Source: Macrostomum lignano
Lineage: Eukaryota
NCBI GenBank assembly: GCA_002269645.1
Contig: NIVC01002151.1
Span: 62,001 to 126,000 of the forward strand
Length of the DNA stretch: 64,000 nt
Direction of reading: 5' to 3'
Under the pieces are notes generated by a model. That model ran no database searches and was not told where the DNA came from. It saw only the letters and a list, made by a program, of their open reading frames with translations. Every line of letters starts with the position of its first letter. Within the stretch, counting starts at the first letter, position 1. The position numbers and the translations under genes are program-made. Positions 1 through 64,000 of the stretch are shown piece after piece.

Positions 1-608
1 TCTATCTATCTATCTATCTTTATGAATTGAATTTGTTAACAGCTGACTAGACAGATTACTTTTTTATGGCATTAAATTGAAATTTCGGAATGTGCCGCTC
101 GGGCGCAGGCAGATGTGAAAAAGCTCTCAAAACCCATCTGAATGCAGTAAATTTTGCAATCCAAAAAAGAATTCTTTCATAAATTAATAAAAAATTTTAA
201 TTTTGTCATTGCTTTCCAATGTTTTAGCTCCTTTTCCGGGTCCGCACCAACCCGGTTATTGCTTCCAACAAAGACAATACCAACTTTTGAAGCTTTGTTG
301 CATCAATAAAAAGCAAAAAGATTAAAAAAGTTCCTCACGAAAAACTTTGAAACGAAACTCCGATGGGAGCAAAAAAAGTGAAAGTCCAACCAATGAGGCA
401 GATTCAAACAGATTTTGCCCAGACTGAATGCGACATTGAACTCCGGGGAGGCACCAGGGCGCCCTGAGCTGTCATTGGCTGAAGATTGCGGTCATAAAAG
501 CTGAAATCAATCAGTTTGTTTCTTGCGCCCACAGAATCTCTGCTGCTTAAAGAGAGCCTTCGTTGGACTGATTCGTAAGTTGCAATTTGATTACAAAATG
601 GTTTTGAT

Positions 609-1758
<1,150 letters not shown>

Positions 1759-2128
1759 GAGACAATGCTCGCAGTTCGCAGCAGCAGTAGTCACAATATA
1801 TTTCCTAATGCCTGCAGCAGAAATGCTTTCCTCTGGAAGAGAGAGCCAGCAGTAGCAAAAACCCGCATGTTTTCACTGCCCAGCAGCAGCCCAGCAGGGA
1901 TAACTTGAGAACAAGCGAGCTTCACAATGCTGGATGTATATACATAATTAATGCTACATTGTCCAGGCAAATTCAACTCAAAATCTTCATTCATATCCAT
2001 ACAGCCATCCACACAGCCCTTAGAGCTTACACCAGCAATAAAATCTACTTTTTACAATCCGTGAGAGCTTGAAATTCACCTCTGTGTCAGCAGTATGCCG
2101 TTGACATCTGCATTGTCTCGGACTTTAA

Positions 2129-2484
2129 TATAGCTTTTTGCAGCCCATTCGGGCTTACGCGCATTAAATTTAATCCAAGATAGGTTTGCCAATGCAACGC
2201 AGCTGTTGTCTATGGTAGCAAGGCTGGCACAGCGGCTTTTCATACGTTTCTGATGTTGCCAGGTGTTACTTTAGTACAGTGAAATTTGCTTAAATAAATT
2301 GAATTCTACAGCTGCAACTCTTTATTGGGTTTCATAGTCGCTGTGGACCAAATTGATGCTTGTTGGACCAAATTAAAAGCCGCTGTGCCAGCCTTGCTAC
2401 CATAGACAAAAGCTGCGTTGCATTGGCAAACGTATCTTGGATTAAATTTAATGCGCGTAAGCCCGAATGGGCTGCAAAGCTATA
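2129..2484. mobile_element. MITE-like foldback element with about 110-bp terminal inverted repeats
   Basis: tatagctttttgcagcccattcgggcttacgcgcattaaatttaatccaagata...ggcacagcggctttt (about 2129-2239) is nearly the exact reverse complement of aaaagccgctgtgcc...gggctgcaaagctata (about 2376-2484). The ends are TA-rich. Confidence 0.8.
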
Positions 2485-2934
2485 TATATTATTTGTCTAA
2501 TTTTAGCTATCAATTACTCGATTAAGGCCTATAGATTCATTGAAACCTAACGAATAATTGTGGGTGACTTGGACAACTGAAGTAGATCAAGGACGTTGCG
2601 CTCCAGTTTCTTAGGTGTTGACTGCATTTGTCCCATTCTATTGTTCATTTTTTAATCTCTTTGAGGTCTTCTTAGGTAATAATTCCCCCTCAGGTGGTGC
2701 TAATAATTGCCTTTGAGGTGATGCTCAGGTGCTAATGATTCCCTAATATACGGCTCGTATTTGATGCCATTTCATCCACACAATAGATATTTATAACACT
2801 TCATTCAGTGAGTTGAAACTATATATGAGAAAACATTTCGTTATAGAAGACTTCTAACAATAATTAGTTAAAGCTCGCAACTTTCTTTCACAGGTAAGCA
2901 AATCAAGAAAACAAAAAGCGACTGAAAACAACAA

Positions 2935-5900
2935 ATGATTCGACAGCTGATTTTGATCCTGGCTGCAGTATTCCTGGCCAGCGCGGTTGCTGCTGCGAAC
3001 GGGCGGGGTGAGTCATCAATAAACCATAATTCTTGATTGATTGATGCGCACCAAATAGCACTAATTCTGTTTAATCTTTTATTGCAAAAGTACCTGATCT
3101 GGTTTCAAAATTCTATAGAGTTTGATTTCTGAAATGCTTCTGCAGCTGACTCCCCCTTATCTAGCTGACTACCCCCTCTGTAGCTGACTCCCCCCTCTGT
3201 AGCTGACTCCCCCCTCTGTAGCTGACTCCCCCCTCTGCAGCTGACTCCCCCTTATCTAGCTGACTCCCCCTCTGCAGCTGACTCCCCCCCCTCTGCAGCT
3301 GACTCCCCCTCTGCAGCTGACTCTCCCCCTGCAGCTGACTCCCCCCTCTGTAGCTGACTCCCCCCTCTGCAGCTGACTCCCCCCATCTGCAGCTGACTCC
3401 CCCCCTCTGCAGCTGACTCCCCCCTCTGTAGCTGACTCCCCCCTCTGCAGCTGACTCCCCCCTCTGCAGCTGACTCCCCCCCTCTGCAGCTGACTCCCCC
3501 CTCTGTAGCTGACTCCCCCCTCTGTAGCTGACTCCCCCCTCTGTAGCTGACTCCCCCCTCTGCAGCTGACTCCCCCCTCTGCAGCTGACTCCCCCCTCTG
3601 CAGCTGACTCCCCCCTGCAGCTGACTCCCCCCCTCTGCAGCTGACTCCCCCCCCTCTGCAGGTGACTCCCCCCTCTGCAGGTGACTCCCCCCTCTGCAGC
3701 TGACTCCCCCCTCTGCAGCTGCAGCTGACTCCCCCCTCTGTAGCTGACTCCCCCCTCTGCAGCTGACTCCCCCCCTGCAGCTGGCGCCCCTCTGCAGCTG
3801 ACTCCCCCCTCTGCAGGTGACTCCCCCCTCTGTAGCTGACTCCCCCTCTGTAGCTGACTCCCCCCTCTGCAGGTGACTCCCCCTCTGCAGCTGACTCCCC
3901 CCTCTGCAGGTGACTCCCCCCTCTGCAGGTGACTCCCCCCTCTGCAGCTGACTCCCCCTCTGCAGCTGACTATCCCCTCTGCAGGTGACTCCCCCCTCTG
4001 TAGCTGGCGCCCCTCTGCAGCTGACTCCCCCCTCTGCAGGTGACTCCCCCCCCTCTGCAGCTGACTCCCCCTCTGCAGCTGACTCCCCCTCTGCAGCTGA
4101 CTCCCCCTCTGCAGCTGACTCCCCCCTCTGCAGGTGACTCCCCCCCCTCTGCAGCTGACTCCCCCCTCTGCAGCTGACTCCCCCTCTGCAGCTGACTCCC
4201 CCTCTGCAGCTGACTCCCCCCTCTGCAGCTGACTCCCCCCTGCAGCTGACTCCCCCCCTCTGCAGCTGACTCCCCCCCCTCTGCAGGTGACTCCCCCCTC
4301 TGCAGGTGACTCCCCCTCTGCAGCTGACTCCCCCTCTGCAGCTGACTCCCCCCCCTCTGCAGCTGACTCCCCCCCCTCTGCAGGTGACTCCCCCCTCTGC
4401 AGGTGACTCCCCCCTCTGCAGCTGACTCCCCCCTCTGCAGCTGACTCCCCCCTCTGCAGCTGACTCCCCCCTCTGTAGCTGACTCCCCCCTCTGCAGCTG
4501 ACTCCCCCTCTGCAGCTGACTCCCCCCCTGCAGCTGGCGCCCCTCTGCAGCTGACTCCCCCCTCTGCAGGTGACTCCCCCCTCTGCAGCTGACTCCCCCT
4601 CTGCAGCTGACTATCCCCTCTGCAGGTGACTCCCCCCTCTGTAGCTGGCGCCCCTCTGCAGCTGACTCCCCCCTCTGCAGGTGACTCCCCCCCTCTGCAG
4701 CTGACTCCCCCTCTGCAGCTGACTCCCCCTCTGCAGCTGACTCCCCCCTCTGCAGGTGACTCCCCCCTCTGCAGCTGACTCCCCCCCTCTGCAGCTGACT
4801 CCCCCCTCTGTAGCTGACTCCCCCTCTGTAGCTGACTCCCCCCTCTGTAGCTGACTCCCCCCTCTGCAGCTGACTCCCCCTCTGCAGCTGACTCCCCCCC
4901 TGCAGCTGACTCCCCCCCCTCTGCAGCTGACTCCCCCTCTGCAGGTGACTCCCCCCTCTGCAGGTGACTCCCCCCTCTGCAGCTGACTCCCCCCTCTGCA
5001 GCTGACTCCCCCCTCTGCAGCTGACTCCCCCCTGCAGCTGGCGCCCCTCTGCAGCTGACTCCCCCCTCTGCAGGTGACTCCCCCCTCTGTAGCTGACTCC
5101 CCCCTCTGTAGCTGACTCCTCCCTCTGCAGGTGACTCCCCCCTCTGCAGGTGACTCCCCCTCTGCAGCTGACTCCCCCTCTGCAGCTGACTATCCCCTCT
5201 GCAGGTGACTCCCCCCTCTGTAGCTGGCGCCCCTCTGCAGCTGACTCCCCCCTCTGCAGGTGACTCCCCCTCTGCAGCTGACTCCCCCTCTGCAGCTGAC
5301 TCCCCCCTCTGCAGGTGACTCCCCCCCTCTGCAGCTGACTCCCCCCTCTGCAGCTGACTCCCCCCTCTGTAGCTGACTCCCCCCTCTGTAGCTGACTCCC
5401 CCCTCTGTAGCTGACTCCCCCTCTGCAGCTGACTCCCCCTCTGCAGCTGACTCCCCCTCTGCAGCTGACTCCCCCCTCTGCAGGTGACTCCCCCCTCTGC
5501 AGCTGACTCCCCCCTCTGCAGCTGACTCCCCCCTCTGTAGCTGACTCCCCCCTCTGTAGCTGACTCCCCCCTCTGTAGCTGACTCCCCCCTCTGCAGCTG
5601 ACTCCCCCCTCTGCAGCTGACTCCCCCCCTGCAGCTGACTCCCCCCCTCTGCAGCTGACTCCCCCCCCCCTCTGCAGGTGACTCCCCCTCTGCAGGTGAC
5701 TCCCCCTCTGCAGCTGACTCCCCCTCTGCAGCTGACTCCCCCCCCTGCAGCTGACTCCCCCCTCTGTAGCTGACTCCCCCCTCTGCAGCTGACTCCCCCC
5801 TGCAGCTGGCGCCCCTCTGCAGCTGACTCCCCCCTCTGCAGGTGACTCCCCCCTCTGCAGGTGACTCCCCCCCCTCTGTAGCTGACTCCCCCCTCTGCAG

Positions 5901-6607
5901 GTGACTCCCCCCTCTGCAGGTGACTCCCCCCTCTGCAGCTGACTCCCCCTCTGCAGCTGACTATCCCCTCTGCAGGTGACTCCCCCCTCTGCAGCTGACT
6001 CCCCCCTCTGCAGGTGACTCCCCCCCCTCTGCAGCTGACTCCCCCCTCTGCAGCTGACTCCCCCTCTGCAGCTGACTCCCCCTCTGCAGCTGACTCCCCC
6101 CTCTGCAGGTGACTCCCCCCCTCTGCAGCTGACCCCCCCTCCCCTGCAGCTGACTCCCCCTCTGCAGCTGACTCCCCCTCTGCAGGTGACTCCCCCCCTC
6201 TGCAGCTGACTCCCCCCCCTGCAGCTGACTCCCCCCCCCTCTGCAGCTGACTCCCCCCCCTGCAGCTGACTCCCCCCCCTCTGCAGCTGACTCCCCCCCC
6301 TGCAGCTGACTCCCCTCTCTGCAGCCGACTCCCCCCCCTGCAGCTGACTCCCCTCTGCAGGTGAATTTTGTTTTCTCAGTTAGCAACAAAACTTTCAGAT
6401 CCACCAGAGCGGATGCCGCAGCCGCAGTCGTCCGGCCGTCAGCGCTGGTCTGCAATTGAGCCTCTCCCGTCCCTGAGCCTGAAGCAGCTGCTGGACCGCC
6501 AGCCTGTCGGTCTGAACATCAAACGATTCGCCGACTATAAGAAGCGCTTCGCCGATTACAAACGTTTCGCCGACTACAAACGATTTGCCGACTACAAGAA
6601 GCGCTAA
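2935..6607 (+). CDS. Neuropeptide precursor (93 aa): signal peptide plus 4 x FADY flanked by KR/KKR. Exons 2935-3007 and 6399-6607
   Basis: Exon 1 encodes MIRQLILILAAVFLASAVAAANGR (hydrophobic signal peptide) and ends at the phase-1 donor G|gtgagt. The acceptor actttcag|AT is phase-compatible. Total 282 nt. C-terminus reads ...GLNI-KR-FADY-KKR-FADY-KR-FADY-KR-FADY-KKR-stop. Confidence 0.88.
3140..6360 (+). repeat. Intronic 19-21-bp minisatellite (CTGACTCCCCCCTCTGCAG)n, roughly 160 units
   Basis: Direct reading; fills almost all of neuropeptide intron 1. Variable C-run and CAG/TAG and CTGAC/GTGAC variants. Confidence 0.97.
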
Positions 6608-6904
6608 TTGCCTTGCGAGCTGATTACTTGATAATAACCTATCGGCGGACTGATAAGCCGGCACACCTGAGGCAATGAAAAATAAAACTGAGTAAGCGAG
6701 GCCGCCACATCATAAGTTCCAATTAAACCATTGAAAAAATCTTAATCAATAAATTCGGCATAGCGCACCTTTAAGATAATTTATTGAGTGAAATAACTTC
6801 AATGCCTTGCACAGGACTTGGCGCTCATTGTGCGTTAAAAATTTCATTTAATATTTTTCCTTAGGTTTTGGACATTCCGCTCCGAATTCCAAACTCCAGT
6901 TTCT

Positions 6905-7725
6905 ATATTCCAAATCCCCGATTTCACATAGCAGATTCTTCCCAATCCCATATTCAAATCTCCGATTCCAACCCCCAGATTCCAAATCCCCGATTCCAAA
7001 TCCCAGATTCCAAATCCCAGACTTCAAATCCCAGATTCCAAATCCCAGATTTCACATAGCAGATTCCAAATCTCAGTTTCCAAATCCTAGATTCCAATCC
7101 CAGATTCCAAATCCCAGATTCCAAATCCCAGACTCCAAATCCCCGATTCCATATCCCAGATTCCAAATCCCAGACTCCAAATCCCCGATTCCATATCCCA
7201 GATTCCAAATCCCGGACTCCAAATCCCCGATTCCATATCCCAGATTCCAAATCCCAGACTCCAAATCCCCGATTCAAAATCCCAGATTCCAAATCTTAGA
7301 TTCCAAATCCCAGACTCCAAATCCCCGATCCCAAATCCCAGATTCCAAATCTTAGATTCCAAATCCCAGACTCCAAATCCCCGATTCCATATCCCAGATT
7401 CCAAATCCCAGATTCCAAATTTCAGATTCAAAATCCTAGATTCCAAATCACAGATTCCAAATCTTAGATCTTAGATTCCAAATCCCAGACTCCAAATCCT
7501 CGATTCCATATCCCAGATTTCAAATCCCAGACTCCAAATCACAGATTCCAAATCCCAGATTCCAAATTTCAGATTCAAAATCCTAGATTCCAAATCCCAG
7601 ATTCCAAATCTTAGATTCCAAATACCAGACTCCAAATCCCCGATTCCATATCCCAGATTCCAAATCCCCGATTCCATATCCCAGATTTCAACTCCCAGAT
7701 TCTAAATCCCCGACTCCAAATCCCC
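6905..7725. repeat. 14-bp minisatellite (CCAAATCCCAGATT / CCAAATCCCAGACT)n
   Basis: Direct reading; source of the ESGIWNLG-type ORFs. Confidence 0.95.
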
Positions 7726-8136
7726 TCAATCATTTACATACTTATTACTGAGTATTTCTTCTTTGCAGTTGGAAAAGTTCAATTACAATCAACTTCCCAA
7801 ATAGATCCCAGTAGCTCAGCTGTAATAAAAAGCCGATTTATCCTGCCGCTCTACGGAGAAAGTTGAGCTCGGCCCAGTGGCTATTATACGGTAGTAAACA
7901 TTAATTTTTTATTCTGAGCAGCGAGGCGTGAAATAGAAATGCTGTACACTTCAATAATATCAGCTTACTGTCATATCTGGGCGCTGCAGCTACTAAATAT
8001 TATTATTTAGCTAATAATTTAGCCTAAAAATAAGCTATTTGTAAAACCGTTAGATCTCCTACACCAAAGTGAGCTAGCTCGAAACTTTACTGCTAGATCT
8101 ACCCATTATATTATTTTTAGTTTTAGTTTTTGGTTT

Positions 8137-9007
8137 TAGCGCCACTCACGATCGAACCAGTTTTGGCGCCACTCACTGATCCAACCAGTTTTGGCGCCAC
8201 TCACTGATCCAAACAGTTTTGGCACCACTCACTGATCCAACCAGTTTTGGCGCCACTCACTGATCGAACCAGTTTTGGCGCCACTCACGATCGAACCAGT
8301 TTTGGCGCCACTCACTGATCCAACCAGTTTTGGCGCCACTCACTGATCCAACCAGTTTTAGCGCCACTCACTGATCGAACCAGTTTTGGCGCCACTCACT
8401 GATCCAACCAGTTTTGGCGCCACTCACTGATCCAACCAGTTTTGGCGCCACTCACTGATCCAACCAGTTTTGGCGCCACTCACTGATCCAAACAGTTTTG
8501 GCACCACTCACTGATCGAACCAGTTTTGGCGCCACTCACTGATCGAACCAGTTTTGGCGCCACTCACGATCGAACCAGTTTTGGCGCCACTCACTGATCC
8601 AACCAGTTTTGGCGCCACTCACTGATCCAACCAGTTTTAGCGCCACTCACTGATCGAACCAGTTTTGGCGCCACTCACTGATCCAACCAGTTTTGGCGCC
8701 ACTCACTGATCGAACCAGTTTGGGCGCCACTCACTGATCGAACCAGTTTTGGCGCCACTCATTGATCCAACCAGTTTTGGCGCCACTCACTGATCCAACC
8801 AGTTTTGGCGCCACTCACTGATCGAACCAGTTTTGGCGCCACTCACTGATCCAACCAGTTTTGGCGCCACTCACTGATCCAACCAGTTTGGGCGCCACTC
8901 ACTGATCGAACCAGTTTTGGCGCCACTCACTGATCCAACCAGTTTTGGCGCCACTCACTGATCGAAACAGTTTTGGCGCCACTCACTTCAACCAGTTTTG
9001 GCGCCAC
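8137..9007. repeat. 28-bp minisatellite (AGTTTTGGCGCCACTCACTGATCCAACC)n
   Basis: Direct reading, about 30 units. Confidence 0.95.
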
Positions 9008-9479
9008 AAACTGCTAGTATTGAATCAAATTTCATGCGGTGGTGCAGGCAGCTAAGCATCCGGCTCCATTTACAAGTATTTGCGAACCGCGCTAACAATG
9101 GAAGCAAGAAAAACAGTCGTAAATATAAAAAAGCTGAATTTAAACAAAGCTAAACTCAATCCTGGTTGTTTTCCGGACAAGGCAGAATACGGACTTTTGT
9201 TAGAAAACTCCTGACAATGTGGTTTTAAAAAATAATTTTGCTATAAATAAATTTTCAATGCGGCAAAAATTAAACATCTGAGCTGGGCCAAGGTTCTGCT
9301 CATAAATGTTTTTATGGCCGTTTCGGCTCTATTGCAGGAAGTTTAAAATGAGTTGTCATAGTAACGGACAACGATTTTTATTGCTGCTGTGTCCTCCCAG
9401 TCAAGCGCAGAAAATGACAGAAATAGCAAATTGCCCTTGTAGGTAAAATTCGAAAAGTTGTATGTTCTAAGAACTCTTC

Positions 9480-9903
9480 TGGGTGTTCAGGGCGGCAGTT
9501 TGTTGGGTGGCTGTCGCAGCAGTTTTCTGGGTGTCTGGGATGGCAGTTTGTTGGGTGGCTGTCGCAGCAGTTTTCTGGGTGTCTGGGATGGCAGTTTGTT
9601 GGGTGGCTGGAGAGGCAGTTTGTTGGGTGTCACGAGTGGTAGTTTGTTGGGGGTCAGGGCGGCAGTTTGTTGGGTGTCTGAGGCAGTTTGTTGGGTGTCT
9701 GAGGCAGTTTGTTGGGTGTCTGAGGCGTCAGTTTGTTGGGTGTCTGAGGTGGCAGTTTGTTGGGTGTCTGAGGCGGCAGTTTGTTGGGTATCTGAGGCGG
9801 CAGTTTGTTGGGTGTCTTAGGCGGCAGTTGTTGGGTGTCTGAGGCAGTTTGTTGGGTGTCTGAGGCGGCAGTTTGTTGGGTGTCTTAGGCGGCAGTTTGT
9901 TGG
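9480..9903. repeat. 21-24-bp minisatellite (GGCAGTTTGTTGGGTGTCTGA)n
   Basis: Direct reading. Confidence 0.92.
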
Positions 9904-12714
9904 TGCAAAACGGCCAACAATTTCTCATATACGAAATCGTTGGTGTGAAATCGCGCAACAATCTCGTATGGCGCCGAGCTATGCTAGAATATATTTATTT
10001 AGGTGGCTACTTTTGAGAGAAGCAAATTACAGCATATCGAGAATACAGCATTACATGTATGTGCTTCTAGAATGCTGCGGATGCTTGTCCAGAGGAAATT
10101 GCAAATCTATTATAGTGTTGAAATCTGACCTTGCATAATGATTATGATTTTTGCAACCAGAATACTTGCAATAGCTATAGCTAGATTATTGGGTTCTTTT
10201 CGGCCATTTTCATCTGTTATTCCATATAACAGTATACGCTCGTAAAGTAAGCCAGAAATATTGTACACGTTACATGTGATATTCTAATAAACTTCTCAAA
10301 GCTTTCGCAAGGAGCGATGTCTCCATCCAATACGAGCGTGCCTATGTGTGCCTTCCGCCAGCCAGCCGATCGGGGCACGGCCGGCTTGCATCCCTGCTGG
10401 CTTTGCCCCTGCATGTAAACGTAGCTCAGCAATTTAATTTGAACGCTACGACATATATTAGCATTATACACCATATACCGCGAGTACATGCACATGTAGG
10501 AAGAATCTTATTGCTCAGCTAATTACTGCTTTTCTAATTGTGCAGATGCATTTAAACAACCTTCAAATATATATACTTTCGAAATATAAATATAAAACAA
10601 GAAAAAACGAATATTATTTTCTAACTGTCAAGTTTTTTCATGTAGAATTTCTCGCTAGCCAAGAATATTTGCAAAGACATGAATAAAGTTTTCTTTGGCT
10701 TGCAAGACTTTTAAGATTTTATGAAGCAAAAGCGTCGTCTATGGGCCAACCTCTTGGGCCGGTTTGGGTGGAATCTTGAGAGACATAAACTGCAGGGTAC
10801 AGAACCGGGGGCTTCCTCCACTTTTGAGAAAGCTTTTGGCTGGTGTATATTTTTTGCCTTGCTATATAGCATTTTGCGATCGAAAAATTGTTTGTCTAGC
10901 AAAAGAAAAACGGCCCTGCAGATGCACAAATGGAAGGGCAAGACGCACAAGTGCAAGAAGAGGATGCAGACTGCATCATCGACGTCCTGACAAAACATGC
11001 GATTTTGTTGACTAGAGCAGCAAGGCTAAGGCCATATAATACTCACTTAAGGCTGGTATTCTTTTCTCTTCTGATCTGATGTTAGCGAACATATTTTTGT
11101 CATGCTTTTAGACAACTTAAAGCAACAAAAGATTGGGCAAAGTGAGGCGAACAAAGGAAGAATAAGCTTCGGAATGAGGTGCTCGCGAACAACTCAAGTT
11201 TTTTTCAGATTTTGCGAGAGATTCCTACTTTTATTCAAATGTCACCGAGGTCTTTTTCTTGCAAAAGTATCTTTAAGAGAAAATTTGCCTTCAAAATGTG
11301 CAAGAAAATTGCCCAGAAAATCTCGCCGGAAACTCGCAGATTTTTATTCTTCTAAATGCAAGAATTTCTAGTATTACACGAAAGAAAAGAATTAATTTCT
11401 CCTTTTTTCATTCAGCCCATTGCATGCAAAATGCAAAAATTACCTTTTTATGTACTAGCTCACATGTACATATATAGCAGTTAAAACCAAAGTTTAGATC
11501 TAATTAGGAACCTAATCTAAATAGTTTTGATGTGATAAAAAGCCAGACTTTAGCGCAAGAACTAAAAATGGTAAAACAGCTCAGTTTGACTACTTACTTT
11601 TGCAGTACTTCACGAATTTATTCTAATTTTAGCTTAGATTAGTAAAACAAAGCTTTTTGACAGCTTAAAAAAAGAGTGCCATAAAGAATAAGCCGCAACA
11701 ACAATAACAGGAAATCAAAAGCAAATCCTTTGCATTTTAAGAACTTTTTTCTTGTTTTACTAATTTTGCCTTAACAACCGTGTCCAAATTTGAAGCAGTT
11801 GCTCAACTCGATAAAATTAGGTAGATCTGTTATTATTTGTTTTCTTTCAAGCAATCCAGTAAAATACATTTATATATCATGCTAAACGAGTCAAAAAGTT
11901 CAACTGAAAAGTTCAACGTTTAAAACTTTAGTATTGGTCCTGATTTCCTTATTTGTTAAACAACCCGCACTTCGGCACTTGCATTACTGCTCTGTATTAT
12001 ATGCATATGAGCTATTGTGCAATATAATATGATTCTTTTACTCTGTAATTTCTTAAGCGATACAATTGATTTATACCCTTTATTCAGTTTAATCTAGTAG
12101 AATTTTGTAGAAAAATCTCAGGCTGTTCTTTATTTTCAGTAAAAGTAATTTATAGCCTTGAATAATCTGACCAAAAAGGTAAAAAACAAAAAAAAGAATT
12201 TGCCTATATGACTATAGGCAGCATACAATAACCAATTATGAAGTACCTAGAGCGCGACTGTAATTTTAAGCATAAATTGCATATTTCTAACTGCCAAATT
12301 TTATTTAGAATTCCTGGTAAAGTAAATAAATAAATATATTGTTTTAAATGATTAATAATCATACAGAATCCTCTTCTGTTTATTGCTGGTTAAAATCTTT
12401 ACACGAATGCTCAATAATAATTTAGAGAAAATAATTTCCCCAAATCAGTCATATTTATTCGACTTAAAACTGTTAAATTATTTTTAATTTTCAATTTAGT
12501 ACTCATAAAAATTTTGCTTTTACTATATTAGATAAATGTTTATGAGCGTAGCTCATATTTTCAAAGTACTAGGTCTAAATTCAAATTTTGACATTAGAAG
12601 CAATCACCTGTTCTGTTTAATTCTTCCCAGCTGCATCCAAATTTTGATTCCAATTCTGCCTAGACTTATATAATAGCTTTTTTCATTACCCGATTTTCAG
12701 CACTTCTAACAAAA

Positions 12715-13180
12715 ATGTCTGACGCGAAGGACTACATTACCAAGCGCGAGATTCCTCAGCTTTTTGAGGTAAAATTAGATGTTTCATTCTCGTTTCTTTC
12801 ACGTTAAATGCAGCGACACGAAAATATAACTCCCACTTCAGTGCCTGATGACGGGTCTAATGTACCACAGGCCCGGTGATCACGTGGCCTACCTGCAAGA
12901 CTGCCTGGAGAAAATCAAAGCCAAAGGCGTGTCCAGCGTGCGCTGGGACCTGTTCCTGGAGGCCAAGAGGGCCAAGACCCCGCTGCCGCCCGTGACTCCG
13001 CCGAGGGGCAGCCGTCCGACCTCCAGTCGGGGTTAGTTGCTGAGTTGCCGGCAGGCAAGCAGACAGACAGACAGACAGATACTAAGACTGACAGACAGAC
13101 ACTAAGACAGAAGGACAGACAGACAGACAGACAGACAGGCAGGCAGACAGACAGACAGGCAGACAGAAAGACACTAAGAC

Positions 13181-13225
<45 letters not shown>

Positions 13226-13248
13226 GGCAGACAGACAGACAGGCAGAA

Positions 13249-13303
<55 letters not shown>

Positions 13304-13312
13304 TACTAAGAC

Positions 13313-13349
<37 letters not shown>

Positions 13350-13356
13350 CTAAGAC

Positions 13357-13432
<76 letters not shown>

Positions 13433-13504
13433 GGAGAGACAGACAGACAGACATTAAGATAGACAGAGAGACAGACAGACAGACAGACAGGCAGACAGGC
13501 AGGC

Positions 13505-13540
<36 letters not shown>

Positions 13541-13548
13541 CGACACTA

Positions 13549-13593
<45 letters not shown>

Positions 13594-13596
13594 GGC

Positions 13597-13629
<33 letters not shown>

Positions 13630-13802
13630 GGCAGGCAGAAAGAAAGACAGACAGACAGACAGACAGACAGACAGGCAGACAGACACTAAGACAGATAGAC
13701 AGACAGGCAGACATACAGACAAGACAGACAAGACAGACAAACAGATGGACAGACAGAAAGACAGACAGACAGACAGACAGACAGACCGACCGACACTAAG
13801 AC

Positions 13803-13863
<61 letters not shown>

Positions 13864-13870
13864 GGCAGGC

Positions 13871-13903
<33 letters not shown>

Positions 13904-13910
13904 GGCAGGC

Positions 13911-13951
<41 letters not shown>

Positions 13952-16900
13952 CTCTTACGACTGTCTGTGTGTTTAGCGGGACCTGAGTTATGTTAATGCG
14001 TTACGTGGACCACGCAATTCCGGTTAAAAAATAGAGTCTGTTTTGACAACGCGAAAGGCTAGCTAGGGTTATCTTTTTGTTAACTTGACGGAATAGCCAG
14101 TTCGGGGAAACTGTGGTGGTTCACTAACTACGTTTTGGGGACCGGGTTAGGTGGACCGCAAAAAAACAGTTGGTTTAGTTAGACCTCTTTCGTTGTAGAA
14201 AATTTATTGCTTTAAACTGTTCTTTTGAACTAATTAAAACAGAAATTCTCAAAAAGAACAGATAAAAGGGTTACGACGTCATTTAATGAAAATATCCCGA
14301 GTTCAAACCAATTTATTTAGCATTATTAATCGGGTTAATCGGGTTAAACAAATGTACGATCGCATTAGTTAGTTGCGTCGCGTGAATACAAGAAGGTGAA
14401 TGAAAATAAAGCATTTTGAAAATAAATACAGAATCATATCAAATGACTGTAAAGTCATTAAAACTAATTTAGGTCAAAATGTATGCTTCAAATACATGTT
14501 AACAAACGTAAGATTCCATTAGTTAAAAAAGGTCATCCGAGTACGAGCCTACAAGAAGTTGAAGGGCATTTTTAATAACGACAAAAGTTACTAAAACTGA
14601 AATTAAATTGATTTGACTACATCAGTCCTATTATACTGAATGAGTTGGTGAGCAATCATATGATAAGCCAATCATTTTACCGACTTTCATCTTTTCGTTC
14701 ACGCAGATGATGGCTTAATCTTCTTATTTTTCTACGAAATATTCTCCTGGACCTTCCCTGCCTCCGTGGTCCCGGACCGCTTCTGTTATTGATCTGTCAT
14801 TGCCTCTCTCACGAATTTCAGCTTACTTAGCCATCGAATCCGCTTTCGTCAGCTCAGCTCTATGATGAACCTTTCTATATTTCTCGTCAATTAGTGGTTT
14901 GAATCTTCTTTTACAGTTCGTTTTAACCTTCATCTCGGTGAAACGCAGTCAGTCTCGTCGAGCTCAGGCGAACAAAATCAACCACAGGCTCCTACAAAGG
15001 TAGAAAATAAAATTAACTGACAATCAAACAGACACAGAAATCTGTTCCAGTTGTGTCTGTAGGTTATGTGGACCACCTGAGAGCCAGAGCCTCAAACAGA
15101 CAGAGAAATCTGTTCGAGTTGTGTCTGTAGGTTAGGTGGACCACCTTCTGAGAGCCAAAGCCTCAAACAGACTGAGAGAGCTGCTTCAGTTGTGTCTGTA
15201 GGTTATGTGGACCACCTAAGAGCAAGAGCCTCAAACAGACAGAGAAATCTGTTCGAGTTGTGTCTGTAGGTTAGGTGGACCAGCTACTCCAAAGCACTTC
15301 TAGGCGATAATCTGAGCCAGGAATCTCCGAGAGCCTCTCGTTACACATCCAGATGTTCTGCCTTGATGCTGGACTAGCTCACTTTCTAGGAATATGTTCT
15401 GATTGCATTCTAACAAACTGAAGCATTCTCGGCACTAAACTTTCTCGGCGGCTCTGAGAGCCAGAGCCTCAAACAGACAGAGAAATCTGTTCGAGTTGTG
15501 TCTGTAGGTTAGGTGGACCAGCTACTCCAAAGCACTTCTAGGCGATAATCTAAGCCATGAATCTCCGAGAGCCTCTCGTTACACATCCAGATGTTCTGCC
15601 TTGATGCTGGACTAGCTCACTTTCTAGGAATCTGTTCTGATTGCATTCTAACAAACTGAAGCATTCTCGGCACTAAACTTTCTCGGCGGCTCTGAGAGCC
15701 AGAGCCTCAAACAGACAGAGAAATCTGTTCGAGTTGTGTCTGTAGGTTAGGTGGACCAGCTACTCCAAAGCACTTCTAGGCGATAATCTGAGCCAGGAAT
15801 CTCCGAGAGCCTCTCGTTACACATCCATGTTCTACCTTGATGCTGGACTAGCTCACTTTCTAGGAATCTGTTCTGATTGCATTCTAACAAACTGAAGCAT
15901 TCTCGGCACTAAACTTTCTCGGCGGCTCTGAGAGCCAGAGCCTCAAACAGACAGAGAAATCTGTTCGAGTTGTGTCTGTAGGTTAGGTGGACCAGCTACT
16001 CCAAAGCACTTCTAGGCGATAATCTGAGCCAGGAATCTCCGAGAGCCTCTCGTTACACATCCAGATGTTCTGCCTTGATGCTGGACTAGCTCACTTTCTA
16101 GGAATCTGTTCTGATTGCATTCTAACAAACTGAAGCATTCTCGGCACTAAACTTTCTCGGCGGCTCTGAGAGCCAGAGCCTCAAACAGACAGAGAAATCT
16201 GTTCGAGTTGTGTCTGTAGGTTAGGTGGACCAGCTACTCCAAAGCACTTCTAGGCGATAATCTGAGCCAGGAATCTCCGAGAGCCTCTCGTTACACATCC
16301 AGATGTTCTGCCTTGATGCTGGACTAGCTCACTTTCTAGGAATCTGTTCTGATTGCATTCTAACAAACTGAAGCATTCTCGGCACTAAACTTTCTCGGCG
16401 GCTCTGAGAGCCAGAGCCTCAAACAGACAGAGAAATCTGTTCGAGTTGTGTCTGTAGGTTAGGTGGACCAGCTACTCCAAAGCACTTCTAGGCGATAATC
16501 TGAGCCAGGAATCTCCGAGAGCCTCTCGTTACACATACAGATGTTCTGCCTTGATGCTGGACTAGCTCACTTTCTAGGAAAATGTTCTGATTGCATTCTA
16601 ACAAACTGAAGCATTCTCGGCACTAAACTTTCTCGGCGGCTCTGAGAGCCAGAGCCTCAAACAGACAGAGAAATCTGTTCGAGTTGTGTCTGTAGGTTAG
16701 GTGGACCAGCTACTCCAAAGCACTTCTAGGCGATAATCTGAGCCAGGAATCTCCGAGAGCCTCTCGTTACACATCCAGATGTTCTGCCTTGATGCTGGAC
16801 TAGCTCACTTTCTAGGAATCTGTTCTGATTGCATTCTAACAAACTGAAGCATTCTCGGCACTAAACTTTCTCGGCGGCTCTGAGAGCTAGAGCCTCAAAC

Positions 16901-19900
16901 AGACAGAGAAATCTGTTCGAGTTGTGTCTGTAGGTTAGGTGGACCAGCTACTCCAAAGCACTTCTAGGCGATAATCTGAGCCAGGAATCTCCGAGAGCCT
17001 CTCGTTACACATCCAGATGTTCTGCCTTGATGCTGGACTAGCTCACTTTCTAGGAATCTGTTCTGATTGCATTCTAACAAACTGAAGCATTCTCGGCACT
17101 AAACTTTCTCGGCGGCTCTGAGAGCCAGAGCCTCAAACAGACAGAGAAATCTGTTCGAGTTGTGTCTGTAGGTTAGGTGGACCAGCTACTCCAAAGCACT
17201 TCTAGGCGATAATCTGAGCCAGGAATCTCCGAGAGCCTCTCGTTACACATCCATGTTCTACCTTGATGCTGGACTAGCTCACTTTCTAGGAATCTGTTCT
17301 GATTGCATTCTAACAAACTGAAGCATTCTCGGCACTAAACTTTCTCGGCGGCTCTGAGAGCCAGAGCCTCAAACAGACAGAGAAATCTGTTCGAGTTGTG
17401 TCTGTAGGTTAGGTGGACCAGCTACTCCAAAGCACTTCTAGGCGATAATCTGAGCCAGGAATCTCCGAGAGCCTCTCGTTACACATCCAGATGTTCTGCC
17501 TTGATGCTGGACTAGCTCACTTTCTAGGAATCTGTTCTGATTGCATTCTAACAAACCGAAGCATTCTCGGCACTAAACTTTCTCGGCGGCTCTGAGATCC
17601 AGAGCCTCAGACAGAAATCTGTTCGAGTTGTGTCTGTAGGTTAGGTGGACCAGCTACTCCAAAGCACTTCTAGGCGATAATCTGAGCCAGGAATCTCCGA
17701 GAGCCTCTCGTTACACATCCATGTTCTACCTTGATGCTGGACTAGCTCACTTTCTAGGAATCTGTTCTGATTGCATTCTAACAAACTGAAGCATTCTCGG
17801 CACTAAACTTTCTCGGCGGCTCTGAGAGCCAGAGCCTCAAACAGACAGAGAAATCTGTTCGAGTTGTGTCTGTAGGTTAGGTGGACCAGCTACTCCAAAG
17901 CACTTCTAGGCGATAATCTGAGCCAGGAATCTCCGAGAGCCTCTCGTTACACATACAGATGTTCTGCCTTGATGCTGGACTAGCTCACTTTCTAGGAATC
18001 TGTTCTGATTGCATTCTAACAAACTGAAGCATTCTCGGCACTAAACTTTCTCGGCGGCTCTGAGATCCAGAGCCTCAAACAGACAGAAATCTGTTCGAGT
18101 TGTGTCTGTAGGTTAGGTGGACCAGCTACTCCAAAGCACTTCTAGGCGATAATCTGAGCCAGGAATCTCCGAGAGCCTCTCGTTACACATCCAGATGTTC
18201 TGCCTTGATGCTGGACTAGCTCACTTTCTAGGAATCTGTTCTGATTGCATTCTAACAAACTGAAGCATTCTCGGCACTAAACTTTCTCGGCGGCTCTGAG
18301 AGCTAGAGCCTCAAACAGACAGAGAAATCTGTTCGAGTTGTGTCTGTAGGTTAGGTGGACCAGCTACTCCAAAGCACTTCTAGGCGATAATCTGAGCCAG
18401 GAATCTCCGAGAGCCTCTCGTTACACATACAGATGTTCTGCCTTGATGCTGGACTAGCTCACTTTCTAGGAATCTGTTCTGATTGCATTCTAACAAACTG
18501 AAGCATTCTCGGCACTAAACTTTTTCGGCGGCTCTGAGAGCCAGAGCCTCAAACAGACAGAGAAATCTGTTCGAGTTGTGTCTGTAGGTTAGGTGGACCA
18601 CCTTCTGAGAGCTAAAGCCTCAAACAGACTGAGAGAGCTGCTTCAGTTGTGTCTGTAGGTTATGTGGACCACCTAAGAGCCAGAGCCTCAAACAGACAGA
18701 GAAATCTGTTCGAGTTGTGTCTGTAGGTTAGGTGGACCAGCTACTCCAAAGCACTTCTAGGCGATAATCTGAGCCAGGAATCTCCAAGAGCCTCTCGTTA
18801 CACATCCAGATGTTCTGCCTTGATGCTGGACTAGCTCACTTTCTAGGAATCTGTTCTGATTGCATTCTAACAAACTGAAGCATTCTCGGCACTAAACTTT
18901 CTCGGCGGCTCTGAGAGCCAGAGCCTCAAACAGACAGAGAAATCTGTTCGAGTTGTGTCTGTAGGTTAGGTGGACCAGCTACTCCAAAGCACTTCTAGGC
19001 GATAATCTGAGCCAGGAATCTCCGAGAGCCTCTCGTTACACATCCATGTTCTACCTTGATGCTGGACTAGCTCACTTTCTAGGAATCTGTTCTGATTGCA
19101 TTCTAACAAACTGAAGCATTCTCGGCACTAAACTTTCTCGGCGGCTCTGAGAGCCAGAGCCTCAAACAGACAGAGAAATCTGTTCGAGTTGTGTCTGTAG
19201 GTTAGGTGGACCAGCTACTCCAAAGCACTTCTAGGCGATAATCTGAGCCAGGAATCTCCGAGAGCCTCTCGTTACACATACAGATGTTCTGCCTTGATGC
19301 TGGACTAGCTCACTTTCTAGGAATCTGTTCTGATTGCATTCTAACAAACTGAAGCATTCTCGGCACTAAACTTTCTCGGCGGCTCTGAGATCCAGAGCCT
19401 CAAACAGACAGAAATCTGTTCGAGTTGTGTCTGTAGGTTAGGTGGACCAGCTACTCCAAAGCACTTCTAGGCGATAATCTGAGCCAGGAATCTCCGAGAG
19501 CCTCTCGTTACACATCCAGATGTTCTGCCTTGATGCTGGACTAGCTCACTTTCTAGGAATCTGTTCTGATTGCATTCTAACAAACTGAAGCATTCTCGGC
19601 ACTAAACTTTCTCGGCGGCTCTGAGATCCAGAGCCTCAAACAGACAGAAATCTGTTCGAGTTGTGTCTGTAGGTTAGGTGGACCAGCTACTCCAAAGCAC
19701 TTCTAGGCGATAATCTAAGCCATGAATCTCCGAGAGCCTCTCGTTACACATCCAGATGTTCTGCCTTGATGCTGGACTAGCTCACTTTCTAGGAATCTGT
19801 TCTGATTGCATTCTAACAAACTGAAGCATTCTCGGCACTAAACTTTCTCGGCGGCTCTGAGAGCCAGAGCCTCAAACAGACAGAGAAATCTGTTCGAGTT

Positions 19901-22130
19901 GTGTCTGTAGGTTAGGTGGACCACCTTCTGAGAGCCAAAGCCTCAAACAGACTGAGAGAGCTGCTTCAGTTGTGTCTGTAGGTTATGTGGACCACCTAAG
20001 AGCCAGAGCCTCAAACAGACAGAGAAATCTGTTCGAGTTGTGTCTGTAGGTTAGGTGGACCAGCTACTCCAAAGCACTTCTAGGCGATAATCTGAGCCAG
20101 GAATCTCCGAGAGCCTCTCGTTACACATCCAGATGTTCTACCTTGATGCTGGACTAGCTCACTTTCTAGGAATATGTTCTGATTGCATTCTAACAAACTG
20201 AAGCATTCTCGGCACTAAACTTTCTCGGCGGCTCTGAGAGCCAGAGCCTTAAACAGACAGAGAAATCTGTTCGAGTTGTGTCTGTAGGTTAGGTGGACCA
20301 CCTTCTGAGAGCCAAAGCCTCAAACAGACTGAGAGAGCTGATTCAGTTGTGTCTGTAGGTTAGGTGGACCAGCTTCTCTACAGCAATTGAGTTGCAGGCC
20401 TTGCAGCTAGCTACTTTGAGATCATCAAACGAAACTCACTTTTCTGGACTCGGTGTCGACGGATTTGCGAGCAGACTGATGATTTTCACCAGGCGATGCG
20501 GCTTCTTCGATTTCGCAGTGGCTTTTTGCGACGGTGTTTTTTTAGTTTTTATTTTAGGCTTGGCGTCCTTTTTTGCGGGTCATCATATTTTGGTTGTAGA
20601 TTACAGTTTTTGGCACAATAAATTTATATATGGATGAAACTTGGAGTAAGGATTAACATTAGACCTATTAAGTATAAAAAACCGTTCTAATCTATACAAT
20701 TGCAATCCTTTAGAGTTGTATAGTATGGATTATAAGTACTTTCTTTTAAACTGTCTGTGTCTGGTCTCACTACGCCATGGTTTACGTGGACCACCCGCTT
20801 AGACATTATATATCCCTCTCTCCACTGTCTTACCTTCAGAACGCTTGCGGGTTTCCTATTGGCTGCGGTCGGTCCCATTGTTGGGGTGGATCTATCCTCC
20901 TAAGTGTTAACCAGCCAATTATAGAAAGGGAGGTCTGTCTGTCTGTCTGTTCCAACCCTATACTCCTGCACATGTGTTTACGTGGACCAAACAGACAGTG
21001 AGTGTTAGGCTGACTGTTAATGCGTTCTTAGTTTTACTGGGACCGCAATCAAGTCGACCTTTTGCTAGAGAGTCAGGGACCCGATCGCTAGTTAAAAGGC
21101 CCTTCTTAATTGCGTCCTCTCGATCAAATCTTTTGCATGTACATGGATGAATTGTCCTTTTCAATTAGGTAAATTGCATCTTCAACTTTGCACTTGAAAG
21201 GCTGCAGCTTAGGATCTTCTTCTTCCAAAATTGGAGGAGGATAGAACAGGATATCCCATAGTGTTTACGATAGAATTGGCAAGCACTTAATTCATGAAGT
21301 TGCTATTTTCTTCTTGTCTAATGGTAGAGCCTCAGAAATTCGCATTTACACAGTGTGGCTATCAAGGACCACTGGGAGTTCTTGAGAAGTCATTGAAGAA
21401 TACTATTTAAGCTTCACTTAAATATCTTTCTTGTCTCGGAGTCTTTATCGTTTGATCTGGTTCGCGAATTGGATTTCTTTACGTTGGTGTCTTACTCTGT
21501 GAGTCTGTGCTCAGAGTACGATACCGGAATTGCTGGAACTGAGCTAATTAAATGGAGTTTAAAGTTTACTGTATCAAATTCATTTCGCATACGAGGTTTC
21601 AGAATTTTTAATTAACCTGCGTACCTACTTGAATGTCAAAGAACTGAACGCATATTGTTTTAAAGCCAGTAGCGGTCATAATATGATGCCAACATAGCCC
21701 TTTGTTCGTAAGGTAATGATCTGTAAAAAATTCAGTTTTGCATCGAATCTATGCTTAATAACTGCTATACACAAACAGACACAAACAGACACAAACAGAC
21801 ACAAACAGACACAAACAGACGATTTTCGAAAAATTTTCTAAAATTTTTCGGTTTACGTGGACCAGACTCGCTCGGTTTAGGTAGACCAGGCTGGAGGTCC
21901 AGCTAAACTGAAATGCGAATAACTTTGGAAAAAACCATGCTAGACATCCCAAAATTGCTTAAGCCTTTCTTGACCCGCCTGACATTAATGTGAGATCCTC
22001 ATCAACGTCTTAACCCCACCAGAGACAAAATTATTTGGTGGTCCACCTAAGTGGTCTACCTACACCGGTTGGTCCAGCTAACGAGGCTACTGAACTTCCA
22101 AAAAGTCCACGTAAACACACAGACAGTAGA

Positions 22131-22172
<42 letters not shown>

Positions 22173-22180
22173 CGACACTA

Positions 22181-22213
<33 letters not shown>

Positions 22214-25083
22214 GGCAGAAAGACAGACAGACAGACAGACAGACAGACAGGCAGACAGACAGACAGGCAGAAATACAGACAGAGATCAGCCTATTGAGCC
22301 CCTTTCCTCTCCCATCTCGCGCCCGCAGCTTCGTCCCGCGCCGACTCCCTATTCGACAAGAAGCCGGTGCTGCCACCGATCGGCGCCGCCTCCGGAGCCC
22401 GCGTGCCCGAGCTGGCGCGGCCGTTGAACTGCCCGGTGCTGCTGGTCATCGCAGGCCCCGGTAGCGGCAAGGCTCGCGTCGCCCGTCTGGTCGCTGATCG
22501 CTACGACTGCCAACTGATCAGCGCTGGCGCCCTTCTGCGCGCGGGAAACGATGAAAGGGCGCGTGAAATGGCGCCAGACTTGGAGGTGCTCGCCGCGGTG
22601 ATTGGCGCTATTAATGAGGCCACAGCCGATGCCAGCTGCCGCGGCCTGGTGATCGAGGGATATCCGAGAAGCCTGGCGCAGCTTGAGGACTACATGGAGC
22701 ATGTGAGGGCCTTGATGACGTCATCTTCGGGATTGATTTTGATGACGCTATTTTAGAGTTCAGGGTTGTACCTAAACTAGGCTGACCTGACCTAAACTAG
22801 GCTGACATGACCTAAACTAGACTGACCCTGACCTGAACTAGACTGACCTGACCTAAACTAGACTGACCTGACCTAAACTAGGCTGACATGACCTAAACTA
22901 GACTGACCTGACCTAAACTAGACTGACCTGACCTAAACTAGACTGACCCTGACCTGAACTAGACTGACCTGACCTAAACTAGACTGACCTGACCTAAACT
23001 AGGCTGACATGACCTAAACTAGACTGACCTGACCTAAACTAGACTGACCCTGACCTGAACTAGACTGACCTGACCTAAACTAGACTGACCCTGACCTGAA
23101 CTAGACTGACCTGACCTAAACTAGACTGACCTGACCTAAACTAGACTGACCCTGACCTAAACTAGACTGACCTGACCGAAAATAGACTGACCTGACCTAA
23201 ACTAGACTGACCTGACCTAAACTAGACTGACCTGACCTAAAATAGACTGACCTGACCTAAACTAGGCTGACCCTGACCTAAACTACACTGACCTGACCTA
23301 AAATAGACTGAACTGACCTAAACTAGACTGACCTGACCTAAACTAGACTGACCTGACCTTGATGCACAGCATACTGACCCTGCAAACCGGCTTTCAGATC
23401 CAACGAGTCGATCACGCCCTACTCCTCGACTTCGAAGAGTCCAGCCTGCAGCAGCGACTCCTGTCCGAGAACAAACACCAGCCCGGCGACATCGCCCGGC
23501 GAATCTCCGAGTTTAAGACGGCCTGCCTGCCCGCCTGTCGGGTGCTGGACGAAGACGGCAAACTGCTGGTGCTGCCGGTCGATCCCGACGCCAGCGACGA
23601 GGCTGTCAACCAGGAGGCCGTCCGGGTGCTCGACGCCCTGCTGGCGTCCGAGTCCACCCGAGCGGAGCCGACAGAAACGTCGTCGGCAAAAACCGGCGGT
23701 CCTGCCGCTGCCGCCGGCCAGGTGACCAGCATTCGTCGTCTGGTCAATCTCGGACAACCAGCTGACCGAGTGGCCGACGGACAGTCTAGCAAGCCGCCTC
23801 CGATGGTGCTGCTGTTGGGCGGCCCGGGCAGCGGCCGGAGGACCTGCCTGGAACGTCTGGGACGATTGAACGATAATAAACTGACTATTGTGGACTTGGC
23901 CTCGGACTTGGAACCCGATGAGGCCGTGGATCGATTAGAGGCGGCCGCTGGGGACGGAATACCTATGATTGTGAAGGTAAGGGAGTACTCGAGCTTTTAT
24001 TGATGATGGAATCGTTTTGTACCAAAATATAATGTACATGTACAACAGTACAGAAATTTACGTGTATGTGGCGCCAAATGGGAAGCATGTAGCGTCTAAA
24101 TATACATAAAATAAGAGGCGCCACAATGATAGGTGCATGTAAATATGTAACACATTCATGTACATGTACGCGCACTGCAGGGCTTCCCAGAAACGGAAGA
24201 AGGCCTCAGAGCCATGTATGCCCGGGTTGGCGCGCCAGATCTCGCGCTGCTCATCGACTGTCACGAGGCCGACATGATGGAGCGCCTGGCTGAGGCTGGG
24301 TCGCAGTCGGCGGACACAGCCGCTGAAAGAATGCGCCGATTCAAGGAGGAGACTCTGCCGGTGGTTCAGCACTTTGACGAGGCTGGCTTGCTCTGTGTGG
24401 TGAGCAGTTGTTGCTAAAAATAGCCCTGACTCACTCCTGAACCTGCACCCACCTCACTCCTGCTCCCACCACCTCACTCCTGCACCCACCTCACTCCTGC
24501 ACCCACCACCTCACTCCTGCACCCACCACCTCACTCCTGGACCCATCACCTCACTCCTGCTCCCACCACCTCACTCCTGCACCCACCTCACTCCTGCACC
24601 CATCACCTCACTCCTGCTCCCACCACCTCACTCCTGCACCCACCTCACTCTTGCACCCACCACCTCACTCCTGCACCCACCTCACTCTTGCACCCACCAC
24701 CTCACTCCTGCACCCACCTCACTCTTGCACCCACCACCTCACTCCTGCACCCACCACCTCACTCCCGTTTTGCGCTACAACATCAAAAACGACCTTGAAT
24801 ATACATCCAATATCAACAACTCTAGGTGCTTGGGGACAAAGAGCCGGACGACGTACTCAAGGAGGTGAAGTCACTCGTCGATTTCGTGCTTTTCAATCGG
24901 ACGGACGTCAGTCTCGCCCAGCAGCACCAAGCGGTGGCCGAGGCCGCGGTGGATCGTCTGCGAGCCCGACCTGCAGACGACGAATCCGAGGAGGCAGCCG
25001 CGGCGGCAAAAATCCAAGCTGGTTTTCGAGGCTACCAGGTGCGAAAACAACAGGTGGTAGCGTCGGCTGCTAAGCGGCAGTAA
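12715..25083 (+). CDS. AK5: Adenylate kinase 5-like protein (557 aa): N-terminal dimerization/docking domain, two degenerate AK domains, C-terminal IQ motif. Exons 12715-12768, 12842-13031, 22329-22702, 23398-23976, 24181-24399, 24826-25083
   Basis: The N-terminus [40 protein letters not shown] matches my recollection of the AK5 N-terminus ([15 protein letters not shown]). P-loops GPGSGK and GPGSGR; EGYPR and KGFPE motifs; [15 protein letters not shown] motif. All six exons have GT-AG junctions with compatible phases; 1674 nt total. Confidence 0.87.
13055..13950. repeat. (GACA)n microsatellite in AK5-like intron 2
   Basis: Direct reading; resumes at about 22128-22270. Confidence 0.97.
13960..22127. 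mobile_element. Putative non-autonomous TIR element (about 8.2 kb) carrying an internal satellite
   Basis: Left end actgtctgtgtgtttagcgggac (13960-13982) versus the reverse complement of the right end actgtctgtgtgtttacgtggac (22105-22127). (G)TGGACC motifs point forward on the left and in the interior and reverse near the right end. Lies between two (GACA)n tracts. No transposase ORF and no clear TSD seen. Confidence 0.5.
15022..20375. repeat. 238-bp tandem satellite, about 22 highly similar units, with occasional extra subunits of about 60 bp
   Basis: Period measured at gcattctcgg: 15423, 15661, 15897, 16135 (238, 236, 238). Short gtggaccacc/aaacagac subunits at about 15020-15240, 18600, 19920 and 20300. 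Confidence 0.97.
22128..22270. repeat. (GACA)n microsatellite, right remnant
   Basis: Direct reading. Confidence 0.93.
22771..23358. repeat. 20-bp intronic minisatellite (CTGACCTGACCTAAACTAGA)n in AK5-like intron 3
   Basis: Direct reading. Confidence 0.95.
24430..24765. repeat. 17/20-bp intronic minisatellite (CACCCACC[ACC]TCACTCCTG)n in AK5-like intron 5
   Basis: Direct reading. Confidence 0.93.
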
Positions 25084-26240
25084 ACTAAAAAGTTTGCAAG
25101 TTTTTTTACAAGATTTATGTACCAGAGTAGAGCTGCAACATTAGCATAGAACCGTTCGCATAAACTGCTTTTGTATCATCCTTACTTAGAAAGCGTTGCT
25201 TCTAAAAATAGCATCCCTGATTGGAGAAACCCGTCCATTATTTTCTGTCGTCTAGTTATCTTCTACGAGCCAGTTTGCGCGTAGGTCAGATTCTAAAAAT
25301 AGACACAATGTACATTGCTACATAAAAGAACAGACTTCTCAATTATGTGCTATAAATGTACACGTATTGTGCATGCTCGATTCTAAAAATAAAAAATATA
25401 CTGGCCTAAAAGCTGCATTCATGCGCGCGTCATGTCTAAAAAAGAACCAATGTACATTGGGGGGTTTAGACTGGCGCACGCTGTCCAAGATAACGTCGCT
25501 TCTAAAAATAGAAACAATGTACATTGCCTCCGAAACAACGCGGAAAGTACATGTATGCTTTGTTTAGCGCTTTGTGGCTTAATTTAGCTATCTTAGTCTG
25601 CCAATAATTTACGCTTGTAATTTTGCTAACTTCTAACAGTTTTACCGTTCAAAAGTTTATTTAAAAAAATTCAAAGTGTTTTTCTTCGTTCTGGCTTTAG
25701 CTCCATGATGATTTGGATTCAATGTATTAATAATACTACCTAAGGGTGTTCTACAATCGTACTTTTTAACTGATTCTTTCCAAAGGTGCGCTTATATATA
25801 TATTTATGAGCTGTCTTTTATCATATACATATTTTTGGATTCCTGAGCTTTCTGTGTTCCAACGAAAAACAGCAAATGCCACATTCCATAATAACAGCAT
25901 TATTAGGTTCGAGATTGTGATGGATGCTTGTACCTAATTTGTAAGCTCAGATCGAAATTCAATTATCTGTCGAATATTTTTCCAAGAGCTTTGCTTAAAA
26001 TTTACCTGCATCTCCAGCAGAATTAATAAATTAGAGTAAAATTAAAATGTATTAACCATATTTTTTTCGAAAATATTATAAATGGTTACAGAAAAACTTT
26101 CTGTTTATTTGTTTTGTCCTTTAGAAACTTGTTTAAACTGCATAACAGGACAACAGCAATGCTATGAGTATAATTATAATTATTAAAAGCAAATAATAAT
26201 TTATTAACAACACCGAGAAGTCAGCGGCAGTCCGGTCTCC

Positions 26241-27113
26241 TCAGGCGACCCGCTTGATAATGTGCACCCCGCTGTCGGTGTACACCAGGTCGCTGATCTC
26301 GCCAACCTGCAAAGCGAAAGCGGCCTCCTCGAAGGGCGGCTGCATCTGGCCGCGGCCGAAGGCGCCGAGGTCGCCGCCTCGTTTGGCCGAATTGCAGTGC
26401 GACTCAAGCTCGGCCAGCTGCTCGAAACTCGCTTCCCCGGACACGATCCGGCGGCGGAACTCTTTCACCAAGGCTTCAGCCTCCTCCTGGCTGCGAGTCA
26501 CCGTCTGCTCCTTCCAGGAGGACGGGCGGCGCGAGCCGCGGTGCTTCACGAGCAGGTGGAGGCAGCGCACGGTGCCGCCCCTGCCGTGTCCGCCGTCGCC
26601 TAGGTGTACATTGAGGGGTAAGGGGTTGACTGGCTAGTGTACATTGAGGGGTAAGGGATTGACTGGCTAGCGTACATTGAGGGGTAAAGGATTGACTGGC
26701 TAGTGTACATTGAGGGGTAAGGGGTTGACTGGCTAGTGTACATTGAGGGGTAGGGATTGACTGGCTAGTGTACATTGAGGGGTAAAGGATTGACTGGTTA
26801 GTGTACATTTAGTGGTAATGGATTGACTGGCTAGCGTACATTGAGGGGTAAGGATTGACTGGCTAGTGTACATTGAGGGGTAAAGAATTGACTGGCTAGT
26901 GTACATTGAGGGGTAGGGATTGACTGGCCTGTGATTTGATGGGAAGAGATTGGCACATGTAAAGAAAAACGCTGCATTAAACTTATATTTACCTGTAGCC
27001 GGATGAGTAGGCACTTCCCACTGCGTCTCCTTTGTGACGTCGTTAACATAATAGGTCCGACCAGTTTTGCTGCTGACCTTGGAGCTCCATCCAGATGGCA
27101 GACCCGAAGACAT
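26241..27113 (-). CDS. PIN1: Peptidyl-prolyl cis-trans isomerase Pin1 (159 aa; WW plus parvulin domains). Exons 26993-27113 and 26241-26599
   Basis: WW domain LPSGW...GRTYYVN...TQWEVP; parvulin motifs [51 protein letters not shown]. Phase-1 intron G|gtaaat...cctag|GC; 480 nt total. Confidence 0.96.
26600..26928 (-). repeat. 33-bp intronic minisatellite, about 10 units, in the Pin1 intron
   Basis: (ggctagtgtacattgaggggtaaggggttgact)n on the + strand; period 33 (26631 to 26664). Confidence 0.95.
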
Positions 27114-28632
27114 TGAGCTGTGGATCGATTGCTTTTAGCCGTCCGTTTTTTACCAAATTATCAATGTCTAGGAAATACGCGATCGCATGCAATAAATTGA
27201 ATTTTTTATTTTAAGGACTGCGATACAAAGTTATTCGATTACCTAATATTGCTGGTATACCAGCCTAAATAAAAACTTTAAAATCAACAAAGTCTAAATC
27301 AACAATTTGAAGCCAATGACTTGGCATAATATCATACTTAAAAACAATAACTATAATTAAATAATACGAACTAATACATTTTTCGTATATTTAAATATAT
27401 ATTACATGCAATATATGTAGATGTATATAAGTGTAGTAATTAACAGAAAAAAAGAGTAAATTCATATGGCGATTAAAATTTTTCAACTTTCGAATCGCAT
27501 GATAAGAAATGTTCAGAGATTGCAATTTGAACATGTAATTAAGCTACTATTAGTAGAAGCAAAAAAGCTATAATATAAGTAATTGGGCATATTAATTGTG
27601 ATTTTTAGAACATATAAATACACAAGCCTAATAGAAAGTACAGTATGTACTTAGCAAAAACTTATAAAAAACGCGCATATAAAAAGAAACTTGCAATATC
27701 AATGTATGATCAGAGTTGAATGGACTAAAGCAAAAATGAGTAAAAACTACTTATTAACTACTTCAAATTAGTAGTAACATAAGCATAAAAGAGCAAATTA
27801 ATAGTTCTAGATGAATAATAACCTTTTGCAAGTAACATTAATGGCTTATTATTAACAAAACAAACAATCAGCTGTTGAAAATGGCCAAATACTTGACTAG
27901 GCTAAAAGTGACACTAAAAATGTAATTAGAAAGTTAAAAGTACAACTACCGTTCTATTTTGGTTGACAAAGATGATCGTATTAATACGTTTCTTGCGCCC
28001 AAACTGCACATTATATATGCAGAAATGAAAAATGCGTAAATAAAAAACTTTTTTTATTTTGTTGCCATGCTACTACTTGTTGACAGACAGTAGCATAAGC
28101 GGACATGTTCGAGATCCTTTTGCAATTAAATTAAATTAATACCGCAGAGAATGAAGCGTAAAAAAGCAAAACCGGGCACAGAAAGAAGCAGATTTGGAAA
28201 CAGATTTTAAATCGAACTAATAGCTAGGAAGGCGTTGTCCGTTTCCATTTTCCGTTTTCCGTTCGAGCTCGATGAATGAAGAAAACGTTTTCAAGCAATA
28301 AATATAAAAGTGCAAAATGACGGTTTGAAACAAAATAACTAAATAGGACAGGTTGTACTTTTTAATTACATACGGGCGCGCAAGAGAAAAGCCAGATAAA
28401 ATATTATTGTTTTTAATAATAATAGTAATAATTCGTACACAATACTACTTGCAAATCGGATATAAGTAGAAAGTAGCGAGTATTTGTTGAAAAGATTTTT
28501 GTCTAACTAAGAAAGGCCAAATTCATGCCCGATATTTGGTTCGACGGGAGACTAGAACCGCTAAGCCAGAGGACTGCTCACTTAAACAAACTCAATAACA
28601 GCTCTCTAAAGTACATAATGTTATTTAACACT

Positions 28633-31600
28633 TTATTTAAACAGGCCCTTCTTTTTCTCGGACTTGCTCTTCTCCTTGCTGTGGATGGCGTCCATTGTGG
28701 CGGATACGCCGCCACCTCCGCCCATGTCTCCGTAGTCGCCGCCGCCGCCCTGAGCCTGCGCAGACTCCCAGGCGCGCTTCTCGGCTTCGAACTGGCGCCG
28801 GCGTTCTGCCAGCTCGGCCTCCTGCTGTTCCAGCTGTTTGCGCATCTGGTCCGCGCGGCGCTGCAGGTCCACCTCGGAGTCTTTTAGCTTCTGCTTTTTC
28901 TCCTTCACCTGCGGGAAGCGTAGGCAAATGAGATTGAGCTTAACCGTGCGTGATGATGTATAAGATAAATATGTAATTCTAAATTCCAAAAAACACGAGT
29001 CTTGAAACCCCGAACTTTATGACTCTAAAGTCCCAACTCATGACTTTGAAATCCCAAATTTTCTGACTCCGAAATTCCAAACTTCACGACTCTGAAATCT
29101 CAAACTTCACGACTCTGAAATCTCAAACTTCACGACTCTGAAATCCCAAAATTCAAGACTCTGAAATCCCAAACTTTACGACTCTGAAATCCCAAACTGT
29201 GACTCTGAAATCCTAAACTTCACGACTCTAAAATCCCAAACTGTGACTCTGAAATCCTAAACTTCACGACTCTAAAATCCCAAACTTCACGACTCTGAAA
29301 TCCCAAACTTTACGACTCTGAAATCCCAAACTGTGACTTTGAAATCCCAAACTTCACGACTCTGAAATCCCAAACTGTGACTTTGAAATCCCAAACTTAA
29401 CGACTCTGAAATCCCAAACTTTAAGACTCTGAAATCTCAAATGGTGACTTTGAAATCCCAAACTTCACGACTCTGAAATCCCAAACTTCACGACTCTGAA
29501 ATCCCAAACTTCACGACTCTGAAATCCCAAACTTAATGACTCTGAAATCCCAAACTTTATGACTCTGAAATCCCAAACTGTGACTTTGAAATCCCAAACA
29601 TCACGACTCTGAAATCCCAAACTGTGACTCTGAAATCCTAAACTTCACGACTCTAAAATCCCAAACTTCATGACTCTGAAATCCCAAACTGTGACTTTGA
29701 AATCCCAAACTTCACGACTCTGAAATCCCAAACTGTGACTTTGAAATCCCAAACTTCACGACTCTGAAATCCCAAACTGTGACTTTGAAATCCCAAACTT
29801 CACGACTCTGAAATCCCAAACTTCACGACTCTGAAATCCCAAACTGTGACTTTGAAATCCCAAACTTCACGACTCTGAAATCCAAACTGTGACTTTGAAA
29901 TCCTAAACTTCACGACTCTAAAATCCCAAACTTTACGACTCTAAAATCCCAAACTGTGACTTTGAAATCCCAAACTTCACGACTCTGAAATCCCAAACTG
30001 TGACTTTGAAATCCCAAACTTCACGACTCTGAAATCCAAACTAAGACTTTGAAATCCCAAACTTCACGACTCTGAAAATCCTAAATTGTGACTTTGAAAT
30101 CCCAAACTTCACGACTCTGAAATCCCAAACTTTAAGACTCTGAAATCTCAAATGGTGACTTTGAAATCCCAAACTTCACGACTCTGAAATCCCAAACTTC
30201 ACGACTCTGAAATCCCAAACTTCACGACTCTGAATCCTAAACTTCACGACTCTGAAATCCCAAACTTTATGACTCTGAAATCCCAAACTTTATGAATCTG
30301 AAATCTCAAATGGTGACTTTGAAATCCCAAACTTCACGACTCTGAAATCCCAAATTGTGACTTTGAAATCCCAAACTTCACGACTCTGAAATCCCAAATT
30401 GTGACTTTGAAATCCCAAACTTTATCACTCTGAAATTCCAACGCTTATGACTCTACAAATCCAAACTTTATGGCTATCAGTCCCTAACTTTATGACTCTG
30501 AAATCCCAAACCCTATGGCTATGAATTCCCAACTTTATGAATCTAAAATTCTAAACTTTTTGACTCGGAAATCGCAGAATTAGACTTTGAAATCCCGAAA
30601 TTTATTACCGTAAGTTACAAACTTTATGACCTTAAAGCCTCAAACTTAATGCTTTTAATAAAAATGAATTTCTACAATTATTATTCCCTAATTTTTATGC
30701 TATGAAACTCGCTGTGAAAACCCCAAACATGAAGCAAATAAAAAGCTCACCTTCATTTCGAACACTCCCTCCATTTCGGATTCCATTTTGCGCATCTTCA
30801 GCTCGTGATCACGTTTCTCAGTCTCCATCTGGGCCATGGGATCTTTGCCGTCAGTAGTGCGAAATTTTGATTCCTGGGCAATGCCAGACAGCTTGAGGTA
30901 GCGATAGTTCTCATAGTGCAAACTGTTAGTGGTCTCCCTCAGGTCCTGCATATGAGTTCGCAGCATCAGATTGCGCAGAGCTAAGAAATCGTTGTGCTCA
31001 AGATTTTCAACCTCGACGCTGCCCCAAGGATAGGCCCGGCCGCGCACTTTACCGGAGCTGCCTTTACTAGCGGACTCAACCAGGCAGTTGGCTCCCACAA
31101 CCGCAAACGGCAGTCGGTCTTTCAATCGTTTAATCGATTTTTCATCGTCGCAAGAGTCCGAAGCGGCCGAAGCGGCATTGGAATCGCCGGATGCTGCGGC
31201 AGCCGCGGCCAGCACAGATTCTGGGAAGTCGTAAACTCGAATCTTGTGCTGAGCCAGCTCGTTCAGGATGGTCTTCTTGAAGTCGCGCAGCTCCTCCATG
31301 GTCATGCAGTCGGCCTTGGCTAGGATTGGCACCACATTGGCTTTGTCGTGCAGTCGCTTCATGAACTCAATGTCCAGCGGCTTGAGTCCGTGCCCGGTTG
31401 GCGCGATGAAGTAAAGTACGCAGTGAACCCGGCTGTCGATTAGTTGACCTCGATTGACCTTTTGCTCGGCGTTCAGATGATCCTCGAATCGGGCATCGAT
31501 GTAGTCCAGCACGGGATTCCAGCAGTTGGAATTGTCCACGGCGTCGCCAAATCCGGGGGTGTCAATCAGGGTGAGGCGGAGGTGCACAGAGTTCTCTTTA

Positions 31601-31787
31601 AGTAGCACCGTGTGCGACTCCACGTACACCTGGGGCGGAGGGGATTCCGGAGATTTCTGCGATTTGGATAATATCTAATAGGCCTAGCAATTTAGCATTA
31701 GCGAATAGATGTGTGTTAGAGTCAGACTCTCTAAAAGATGAAAGAGTCAAAAGAAGTGTCAGAGAAAGAATCAGACTCTATAAGAGT

Positions 31788-31854
<67 letters not shown>

Positions 31855-33066
31855 GCTATAAGAATCAGAGAGTCAGACTCTCTCTCTCTGTGACTCTTAT
31901 AGTCTGATTCTTATAGAGTCAGACTCTAAAAGAATCTGAGAAAGAGTCAGACTCTATAAGAGTCAGAGAAAGAGTCAGATTCTATAAGAGTCAAAGAGAG
32001 TCAGAAGAGCCAAACTGCATGAGAGTCCAAGGTAGTCGAACTCTATGAAGGAGTCAGACTCAATGAGAGTCAGAGGAAGAGTCAGATTCTATCTAGACAT
32101 TGAAAGAGTCAGACAGTGAAATAGTCAGAGCCAAACGAACTCTAATTCCTGCCATAAAAGTACACATACCGTCTTTTTAATCCGCTTGGACGGTCCCATA
32201 TGGTCGGCATTGTAGAGCTCAGACAGAAACAGACTGTTTAGCAAGGTCGATTTTCCCAAGCCGGACTCGCCAACAACCATTAAGTTGAATTCGAACCCGC
32301 GACGTACGGCCCGGCGATAAATCTGTTTTTTAGCAACGATATGTACGATTTTGTAGATAAAATGAATAATACTAACACTAATATAATGATACCAATACTG
32401 TGTAAGGGGCAACTGATGTTTGGCGCCATGAACACTCATTTCGGCGCCATAGGCACCCATTTTGGTGCAATAGGCACCCATTTGGGTACCATAAAGATTT
32501 AATTTTTGCGCAAAAGGCTCTCCTTTTGGCGCCACAGACACTTTTTCGGCTCCATAGTCACTCATTTTGGCGCCATAGGCACTCATTTTGGCGCCACAGA
32601 CGCTTATTTTGGCGCCACAGACGCTTATTTTGGCGCCAAAAACATATTTTAGCGCCATAGGCACTCATTTTAGCGCCATAGGCACCCATCTTTGCGTCAT
32701 TTGCTTAAAAAATTTGGCATTCCGTTGCCGCAATATAGCCAGCACTACTTTTACATCTACTACATAAACTTTTACAACAGAGACTATTTAAGCTACTTAC
32801 TAAGCAAGTAGTATGCCCTAATAGTCACTCACCTGATTGGGCAAATTAGCGAAGCCAACTCCAGCATCGGATGCGGCCTTATCATCGGAGCTGGACAGAC
32901 CAGAGGATTTATCCCCAGCCAGAGCTTTGCTCCCAATGCCAGCCGAAGAAGAGGAATTGGAGTCCAGCTTGGAGAGCAGATCGCTGCGATCTCGGCCATA
33001 CTTGGCCAGAGGATCGTAGCTGCGATCTTTGTAAAAATCGTCTCGTTTAGTTGCTAGGGCGGACAT
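28633..33066 (-). CDS. SEPTIN7: Septin-7-like (513 aa). Exons 32833-33066, 32170-32322, 30751-31629, 28633-28908
   Basis: [40 protein letters not shown] (polybasic region plus G1), DTPGFGD (G3), ILAKAD (G4), GRAYPWG septin unique element, coiled coil and KKKGLFK tail. All introns are phase 0 and GT-AG. Confidence 0.93.
29010..30600. repeat. 21-23-bp intronic minisatellite (ACTCTGAAATCCCAAACTTCACG)n in septin intron 3
   Basis: Direct reading. Confidence 0.95.
31700..32130. repeat. (GA)n tract plus degenerate AGAGTCAGACTCT repeats in septin intron 2
   Basis: Direct reading; pure (GA)n at about 31790-31850. Confidence 0.85.
32415..32700. repeat. About 21-bp repeat (TTTTGGCGCCATAGGCACTCA)n in septin intron 1
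   Basis: Direct reading; shares the TTTTGGCGCCA core with the 8137-9007 array. Confidence 0.85.
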
Positions 33067-33854
33067 TTTCTTTGTGCGAGATTTCTTTTAAAAACAGATG
33101 TCTTTACCGCTACTTACAAGTAGTCTAAACATGAAAGAAAAAAGTCCAGAAGATAGTAGTTTTAGGAAAAGTATGGCATATTTTAAAATGACCATATTTC
33201 TGAAGTCATAAATGCAAAAGCTAGAGTTCTGCCATAGCTATGGGCATGACTATAGGAGGTTATAGATATGGAGGCTTTTAGGCAGATAAACAGATATGGA
33301 CATGGTTATGGGAATACAAATATCTCATATCGATACTTTCATAGGTGGGGGTAGAGCAATAGAAATTAATAAATTTTGCCAGTTTCAAAGCTTTTGAGAG
33401 GAACTCTTAGCCTTGGCTGCTGGCACTTATAAAACTTTGAACTCATTCCAGATGTGTTGATAAATACACTCATAAGTGCATTTCAAAAATGCTTAACAAA
33501 TAATTTATTGTCTTTTCTAGTAGATTAGCATAAAACAACAAAGTAAACAAAGGAGATAATTGCAAAGCTTTAATAACGTTGAAAACTTAATTTTAAGATC
33601 TCTTCTATTTTTTAACTAAGAAAAATGCATATTAAGTTGTTATTGTTGTTTTTTATTTCAAAATATGTTATTTTTAATTAACTTTTTTATATTGGTCAGA
33701 GTATTAGGTGGTACAAAACTGCCATGGGCTTTGACACATAACATTAACAAAATGTTTTTCGATTTTTTTCTAATATAGGCTATGCTTATTTCTTGACTAT
33801 GGATTATAGCATCCTTTTAGTTTTTTTCTGTTTGATATTAAGTGAGATTAAGGG

Positions 33855-35380
33855 GGGTAGCTACTGATAGAAGAAGCATCAAGTAAAAAAGAAAAGAAGC
33901 ATTATATAGACATAAAAGAAGTCATTTTGAAGTTAAAAGATTCATTTGGAAATTGCTATGATGTCAAGGCTTCAAGAGAATAACTATAGTGCTGTGATTC
34001 TTAGGGAGGAACATATATGCCCAACCTCAAAATTTCACCCATCCAGTTTTGTCCAGATTTGCAACTTAGTTCCTCCCAGTTGCAACTTAGTTCCTCCCAA
34101 TTGAAACTTAGTTCCTCCCAATTGAAACTTAGTTCCTCTCGATTGTGATTTAGTTCCCCTAAATATGACTTAATTTTCACTTTGTATGACTTCTTGCCTT
34201 TTTCTCTTTTCTTCTCTTTCTCTCTCCTTTTCTTTTCTCTTTTCTCTATCCTTTCTTTTTCTTTTCTCTTTATCTCCTTTCTTTTTCTTTTTTTTATCTC
34301 CTTTCTTTTTCTTTTCTCTTCATCTCCTTTCTTTTTTCTCTCAATTTTCATTTTTTGCATTTTCAATTTTGTGACTTACCTTGGCTGGCAGCCATTTCAC
34401 CTATCTGGTTTGGATAGGTCAGATGGGTGTTTTCACTGTTGGGCATATATGGGGAAGAATCACTAAAATGTCAAGGCTTAGGGAAAAAGAATTGTTGAAA
34501 TGTCAAGGCTTTTAGGGTTAGGGTTAGGTTAGGTTTGGGTTTTGGGTTAAGCTTTAGGTTTCAAGGTTGACAGGGGATTTTTCAGATTTTAAGGTTTATA
34601 GGGGGTATCACTAAGCTGTCAAGACTTGCAAGGGGAATAGCTGAGATGTCAAGAATCACAAAGTATTGCTGAGGTTATTGCAAAGAGAAGCTGTAGTTTA
34701 AACATAGTTTATTCAAAAGTAGAATAAAGCCTTGACAAAAGAAGTGTCATGTTAGACATAAAAGACATAAAAAATGTTGTATGAAACTATGTGCTGTGAC
34801 TCTTGGAGAGAATTACTATGATGTCAAAGCTTACAGGGGAATAGCTGAGATGTCAAGGCTCATAGAGGAATAACTAAGATATCAAGGCTAAGTCAGAAGC
34901 TATATATAATTTATTCAAAACTTTTTGTTACATTATTTGTTGGCCCCTCATGGGGGGGTCACTGATAGAAAAAGCATCATATAAAAAATAAAAGAAGCGT
35001 CATTTGAAATTAAGAGATTCATTTGGGAATCTTTACAATGTTGAGGCTTACAGGGAATCGCTATAATGCTATAGTGCTATAATAACTCTTAGGGAGAATT
35101 ACTGAAATTTCAATGCTTTATGGTTAGGGTTAGGGTAGGGCTATAGGGTTAGGCTTAGGTTGATAGATTTTTTAAGATTTCAAGGTTTAAGGGGGGGCAT
35201 TGCTGAGATGTCAAGAAGGGAAATAGATATGTTATTAAGGCTTATGGAAGGAATCGCTAACATGTCAAGGCTTATAAGGGACTACTGAGCCTTGAGGTAT
35301 ATTGCAAAGAGACACTACATATAGGCCTAGTTTATTAAAAATTTGTATTGCATTTTTTGGCTCCCCAACAAGGGGCACTG
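33855..35380. mobile_element. Dispersed repeat, copy A, with short degenerate internal (TTAGGG)n
   Basis: Blocks such as aagagattcatttgggaat...gaattactgaaatttcaatgcttta-[ttaggg]...gggggcattgctgagatgtcaag recur at 46140-47030. The module is duplicated within the copy. Confidence 0.7.
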
Positions 35381-38300
35381 ATTGCTAATATTCTAATAAT
35401 ATTATTACTACTAATCACTAAACTAATAATAGAAACACATGTAACATGTTAAAGTTTCCACCCCAAATCCAGTGGTCAACTTTTTTCAGATCTCAGCAGC
35501 CCCAAGTGACGCAATTTATATCATATTTATAGGCTTATATTATATTAGGATGATTTTGCAATAAGCTGATATGAAGAAAAATAAACTGATATTAGTGTAT
35601 TGTTAATGATAATATTAAGATTTAAGAACTAATTGATTAATTAATTCATTCATTATTTAACAGATGAATAATTCATTAGTTGACAATGACAACAGGCTTT
35701 GGGGTAGAAACTTTAATACATTGCTAAGTCACCTGAGTGTATATTATAATTTTTAGTATAAGCCCTAAGTATTGAAGGCATACTAAAGTTTACAAGTAGA
35801 CCCCTGCCCAACTATACATGTATTTAATTGATACTGATATTATTAGGGCCGATTATAAAATATAACAATTGCAGTCACTATTATTAGGCCTAACTAGGCC
35901 TACTAACACAGTAACACAAGGAAAGCATAAACTGCACCAGCCACAAGCCACATAAAAACATCATCCTTAAACATGTCAAGCGCGAACCTGCAAGTGAAAG
36001 TCAGATTGCCTGATTTACCACAATTTTTGTGCTAAGTTAGTCATATTGTACGTGACTCCTTAAAAGTCGATCCTCAGCAGTCTTACTCTTCAGACCTCAG
36101 CACAAAAGATCACAACCACTATCTCTACGATGGAGTCATGGACAAGCTAGCTAGCTAGCTAGATGGGGATTACTCATTGCCAATAAAAGACCTAACACAG
36201 TCCAATCATAATCCTATAGTGCCTATATATGGTTTTGAGTCTTTTAAAGTTACTTGGAATTTGAAAACCAACAATCTGCAATTTAAAAAATATTTTGTTA
36301 TATTTTGAAAACGCAAATAAAAAATTAATGGATTTAAAATTTCTTTTAAATATTTAAGGTTTAGCTTATACCATCTAAGGACTCAGATGCCCAGAAGCAG
36401 GTCAAAATAAATCTGATTTAAAAACCAATAAAGTTTTTTTTTACTTGAAATAAGCTCCCTATTTTCCAAGCGGTTAGAATCGATGGAAATAAGAAAAAGC
36501 CATCAAACAATCTAAAAACATTACCCAAATTGTAAATACTTTACTCAAAAATATATCAGAACTTCTCTTAACTTATTTGTAGTGAGAAGATGCGATCAAT
36601 GAATAAAAACGTAGGCCACTGTGACGTTGCCAGTTTAAGGTGGTCCCGCAAAAGGGCCGTTGGACTACAATTTCACTACAATTTCTCATTTAATATTCTC
36701 CAATCGTGTATTCTCACGTTTACTTGTAGTAGCGCCCAACGAATCTGTATCAATTGCTAATCATTGCGTACATTGTAATCTTTGCGTACGTCTGTAGGGT
36801 CTCGTGCGATCAATAACTTCAGTTCTCGCTTTCCCCCCGCCAGCCAATGATAACTCTCCGCATATATTATGCTAACCCTCCTGCACTCCTTTATTAACCC
36901 CGCCTGGCGGCGGGCTGGGGGTTTTCACGCTCTCTCTTTCTCTTCTCTCCCTCCTTCGCGCTCTCGCTTGTCTCTCCTTATCTCTCGCCACGGCCCCACC
37001 CTGTCTGGGCCAGACTTGTTTACGCATTCGTGCTCCACCTTGTACTGCCACGGGCTAGCGCCCAATCACGCCACTACTTGTCTACTTGCTACTCACTGCC
37101 ACCACCGTACTCAGCGCCATCACTTGCTACTTTGCTTCACCATCATCCTTCATCATCTGCTTGACTTCATAACTTCAATTACATCAACCCGTTGTTGCAG
37201 CCGCTATATAGAACGCTATAACTCTTGTATTGAAATTAATCATATTCACTAAGACAATAAACAGTTTACGGCAAGTCCTCTGCCATCATACGCCAAGTGC
37301 TACCGCTACACAATCCACTCCGCAAGAGTTGACTTCACCATTAACTTGGGACTACACGACTACAAAAACGTGACAGCCACATTGTTGTATAGCTTCCGTA
37401 GAAATGGATGAAGACAAAGAGTTAATTTATAAAATTTAAAGTTCCGAATCGATTCTGGCTTAGAAATCGTCAATATACTGATATTACGAAAAGCCTCAAG
37501 GTTTAAATTCAGATTTTCAGGAAGGGCTACTCCTTGTTGACCCGCCTACATGTAGTTGGCGCTTTGTATTGAAATTCCACGTACACGTATGCACATGTAC
37601 ATGTACATGAAAAATAGAAACTTCTGGTAAACGCATATACGTATATGCTAATAGCCAATAAGCTAGTATCGAAAAGATTAAGAAGACATCCACTGCATAT
37701 ATTCACATTGTATATAGCAGCTATATACAAGCGAGGCCAGATCAAGATATATATTAATACAGCTGGAATCGTACATGCACACATGCAGTGTGTAGCGCAG
37801 CCGGTTGGGGCCATGCAATAATGCAGCCATGCAGTCTGAGGATCCGGAGATCCGTCTACACACTAGCTGCTGTTGGGACGCCAAATGCGGATTGCAGTGA
37901 GGTACGTGGGATCAGTTAGAATGCCGCGTATACGCTAATTTAGTGCTGCCGCGCTTCCACGGCACTGCATTCCACAGAAACTGTAGTATACATGTTAGAG
38001 TGACTGGGGAGAGAGAGGCAAATGCAGTATAGATCGGGAGCAGGATCGCCAGTCCCGAGGGATAAGAAAGAATGGGCTTTTCGTCGGTACCCCCGACATT
38101 TTAGCCAGCTGCGTTTAGGTCTCGAGCGCGGGCATTGGTGCAAAAATTCAACTGAGGAGTATGGGGCGCAGAAGAACCCAGGCGGGTAGAGAGAGAATAG
38201 GCGAAGCGGGGTAGGGGCGGAAACGCGCCGACATTCCTTTACCGACGGCCAAATGTGCAGGCTTACAGCTACGAGTATATAATGTAAAAGAAAGCCTTTC

Positions 38301-38453
38301 GTGATATATAAAATCCTAAGCCTTAAAAAATCTTGTTATAATTCTGAGCGATAGAGAGCAAGATCTACCGACCTCAAGATAAGCCTCAGATACATTATAG
38401 CCGACTTTTTAGCTGAATTGCAAACGATATTATAAATTCAACAAAAGGTAGCC

Positions 38454-41400
38454 ATGTGCCACTGCATCAACAAGCTGGTCCTGGTGATTGTCAACATCGT
38501 ATTCCTACTAGCTGGAGCGGCTATTGTTGGCGTCTCCATCTGGGTGATCGTGTCGGCGGACTCAATGTTTAAACTCGTTCACCTGGCCACTCAGGGCTCT
38601 GACAATATTAATAATGAAACCCTGATGAGCTATAAGAGTTCGACTTCGACACTGGTGGCAGCGGCTTACGTTATACTGGTATTCGGTGCCCTGTCATTCT
38701 TAATCGGATTCTGCGGCTGCTGCGGCGCCATCAGGGAGAGCAGCTGCCTTCTCAGCATTGTGAGTCCAACTGTTAATGCCTAATGCTTGTAAATATGCAA
38801 AATAACTCGCCACTTTTTAAGTACAGGTTTATTCATTGTAATCCTACGTTGAGTAAAACGTGTGAATAAATTATTTCCGAGCCGTCGGATTGACTTCTGA
38901 CTAATTCCCTGGGAGAATTTCCTTGACCTCTGACCGATCCCCTTGGGAGAATATCCTTGACCTCTGACCAATTCCCTGGGAGAATATATCCTTTACCTCG
39001 GGCCAATTTCTTGAACCTTGGGAGACTATTCACTGACCTTTGACCAAACCCTGGAAATTAGCTTTGGAATTTAACCGATTCGATCGATGGGGGAAAATAT
39101 CTTTGACCTTTAACCAATTCCCTGGAAGAATATCCTTGACCTTTAACCAATCCCTGGGAAAATATACTTGACCTTTAACCTATTCCCTGGGAAAATATCC
39201 TTGACCTTTAACTAATTCCCTGGGAAAATATCCTTGACCTTTAACCAATTCCCTGGGAAATATCCTTGACTTTTAACTAATTCCCTGGGAAAATATCCTT
39301 GACCTTTAACCAATTCCCTGGGAAATATCCTTGACCTTTTACCAGTTCCCTGGGAAAATATCCTTGACCTCATGCATTCATTCATTGTTAAGTACAGCGA
39401 GCGCGCCAGGCCTAACCGGGCTCTTACGCAGGTTTTTTATTTGAGTTCCAATTTTGACGAAATAAAAGAGTATTTTCCAGTAGATACCGTGTTGGAGTAC
39501 AAAATATTGAGGGATAAAAAGGATCGAGGAAAAAGGGTGATGAAGAAATAGAAGCAGTATGACTTGAGAGTTTAAATATATCGGGCAGTTAAAACAAATT
39601 AAATCTCAATTAAATTTAAATTAAAGCTGAAAACAGATAATAAAACTAAAAGAAATATTCAATGGTGTAAAATTATGTACAGTGCAAGAGGATTTAAATC
39701 TGAGAAGTATTGATTTCGTGGGCAGGGAGGAGGCTCTCTCTGCAAGGTCCTGCAGGAGTCTATACTTTAGTCTGCAATGGCATTTCTAAGTCTGGTGGCA
39801 ACAGGAACTTTGTGACCTGGTCTGCGCTAATCTTTTAAATCGAGGTCAAAACAGTGCACCCCTGTTAGGATAGCTTTTTTACACCATCTCTTGCCCAGGA
39901 TCCAGATTCCCTCCTTGAACCTGGGAATCTTAGAGATGTCGTGCAGACCTAACTAATTTTTGTGTACCTGGGCGCGTCAAGGGTTATTCTAAGCGCTTGT
40001 TTTGAAGGACTTGGAGTTTCTGCACGAGCGAGTCCGAGGCGTTAATTAGAACAGGAGCAGCATAAGTCATGCTACTTTCGATGTACGAGATCTACCCAGA
40101 AGTCTCAGCGCAAGTTGAGAAATCCTAGTGTTGCGTGCGATTCTTCTGGGAGCATCGAGTTTGGACATTGTGATACCAGTTCTTTATCAAGCGTGATTCC
40201 AAGGAATGTGACCGAGTTGAAGTACTTGATTTCATCCTTGCCTTTCGTCGGATTGATGCTAATACCAATGTCGTCAAGCCATTGTTTCAAGATAGTTTAG
40301 ATACTCATAAGGCGCTTGATTGACATGCCGGATTTCCTGGCGCTAGTTCACACGGCAAGGTCATCTGCGAACTCGCTGATTTTGACCCGACTACCCAGAG
40401 GCCTGGGAATCGAACTAACGTAGACAATGAGGAGTAGAGGGGAAAGGACACCACCATACCGAACACAAGCTGCCAGTTTGAAGCCTTTGCTGAATAGGTG
40501 TGTCACACACCATCAAAAGCACCATTAGCGTCGAAAAAGACACCTAGTGTATAGTTCTTGAGCTGGAGCATTTTAAGTATGTCATCTGTTAGCCGCACAA
40601 TTTTATCAAATGTGCAATGGTCTTGTCGGTACGCACATTGGTCCTCATTTATTATACCTTTGTTTTCAAGTATACTGCACGGGTTTCTTGCAATTACCTT
40701 TGCAAATAGTTTCCCCAAACATGATGTTAGACTTGTAGGTCTGTATAGCTGCTGATTCCATTTTTATGATGGGTTTCGACCTTTCGGCCCATGATTCATC
40801 ACCTGAGCCGCTTAGCTAACCTAGAGTGCACAGAGTACATCTCTGGAGCCGATTCTGCACTATTGGCAATTTCGCTAACTGATTTGATAGATTGATCGAC
40901 TGAGAACTGCCTTGCCATTGGTCCACTGTGACCGGCGCCTACTAGCTTAGCTATTCATCTGAGCCATCGGCGAACAAAGAAATAAAACCGATAAAAATAA
41001 CTGTCAGATTTAACCTTCTCCTCAGATCACTTCACACTTCAGATTGAATTGGAGTTTTAGACTACTAGCAGTATTATTGAATGACTTCTGCCTCAGCAAC
41101 AGCACTACTGAACAAAAAGAGCAAAAGTGTGCGCCTAATCCAGCTACTGAAACAGGGGACAGACAAGGAATCACCCAATCAACAAGCAAGTCTAGGCAGC
41201 CTCTCACCCAACCAATCAGAAACTCAACAGCCGGAGACCAGGTAATCCACAGTGAGCGAATCGGCTTAGTGCTTCGCAGCTGTAGACCCGGGATGGTGCT
41301 GATGTCACGGTCTTCGCAGATAGCTAGCAGGTGATGCTCTTAACTTTGATGTTCGCTGCTGATGACCGGGGGGACTCGTCCTTGATGATGATGGGGGTGG

Positions 41401-44400
41401 TCGCAATCCGGGGATCAAGAAACGACGGTCGCGCTCTGGGATGTCTCAATCTAGGCTGAGCTCCCAGGAGGAGTAGTGGAGTTTGGTCCAAGCGGGCCAA
41501 AAACACCGGTTTAAATAGCCGCCAACTGGACCGCGGTTTGTTATAATGGAACACGTCAATTCTGATTGGCTGAGCCGATTTGTTAAAATGAGCGCCGAAT
41601 TTTCTGATTGGCTAAGCTTGTTGCTACCCAGAATCACGTGACCGGGAGATCCTATCAGTTCCCACAGGGTCGTAAAAAGATGACAGGTGCGGCCATTCTA
41701 AATATACTAAATCTTCTAATATACTAAAAGTCCTACCTTTGTTTGTTTGTCTGTCTGTTTGTGAATGACGCATTTAATACTGAATGCCTCAACCAAATTT
41801 GATCGCGTTTTTTTCTAAACCTGCAAAATTTTTCAATGATTAATAGCGATGGAAATTTTTTTATTAAGTAAAGCAATTAATTATTTTTGCTAATCGGCAC
41901 AAGCCACTAAGCAAATTTGATTTGTAAAACTGCTTCAAGTCTGGCTGATCTCATCAATGGGTGTTGCCTAGCTCCATTTAAAGTATGAAAGTGCTAAAAT
42001 GCAGACAATGCTGCTAAACTGCTGAAGGCATAGGCACAGCTAAATCCTGAGTTGTGCAAAAGTCCGCCGATATGTATCGAACACTGATTAATGAGTCGTA
42101 CTAAATGCTGAGAAATGTTTTAAATTGTTGAAAGGATCATTGCAAGTTTGCTGAGACTGAGGAGCCAGCCGAGAGAACTGCAGAATGCTTGGGGATGAAT
42201 GAAAATTCTTGAGGGAATAGTATAGGCTTCTCTTCGAAAATAGCCGCGTTGTAGAGGCAAAGCAGATGGTCGGCAATTGGAGTCTGCATTGAAGCTGAAA
42301 AATATACCTATAACTTTGAAATTTTGAAATTTTCATTGAATGATATTATTCTGGGACTGCAATAATCTTTTTGATCAGTGCCAATCTATTGTATGTGCTA
42401 ATTTGCAGAGAGCATTACTAATCTGGAAGAGTGGTGCTAATATGGAGGAGTAGTGCTAATCTTGGCAAAGTGTTGCTAATCTGGGCGGGGTGCTAATTAT
42501 TAGGGGTAGTGGTGCTAATCTGGGGGGGAAGTCTAGGGGCTCAGTAATGCTAATCTGAGGAGCGGTGCTAATCTGGGGGAGCGGTGCTATTCTGGGGAGC
42601 GGTGCTAATTTTGTATAAAACTGTGCTAATTTTTGGGAAGTTCTGCTAATTTTTGGGGAGTTGTGCTAATCTGGGGGTGGTGCTGATCTGGGGGAGTGGT
42701 ACTAATCTGGGAGCGGTGCTAATTTTGTATAAAACTGTGCTAATTTTTGGGAAGTTCTGCTAATTTTTGGGGAGTGGTGCGAATCTGGGGGAGTGGTGCT
42801 AATCTGGGGGGAGTGGTGCTAATCTGGGGGGAGTGGTGCTAATCTGGGGGGAGTGGTGCGAATCTGGGGGAGTGGTGCTAATCTGGGGGAGTGGTGCGAA
42901 TCTGGGGGAAGTAGTGCTAATCTGGAGGAAGTAGTGCTAATCTGGGGGAAGTAGTGCTAATCTAAGGGAGTGGTGCTATTTTTGGGGGAATGGTGCTAAT
43001 CCGGAAGAGTGGTGCTAATCTGGGGAAATAGTGCTAATCTAAGTGAGTAGTGCTAATCCAAGGGAGTGGTGCTATTTTTTGGGGAATGGTGCTAATCCGG
43101 AAGAGTGGTGCTAATCTGGGGAAATAGTGCTAATCTAAGTGAGTGGTGCTAATCTGGGGAAATAGTGCTAATCTAAGTGAGTAGTGCTAATCTGGGGGAG
43201 TGGTTCTAATCTAGGAAAATAGTGCTAATCTAAGTGAGTAGGGCTAATCTGGGGGAAGTAGTGCTAATCTAAGGGAGTGGTGCTATTTTTGGGGAGTGGT
43301 GCTAATCCGGGGGAGTGGTGCTAATCTGGGGGAGTTGTGCTAATCTGGGGGAGTGGTGCTAATCTGGGGGAGTGGTGCTAATCTGGGGGAGTGGTGCTGA
43401 TCTGGGGGAAGTAGTGCTAATCTGGGGAAATAGTGCTAATCTAAGTGAGTGGTGCTAATCCGGGGGAGTGGTGCTGATCTGGGGGAAGTAGTGCTAATCT
43501 AAGGGAGTGGTGCTGATCTGGGGGAAGTAGTGCTAATCTAAGGGAGTGGTGCTATTTTTTGGGGAGTGGTGCTAATCCGGGGGAGTGGTGCTGATCTGGG
43601 GGAAGTAGTGCTAATCTAAGAGAGTGGTGCTATTTTTTGGGGAGTGGTGCTAATCCGGGGGAGTGGTGCTAATCTGGGGGAGTTGTGCTAATCTGGGAGA
43701 GTGGTGCTAATCTCGAGAAAATGCAGGCTACTAAGAGATGACTGCAGTTTGTTTTCCGGGATTAGAAGGGTTAATTTCAGGTTGCTGTGGGGACAACTTC
43801 TGAGATGATAATAGTAGCCGCCTAATGGCTGTTTGGGAGTAGTGCTAATCTGTGGAAGTAGTGCTAATCTGGGCAGAGTGTTAATATCGGCAGAGTGTTT
43901 ATCTGGGCGGTGCTAATTGGTGGGGGCGTTGGGCTAATATGAGAAGAGTAGTGCTTATCTGGAGGAGTAGTCTTAATCTGGGAGGAATAGTGCTAATCTC
44001 GAGAGGAGAATTGCTAATCTGGAAATAGGTAGTGCTAATTAGGGGGAGTAGGGCTAATCTTTTTGGAGTTCTAATCTGGGAGAGTGGTGCTAATCTGAGG
44101 GAGTAGGGCTAATCTAGTGAGGATTGGTGCTAATCGGGTGGAGTGATGATAAACTGGGGAGAGTAGAGCGAATCTGATGGTAGTCATCGTGTCAGGTTTT
44201 TCGCTCAAATATTGCAAAATTCAATAATATTGCTATATTGCTAAATTCAATCAATCAATAATGCTATTAATAACAAGACTAACTCATGAAATAAAATAAC
44301 GAATAATGCTGAGAGGGCTATAAATGAATTAAAATTGCAAAGTTACAAACATTGAGAAATGTAACTTTTTTGAGTTTTTTTCTCTGTAAAATTGGTGTAA

Positions 44401-47400
44401 AACTACTTAGAGATTTGCTACTGTAGAACTGTTTGGACATTAGTGGCATTTGCTCAGCAACTGTGCAAACCTGCTTATAGTAAACAAGCGCTAAATTGCC
44501 AAGAAGCCACCCGGAGGGGGGCTAAATGGCTAGTCCAATATACTAAAAATGAAAATCTTGTTTGTTTGTTTGTACGCAATCGATTAGAGAAAAAATGGCT
44601 GGACCGATTTTGTTCGAACTTGCACTGTTCGATCAAAAATTTTCCCGTGACAGTACATGCATCGTGGCTAAGAAATTGCTCGATGCTAAAGGCATTAAAT
44701 ATTCGAAAAACATGCTTTTTTGCAAAGGTCAAGCAAACTTTTCGACTTGAAATGCATTGTAAGAATGCTAGAGAAAAAACTGACTGGTTGAATTCTGATT
44801 CTGAAATAGATTGCATCATAACTGAATTGTAACTCCGACTTGAATTGAAAATGCAGAGTGGAAGCGTAGCACCAGACTTGATTTAAATTGCGTAACCATA
44901 TTGTTAACTGATACTGACTGACTGAGAAACTGATTATGTCATAACTGCTTCGTGTGATTTACTCTATGCTTGGATTTTAAAGTGTTGAATTATATAAGTG
45001 CAAAATTTGATGTTATCAAAACGATGAGAGCTAGCCTAGAGGTGAACAAACTGAACTGCTAAATGTAGCGACGATGGTTCGAATTTTCATAGAGTATAAT
45101 TTTTTTAATTAAAGCTTTTCAACGTCAGGAAAACTAAAAGACTTTTTAAAAAGAAGCGTCATGTAAAAATCATAGAAGCGTCATTTAAAAAATCATAGAA
45201 GCGTCATGTAAAAAATCATAGAAGCGTCATGTAAAAAATCATAGAAGCGTCATGTAAAAAATCATAGAAGCGTCATGTAAAAAATCATAGAAGCGTCATG
45301 TAAAAAATCATAGAAGCGTCATATAAACAATCATAGAAGCGTCATGTAAACAATCATGGAAGCGCCATGTAAAAATCATAGAAGCGTCATGTAAACAATC
45401 ATAGAAGCGTCATGTAAACAATCATAGAAGCGCCATGTAAAAAATTGTAGAAGCGTCATGTAAACAATCATAGAAGCGTCATGTAAAAATCATAGAAGCG
45501 TCATGTAAAAAATCGTAGAAGCGTCATTTGAAAATCATAGAAGCGTTATTTAAAAAAATCATAGAAGCGTTATTTTTAAAAATCATAGAAGCGTTATTTA
45601 AAAAAATCATAGAAGCGTCATGTAAACAATCATAGAAACGTCATGTAAACAATCATAGAAGCGTCATGTAAAAAATCATAGAAGCGTCATGTAAAAAATC
45701 ATAGAAGCGTCATATAAAAAGCATAGAAGCGTCATGTAAACAATCATAGAAGCGTCATGTAAAAAAATCATAGAAACGTCATGTAAACAATCATAGAAGC
45801 GTCATGTAAAAAATCATGGAAGCGTCATGTAAAAAATCATAAAAGCGTCATGTAAAAAATCATAGAAGCGTCATATAAAAAGCATAGAAGCGTCATGTAA
45901 ACAATCATAGAAGCGTCATGTAAAAAATCATAGGAGCGTCATGAAAAAATCATAGAAGCCTCATTTAAAAACTAATGAAAGTGTCATTTAAAAAATTAAG
46001 AAGCATCATGGTAGAATAAAAGAAGCGTCATGTCAGACATGAAGGGTGTCATGTAAAAATTAAATGCAGCTATAATGCTGTGCTGGGGAGAAAAACTGAG
46101 ACGTAAAGGCTCTCAGAGAATAACTGATCAGAGAATAACTGAGATTACGGAGGGGGGGGGTTTCTGAGATGTCAAAGCAAAAGTCAGAAGCTACTTCAAA
46201 GTTCATGTACTTTACTCAATTTTTTTATTGCATTCTTTGTTGGCTCGCCACGGGGGCGCTGATAGAAGAAGAGTCATGTAAAAAATAAAAGTAGCACTAT
46301 GTATACATAAAAGAAAAGTCATGTCGAAGTTAAAAGATTCATTTGGGAATTGCTACGATGTCAAAGCTTGGTGGAAATCGTTATAGTGCTGTGATTCTTA
46401 AAGAAGGAATCACTAAAATGTCAAGGCTTAGGGGAGAAGAATTGCTGAGATTTCAAGGCTTTAGGTTGGGTTAAAGTTAGGTTTAGGTCAGGTTTGGGTT
46501 GAGGGTTATATTTTATCGGGTTTCAAGGTTAACAGGGGATTTTTTAGATTTCAAGGTTAATGGGGGCCATCGCTGACATGTCAAGGCTTACAAGAAGCTT
46601 CATGTCGAAGTTAAGAGATTCATTTGGGAATCCCTACGATGTCGAGGCTTGCAGGGAATCGCTATGATGCTGTAGTAGTGCTATAATGACTCTTAGAGAG
46701 AATTACTGAAATTTCAATGCTTTAGGGTTAGGGTTATGGTTAGGGTTAGGGTTAGGGTTAGGGTTAGGGTTAGGGTTAGGCTAGGGTTAGGGTTAGAAGG
46801 TTGACAGATATTTTTAGATTTCCAAGGCTTATTGGGGGCATTGCTGAGATGTCAAGGGGGGAAGTTGATATGTTAAAGCTTGTGGGGGGGGGGAAATTAC
46901 TGACATGTCAAGGCTTACAAGGTTTGACAGGAGATTTTTTAAGATTTCAAGGATACATGTAGCTTATTAAAAAAACGTGTATTGCATTTCTTTGGCTCCC
47001 CAACGGGGGGCGTAGATTGCTAGTAAATCACTCAAAATCGCAACAAAATGATTTATGACTTTTCGCGTAGGATTGACAGAAATTAATGAAAAAATATACA
47101 TTAGAAAGCTCTTATTAAATAGAAAGTGAAGATAATGAAGAGAAACCGCTAATCGCTAATCCCAAAGTACTTTTAGGGGTAAAACGCTTAGCTGTCACAC
47201 GCTTGAGTGAACACGAACAATAGGCTCTGACCTCATAAATCTTAATGGCCTGTTAAAATGATGAGAAAAAAGCTACCGCCCGCGTCCTCTCAGACCATTT
47301 GGCGCCCGCCTCAACACTGAGTGAGGCGCAGGTGGCTGTCAGACCAGCTTCGAAAGCGATGATTTATGACCCAAAAAGCTGCGCCTATGTTATTATGACT

Positions 47401-50400
47401 ACTAGTATGACCAAACATTATATCTAGTATAGATTCTATGACAATTCGCAGAAAAAGGATAAAAATGCCCATTGCCCACTGTTAGTAGGCTAGTAAGTTT
47501 AGAGCCCATGTGCTAGCGCGGGCTTTGGAAAAAAGTGCGTCCTCATCATTTAGCTTAATTTAATGATGGCCCTCCTCCAAGCTTTGGGAAAATAGCCCAG
47601 AAGAAAGCTATCCTAGCATTGAAGATTCTTGCTAAAAATTTGATAGAGTCGGGGCTGAGCCCGAGCATAATTATAAGCAATGCAATAATCAGGACCAGGG
47701 GCCCATCCCGATCTGAGCTTTTTGGTTTCCATGAGGACATTGATGTTGAGGAGTTCGGATTCTGTGTCTTCCCTGTCTGGGTAGCTTGGATCTGCTCTAG
47801 CCCGGTACGAGAGAGCTCTAATATATAATGCTGTCGTGGGGGCGGAATGTTTCATTGGACTCAACGTCCTTAATTTATCCTGATAAAAATTCAAGTTCTT
47901 ATCCAGATGGGGCTGCATTTTATCATTGAGAAAGTCTTCAAATAAGTTAGCCGTATCTTCCTCTGTTTCAGCTGTGATTCCCTTGTAACTAAGGTTGGGA
48001 AAGATAACCAATTCCCGGGAACAATACCCTTGACCTCTGGACCACTTACTTGTAGGAACATCCTTGACCTACGAACTACTAGGTGAACTACTAAGAGTAG
48101 TCTAAAAGCGTATGTGCTTTTATAAAACCTTATTATAATATTCCCAGTATGCTGGCGCTGTCAGCATTGTGCTGATCGTGGAAATCGCCGGTGGAATCGC
48201 TGCCGGAGTCTTCAGGGCCCAGATTGGCACAGAGATGCTGCCTACACTCAGGCGGCTGGAAGCCACCCGCTACCTGCCAATTAACCTGGCCGTCAGCAAC
48301 GACAGCAATCCTAACGCTGTGTTTTCCTCGCTAGTTAACTACGCTCAGGTGTCGGTAAGTAAAAATACCAACTTAATAAACTTGAAAAAAATATAAAATT
48401 TTATTGTAATAAAAAGCCAGAATAATAAAAATCTAGTATTTTTACTATTAGTAAAGTACATAATATTTTAGATCGTTAAGTTTTAAAATTGCGCTAACTA
48501 TTTTCCCTATATTTCTACTTAAAGTACTGTAGTTAGTAAATTATAATTAATTGATAATTATTATTAATTTTATACAAGCAACATTCTATAATTATTACTA
48601 CAAGTAAGGTATAATAAAAATGCTAAATATATATATTATGAGTAAATTGTATTTTAACTAATATTACTGTTTTCTCGGCCTATTAGAAAGTACATGTAAG
48701 CATTTGTAATTTGTTGCGGGTAATAAGACTATAAATAGCTCGTATAAATATTTACACAAGTTTTCTGCACATATTCAACTAAATGTACAAGGCTGAAAAA
48801 CATGTACTACTCAGAATTTATGTGCATGTCCTACATTCCAGATGTCTTGCTGCGGTGTCTCCAGCATGTCAGACATAACTGGCGTCAACACGCTGTGGAC
48901 CAACTCCAGTCGGCAGTACAATGGCAAGACCATCGTTGTGCCGGTCACGTGCTGCAAGATGAACAAAAAAGACGAGCTGCTGTCCCACCAGAATTGGACT
49001 CGGATTGATGACTATCTGATTGATAGGAATTGTCCCTACAATGCTAGCAGCTCGCAGATTAATAAGGAGGTAAGTTCACGGGTCGGGTTGCTCGCAGTCC
49101 CATGGGGAGGTGGGGCTACGGGGCGGTGAAACTACGGGTGGTGGGGCTACGGGGTGGTGGGGCTACGGGTGGTGGGGCTATGGGGTGTTGGGGCTATGGG
49201 TGTTGGGGCTATGGGTGTTGGGGCTACGGGGTAGTGGGGCTACGGGGGCAGTGGGGCTATGGGGTGTTGGGGCTAAGGGTGGTGGGGCTACGGGGTGGTG
49301 GAGCTACGGGTGGTGGGGCTACGGGTGGTGGGGCTACGGGGTGGTGGAGCCACGGGTGGTGGAGCCACGGGTGGTGGGGCTACGGGGTGTGGGGCTACCG
49401 GGGTGGTGGGGCTACGGGGTGTGGGGCTACCTGGGTGGTGGGGCTACGGGGAGGTGGGGCTACGGGGTGGTGGGGCTACGGGGTGTGGGGCTACCGGGGT
49501 GGTGGGGCTACGGGGTGGTGGGGCTACGGGGTGTGGGGCTACGGGGTGTGGGGCTACCTGGGTGGTGGGGCTACCGGGGTGGTGGGGCTACCTGGGTGGT
49601 GGGGCTTCCGGGGTGGTGGGGCTACCTGGGTGGTGGGGCTACCGGGGTGGTGGAGCTGTGATCGGATTTTGGGGTAGTAGGTAGGTTATAAATCATTTTT
49701 AAATTACGAGAGTAATTCACTAAAAATTTTTTAGCCTGACACATGATCTGATGGTACATGTACATTGTAAGTACTGAAAACCAATGCTCTAAACACCGTG
49801 TGTGCACTGACGAAAGGGTGCCGCATCCTCCCGGCCCCCAATTCACCGGATCTGTCCGAGCGACTTCCACAGCTGTTTCAACATCTGAAGGTTTGAGGGA
49901 TGATGAGCGCTGATCAAGGATGTCACAAGTGCAGAAAAAACTAAGCAATCCTGCCTGATTTGCTCAGAACTTTTTAATCAGTGATATTAGGTCCAATCAG
50001 ATTCGAAATTTCTATGCCAACTTCCAGGGCTGCTACGATAAACTGAATTCCTATATCGATCGCTACACCTTAGCCATCATAGTGGTTGGAATTCTGGTTG
50101 GAATGTTTGAGGTAAGCGACATCTATAACAACCATATAGGATGCCAAGTTTGATGCATTCTTGATGCAGCAAAAAAACCTGCCACAAGAGGTGACAATCA
50201 AGTTTTGCGATGGCGCGCAACTCCAAAGATAAAATGGACACATCAATATCCACCTTGGGCATACCCTATCATGAAGTAGACACACTCAGTCATGAAGTAG
50301 ACACACTCAGTCATGAAGTAGACACACTCAGTCATGAAGTATTGACACACTCAGTCATGAAGTAGACACACTCACTCATGAAGTAGACACACTCAGACAT

Positions 50401-50871
50401 GAGGTATAGACATACTCAGACATGAGGTATAGACACACTCAGACATGAGGTATAGACACACTCAGACATGAGGTATAGACACACTCAGACATGAGGTATA
50501 GACACACTCAGACATGAGGTATAGACACACTCAGACATGAGGTATAGACACACTCAGACATGAGGTATAGACACACTCAGACATGAGGTATAGACACACT
50601 CAGACATGAGGTATAGACACACTCAGACATGAGGTATAGACACACTCAGACATGAGGTATAGACACACTCAGACCTGAGGTATAGACACACTCAGACATG
50701 AGGTATAGACACACTCAGACATGAAGTAGACACATACAATCATTTTAGAGGACATAGTCGAACAGTAAAAAGCACTGATCAATCATACAATAAAACCGAT
50801 TGCAGATCATCTGTGTAGTCATGGCTTGCAGCATGGTTCAGAAGATTCGCAGCGAAAGGCAGAATGTGTAA
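38454..50871 (+). CDS. Tetraspanin (296 aa). Exons 38454-38759, 48148-48354, 48842-49069, 50028-50111, 50806-50871
   Basis: Four TM segments, GFCGCCGAIRESSCLL motif, large extracellular loop with CCG, PVTCC and a final GC. All introns are phase 0 and GT-AG; 891 nt total. Confidence 0.93.
38905..39370. repeat. About 32-bp minisatellite (TTGACCTTTAACCAATTCCCTGGGAAAATATCC)n; resumes at 48005-48075
   Basis: Direct reading at both ends of tetraspanin intron 1. Confidence 0.9.
42410..44150. repeat. About 20-bp satellite (GTGGTGCTAATCTGGGGGGA)n with degenerate flanks
   Basis: Direct reading. Confidence 0.92.
44450..44800 (+). mobile_element. Possible non-autonomous Helitron-like fragment
   Basis: GC-rich segment ending in ...ggctag, followed by tccaatatactaaaaatgaaaatcttgtttgtttgtttgtacgc...ggaccgattttg. 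This resembles 5' ends of Lep1-type Helitrons from memory. A related piece lies at about 41710-41810. Confidence 0.3.
45150..46060. repeat. About 23-bp minisatellite (TAGAAGCGTCATGTAAAAAATCA)n
   Basis: Direct reading. Confidence 0.95.
46140..47030. mobile_element. Dispersed repeat, copy B, with internal telomeric array
   Basis: Homologous to 33855-35380 by shared blocks. Confidence 0.7.
46722..46796 (+). repeat. Interstitial telomeric (TTAGGG)n, about 12 units
   Basis: Direct reading. Confidence 0.93.
49100..49655 (+). repeat. G-rich 16-17-bp minisatellite (GGGGCTACGGGGTGGT)n in tetraspanin intron 3
   Basis: Direct reading; source of the Gly/Trp-rich ORFs 49102-49684. Confidence 0.93.
50268..50735. 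repeat. 23-bp minisatellite (GACACACTCAGACATGAGGTATA)n in tetraspanin intron 4
   Basis: Period 23 (50461 to 50484). Confidence 0.95.
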
Positions 50872-51714
50872 CTAATTCGGCAGAATGTGTACAAAAAGGG
50901 AGAAATAAACAAAATGTTAGTGTTTGAGTTTTTAAAAGCCTGTTTACATAAACCATTTAGCTATTTAAAAGCTGACGGAATCCTTTCCTTTTATTGAATA
51001 ATTATAAATTTAAATCGCAGGTATTGTTTTGTTTTAACTCAACGCAATTAACTAATAAAATCATTTATATAGCTACTAGCCATTTATAACATAATTTCGT
51101 TATTGTTATTGATTATACCTGAACATGGTTATTCTGTAGAACTCAAACATTTTTTAATTAAAAAAACTGATGAATATTTGCGACCGTTTCGTGACGCTTT
51201 AACTTTATTTTGTTTTTTTTCTCAACTTTTAATTCTTTAATTTGTTACTAGCTGATCTGTATAATCAATTAATATTATTGACTGCACAAATTAAGACAAT
51301 TAGTTATTGATATTAAGCCAAAATATATATTTTGCTTTGTACTTTGACATGACTGGTACATATTAAATATAAAAGTATTGCTAATTAATCTCATTTTTAT
51401 CAGCTTCGCAATGAAAAATGTCAAAACCATTTTGCTTTGCTAAAGTTTGCTTGTATAACAATAATTGAACTATTTTTTATCAAGCGTATAAAAATAAAAC
51501 AAAAAAACTACTTGTAATATTTCAAAGTTAATAATATGGCTGACGTCTAATTTGCTTTTAGTCCACGATGATAAATATATTAAAACTATAGCTAATGATA
51601 CTTTAATTTGCTATAGCCAGAAAAACTGCATCTGATCACTCATTTTATATGAAGGCATTAGATGATTAGAGCAATAGAAAATCTACTTTAGGCTATTAAA
51701 AACAACAACAGTGA

Positions 51715-53160
51715 CCGGGGCGCCGGCATCAGCCAGAAGGCAGTCGACGAAACGCCGAGTACGCGCCTGCCCCGGCCGGTAGGGTGCTGCAAGGTCAGCA
51801 GCAGCACCTCCTACACCGGCTCTGGGCAGTACGACTCGGTGCGGATGATGTGGCCTGCCAGCTGGAGTCGTCGACGGCGCAACAGTTCGCTGGGACGGGA
51901 CAGGCTGGTGCCGCATTGGTGACTTGCTCGTAGCCGATCTTGAAGGCAGCGCGCAGCAGGCCAGCGCGCAAATCCCTCAGCGTCCAGGTCTCGGCGTTGT
52001 ACAACAGGACGGTCTCGATCACCGCCTGGAACAACGCCGCCCTCTGGCGGCAGGCAGGGCATCGGACTTCAGGAGAGCCCTCTCGGAACGAAAGGCAGCC
52101 CAGGCAAGCCCGCGTCGACGCCGCAAATCCTCGCGGACGTCGGGAACCAGACCGCCGAGGTAGACGAACTGCTGATAACGCGGAAGCACTGTCACCTGTC
52201 GTAGCCTAGATGTCGTCCGGCACGCAGAGCACGACCGTTTTCTGCGTGTTGACCACCAGGCTGACACTCGCTGCAACAGCAACTACTAGCTTGTCCAGTT
52301 GTCGCTGGGCGCCCTCGACAGTTGAGGACAGCAGGGCGAGATCGTCAGCGTAGCCAAACACGCTGAGCCGCCTCTCCGGTTGACGTCGACCTACACGTCA
52401 ATTAGCGGTCCGCAGCACCCAGTCAAGCACCAGAACGAACAGGAACGGCGTAAGCGTATCTCCCTGAAGCACCCCGGAGGATGTCACAAAGAAGTCCGAT
52501 AGGCCGTCCGGTGTTGAAACACAGCTTTCGAATCACGGTTCATCGCCATGATGGCGGAAATCAGCTGCTCTGGCACGTTGTACGCACGGAGCACCTTTTG
52601 GGAGCACAGACCTGACGACCCAGTCGAATGCCTTCTTGAAATCTATGAAGATAACAATCAAGATCGACTGGCGTATCTCGCGCATCCTCGATGACTCGCC
52701 GAAGAGCCAAAATCTGCGTCACTGTGCCGTGATGGGGCCGCGGAAGCCGTTCTTCCAGGACGCAGGTACGCGGATCCGGCAACGGGCTGCAACCGCAATA
52801 GCAGCATCCGGTTGAACAACTTCGCAGCGCAGGACTAAAGGCAGATGCCTCGGCGCTCCTCTAGCGCTATGGTGCCGGGCTTCTTCGGGAATAGCGCCTC
52901 ACCGAAAAGCGGTTCATTCAAGGACCACTGAAGTCACTTTGTTAAACACCAGTGGATGAGCAGCGCCTCGATGGACACCTCGTTCGGACGCAGCGCTTTG
53001 CCGCCAGGGCGAGGGCGAGCATCACAACGTCGGCTGTGCTGCCTGGGGCTACATTGAGACTTTCCTCTGTCGGCAACGTCGCCTACCACGGCAGCCTCAG
53101 ATCTTTTTGGCAGCGGGTGCGGCGGCGTGTTGACGATGGCGGCGAAAAACTCGGCCAGCT
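51715..53160 (-). mobile_element. Decayed RTE-like non-LTR retrotransposon, reverse-transcriptase region
   Basis: Minus strand: GVLQGDTLTPFLFVLVLDWV, FGYADDLALLSST, VNTQKTVV, QQFVYLGG, FQAVIETVLLYNAETWTL, LAGHIIR. Many frameshifts. Confidence 0.85.
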
Positions 53161-54928
53161 ACTTTCATTAATGATTCATAAATGATTTATTAAATGATTC
53201 ATATTTCCTAAAAGCCCATACATGTATGAGTCTATGTCTTAGGTTTTCTGTAGCTTTGGGACCAATGCAACAAGTGCGAATATAACTATGGTATCACGTG
53301 CAAGCACGAGGAATTCAAGCATAAACTACTAAACAACATGTACTTTAATAACTTGACGTTATAAACAAGCCTAGCTAACTTCGACACAGTTGAACAACCG
53401 GCCTAATGGCTGCTAGGATTTGATAAATAAAATTACTTGTATATTCAAAACAATCACGTGACTTCAATCGACAGCTATATATAGACTGTCTCGTCGTCAC
53501 ATGACTATAAAATCACGTGATCGTTGAAAAAAAATTGAATAAAGAAAACCAAAATTACGATTTACCAAATTCATTTTTTTCAAAAATCGTTAAAATGAAA
53601 TTACTTAGAAATCTGTTTTCGAAAAGTAATAACGTTTTTATTATAATTTCCAAATTCAAAGCAGAAAAAAAATCTGTAAACGAATACACATGCATAAAAA
53701 TTAATTTTCATTCCAAATCTGAACACAAAAGTATGTTTGATCACGGGCATAAGTTATAATTTATGAATCCGGAAAATGCGAAAAGAAGTGTGAACCACAT
53801 CGCACACGTGGGAAGCAAAAACCGCTGTCTTATGGAATTCTCAGCTGATGAAAATTGTTTTAAATTGTTCAAGTAGTGAAACAAACAATTTTCAAAAAGG
53901 TTAGACTAACACGCAGCACTAGTTTCTCAGATTACTAAAATTTTTGTTGCATATCACTAAAATTCATAATTAAAAAATAAACAATATAAAAAATGACAAA
54001 AAACGGTCTCTCATTAGCAACCTGAAATTTAATGATCATCCAGATCGGCAAGTTTTAACAAAAAAGTAAAAATTAGTGCGTTAGAGTACACGCTACTGTA
54101 AAATGGGCGATGAAATTGTTATAAAAACCTGATGCATCGAAACAGTTGTAGATAAGATCTCTCGAATAAATTTACAAGCAAACAAGTTTTGATTGAATAA
54201 ATGAACATTTTAAGTAAGAAGATAGGATATCTTTAACGGGTAGTTTCTATGATTTTCAAGAATCAAGCATTGTTTTCAGGAAAAAAACTTCGCGAAAATT
54301 GTCACTCTTTTACCTCAAGTAATCTTAGAGGTTAGTGTATAGGACTTGAGTGATGTGACAGAAATTTAGATTTAGGTTTAAATTTAGATCCGTGTTAAGT
54401 AGCTCGTATCTGTACTTAGTACTCTTTAGGATAACGAATAGCCAGCGCTGACGACAATTCTGCCCATTTCGCTGACTCCATGTATGAGAGCAGTTGCTGC
54501 TGGCATCCTTCATTATTCTATGGCCTACCCGAGCCTTAATGATTGTCCAAGGAACGCCATTATTCCAGGCTTCCAACGCGCATTTCAACCATAGACAAAA
54601 CAGTTTATTTAACAGAAGTTACGATAAATACACTCAGGCAATTGAGAATATGCTCGTGCATACATGTAAATATAAAATGTGCGTATAACCTGGCCCTGCC
54701 TTAGAAAACAGACCCTTTAAAGAGTCTTTAGTCTAGGAAAATAATAGTCTATGGTCGACCGTATACCCTCTAACTCTTCTCTTTAGTCTTTCTATCCAAG
54801 TTCTAAAATTGTCTATGGACAATCCTTTGAGACAATTCTAAGCGGTACGCAATGAAATCATCTATGCGGTACGGAATGATTGGTACGCAATGATCGCGGG
54901 ACTCGTTTAGGCCATAGAATAATGAGCG

Positions 54929-55009
54929 TGTGTAGTATGTATTAGCCTTGAATAATGATGGCTCCACTCGTGACAGCGATCATTATTCAAGGCTAATACA
55001 TACTACACA
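54929..55009. repeat. Perfect 31-bp inverted repeat with a 19-nt spacer
   Basis: tgtgtagtatgtattagccttgaataatgat ... atcattattcaaggctaatacatactacaca. Confidence 0.9.
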
Positions 55010-55224
55010 ATCTACCATTGTGCTGACGTCTATTGCCGAATTATCAGCTTGCTTGCCTTTTCCGTTAATGTCTATGGGCAAGACCGAATCGACTGCCAAG
55101 GAATTCTAAATCTAGCTTTAGAATTCCCTGCTACTGCTGTTAAAAATGGGAACTTTCAACTTGGCTGGGAAAAGCAATGCAGTTATCTATGAAGAAATAA
55201 GTCCGTCAGATCATTACACCGCAT

Positions 55225-58184
55225 TCACATCGAGTGCCGCAGGGCCGTGAGTAGCCATCGAAAGGCAACCCATTCTTTCGGCTCAACAAACGGTATTAAG
55301 CCCAGCCTGCTGGAGGCAAGATCTGGAAGATCGAGTTTCTGAATCCAGGACAGCAACTGGCCTCTGGCAATACCCTGGGTGACGATCAGCAGGATTGAAT
55401 CGCTGCTGGACTGCTGATGCACCATCTGCCACACGTGGCACAATAAATTGGCTTCGGCGGTCAGCGGCGCCGAGGCGTCGAAAATGTTGGTGACAATGTC
55501 CGCGCTCAGGAACAGCAGGACGGCTTGGATTGGCTGGCGGTGGCAGCGGCTGACAGGGAAATCCGGCTGCAGTTCGGGTTGGACCGCGAGATTGTAGAAA
55601 GTAAGTAATTTCACGTATCGCGCTTTATCTTGAACACTGTCTGGCCTTAAATCACTTCAGGTCACCCCCACTAAATACTGAAGCATCTTCCCCTTCTATT
55701 CTCCTATCAGTCTCTTGTATTCACTAGCTGCTTCACTCTCCCCTTCACTTTCTCCCTTTCACTCTCTCCTTCAATCGCCACTTCATTCTCCACTTCATTC
55801 TCCCCTTCACTCTCAACTTCACTCTCCATTTCACTCTCTCCCCTCCACTCTCCCCTTCACTTTCTCCCCTTCACTCTCCCTTTCACTCTCCCCTTCAATC
55901 GCCATTTCATTTTCCACTTCATTCTCCCCATCAATCTCCCCTTCACTCTCCCCGTCACTCCCCTTCACTCTCCCCTTTTCCCTCTCCTTCACTCTCCCCC
56001 CTCCACTCTCTCCCCTTCACTCTCCCCGTCACTCCCCTTCACTCTCCCCTTTCCCTCCCCTTCACTCTCCCCTTCACTTTCCTTCACTCTCCCCTTCACT
56101 TTCCCTTCACTCTCCCCTTCACTCTCCCCTTCACTTTCCCTTCATTCCCCCCTTCACTCTCCCCTTCACTTTCCCTTCATTCCCCCCTTCACTCTCCCCT
56201 TCACTTTCCCTTCATTCCCCCCTTCACTTTCCCTTCATTCCCCCCTTCACTCTCCCCTTCACTTTCCCTTCACTCTCCCTTCACTCCCCCCGCTTTATTT
56301 TTCCCTCACCCTCTCTCCTTCACTCTCCCCTTCACTCTCTCAAGTAAAGCAGTGGTCACCAAGCCGCCAGCTCTCACCAGCTCAATGCGATCAGCCGCAA
56401 TGCTTTCAAGTTGAATCTCGCAGAAATCAAACTTGGCCATCCAGTTGCCCTCTTGAGCTTGGAGCAGGCGGAGCAGCTCAGCCCGGGACTCGTTCCTGCC
56501 CGCCAGGCTGATGCACAGAGTCTGCCTGACTGTCGCCAGAAATCGTTGATGACGCTTCAGCGTTCTCCGTCCCTGTAGACAGTTAATGAGCAGCAGATCG
56601 CGAAGCAGCTCGTTCTTGGGTGGGTTTAAAGAAAGAAGTGGTCGATGACGCGTCAGTTGCGGCTGAGCCAGCGCCAGCAGCACCAGACGGCCGCACATTC
56701 GAAACGGGCCTTTGAATAAGGCGCGAAGTAGATCCACTACGGTGTTGCTGGCGGAGACGGCCGCGTGGAAAGCCTCCCTGAGAGTGACCTTTCGTCCGTT
56801 CTGCGGGAGCGTGTGACCGGCGTGATTATCTAATCTGCGACCAAAATTCATTCGCAACGTGTAGAGAAATGAGCAACAAGGTGCATTGGAGAAGGAGAGA
56901 GGAGTAGGAGAGAGGTAGAGGGGAAAGATTGAACAGGAGAGTGAAGGGGGGGAAGTAAAATGATGAATGAATGGAAGAGCATAAAAAGGAGAGAGTTAAG
57001 GGGAGAGCGAAGGGGAGAGTGAATGGTAAAAAGTGAAGGGGAGATTGAAGGAGAGAGTGAGGGGGGAAGAATGAAGGGGAGAGAGTGAAGGGGAGAGTGA
57101 AGGGGAGAGTGAAGGGGAGAGTGAAGGGGAGAGTGAAGGGGAGAGTGAAGGGGAGAGTAAAGGGGAGAGTGAAGGGGAGAGAGTGAAGGGGAGAGTGAAG
57201 GGGAGAGTGAGACGAGAGAGTGAAGGGGAGAGTGAAGGGAAGAGTGAAGGGGAGAAAGGGGAGGTGAGAGAGTGAAGGGGAGAGAGTGAAGGGGAGAGTG
57301 AAGGAGAGAGTGAGACGAGAGAGTGAAGGGGAGAGTGAAGGGGAGTGAGTGAAGGGGAGAGAGTGAAAGGGAGAGTGAAGGGGAGAGTGAAGGGGAGAGT
57401 GAAGGGAAGTGAGTGAAGGGGAGAGAGTGAAGGGGAGAGAGTGAAGGGGAGAGTGAAGGGGAGAGTGAAGGGGAGTGAGTGAAGGGGAGTGAGTGAAGGG
57501 GAGAGAGTGAAGAGGAAGAGTGAAGAAAGGAATTCCACCAGCTCTTACCCGTTCACTAGCAGATAAGAAGCTAAACATTTCCGAATAGCACAGTCGGTAG
57601 ACTTCAGCAGCAAATTTCCAGTGCTCGGCTCCAGTCAGATACCTATCCAGGTAGCTCCACAGTCCCGTGTAGTCATTGTTTCTAGGAAAAATTCGGCTAG
57701 GCTTTGCTTTGCGTAGCCTGCTAGGCAGGCAGGCTGCAGCCTCGTCACTGTTGTCCACTCGAAGAGCGATGTGCTTTAGAGGACTAAAGCAATGAGACTG
57801 CGAGAGTTCCTCAAGCAACACTGATATTCTCTTGAGGCAATCAATGCCTTGGACATTTAGGCATTGTTCCACAGCCAATGCTAAAGCTTCATCAATGGCT
57901 GTCTTTATCTGTCCAACGGTAAAGTCGGATTCGACTAGCAGTACCAGCCTGGGCTCCGAGTGACTGTTGTCTAATCTAGCAGGCAGCTCGCCATACTGCT
58001 TTGCATTCAGCGCCTCGATTGGGCAGTCAAGACCATGCTTGGTTGTTATATTGCTGCACAGGCACTGCAAGCCACCCTGGGTCCAGTACGAATTTATCTC
58101 TGCATGAAAATTATATAAAATTTCCTGCAGTTTAGGGTTGCTATCTATCAGATAGTGTAACCCAATGGTTAAATTGCTTGACAT
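55225..58184 (-). CDS. Uncharacterized protein (about 466 aa). Proposed exons 57549-58184, 56378-56800, 55225-55566
   Basis: Three complex-sequence open frames separated by repeat-filled GT-AG introns. Donors CGG|gtaaga and CTG|gtgaga; phase-0 acceptors ctcccgcag| and ctgcag|. Acceptor and start choices are less certain. No family recognised. Confidence 0.65.
55725..56340. repeat. 12-bp pyrimidine-rich minisatellite (TTCACTCTCCCC)n
   Basis: Direct reading. Confidence 0.93.
56990..57525. repeat. 12-bp purine-rich minisatellite (GTGAAGGGGAGA)n, the reverse complement of 55725-56340
   Basis: Direct reading. Confidence 0.93.
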
Positions 58185-59629
58185 TATTCATGCATAGTGT
58201 TTAGAGAACGAACAAATTAAACATTGATGAAGTAAATAGCATTCTTTTAAAGGTTAAACGGTAGAGATTGTTAAGAGCCATTATTTTTATTTTAGCTTCA
58301 AATTTGCCATATTGAAAGTCAGAATATTACAACAAACATAGGATTAAATACTCTTTTTCAATCTAATCAACTGCTAAAAGTATTTCTGTATTCACATAAG
58401 AATATCAATAGCTGATTAAATCCTATATACTATAGGCTTCTGAGCCCTAATAAAAGAGTTGCAATATTACCATGTTTAGTTTAATACTTAGATTGTAATT
58501 ATATAAACAAGGCATAGATTTCAATTTTACGATTTGCGATGCAATCAAAAATGACCAAAAAGTAATAGTCGAGATATTTTAAATCAAAAATGTAAACTTA
58601 AAAAGCATACAGAAGCAACATGGAACTAAAATAGTATTATTACAACAGTACCTTGTTGGGACGGAAAGCAAATTAATCAGGTTTGTTACGAAAGTTAAAT
58701 CTGTGGTTATTATTGCTAGAGAAGTTTAAACAATTTTTTGCTTTAAAAAACTGTATTAAATTTTATTTATAACATTGTTGGTAAAAACAAAATAGTTGTA
58801 CAATTTTTTAAGATTTGCTTATTCTCGTAGAGAAAATAACTCAAGATTTTTTGCGTCTAGATGGGATTTATCCGTTTAACATCACAAAAAATTCTACATT
58901 GAGCTTCCATTTCCATAAGTTCGTCCTTAGGTATAACTTACACTGGAGAATAAAACTGTCGCAGAAAGCGTTCCTTATTTTAGTACGTTTGACTAAAATT
59001 GCAGATTTTAAGGTCAAGTTTTTACATCTACATGTAACTGATGATATTTAGTTTGTTTGAATAATAAGAAAATCTAATGAATTTAAAAACTCAATTATCT
59101 AACTGTACATCATTCACCTTAAGTGTGTATTCGTCAGCCGGCTTGAGCGTGGTTGGTTGAAGCTGCAACCCTTGTTAATTGGCGGCAAGATTGATGAGAA
59201 GGGCGGCCGTGCTATGAAGATTTTTAGGGTGCTAGTTCGAGAGGCCGCAGATTACATGTGAATATACATGGTGTTGCGTATAGGGGATTGCGTTAACAAT
59301 TAAAAACTTTTGTCAGATACATATATGTGGTTATTTCATTTTGGTGTACTCGTACATGTTTTTGAAAAATCATGCGTATGCCATAGGTACGTGTACGATC
59401 GTAAATTCAAATCAATGCTATCAAATAATCAAATTAGCGATCAAGTTGAATGTGGGAGTTTCATGAATAGATTATTTGCGGATGTGACTCCAAATCTACC
59501 TGGACAGATTTTTATATATAAAGCTTCAATTTACATTCTGAATTCCTGTACAATTGATTGTTACTGCAGTTATTAGTACATTTATCCATAAATGCTTAAG
59601 TGCGAATATGTCTTGAATTTTATTGTTAC

Positions 59630-60311
59630 AGCATCAGGGGCTTTAGCACCATTGGCCTTTGGCACCAGGGGCTTTAGCACCAGCAGGCTTTAGCACCAGG
59701 GGGCTTTAGCACCAGGGGGCTTTAGCACCAGGGGGCTTTAGCACCAGGGGGCTTTAGCACCAGGGGGCTTTAGCACCAGGGGGCTTTAGCACCAAGGACG
59801 CCTTCACCAGGGGCTTTAGCACCAGGGGCTTTAGCACCTGCAGGGGCTTTAGCACCAGGGGCTTTAGCACCTGCAGGGGCTTTAGCACCTGCAGGGGCTT
59901 TAGCACCAGGGGCTTTAGCACCAGGGGCTTTAGCACCAGGGGCTTTAGCACCAGGGGCTTTAGCACCAGGGGCTTTAGCACCAGGGGCTTTAGCACCAGG
60001 GGCGCCAGCACCAGGGGCGCCAGCACCAGGGGCGCCAGCACCAGGGGCGCCAGCACCAGGGGCGCCAGCACCAGGGGCGCCAGCACCAGGGGCGCCAGCA
60101 CCAGGGGCGCCAGCACCAGGGGCGCCAGCACCAGGGGCGCCAGCACCAGGGGCGCCAGCACCAGGGGCGCCAGCACCAGGGGCGCCAGCACCAGGGGCGC
60201 CAGCACCAGGGGCGCCAGCACCAGGGGCGCCAGCACCAGGGGCGCCAGCACCAGGGGCGCCAGCACCAGGGGCGCCAGCACCAGGGGCGCCAGCACCAGG
60301 GGCGCCAGCAC
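59630..60311. repeat. 15-bp two-block minisatellite: (CCAGGGGCTTTAGCA)n then perfect (CCAGGGGCGCCAGCA)n
   Basis: Direct reading; the block switch is at about 60000. Confidence 0.95.
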
Positions 60312-60467
60312 GTTTAGACGCGCGTAAAGTTCCGACATGAGAGGCACAATTGCAGATGATATAGAGATACATAACTTTGCTATTTTTATTTTTTATTTCA
60401 CCGTAAAAGAATCACTCGTTTCTGTTTTATTACACAGGGAATTTAGGGCTACATACAATGATCTCAA

Positions 60468-60518
60468 CCCAGCCAATCAGAGCTCATTGGTTGGTTTCTA
60501 CATTCGCTCTATATATAC
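60468..60518 (+). promoter_or_regulatory. Putative core promoter of the SLC17-like gene: CCAAT box plus TATA-like element
   Basis: agccaatcag at about 60470 and ctatatata at about 60508, roughly 90-135 nt upstream of ATG 60606. Confidence 0.4.
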
Positions 60519-60605
60519 ACAGCAGTTCAACTGCACTCCGGACTGAATTAGCTGCCTGCGATACTGCAGATTTAATTTACCTTTCCGTCTATCAGTGCCT
60601 CCGGG

Positions 60606-63238
60606 ATGCAGCAGCGACGCGACCAGCTGCTGAGATGCTGTTGCTACGGCCCAGGCTACAAGCTCTACCTGATCGCCGGCCTGTGCTCACTCGGTCTGTC
60701 GGTTGTCATCGGGATGCGAGCTGAAATGGTGGCCATCATGGGCTATCTGGTTCGCAAGGGCAACTCGAACAGCTCAGCCTACACCAGTCTGGCTGACTCG
60801 AAAGGCGGCAGCAAGTTTCAGCCGAGCGCGCACACCGAGATGCCCTGGCGGAATGCGGCCAACGATCTCATTGAGAACTCGCTGTTTATTGGCTATTTCT
60901 TAGCGAGTCCGCTGGGAGGCTACTTGACTGTGCATCACGACAGCAGCCTGTTGCTGGGCTGTTCAGTGGCGCTCACCTGCGGATTGAACTTCTTTTTGCC
61001 ATTGGTTACTCAAATTGCTGCTAGCATATCTGTTAACATTGCCGTCATTGTGCTTTTGCGTCTGCTGCAGGTTGGTTGGCAGATCGAGGGATTGGGAAAA
61101 GAGTGACAGTTGAAGAGAGTGACAGTTGAAGATAGTGACAGTTGAAGAGAGTGACAGTTGAAGAGAGTGACAGTTGAAGAGAGTGACAGTTGAAGAGAGT
61201 GACAGTTGAAGAGAGTGACAGTTAAAGAGAGTGACAGTTGAAGAGAGTGACAGTTGAAGAGAGTGACAGTTGAAGAGAGTGACAGTTGAAGAGAGTGACA
61301 GTTGAAGAGAGTGACAGTTGAAGAGAGTGACAGTTGAAGAGAGTGACAGTTAAAGATGGTGACAGTTTAAGAGAGAGACAGATGGAGAGAGTGACAGATG
61401 GAGGGAGTGACAGTTGAACAGAGTGACAGATGAACAGAGTGACAGATGAACAGAGTGACAGATGAACAGAGTGACAGATGAACAGAGTGACAGGGGAACA
61501 GAGTGACAGGGGAACAGAATGACAGGGGAACAGAGTGACAGATGAACAGAGTGACAGATGAACAGAGTGACAGGGGAACAGAGTGACAGGGGAACAGAGT
61601 GACAGGGGAACAGAATGACAGGGGAACAGAGTGACAGGGGAACAGAGTGACAGGGGAACAGAGTGACAGGGGAACAGAGTGACAGGGTAACAGAGTGACA
61701 GGGGAACAGAGTGACAGGGGAACAGAGTGACAGGGGAACAGAGTGACAGGGGAACAGAGTGACAGGGGAACAGAGTGACAGGGGAACAGAGTGACAGGGG
61801 AACAGAGTGACAGGGGAACAGAGTGACAGGGGAACAGAGTGACAGGGGAACAGAGTGACAGGGGAACAGAGTGACAGGGGAACAGAGTGACAGGGGAACA
61901 GAGTGACAGGGGAACAGAGTGACAGGGGAACAGCTGGTGACACCTTGTCTCTCCCCTTCTCAGGGCCTCGCCGAAGGCTGTCTGGTGCCAGCCGTGTTCG
62001 GAGCGATGCGGCACTGGAGTCCGAGTTCCGAGCGCTCCACGCTGCTCTGTTTTGCTGTCATCGGAGTCTCGATGGGCCCCATGATTGGCCTGCCAGTCTC
62101 CCAGAAGGTGGAGACAGCTTGGGGCTGGGCGGTGGTGTTCTACATCTATGCCAACAGCGGCCTGATCTGGTGCGTGTTCTGGTGGCGGTTGGTGGACGAG
62201 AAGCCGACTAAGGATGTTCATCTGAGCAGGAGGGAGAGCGACTACTTGGAGAGGTCGATCGGATCCAAGGTGCGCTCGCGTGTAATACCTTAATTGAGCT
62301 GCGAGCTGCCCTGGATTCTCAGGTGTGGGGTTCTCAGGTGTGGGGTTCTCAGGTTTGGGGTTCTCAGATGTGGGGTTCTCAGGTGTAAGATTCTCAGGTT
62401 TGCAGGGGTTCTCAGGTGTGGGGTTCTCAGGTGTGGGGTTCTCAGGTTTGGGGTTCTCAGGTGTGGGGTTCTCAGGTGTGGGGTTCTCAGGTGTGGGGTT
62501 CTCAGGTGTGGGGTTCTCAGGTGTGGGGTTCTCAGGTGTGGGGTTCTCAGTTGTGGGTATTCTCAGGTTTAGATTCTGAGGGACGAGATTTTATGTGAGA
62601 AACTAACGAATTTAAAAACGTTATTTCATAGAGTTGAGACTTTAAACTATTAAAAAGCAATAATAAGTTTCTTCAGTTCTGAAATACTTGAGCTTCTTAG
62701 AATCTTCTGACCCCTTGACCACGCCGAAGCATCTGCAGACTTTTTTGTGAGAAATGAGAGATTTTTCTTAGAAATCAGCTGGAGGCCGGCAAGGAACGTG
62801 TATTTGTCATATATTGCCAGTGCATTATAGATGTAGTCATTTTAGTGCATACGAGAAATAACACGTCTCTTTACCGGCCTTTAGCTTCTTAAAAAATCGA
62901 GTTATAGCGACCTTCTGCTTCTGTCGTCCATGCTACCACTGAGCTAAATGTACTCTCTGATTAAATATTGTGATGTGCGTATAATCTTATTATAACAAAA
63001 ACTTTCAACCTGCAGGTACTCCGTGCTGACCGACGAATCCCGATTCCTTGGAAGTCGATTTTCACCTGCAAGCCTGTATTTGCTATCTTCATCACGTACG
63101 CGGCGGACGACTGGACATTCCAGATCAGTTCGGTGTGCATGCAGACCTACTATCACCAGATGTACGCCACCAGTGCCAGCGAGACCATCTTCCTGCTGTC
63201 ATTTCCGTTCTTGGCGAGGTCACTGTTTGTGCCCATTG
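60606..63238 (+). CDS. SLC17-family (sialin/VGLUT-like) MFS anion transporter, 3'-partial. Exons 60606-61070, 61964-62269, 63016-63238; continues beyond the window
   Basis: TM1 GMRAEM with the conserved Arg; GYFLASPLGGYL; LRLLQ-GLAEGCLVPA; WSPSSERSTL; WGWAVVFYIY; KPTKDVHLSRRESDYL; IPWKSIFTCKPVFAI. GT-AG junctions are in phase. Confidence 0.88.
61100..61932. repeat. 16-bp minisatellite grading from (GAGTGACAGTTGAAGA)n to (GAGTGACAGGGGAACA)n in SLC17-like intron 1
   Basis: Direct reading. Confidence 0.95.
62313..62570 (+). repeat. 15-bp minisatellite (GTGTGGGGTTCTCAG)n in SLC17-like intron 2
   Basis: Direct reading. Confidence 0.93.
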
Positions 63239-63638
63239 GTGAGTTAGTTATAATAATTTTTTACTCTTACAGAGATTACGTCATGCGACAGAATAGCAGC
63301 CAAGAAGGCCATGCAGCTTGCACCTGCATTGATGTGCACCACCACGAATCACGCTTGAATCTGTGCGCAAAAAAGTGCATTTGGAACAAAAAAGAAATAA
63401 TACTTTTGAGCCAGACTAGTAAATTATTAATACGCTTTTAATTGTCGTGACTTTCCCAGCCATGCCATTTCATTAGTTCACCTTCATTTGTCTGTGTTTA
63501 CTCTGTTTTCTCTCTCTGTCTAGCTCAATCTTGTTATTCTTATCTCTCTCTCCCTTGCTGCCTTCTGATTGGCTCTCTTTTCTCGCCTCTCTCTTCTATA
63601 AATACATCGGTTTTGGGCCCTTCTCCTCTGTCTCTGTA

Positions 63639-63746
63639 ATGTATCAGATTAAACATGCCTTTTGAGGGAGTTATGCCTTTTGAGGGAGTTTGAGGGAGTT
63701 TGAGGGAGTTTTAACTCCCTCAAAAGGCATGTTTAATCTGATACAT
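63639..63746. repeat. Perfect 34-bp inverted repeat enclosing short tandem duplications
   Basis: atgtatcagattaaacatgccttttgagggagtt ... aactccctcaaaaggcatgtttaatctgatacat. Confidence 0.88.
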
Positions 63747-64000
63747 AATCCATAGAAATAAAGACTTTCCGTGACAATATTTGCGTTCTCCGGGATTTTA
63801 TTTGGTAATATTCAAATGGTAATACCGACCTCAAACCCATAGAATATCTTATTTAAACTACTTTAATTTTGCGGGATGTATTCAGATAAATCCCGGAGCC
63901 ATACTTGTATGTCTATGGTTGAAGTTGGGGATGGGGTGTGGGGGCGAAGCCCCCACATTCTTACCATAGACAAAATTTCATTAAGAAATTTCTCGAGTCA

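What the first reader, a model, noticed from the sequence alone, without database searches (positions are those of the whole stretch)
2935..6607. Hidden neuropeptide precursor releasing four non-amidated FADY tetrapeptides; possible achatin-related or D-amino-acid peptide
Seen: the signal-peptide exon is too short for the ORF track and lies 3.4 kb from exon 2 across a repeat. It splices in phase to give a 93-aa prohormone ending KR-FADY-KKR-FADY-KR-FADY-KR-FADY-KKR. The four copies use different synonymous codons, which suggests protein-level selection rather than a DNA repeat. No Gly donor is present, so the peptides would be free acids. Known: achatin-family precursors release non-amidated tetrapeptides (GFAD in Achatina, GFGD in Platynereis, GFFD/GYFD in Aplysia) with a D-residue at position 2; dermorphin-type peptides carry D-Ala at position 2. 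Inference: FADY shares the F-A-D core, shifted by one residue. It may be a divergent flatworm achatin or a new family, possibly with a D-Ala2. I do not recognise FADY as a described peptide.
Basis: partly seen in the sequence, partly recalled or inferred. Interest (0 to 1): 0.8.

Follow-up and report, generated by a model that had tools for sequence, protein, structure and literature searches.

The report
Flatworm FADY multi-copy peptide precursor gene
This is a real, already annotated but uncharacterised two-exon gene of the flatworm Macrostomum lignano whose 93-residue secreted product looks like a neuropeptide-type precursor releasing four copies of the tetrapeptide FADY; it appears to be a lineage-specific family, and no evidence links it to achatin.

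Summary
Exon 1 (2935-3007) joins exon 2 (6399-6607) through a phase-1 GT-AG intron. The product is a 93-aa protein with a signal-peptide-like N-terminus that ends KR-FADY-KKR-FADY-KR-FADY-KR-FADY-KKR*.

The gene is not hidden. The window is Macrostomum lignano contig NIVC01002151.1 (window + 62000). That GenBank record already carries a gene with a 93-residue product at exactly 2935-6607. The annotation was built only from RNA-seq and transcript assemblies, so the splice junction is RNA-supported.

Two homeologous contigs carry the same gene. One has four FADY copies. The other has five copies, one of them FADF, gained through a 21-nt in-frame insertion, and its intron is only 971 nt. Between copies dN/dS is about 0.13, and all differences among the FADY units are synonymous.

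The best reading is a lineage-restricted multi-copy peptide prohormone giving non-amidated FADY or FADF. No homologue turned up in protein libraries, Pfam, PDB, metagenomes or the flatworm prohormone catalogues I could read.

The achatin link fails the motif test (G-aromatic-[G/A/F]-[D/N]). The D-Ala idea cannot be tested here. Neuronal expression and peptide processing are inferred, not shown.

This is a new member of a known kind, of moderate-to-low interest.

The parts
2820..2826 (+). TATA-like element (TATATAT) about 110 nt upstream of the start codon; candidate core promoter
   Evidence: Pattern scan. Identical in the homeolog L004. Function is inferred only.
2935..3007 (+). Exon 1 coding part: Met1-Arg24 plus the first base of codon 25. 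It encodes the signal-peptide-like segment MIRQLILILAAVFLASAVAAANGR. The donor is G|GTGAGT.
   Evidence: 11-residue Kyte-Doolittle mean up to 3.3 over residues 4-15; small residues A-V-A-A-A at the likely cleavage region. The start of the annotated CDS in the public record falls at this base.
3008..6398 (+). Phase-1 intron of 3391 nt, GT...AG, nearly filled by a 19-bp minisatellite (3139-6364, unit TCTGCAGCTGACTCCCCCC, about 170 copies)
   Evidence: The homeologs have the same splice sites but different repeat lengths: 971 nt in L004 and more than 3.4 kb in L005.
6399..6607 (+). Exon 2 coding part: the last two bases of Asp25 through Arg93, plus the TAA stop. It holds the propeptide spacer and the peptide repeats.
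6401..6520 (+). Spacer propeptide PPERMPQPQSSGRQRWSAIEPLPSLSLKQLLDRQPVGLNI. It contains an RQR site and no Cys.
   Evidence: Translation. There is one P48R difference between homeologs.
6521..6604 (+). Peptide array: KR 6521-6526; FADY 6527-6538; KKR 6539-6547; FADY 6548-6559; KR 6560-6565; FADY 6566-6577; KR 6578-6583; FADY 6584-6595; KKR 6596-6604
   Evidence: TRF also sees it as an 18-nt period with 4.2 copies. The homeolog L004 has an extra in-frame 21-nt unit (FADF-RKR).
6681..6686 (+). First AATAAA after the stop codon (others at 6722 ATTAAA and 6748 AATAAA); candidate poly(A) signal
   Evidence: Pattern scan. Usage was not determined.

Best explanation
This is a genuine, transcribed two-exon gene of Macrostomum lignano. 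It is already in GenBank but has no match to any named family. It encodes a 93-aa secretory preproprotein built like a multi-copy neuropeptide or peptide-hormone precursor.

Shown:
- The exon structure and the in-phase splice.
- A transcript-derived annotation at the same coordinates.
- A hydrophobic N-terminal leader.
- Four identical FADY units, each bracketed by KR or KKR.
- Conservation of this design in three genomic copies, with mostly synonymous change and gain or loss of whole units.

Inferred:
- The leader is removed by signal peptidase around Ala19-Ala21.
- Prohormone convertases cut after the KR/KKR sites, and a carboxypeptidase E/D-type enzyme trims the basic residues. This would release 4 x FADY as free-acid tetrapeptides (no Gly, so no amidation) plus a spacer peptide of about 40 residues.
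- One homeolog would give 4 x FADY plus 1 x FADF.
- The peptides most likely act as secreted signalling molecules, probably from neurons or secretory cells, on an unknown receptor.

The family looks lineage-restricted and is not an achatin.
For: - Sequence and splice.
- The window is NIVC01002151.1, offset +62000. The record lists a gene at window 2935-6607 with a 93-residue product, and a unique single-intron solution reproduces it.
- The GenBank annotation of this assembly derives only from RNA-seq and transcript assemblies, with TransDecoder CDS calls (PMC5730564).
- Homeologs are annotated with 93 and 100 residues and the same splice sites.
- Window versus L004: 5 synonymous and 2 non-synonymous differences, dN/dS 0.13, binomial P = 0.013. 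The 21-nt indel adds exactly one unit, FADF-RKR.
- The three differences among the four FADY units are all synonymous. The neutral expectation is about 1/6 per change, so about 0.005 for three; this is my own arithmetic.
- Leader hydropathy.
- It is the only multi-copy-peptide-like pattern in the window.
- Short non-amidated peptides released at KR/KKR sites are established in flatworms and acoels, for example GYHFFRL and GMAWDF, both confirmed by mass spectrometry.
Against: - There are no expression-site data, no peptidomics and no receptor.
- No orthologue outside M. lignano was found, so deep conservation is unproven.
- The three copies are at least 95% identical even in non-coding flanks, so the selection signal rests on seven substitutions.
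- The signal peptide was judged by rule of thumb, not by SignalP.
- I saw transcript support only through the annotation and the paper describing how it was made, not as reads.
- The genome is saturated with tandem repeats, so a young repeat-born ORF is conceivable.
Confidence: 0.72

Rival explanations
1. The gene and its processing are as described, but the peptides are exocrine rather than neuronal. They would be released from gland cells (prostate/seminal fluid, adhesive, pharyngeal or epidermal glands) as a pheromone, a mating-related peptide or another external signal.
For: The sequence shows secretion and dibasic processing but not the cell type. Planarian prohormone genes are also expressed in glands, gut, pharynx, testes and copulatory organs (PMC2953531). 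M. lignano has many small secreted reproduction-related proteins (PMC5977470 is listed).
Against: A short precursor with tightly packed identical tetrapeptides is the classic neuropeptide design. FADY was not found in the supplementary files held for the seminal-fluid screen. That is a weak test, because those files may not contain sequences.
Confidence: 0.18
2. One reading: FADY is a divergent flatworm achatin, or a dermorphin-like peptide with D-Ala2, acting through an achatin-type receptor.
For: It is a tetrapeptide, non-amidated, multi-copy and dibasic-flanked, with an F-A-D string as in Achatina GFAD. L-to-D isomerisation typically hits residue 2.
Against: The achatin motif is G-[F/Y]-[G/A/F]-[D/N], and GFGN/GFGD is conserved from xenacoelomorphs to deuterostomes. 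The precursors are Gly-rich, and the isomerised residue is the aromatic at position 2. FADY has no Gly, has Ala at position 2, ends in Tyr or Phe, and aligns only after a one-residue shift. No precursor similarity to anything was detected.
Confidence: 0.04
3. This is a non-functional or very young ORF. An 18-21-nt tandem repeat in a transcribed, repeat-rich region happens to read KR-FADY, and TransDecoder called it. No bioactive peptide is made.
For: The window holds dozens of minisatellites. TRF detects the peptide array as an 18-nt repeat. No homologue exists in any library searched. Copy number differs between homeologs.
Against: - There is a proper hydrophobic leader on a separate exon with a phase-1 intron.
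- Every unit is bracketed by dibasic sites.
- Differences among units are synonymous only, dN/dS is 0.13, and the indel is one whole unit in frame.
- All three copies retain intact ORFs and splice sites.
- No other repeat in the window gives such a pattern.
Confidence: 0.06

Closest known systems
Generic invertebrate multi-copy neuropeptide precursors, including the flatworm npp/spp prohormones of Schmidtea and Schistosoma (Collins et al. 2010, PMC2953531)
   Same: Small preproprotein; N-terminal signal peptide; several copies of one short peptide separated by KR/KKR. Non-amidated products also occur there (GYHFFRL, YLTGGIRY, and the schistosome xFDPIxF/Y peptides).
   Different: None of the 51 planarian prohormones or the listed schistosome prohormones contains FADY, FADF or any D-[YF]-dibasic unit (with a positive control). 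The peptide is only four residues, and the units are packed with no spacer residues at all.
Acoelomorph AWDF and LWDY multi-copy peptides (Thiel et al. 2018, PMC6188537)
   Same: Non-amidated, evenly spaced multi-copy peptides ending in Asp-aromatic (W-D-F / W-D-Y) and released at KR/KKR sites, for example KR-GMAWDF-KKR. Processing was confirmed by LC-MS/MS.
   Different: They come from a different phylum. They are defined by a Trp-Asp pair that FADY lacks (it has Ala-Asp), the peptides are longer, and spacers separate the copies. There is no detectable precursor similarity. The resemblance is one of form and may be convergent.
Achatin family (GFAD, GFFD, GFGD, GFGN; D-Phe2)
   Same: Non-amidated tetrapeptides in multiple copies between dibasic sites, with an acidic residue in the peptide.
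   Different: The consensus G-[F/Y]-[G/A/F]-[D/N] is not met. The precursor is not Gly-rich. The residue that would be isomerised is Ala, not an aromatic. Nothing is known about a receptor.

Membership tests
Multi-copy neuropeptide / peptide-hormone precursor (functional class) | N-terminal signal peptide | tested here: met
   Heuristic only. The n-region is M-I-R, a 14-residue hydrophobic core has a Kyte-Doolittle mean up to 3.3, and small residues A-V-A-A-A sit at the -3/-1 positions. SignalP was not available.
Multi-copy neuropeptide / peptide-hormone precursor (functional class) | Repeated near-identical short peptides, each flanked by mono- or dibasic convertase sites | tested here: met
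   KR-FADY-KKR-FADY-KR-FADY-KR-FADY-KKR. A five-copy variant with FADF-RKR occurs in a homeolog.
Multi-copy neuropeptide / peptide-hormone precursor (functional class) | Spliced mRNA exists | tested here: met
   This is indirect. The GenBank gene at window 2935-6607 has a 93-residue product, and that annotation is built solely from RNA-seq and transcript assemblies. I did not see the reads themselves.
Multi-copy neuropeptide / peptide-hormone precursor (functional class) | Expression in neurons or endocrine cells, and detection of the processed peptide | not testable with these tools
   No expression atlas or peptidomic data for this gene could be reached.
Achatin | Peptide motif G-[F/Y/aromatic]-[G/A/F]-[D/N] (GFAD, GFFD, GFGD, GFGN) | tested here: not met
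   FADY and FADF have no Gly, have Ala at position 2 and end in an aromatic residue.
Achatin | Glycine-rich multi-copy precursor with dibasic sites, non-amidated | tested here: inconclusive
   Multi-copy, dibasic-flanked and non-amidated: yes. Glycine-rich: no, with only 3 Gly in 93 residues and none in the repeat region ('glycine-rich achatin pNPs').
Achatin | D-amino acid at position 2, and activation of the achatin receptor only by the D-form | not testable with these tools
   This needs chiral peptidomics and receptor assays (background).
Acoelomorph AWDF / LWDY peptides | C-terminal Trp-Asp-aromatic motif in evenly spaced paracopies | tested here: not met
   FADY has Ala-Asp-aromatic with no Trp. 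Evenly spaced non-amidated copies are shared.
Catalogued flatworm prohormones (Smed npp/spp/npy etc., schistosome npp, Taenia crassiceps npp) | Presence of the same or a similar peptide in a catalogued precursor | tested here: not met
   No FADY, FADF, ADYKR, D[YF]KR or D[YF]KK in the held supplements, and the control strings were found. McVeigh 2009 and Koziol 2016 were not readable.

The most novel reading that the evidence does not exclude
FADY/FADF founds a previously unrecognised macrostomid, or wider flatworm, signalling-peptide family. Its activity would depend on a mass-silent or labile modification: L-to-D isomerisation at residue 1 or 2, or sulfation of the Asp-Tyr tyrosine. It might act on an orphan or achatin-clade GPCR. 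That would make it the first D-amino-acid or sulfotyrosine tetrapeptide transmitter in Platyhelminthes, in a transgenic model organism.
Probability: 0.07. Interest if true: 0.65.

Novelty: new member of a known kind. Interest (0 to 1): 0.3.

Why it matters
Macrostomum lignano is a transgenic flatworm model for regeneration, stem-cell and mating biology, and I found no published neuropeptide catalogue for it. A compact precursor for an unusually small, acidic, non-amidated tetrapeptide gives a concrete candidate ligand for GPCR deorphanisation. Peptidomics can test it (FADY [M+H]+ 515.21), and RNAi or transgenic reporters can probe its function. It also shows a multi-copy peptide gene caught gaining or losing units between homeologs of a recent genome duplication.

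Lineage-specific multi-copy peptide precursors turn up routinely in every newly surveyed invertebrate, so the gene's existence would not surprise a specialist. Only a demonstrated unusual modification or receptor would.

Tried and rejected
1. The search for homologous proteins with the 93-aa product found nothing at E<=10. The same tool also missed an annotated neighbour protein, so this negative is weak.
2. Exact look-ups of the 93-aa and 100-aa products show they are not in the 15-billion protein collection, although the gene-position index has the genes.
3. phmmer against 1.84 billion representatives gave only P0129, a 955-aa repeat protein, and P0130, with 'NIKYFVDYQP' repeats. Both are repeat-inflated, and neither has a signal peptide or dibasic architecture, so I rejected them.
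4. Pfam and PDB sequence searches gave nothing.
5. Degenerate DNA patterns for FADYKRFADYK and DYKRFADY in JGI metagenomes gave 0 and 11 hits. All 11 are chance matches in unrelated ORFs, or an 18-nt duplication in non-coding DNA in L016.
6. Full-text searches for FADY and RFADY returned only author names, an antibody loop and a glycoprotein-hormone fragment.
7. I looked for a Macrostomum neuropeptidome or cell atlas and found none in the library.
8. I considered a link to the schistosome/planarian FDPIxF/Y peptides (spp-15/npp-26) and rejected it. Only Phe and Asp are shared and the spacing differs.
9. Pfam scans of other large ORFs in the window gave nothing.
Full report
**Observation.**
- An ATG at 2935, with A at -3 and an in-frame stop 12 nt upstream, opens a 73-nt coding exon. 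It ends at a consensus donor, G|GTGAGT, at 3007/3008.
- After 3391 nt, the acceptor AAAACTTTCAG|AT at 6398/6399 restores the frame (G+AT = Asp25). The ORF then runs to TAA at 6605-6607.
- The product is 93 aa: MIRQLILILAAVFLASAVAAANGR-D-PPERMPQPQSSGRQRWSAIEPLPSLSLKQLLDRQPVGLNI-KR-FADY-KKR-FADY-KR-FADY-KR-FADY-KKR.
- The four FADY units differ at three nucleotides, all at synonymous third positions. No Gly precedes any basic site.
- The intron is almost entirely a 19-bp minisatellite of about 170 copies (3139-6364).
- The window is saturated with tandem repeats. Even so, FADY is the only dibasic-bracketed identical 3-8-mer repeated three or more times in any of the six frames.

**Where the window comes from, and whether the gene is hidden.**
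- A septin exon in the window is 98% identical to a Macrostomum lignano protein.
- Fetching the neighbourhood of adjacent genes showed that locus L003 is 100% identical to window 37113-16241. The window is therefore NIVC01002151.1 of assembly GCA_002269645.1 (Mlig_3_7), with record coordinate = window + 62000.
- To reach the finding's own coordinates I reconstructed the neighbouring adenylate-kinase-like protein exon by exon. I confirmed it by exact look-up and fetched 10 kb past it.
- The record lists a called gene at L006 233-3905, which is window 2935-6607, with a product of 93 residues.
- The assembly paper states that the GenBank annotation comes only from a genome-guided transcriptome. 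That transcriptome used StringTie/TACO on RNA-seq plus the de novo assembly MLRNA150904, with CDS calls by TransDecoder (PMC5730564).
- So the gene is not hidden, and the 3007/6399 junction has RNA support. I saw that support through the annotation, not as reads.

**Homeologs.** M. lignano carries recent large-scale duplications. Two further contigs hold collinear copies of the region, septin - Pin1 - ADK-like - FADY.
- L004 (NIVC01001981.1) has the gene with the same donor and acceptor but an intron of only 971 nt. Its product is 100 aa. A 21-nt in-frame insertion adds exactly one unit, giving KR-FADY-KKR-FADY-KR-FADF-RKR-FADY-KR-FADY-KKR.
- L005 (NIVC01000834.1) has a four-copy exon 2, a 93-residue annotated product, and an intron longer than 3.4 kb.
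- Window versus L004 shows 5 synonymous and 2 non-synonymous substitutions (F13L in the leader, P48R in the spacer). That gives dN/dS of about 0.13 and a binomial P of 0.013 against neutrality.
- The peptide units carry only synonymous changes, apart from the conservative Y-to-F in the extra unit.
- The copies are at least 95% identical even in the flanks, so this signal is real but rests on few events.

**Mechanism.** Shown: the architecture. Inferred from established secretory-pathway biochemistry (signal peptidase, PC1/3 or PC2 cleavage after KR/KKR, carboxypeptidase E trimming, and Gly as the obligatory amide donor):
- The leader is cleaved near Ala19-Ala21.
- Four free-acid FADY tetrapeptides are released, plus one FADF from the five-copy homeolog, along with a spacer peptide of about 40 residues.
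- A phase-1 intron directly after the leader is typical of secreted-peptide genes.
- Asp-Tyr could in principle be a sulfation site, but the neighbouring basic residues argue against it. I hold this loosely.

Cell type, processing and receptor are unknown. Neuronal expression is the most likely case by analogy with flatworm and acoel precursors of the same design. An exocrine role is a live rival.

**Search for relatives.** Nothing credible was found.
- The word-indexed protein search was empty. It also missed an annotated neighbour.
- The FADY products are absent from the protein collections. Small flatworm proteins are evidently under-sampled there.
- An exhaustive phmmer search of 1.84 billion representatives gave two repeat-inflated, architecturally unrelated hits.
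- Pfam and PDB gave nothing.
- Degenerate DNA patterns in JGI metagenomes gave only chance matches.
- Full-text literature searches found no FADY or RFADY peptide.
- The strings are absent from the complete prohormone tables of Schmidtea mediterranea and the schistosomes (positive control), from Taenia crassiceps npp sequences, and from the xenacoelomorph precursor supplement.
- Two relevant papers could not be read: McVeigh 2009, which used M. lignano ESTs, and Koziol 2016. Prior description there is not excluded.

**Comparison with known families.**
- Achatins are tetrapeptides G-[F/Y]-[G/A/F]-[D/N]. GFGN/GFGD is conserved across Bilateria, the precursors are Gly-rich, and the D-residue sits on the aromatic at position 2 and is required at the receptor. 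FADY shares only the class-level traits (tetrapeptide, non-amidated, multi-copy) and a shifted F-A-D string. It fails the defining motif, so I do not file it as an achatin.
- In form, the nearest described peptides are the acoelomorph AWDF and LWDY families. These are non-amidated, evenly spaced, end in Asp-aromatic, are released at KR/KKR, and are MS-confirmed. They are defined by Trp-Asp and belong to another phylum, so this is analogy and not membership.
- The gene works like any multi-copy prohormone, and that is the class I assign it to.

**Verdict.**
- The gene model and the prohormone reading are supported.
- 'Hidden' is wrong.
- 'Achatin-related' is not supported.
- D-Ala cannot be tested here.

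This is a new, apparently lineage-restricted member of a very familiar kind of gene. It is a useful candidate for M. lignano neurobiology but not surprising in itself.

Noticed in passing
window 1-64000 (= NIVC01002151.1:62001-126000); L001/L004, L002/L005: The window is from the M. lignano Mlig_3_7 assembly. The whole block septin-7 / Pin1 / ADK-like / FADY exists in at least three collinear copies on different contigs, at 88-99% identity. This fits the recent genome duplication reported for the DV1 line.
   Followed up: yes
window 3139-6364; L004 1744-2714; L005 1-3412: The intronic 19-bp minisatellite varies greatly in length between homeologs (intron 971 nt, 3391 nt and more than 3.4 kb). 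Each unit (CTGAC-C6-TCTGCAG) looks like a branch point plus pyrimidine tract plus CAG acceptor. 36 units read CTGCAG|GTGAC, a juxtaposed acceptor and donor like recursive-splice sites. The annotated mRNA nevertheless skips about 170 decoy acceptors.
   Followed up: partly
window 12703-25083 (+), especially 13060-13951 and 15024-20377: An intron of the ADK-like gene (561 aa, two adenylate-kinase-type P-loop domains) holds about 0.9 kb of (CAGA)n and about 5 kb of a 238-bp satellite in this copy. The homeolog on NIVC01001981.1 lacks the satellite, and its gene spans 3.3 kb instead of 12.4 kb.
   Followed up: partly
window 606-1758: A (GATA)n microsatellite of about 288 copies lies about 1.2 kb upstream of the FADY start codon.
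   Followed up: no
window 46722-46796: An interstitial run of about 12.7 TTAGGG telomere-type repeats.
   Followed up: no
L004 2837-2941: The homeolog carries a fifth peptide unit, FADF followed by RKR. The family is therefore F-A-D-[Y/F], and copy number is currently polymorphic between genome copies.
   Followed up: yes
tools (versus 33-35): The large protein collections lack the three annotated FADY products, and the word-indexed search failed to return an annotated 553-561-aa neighbour. The gene-position index does list them all. Negative protein searches for small M. lignano proteins are unreliable.
   Followed up: partly
window 6907-7724 and many others: About 40 distinct mini- and microsatellite arrays lie in 64 kb. 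Several give long spurious ORFs (LSIY, GIWN, PLVLA and similar), which shows how misleading ORF lists are in this genome.
   Followed up: no
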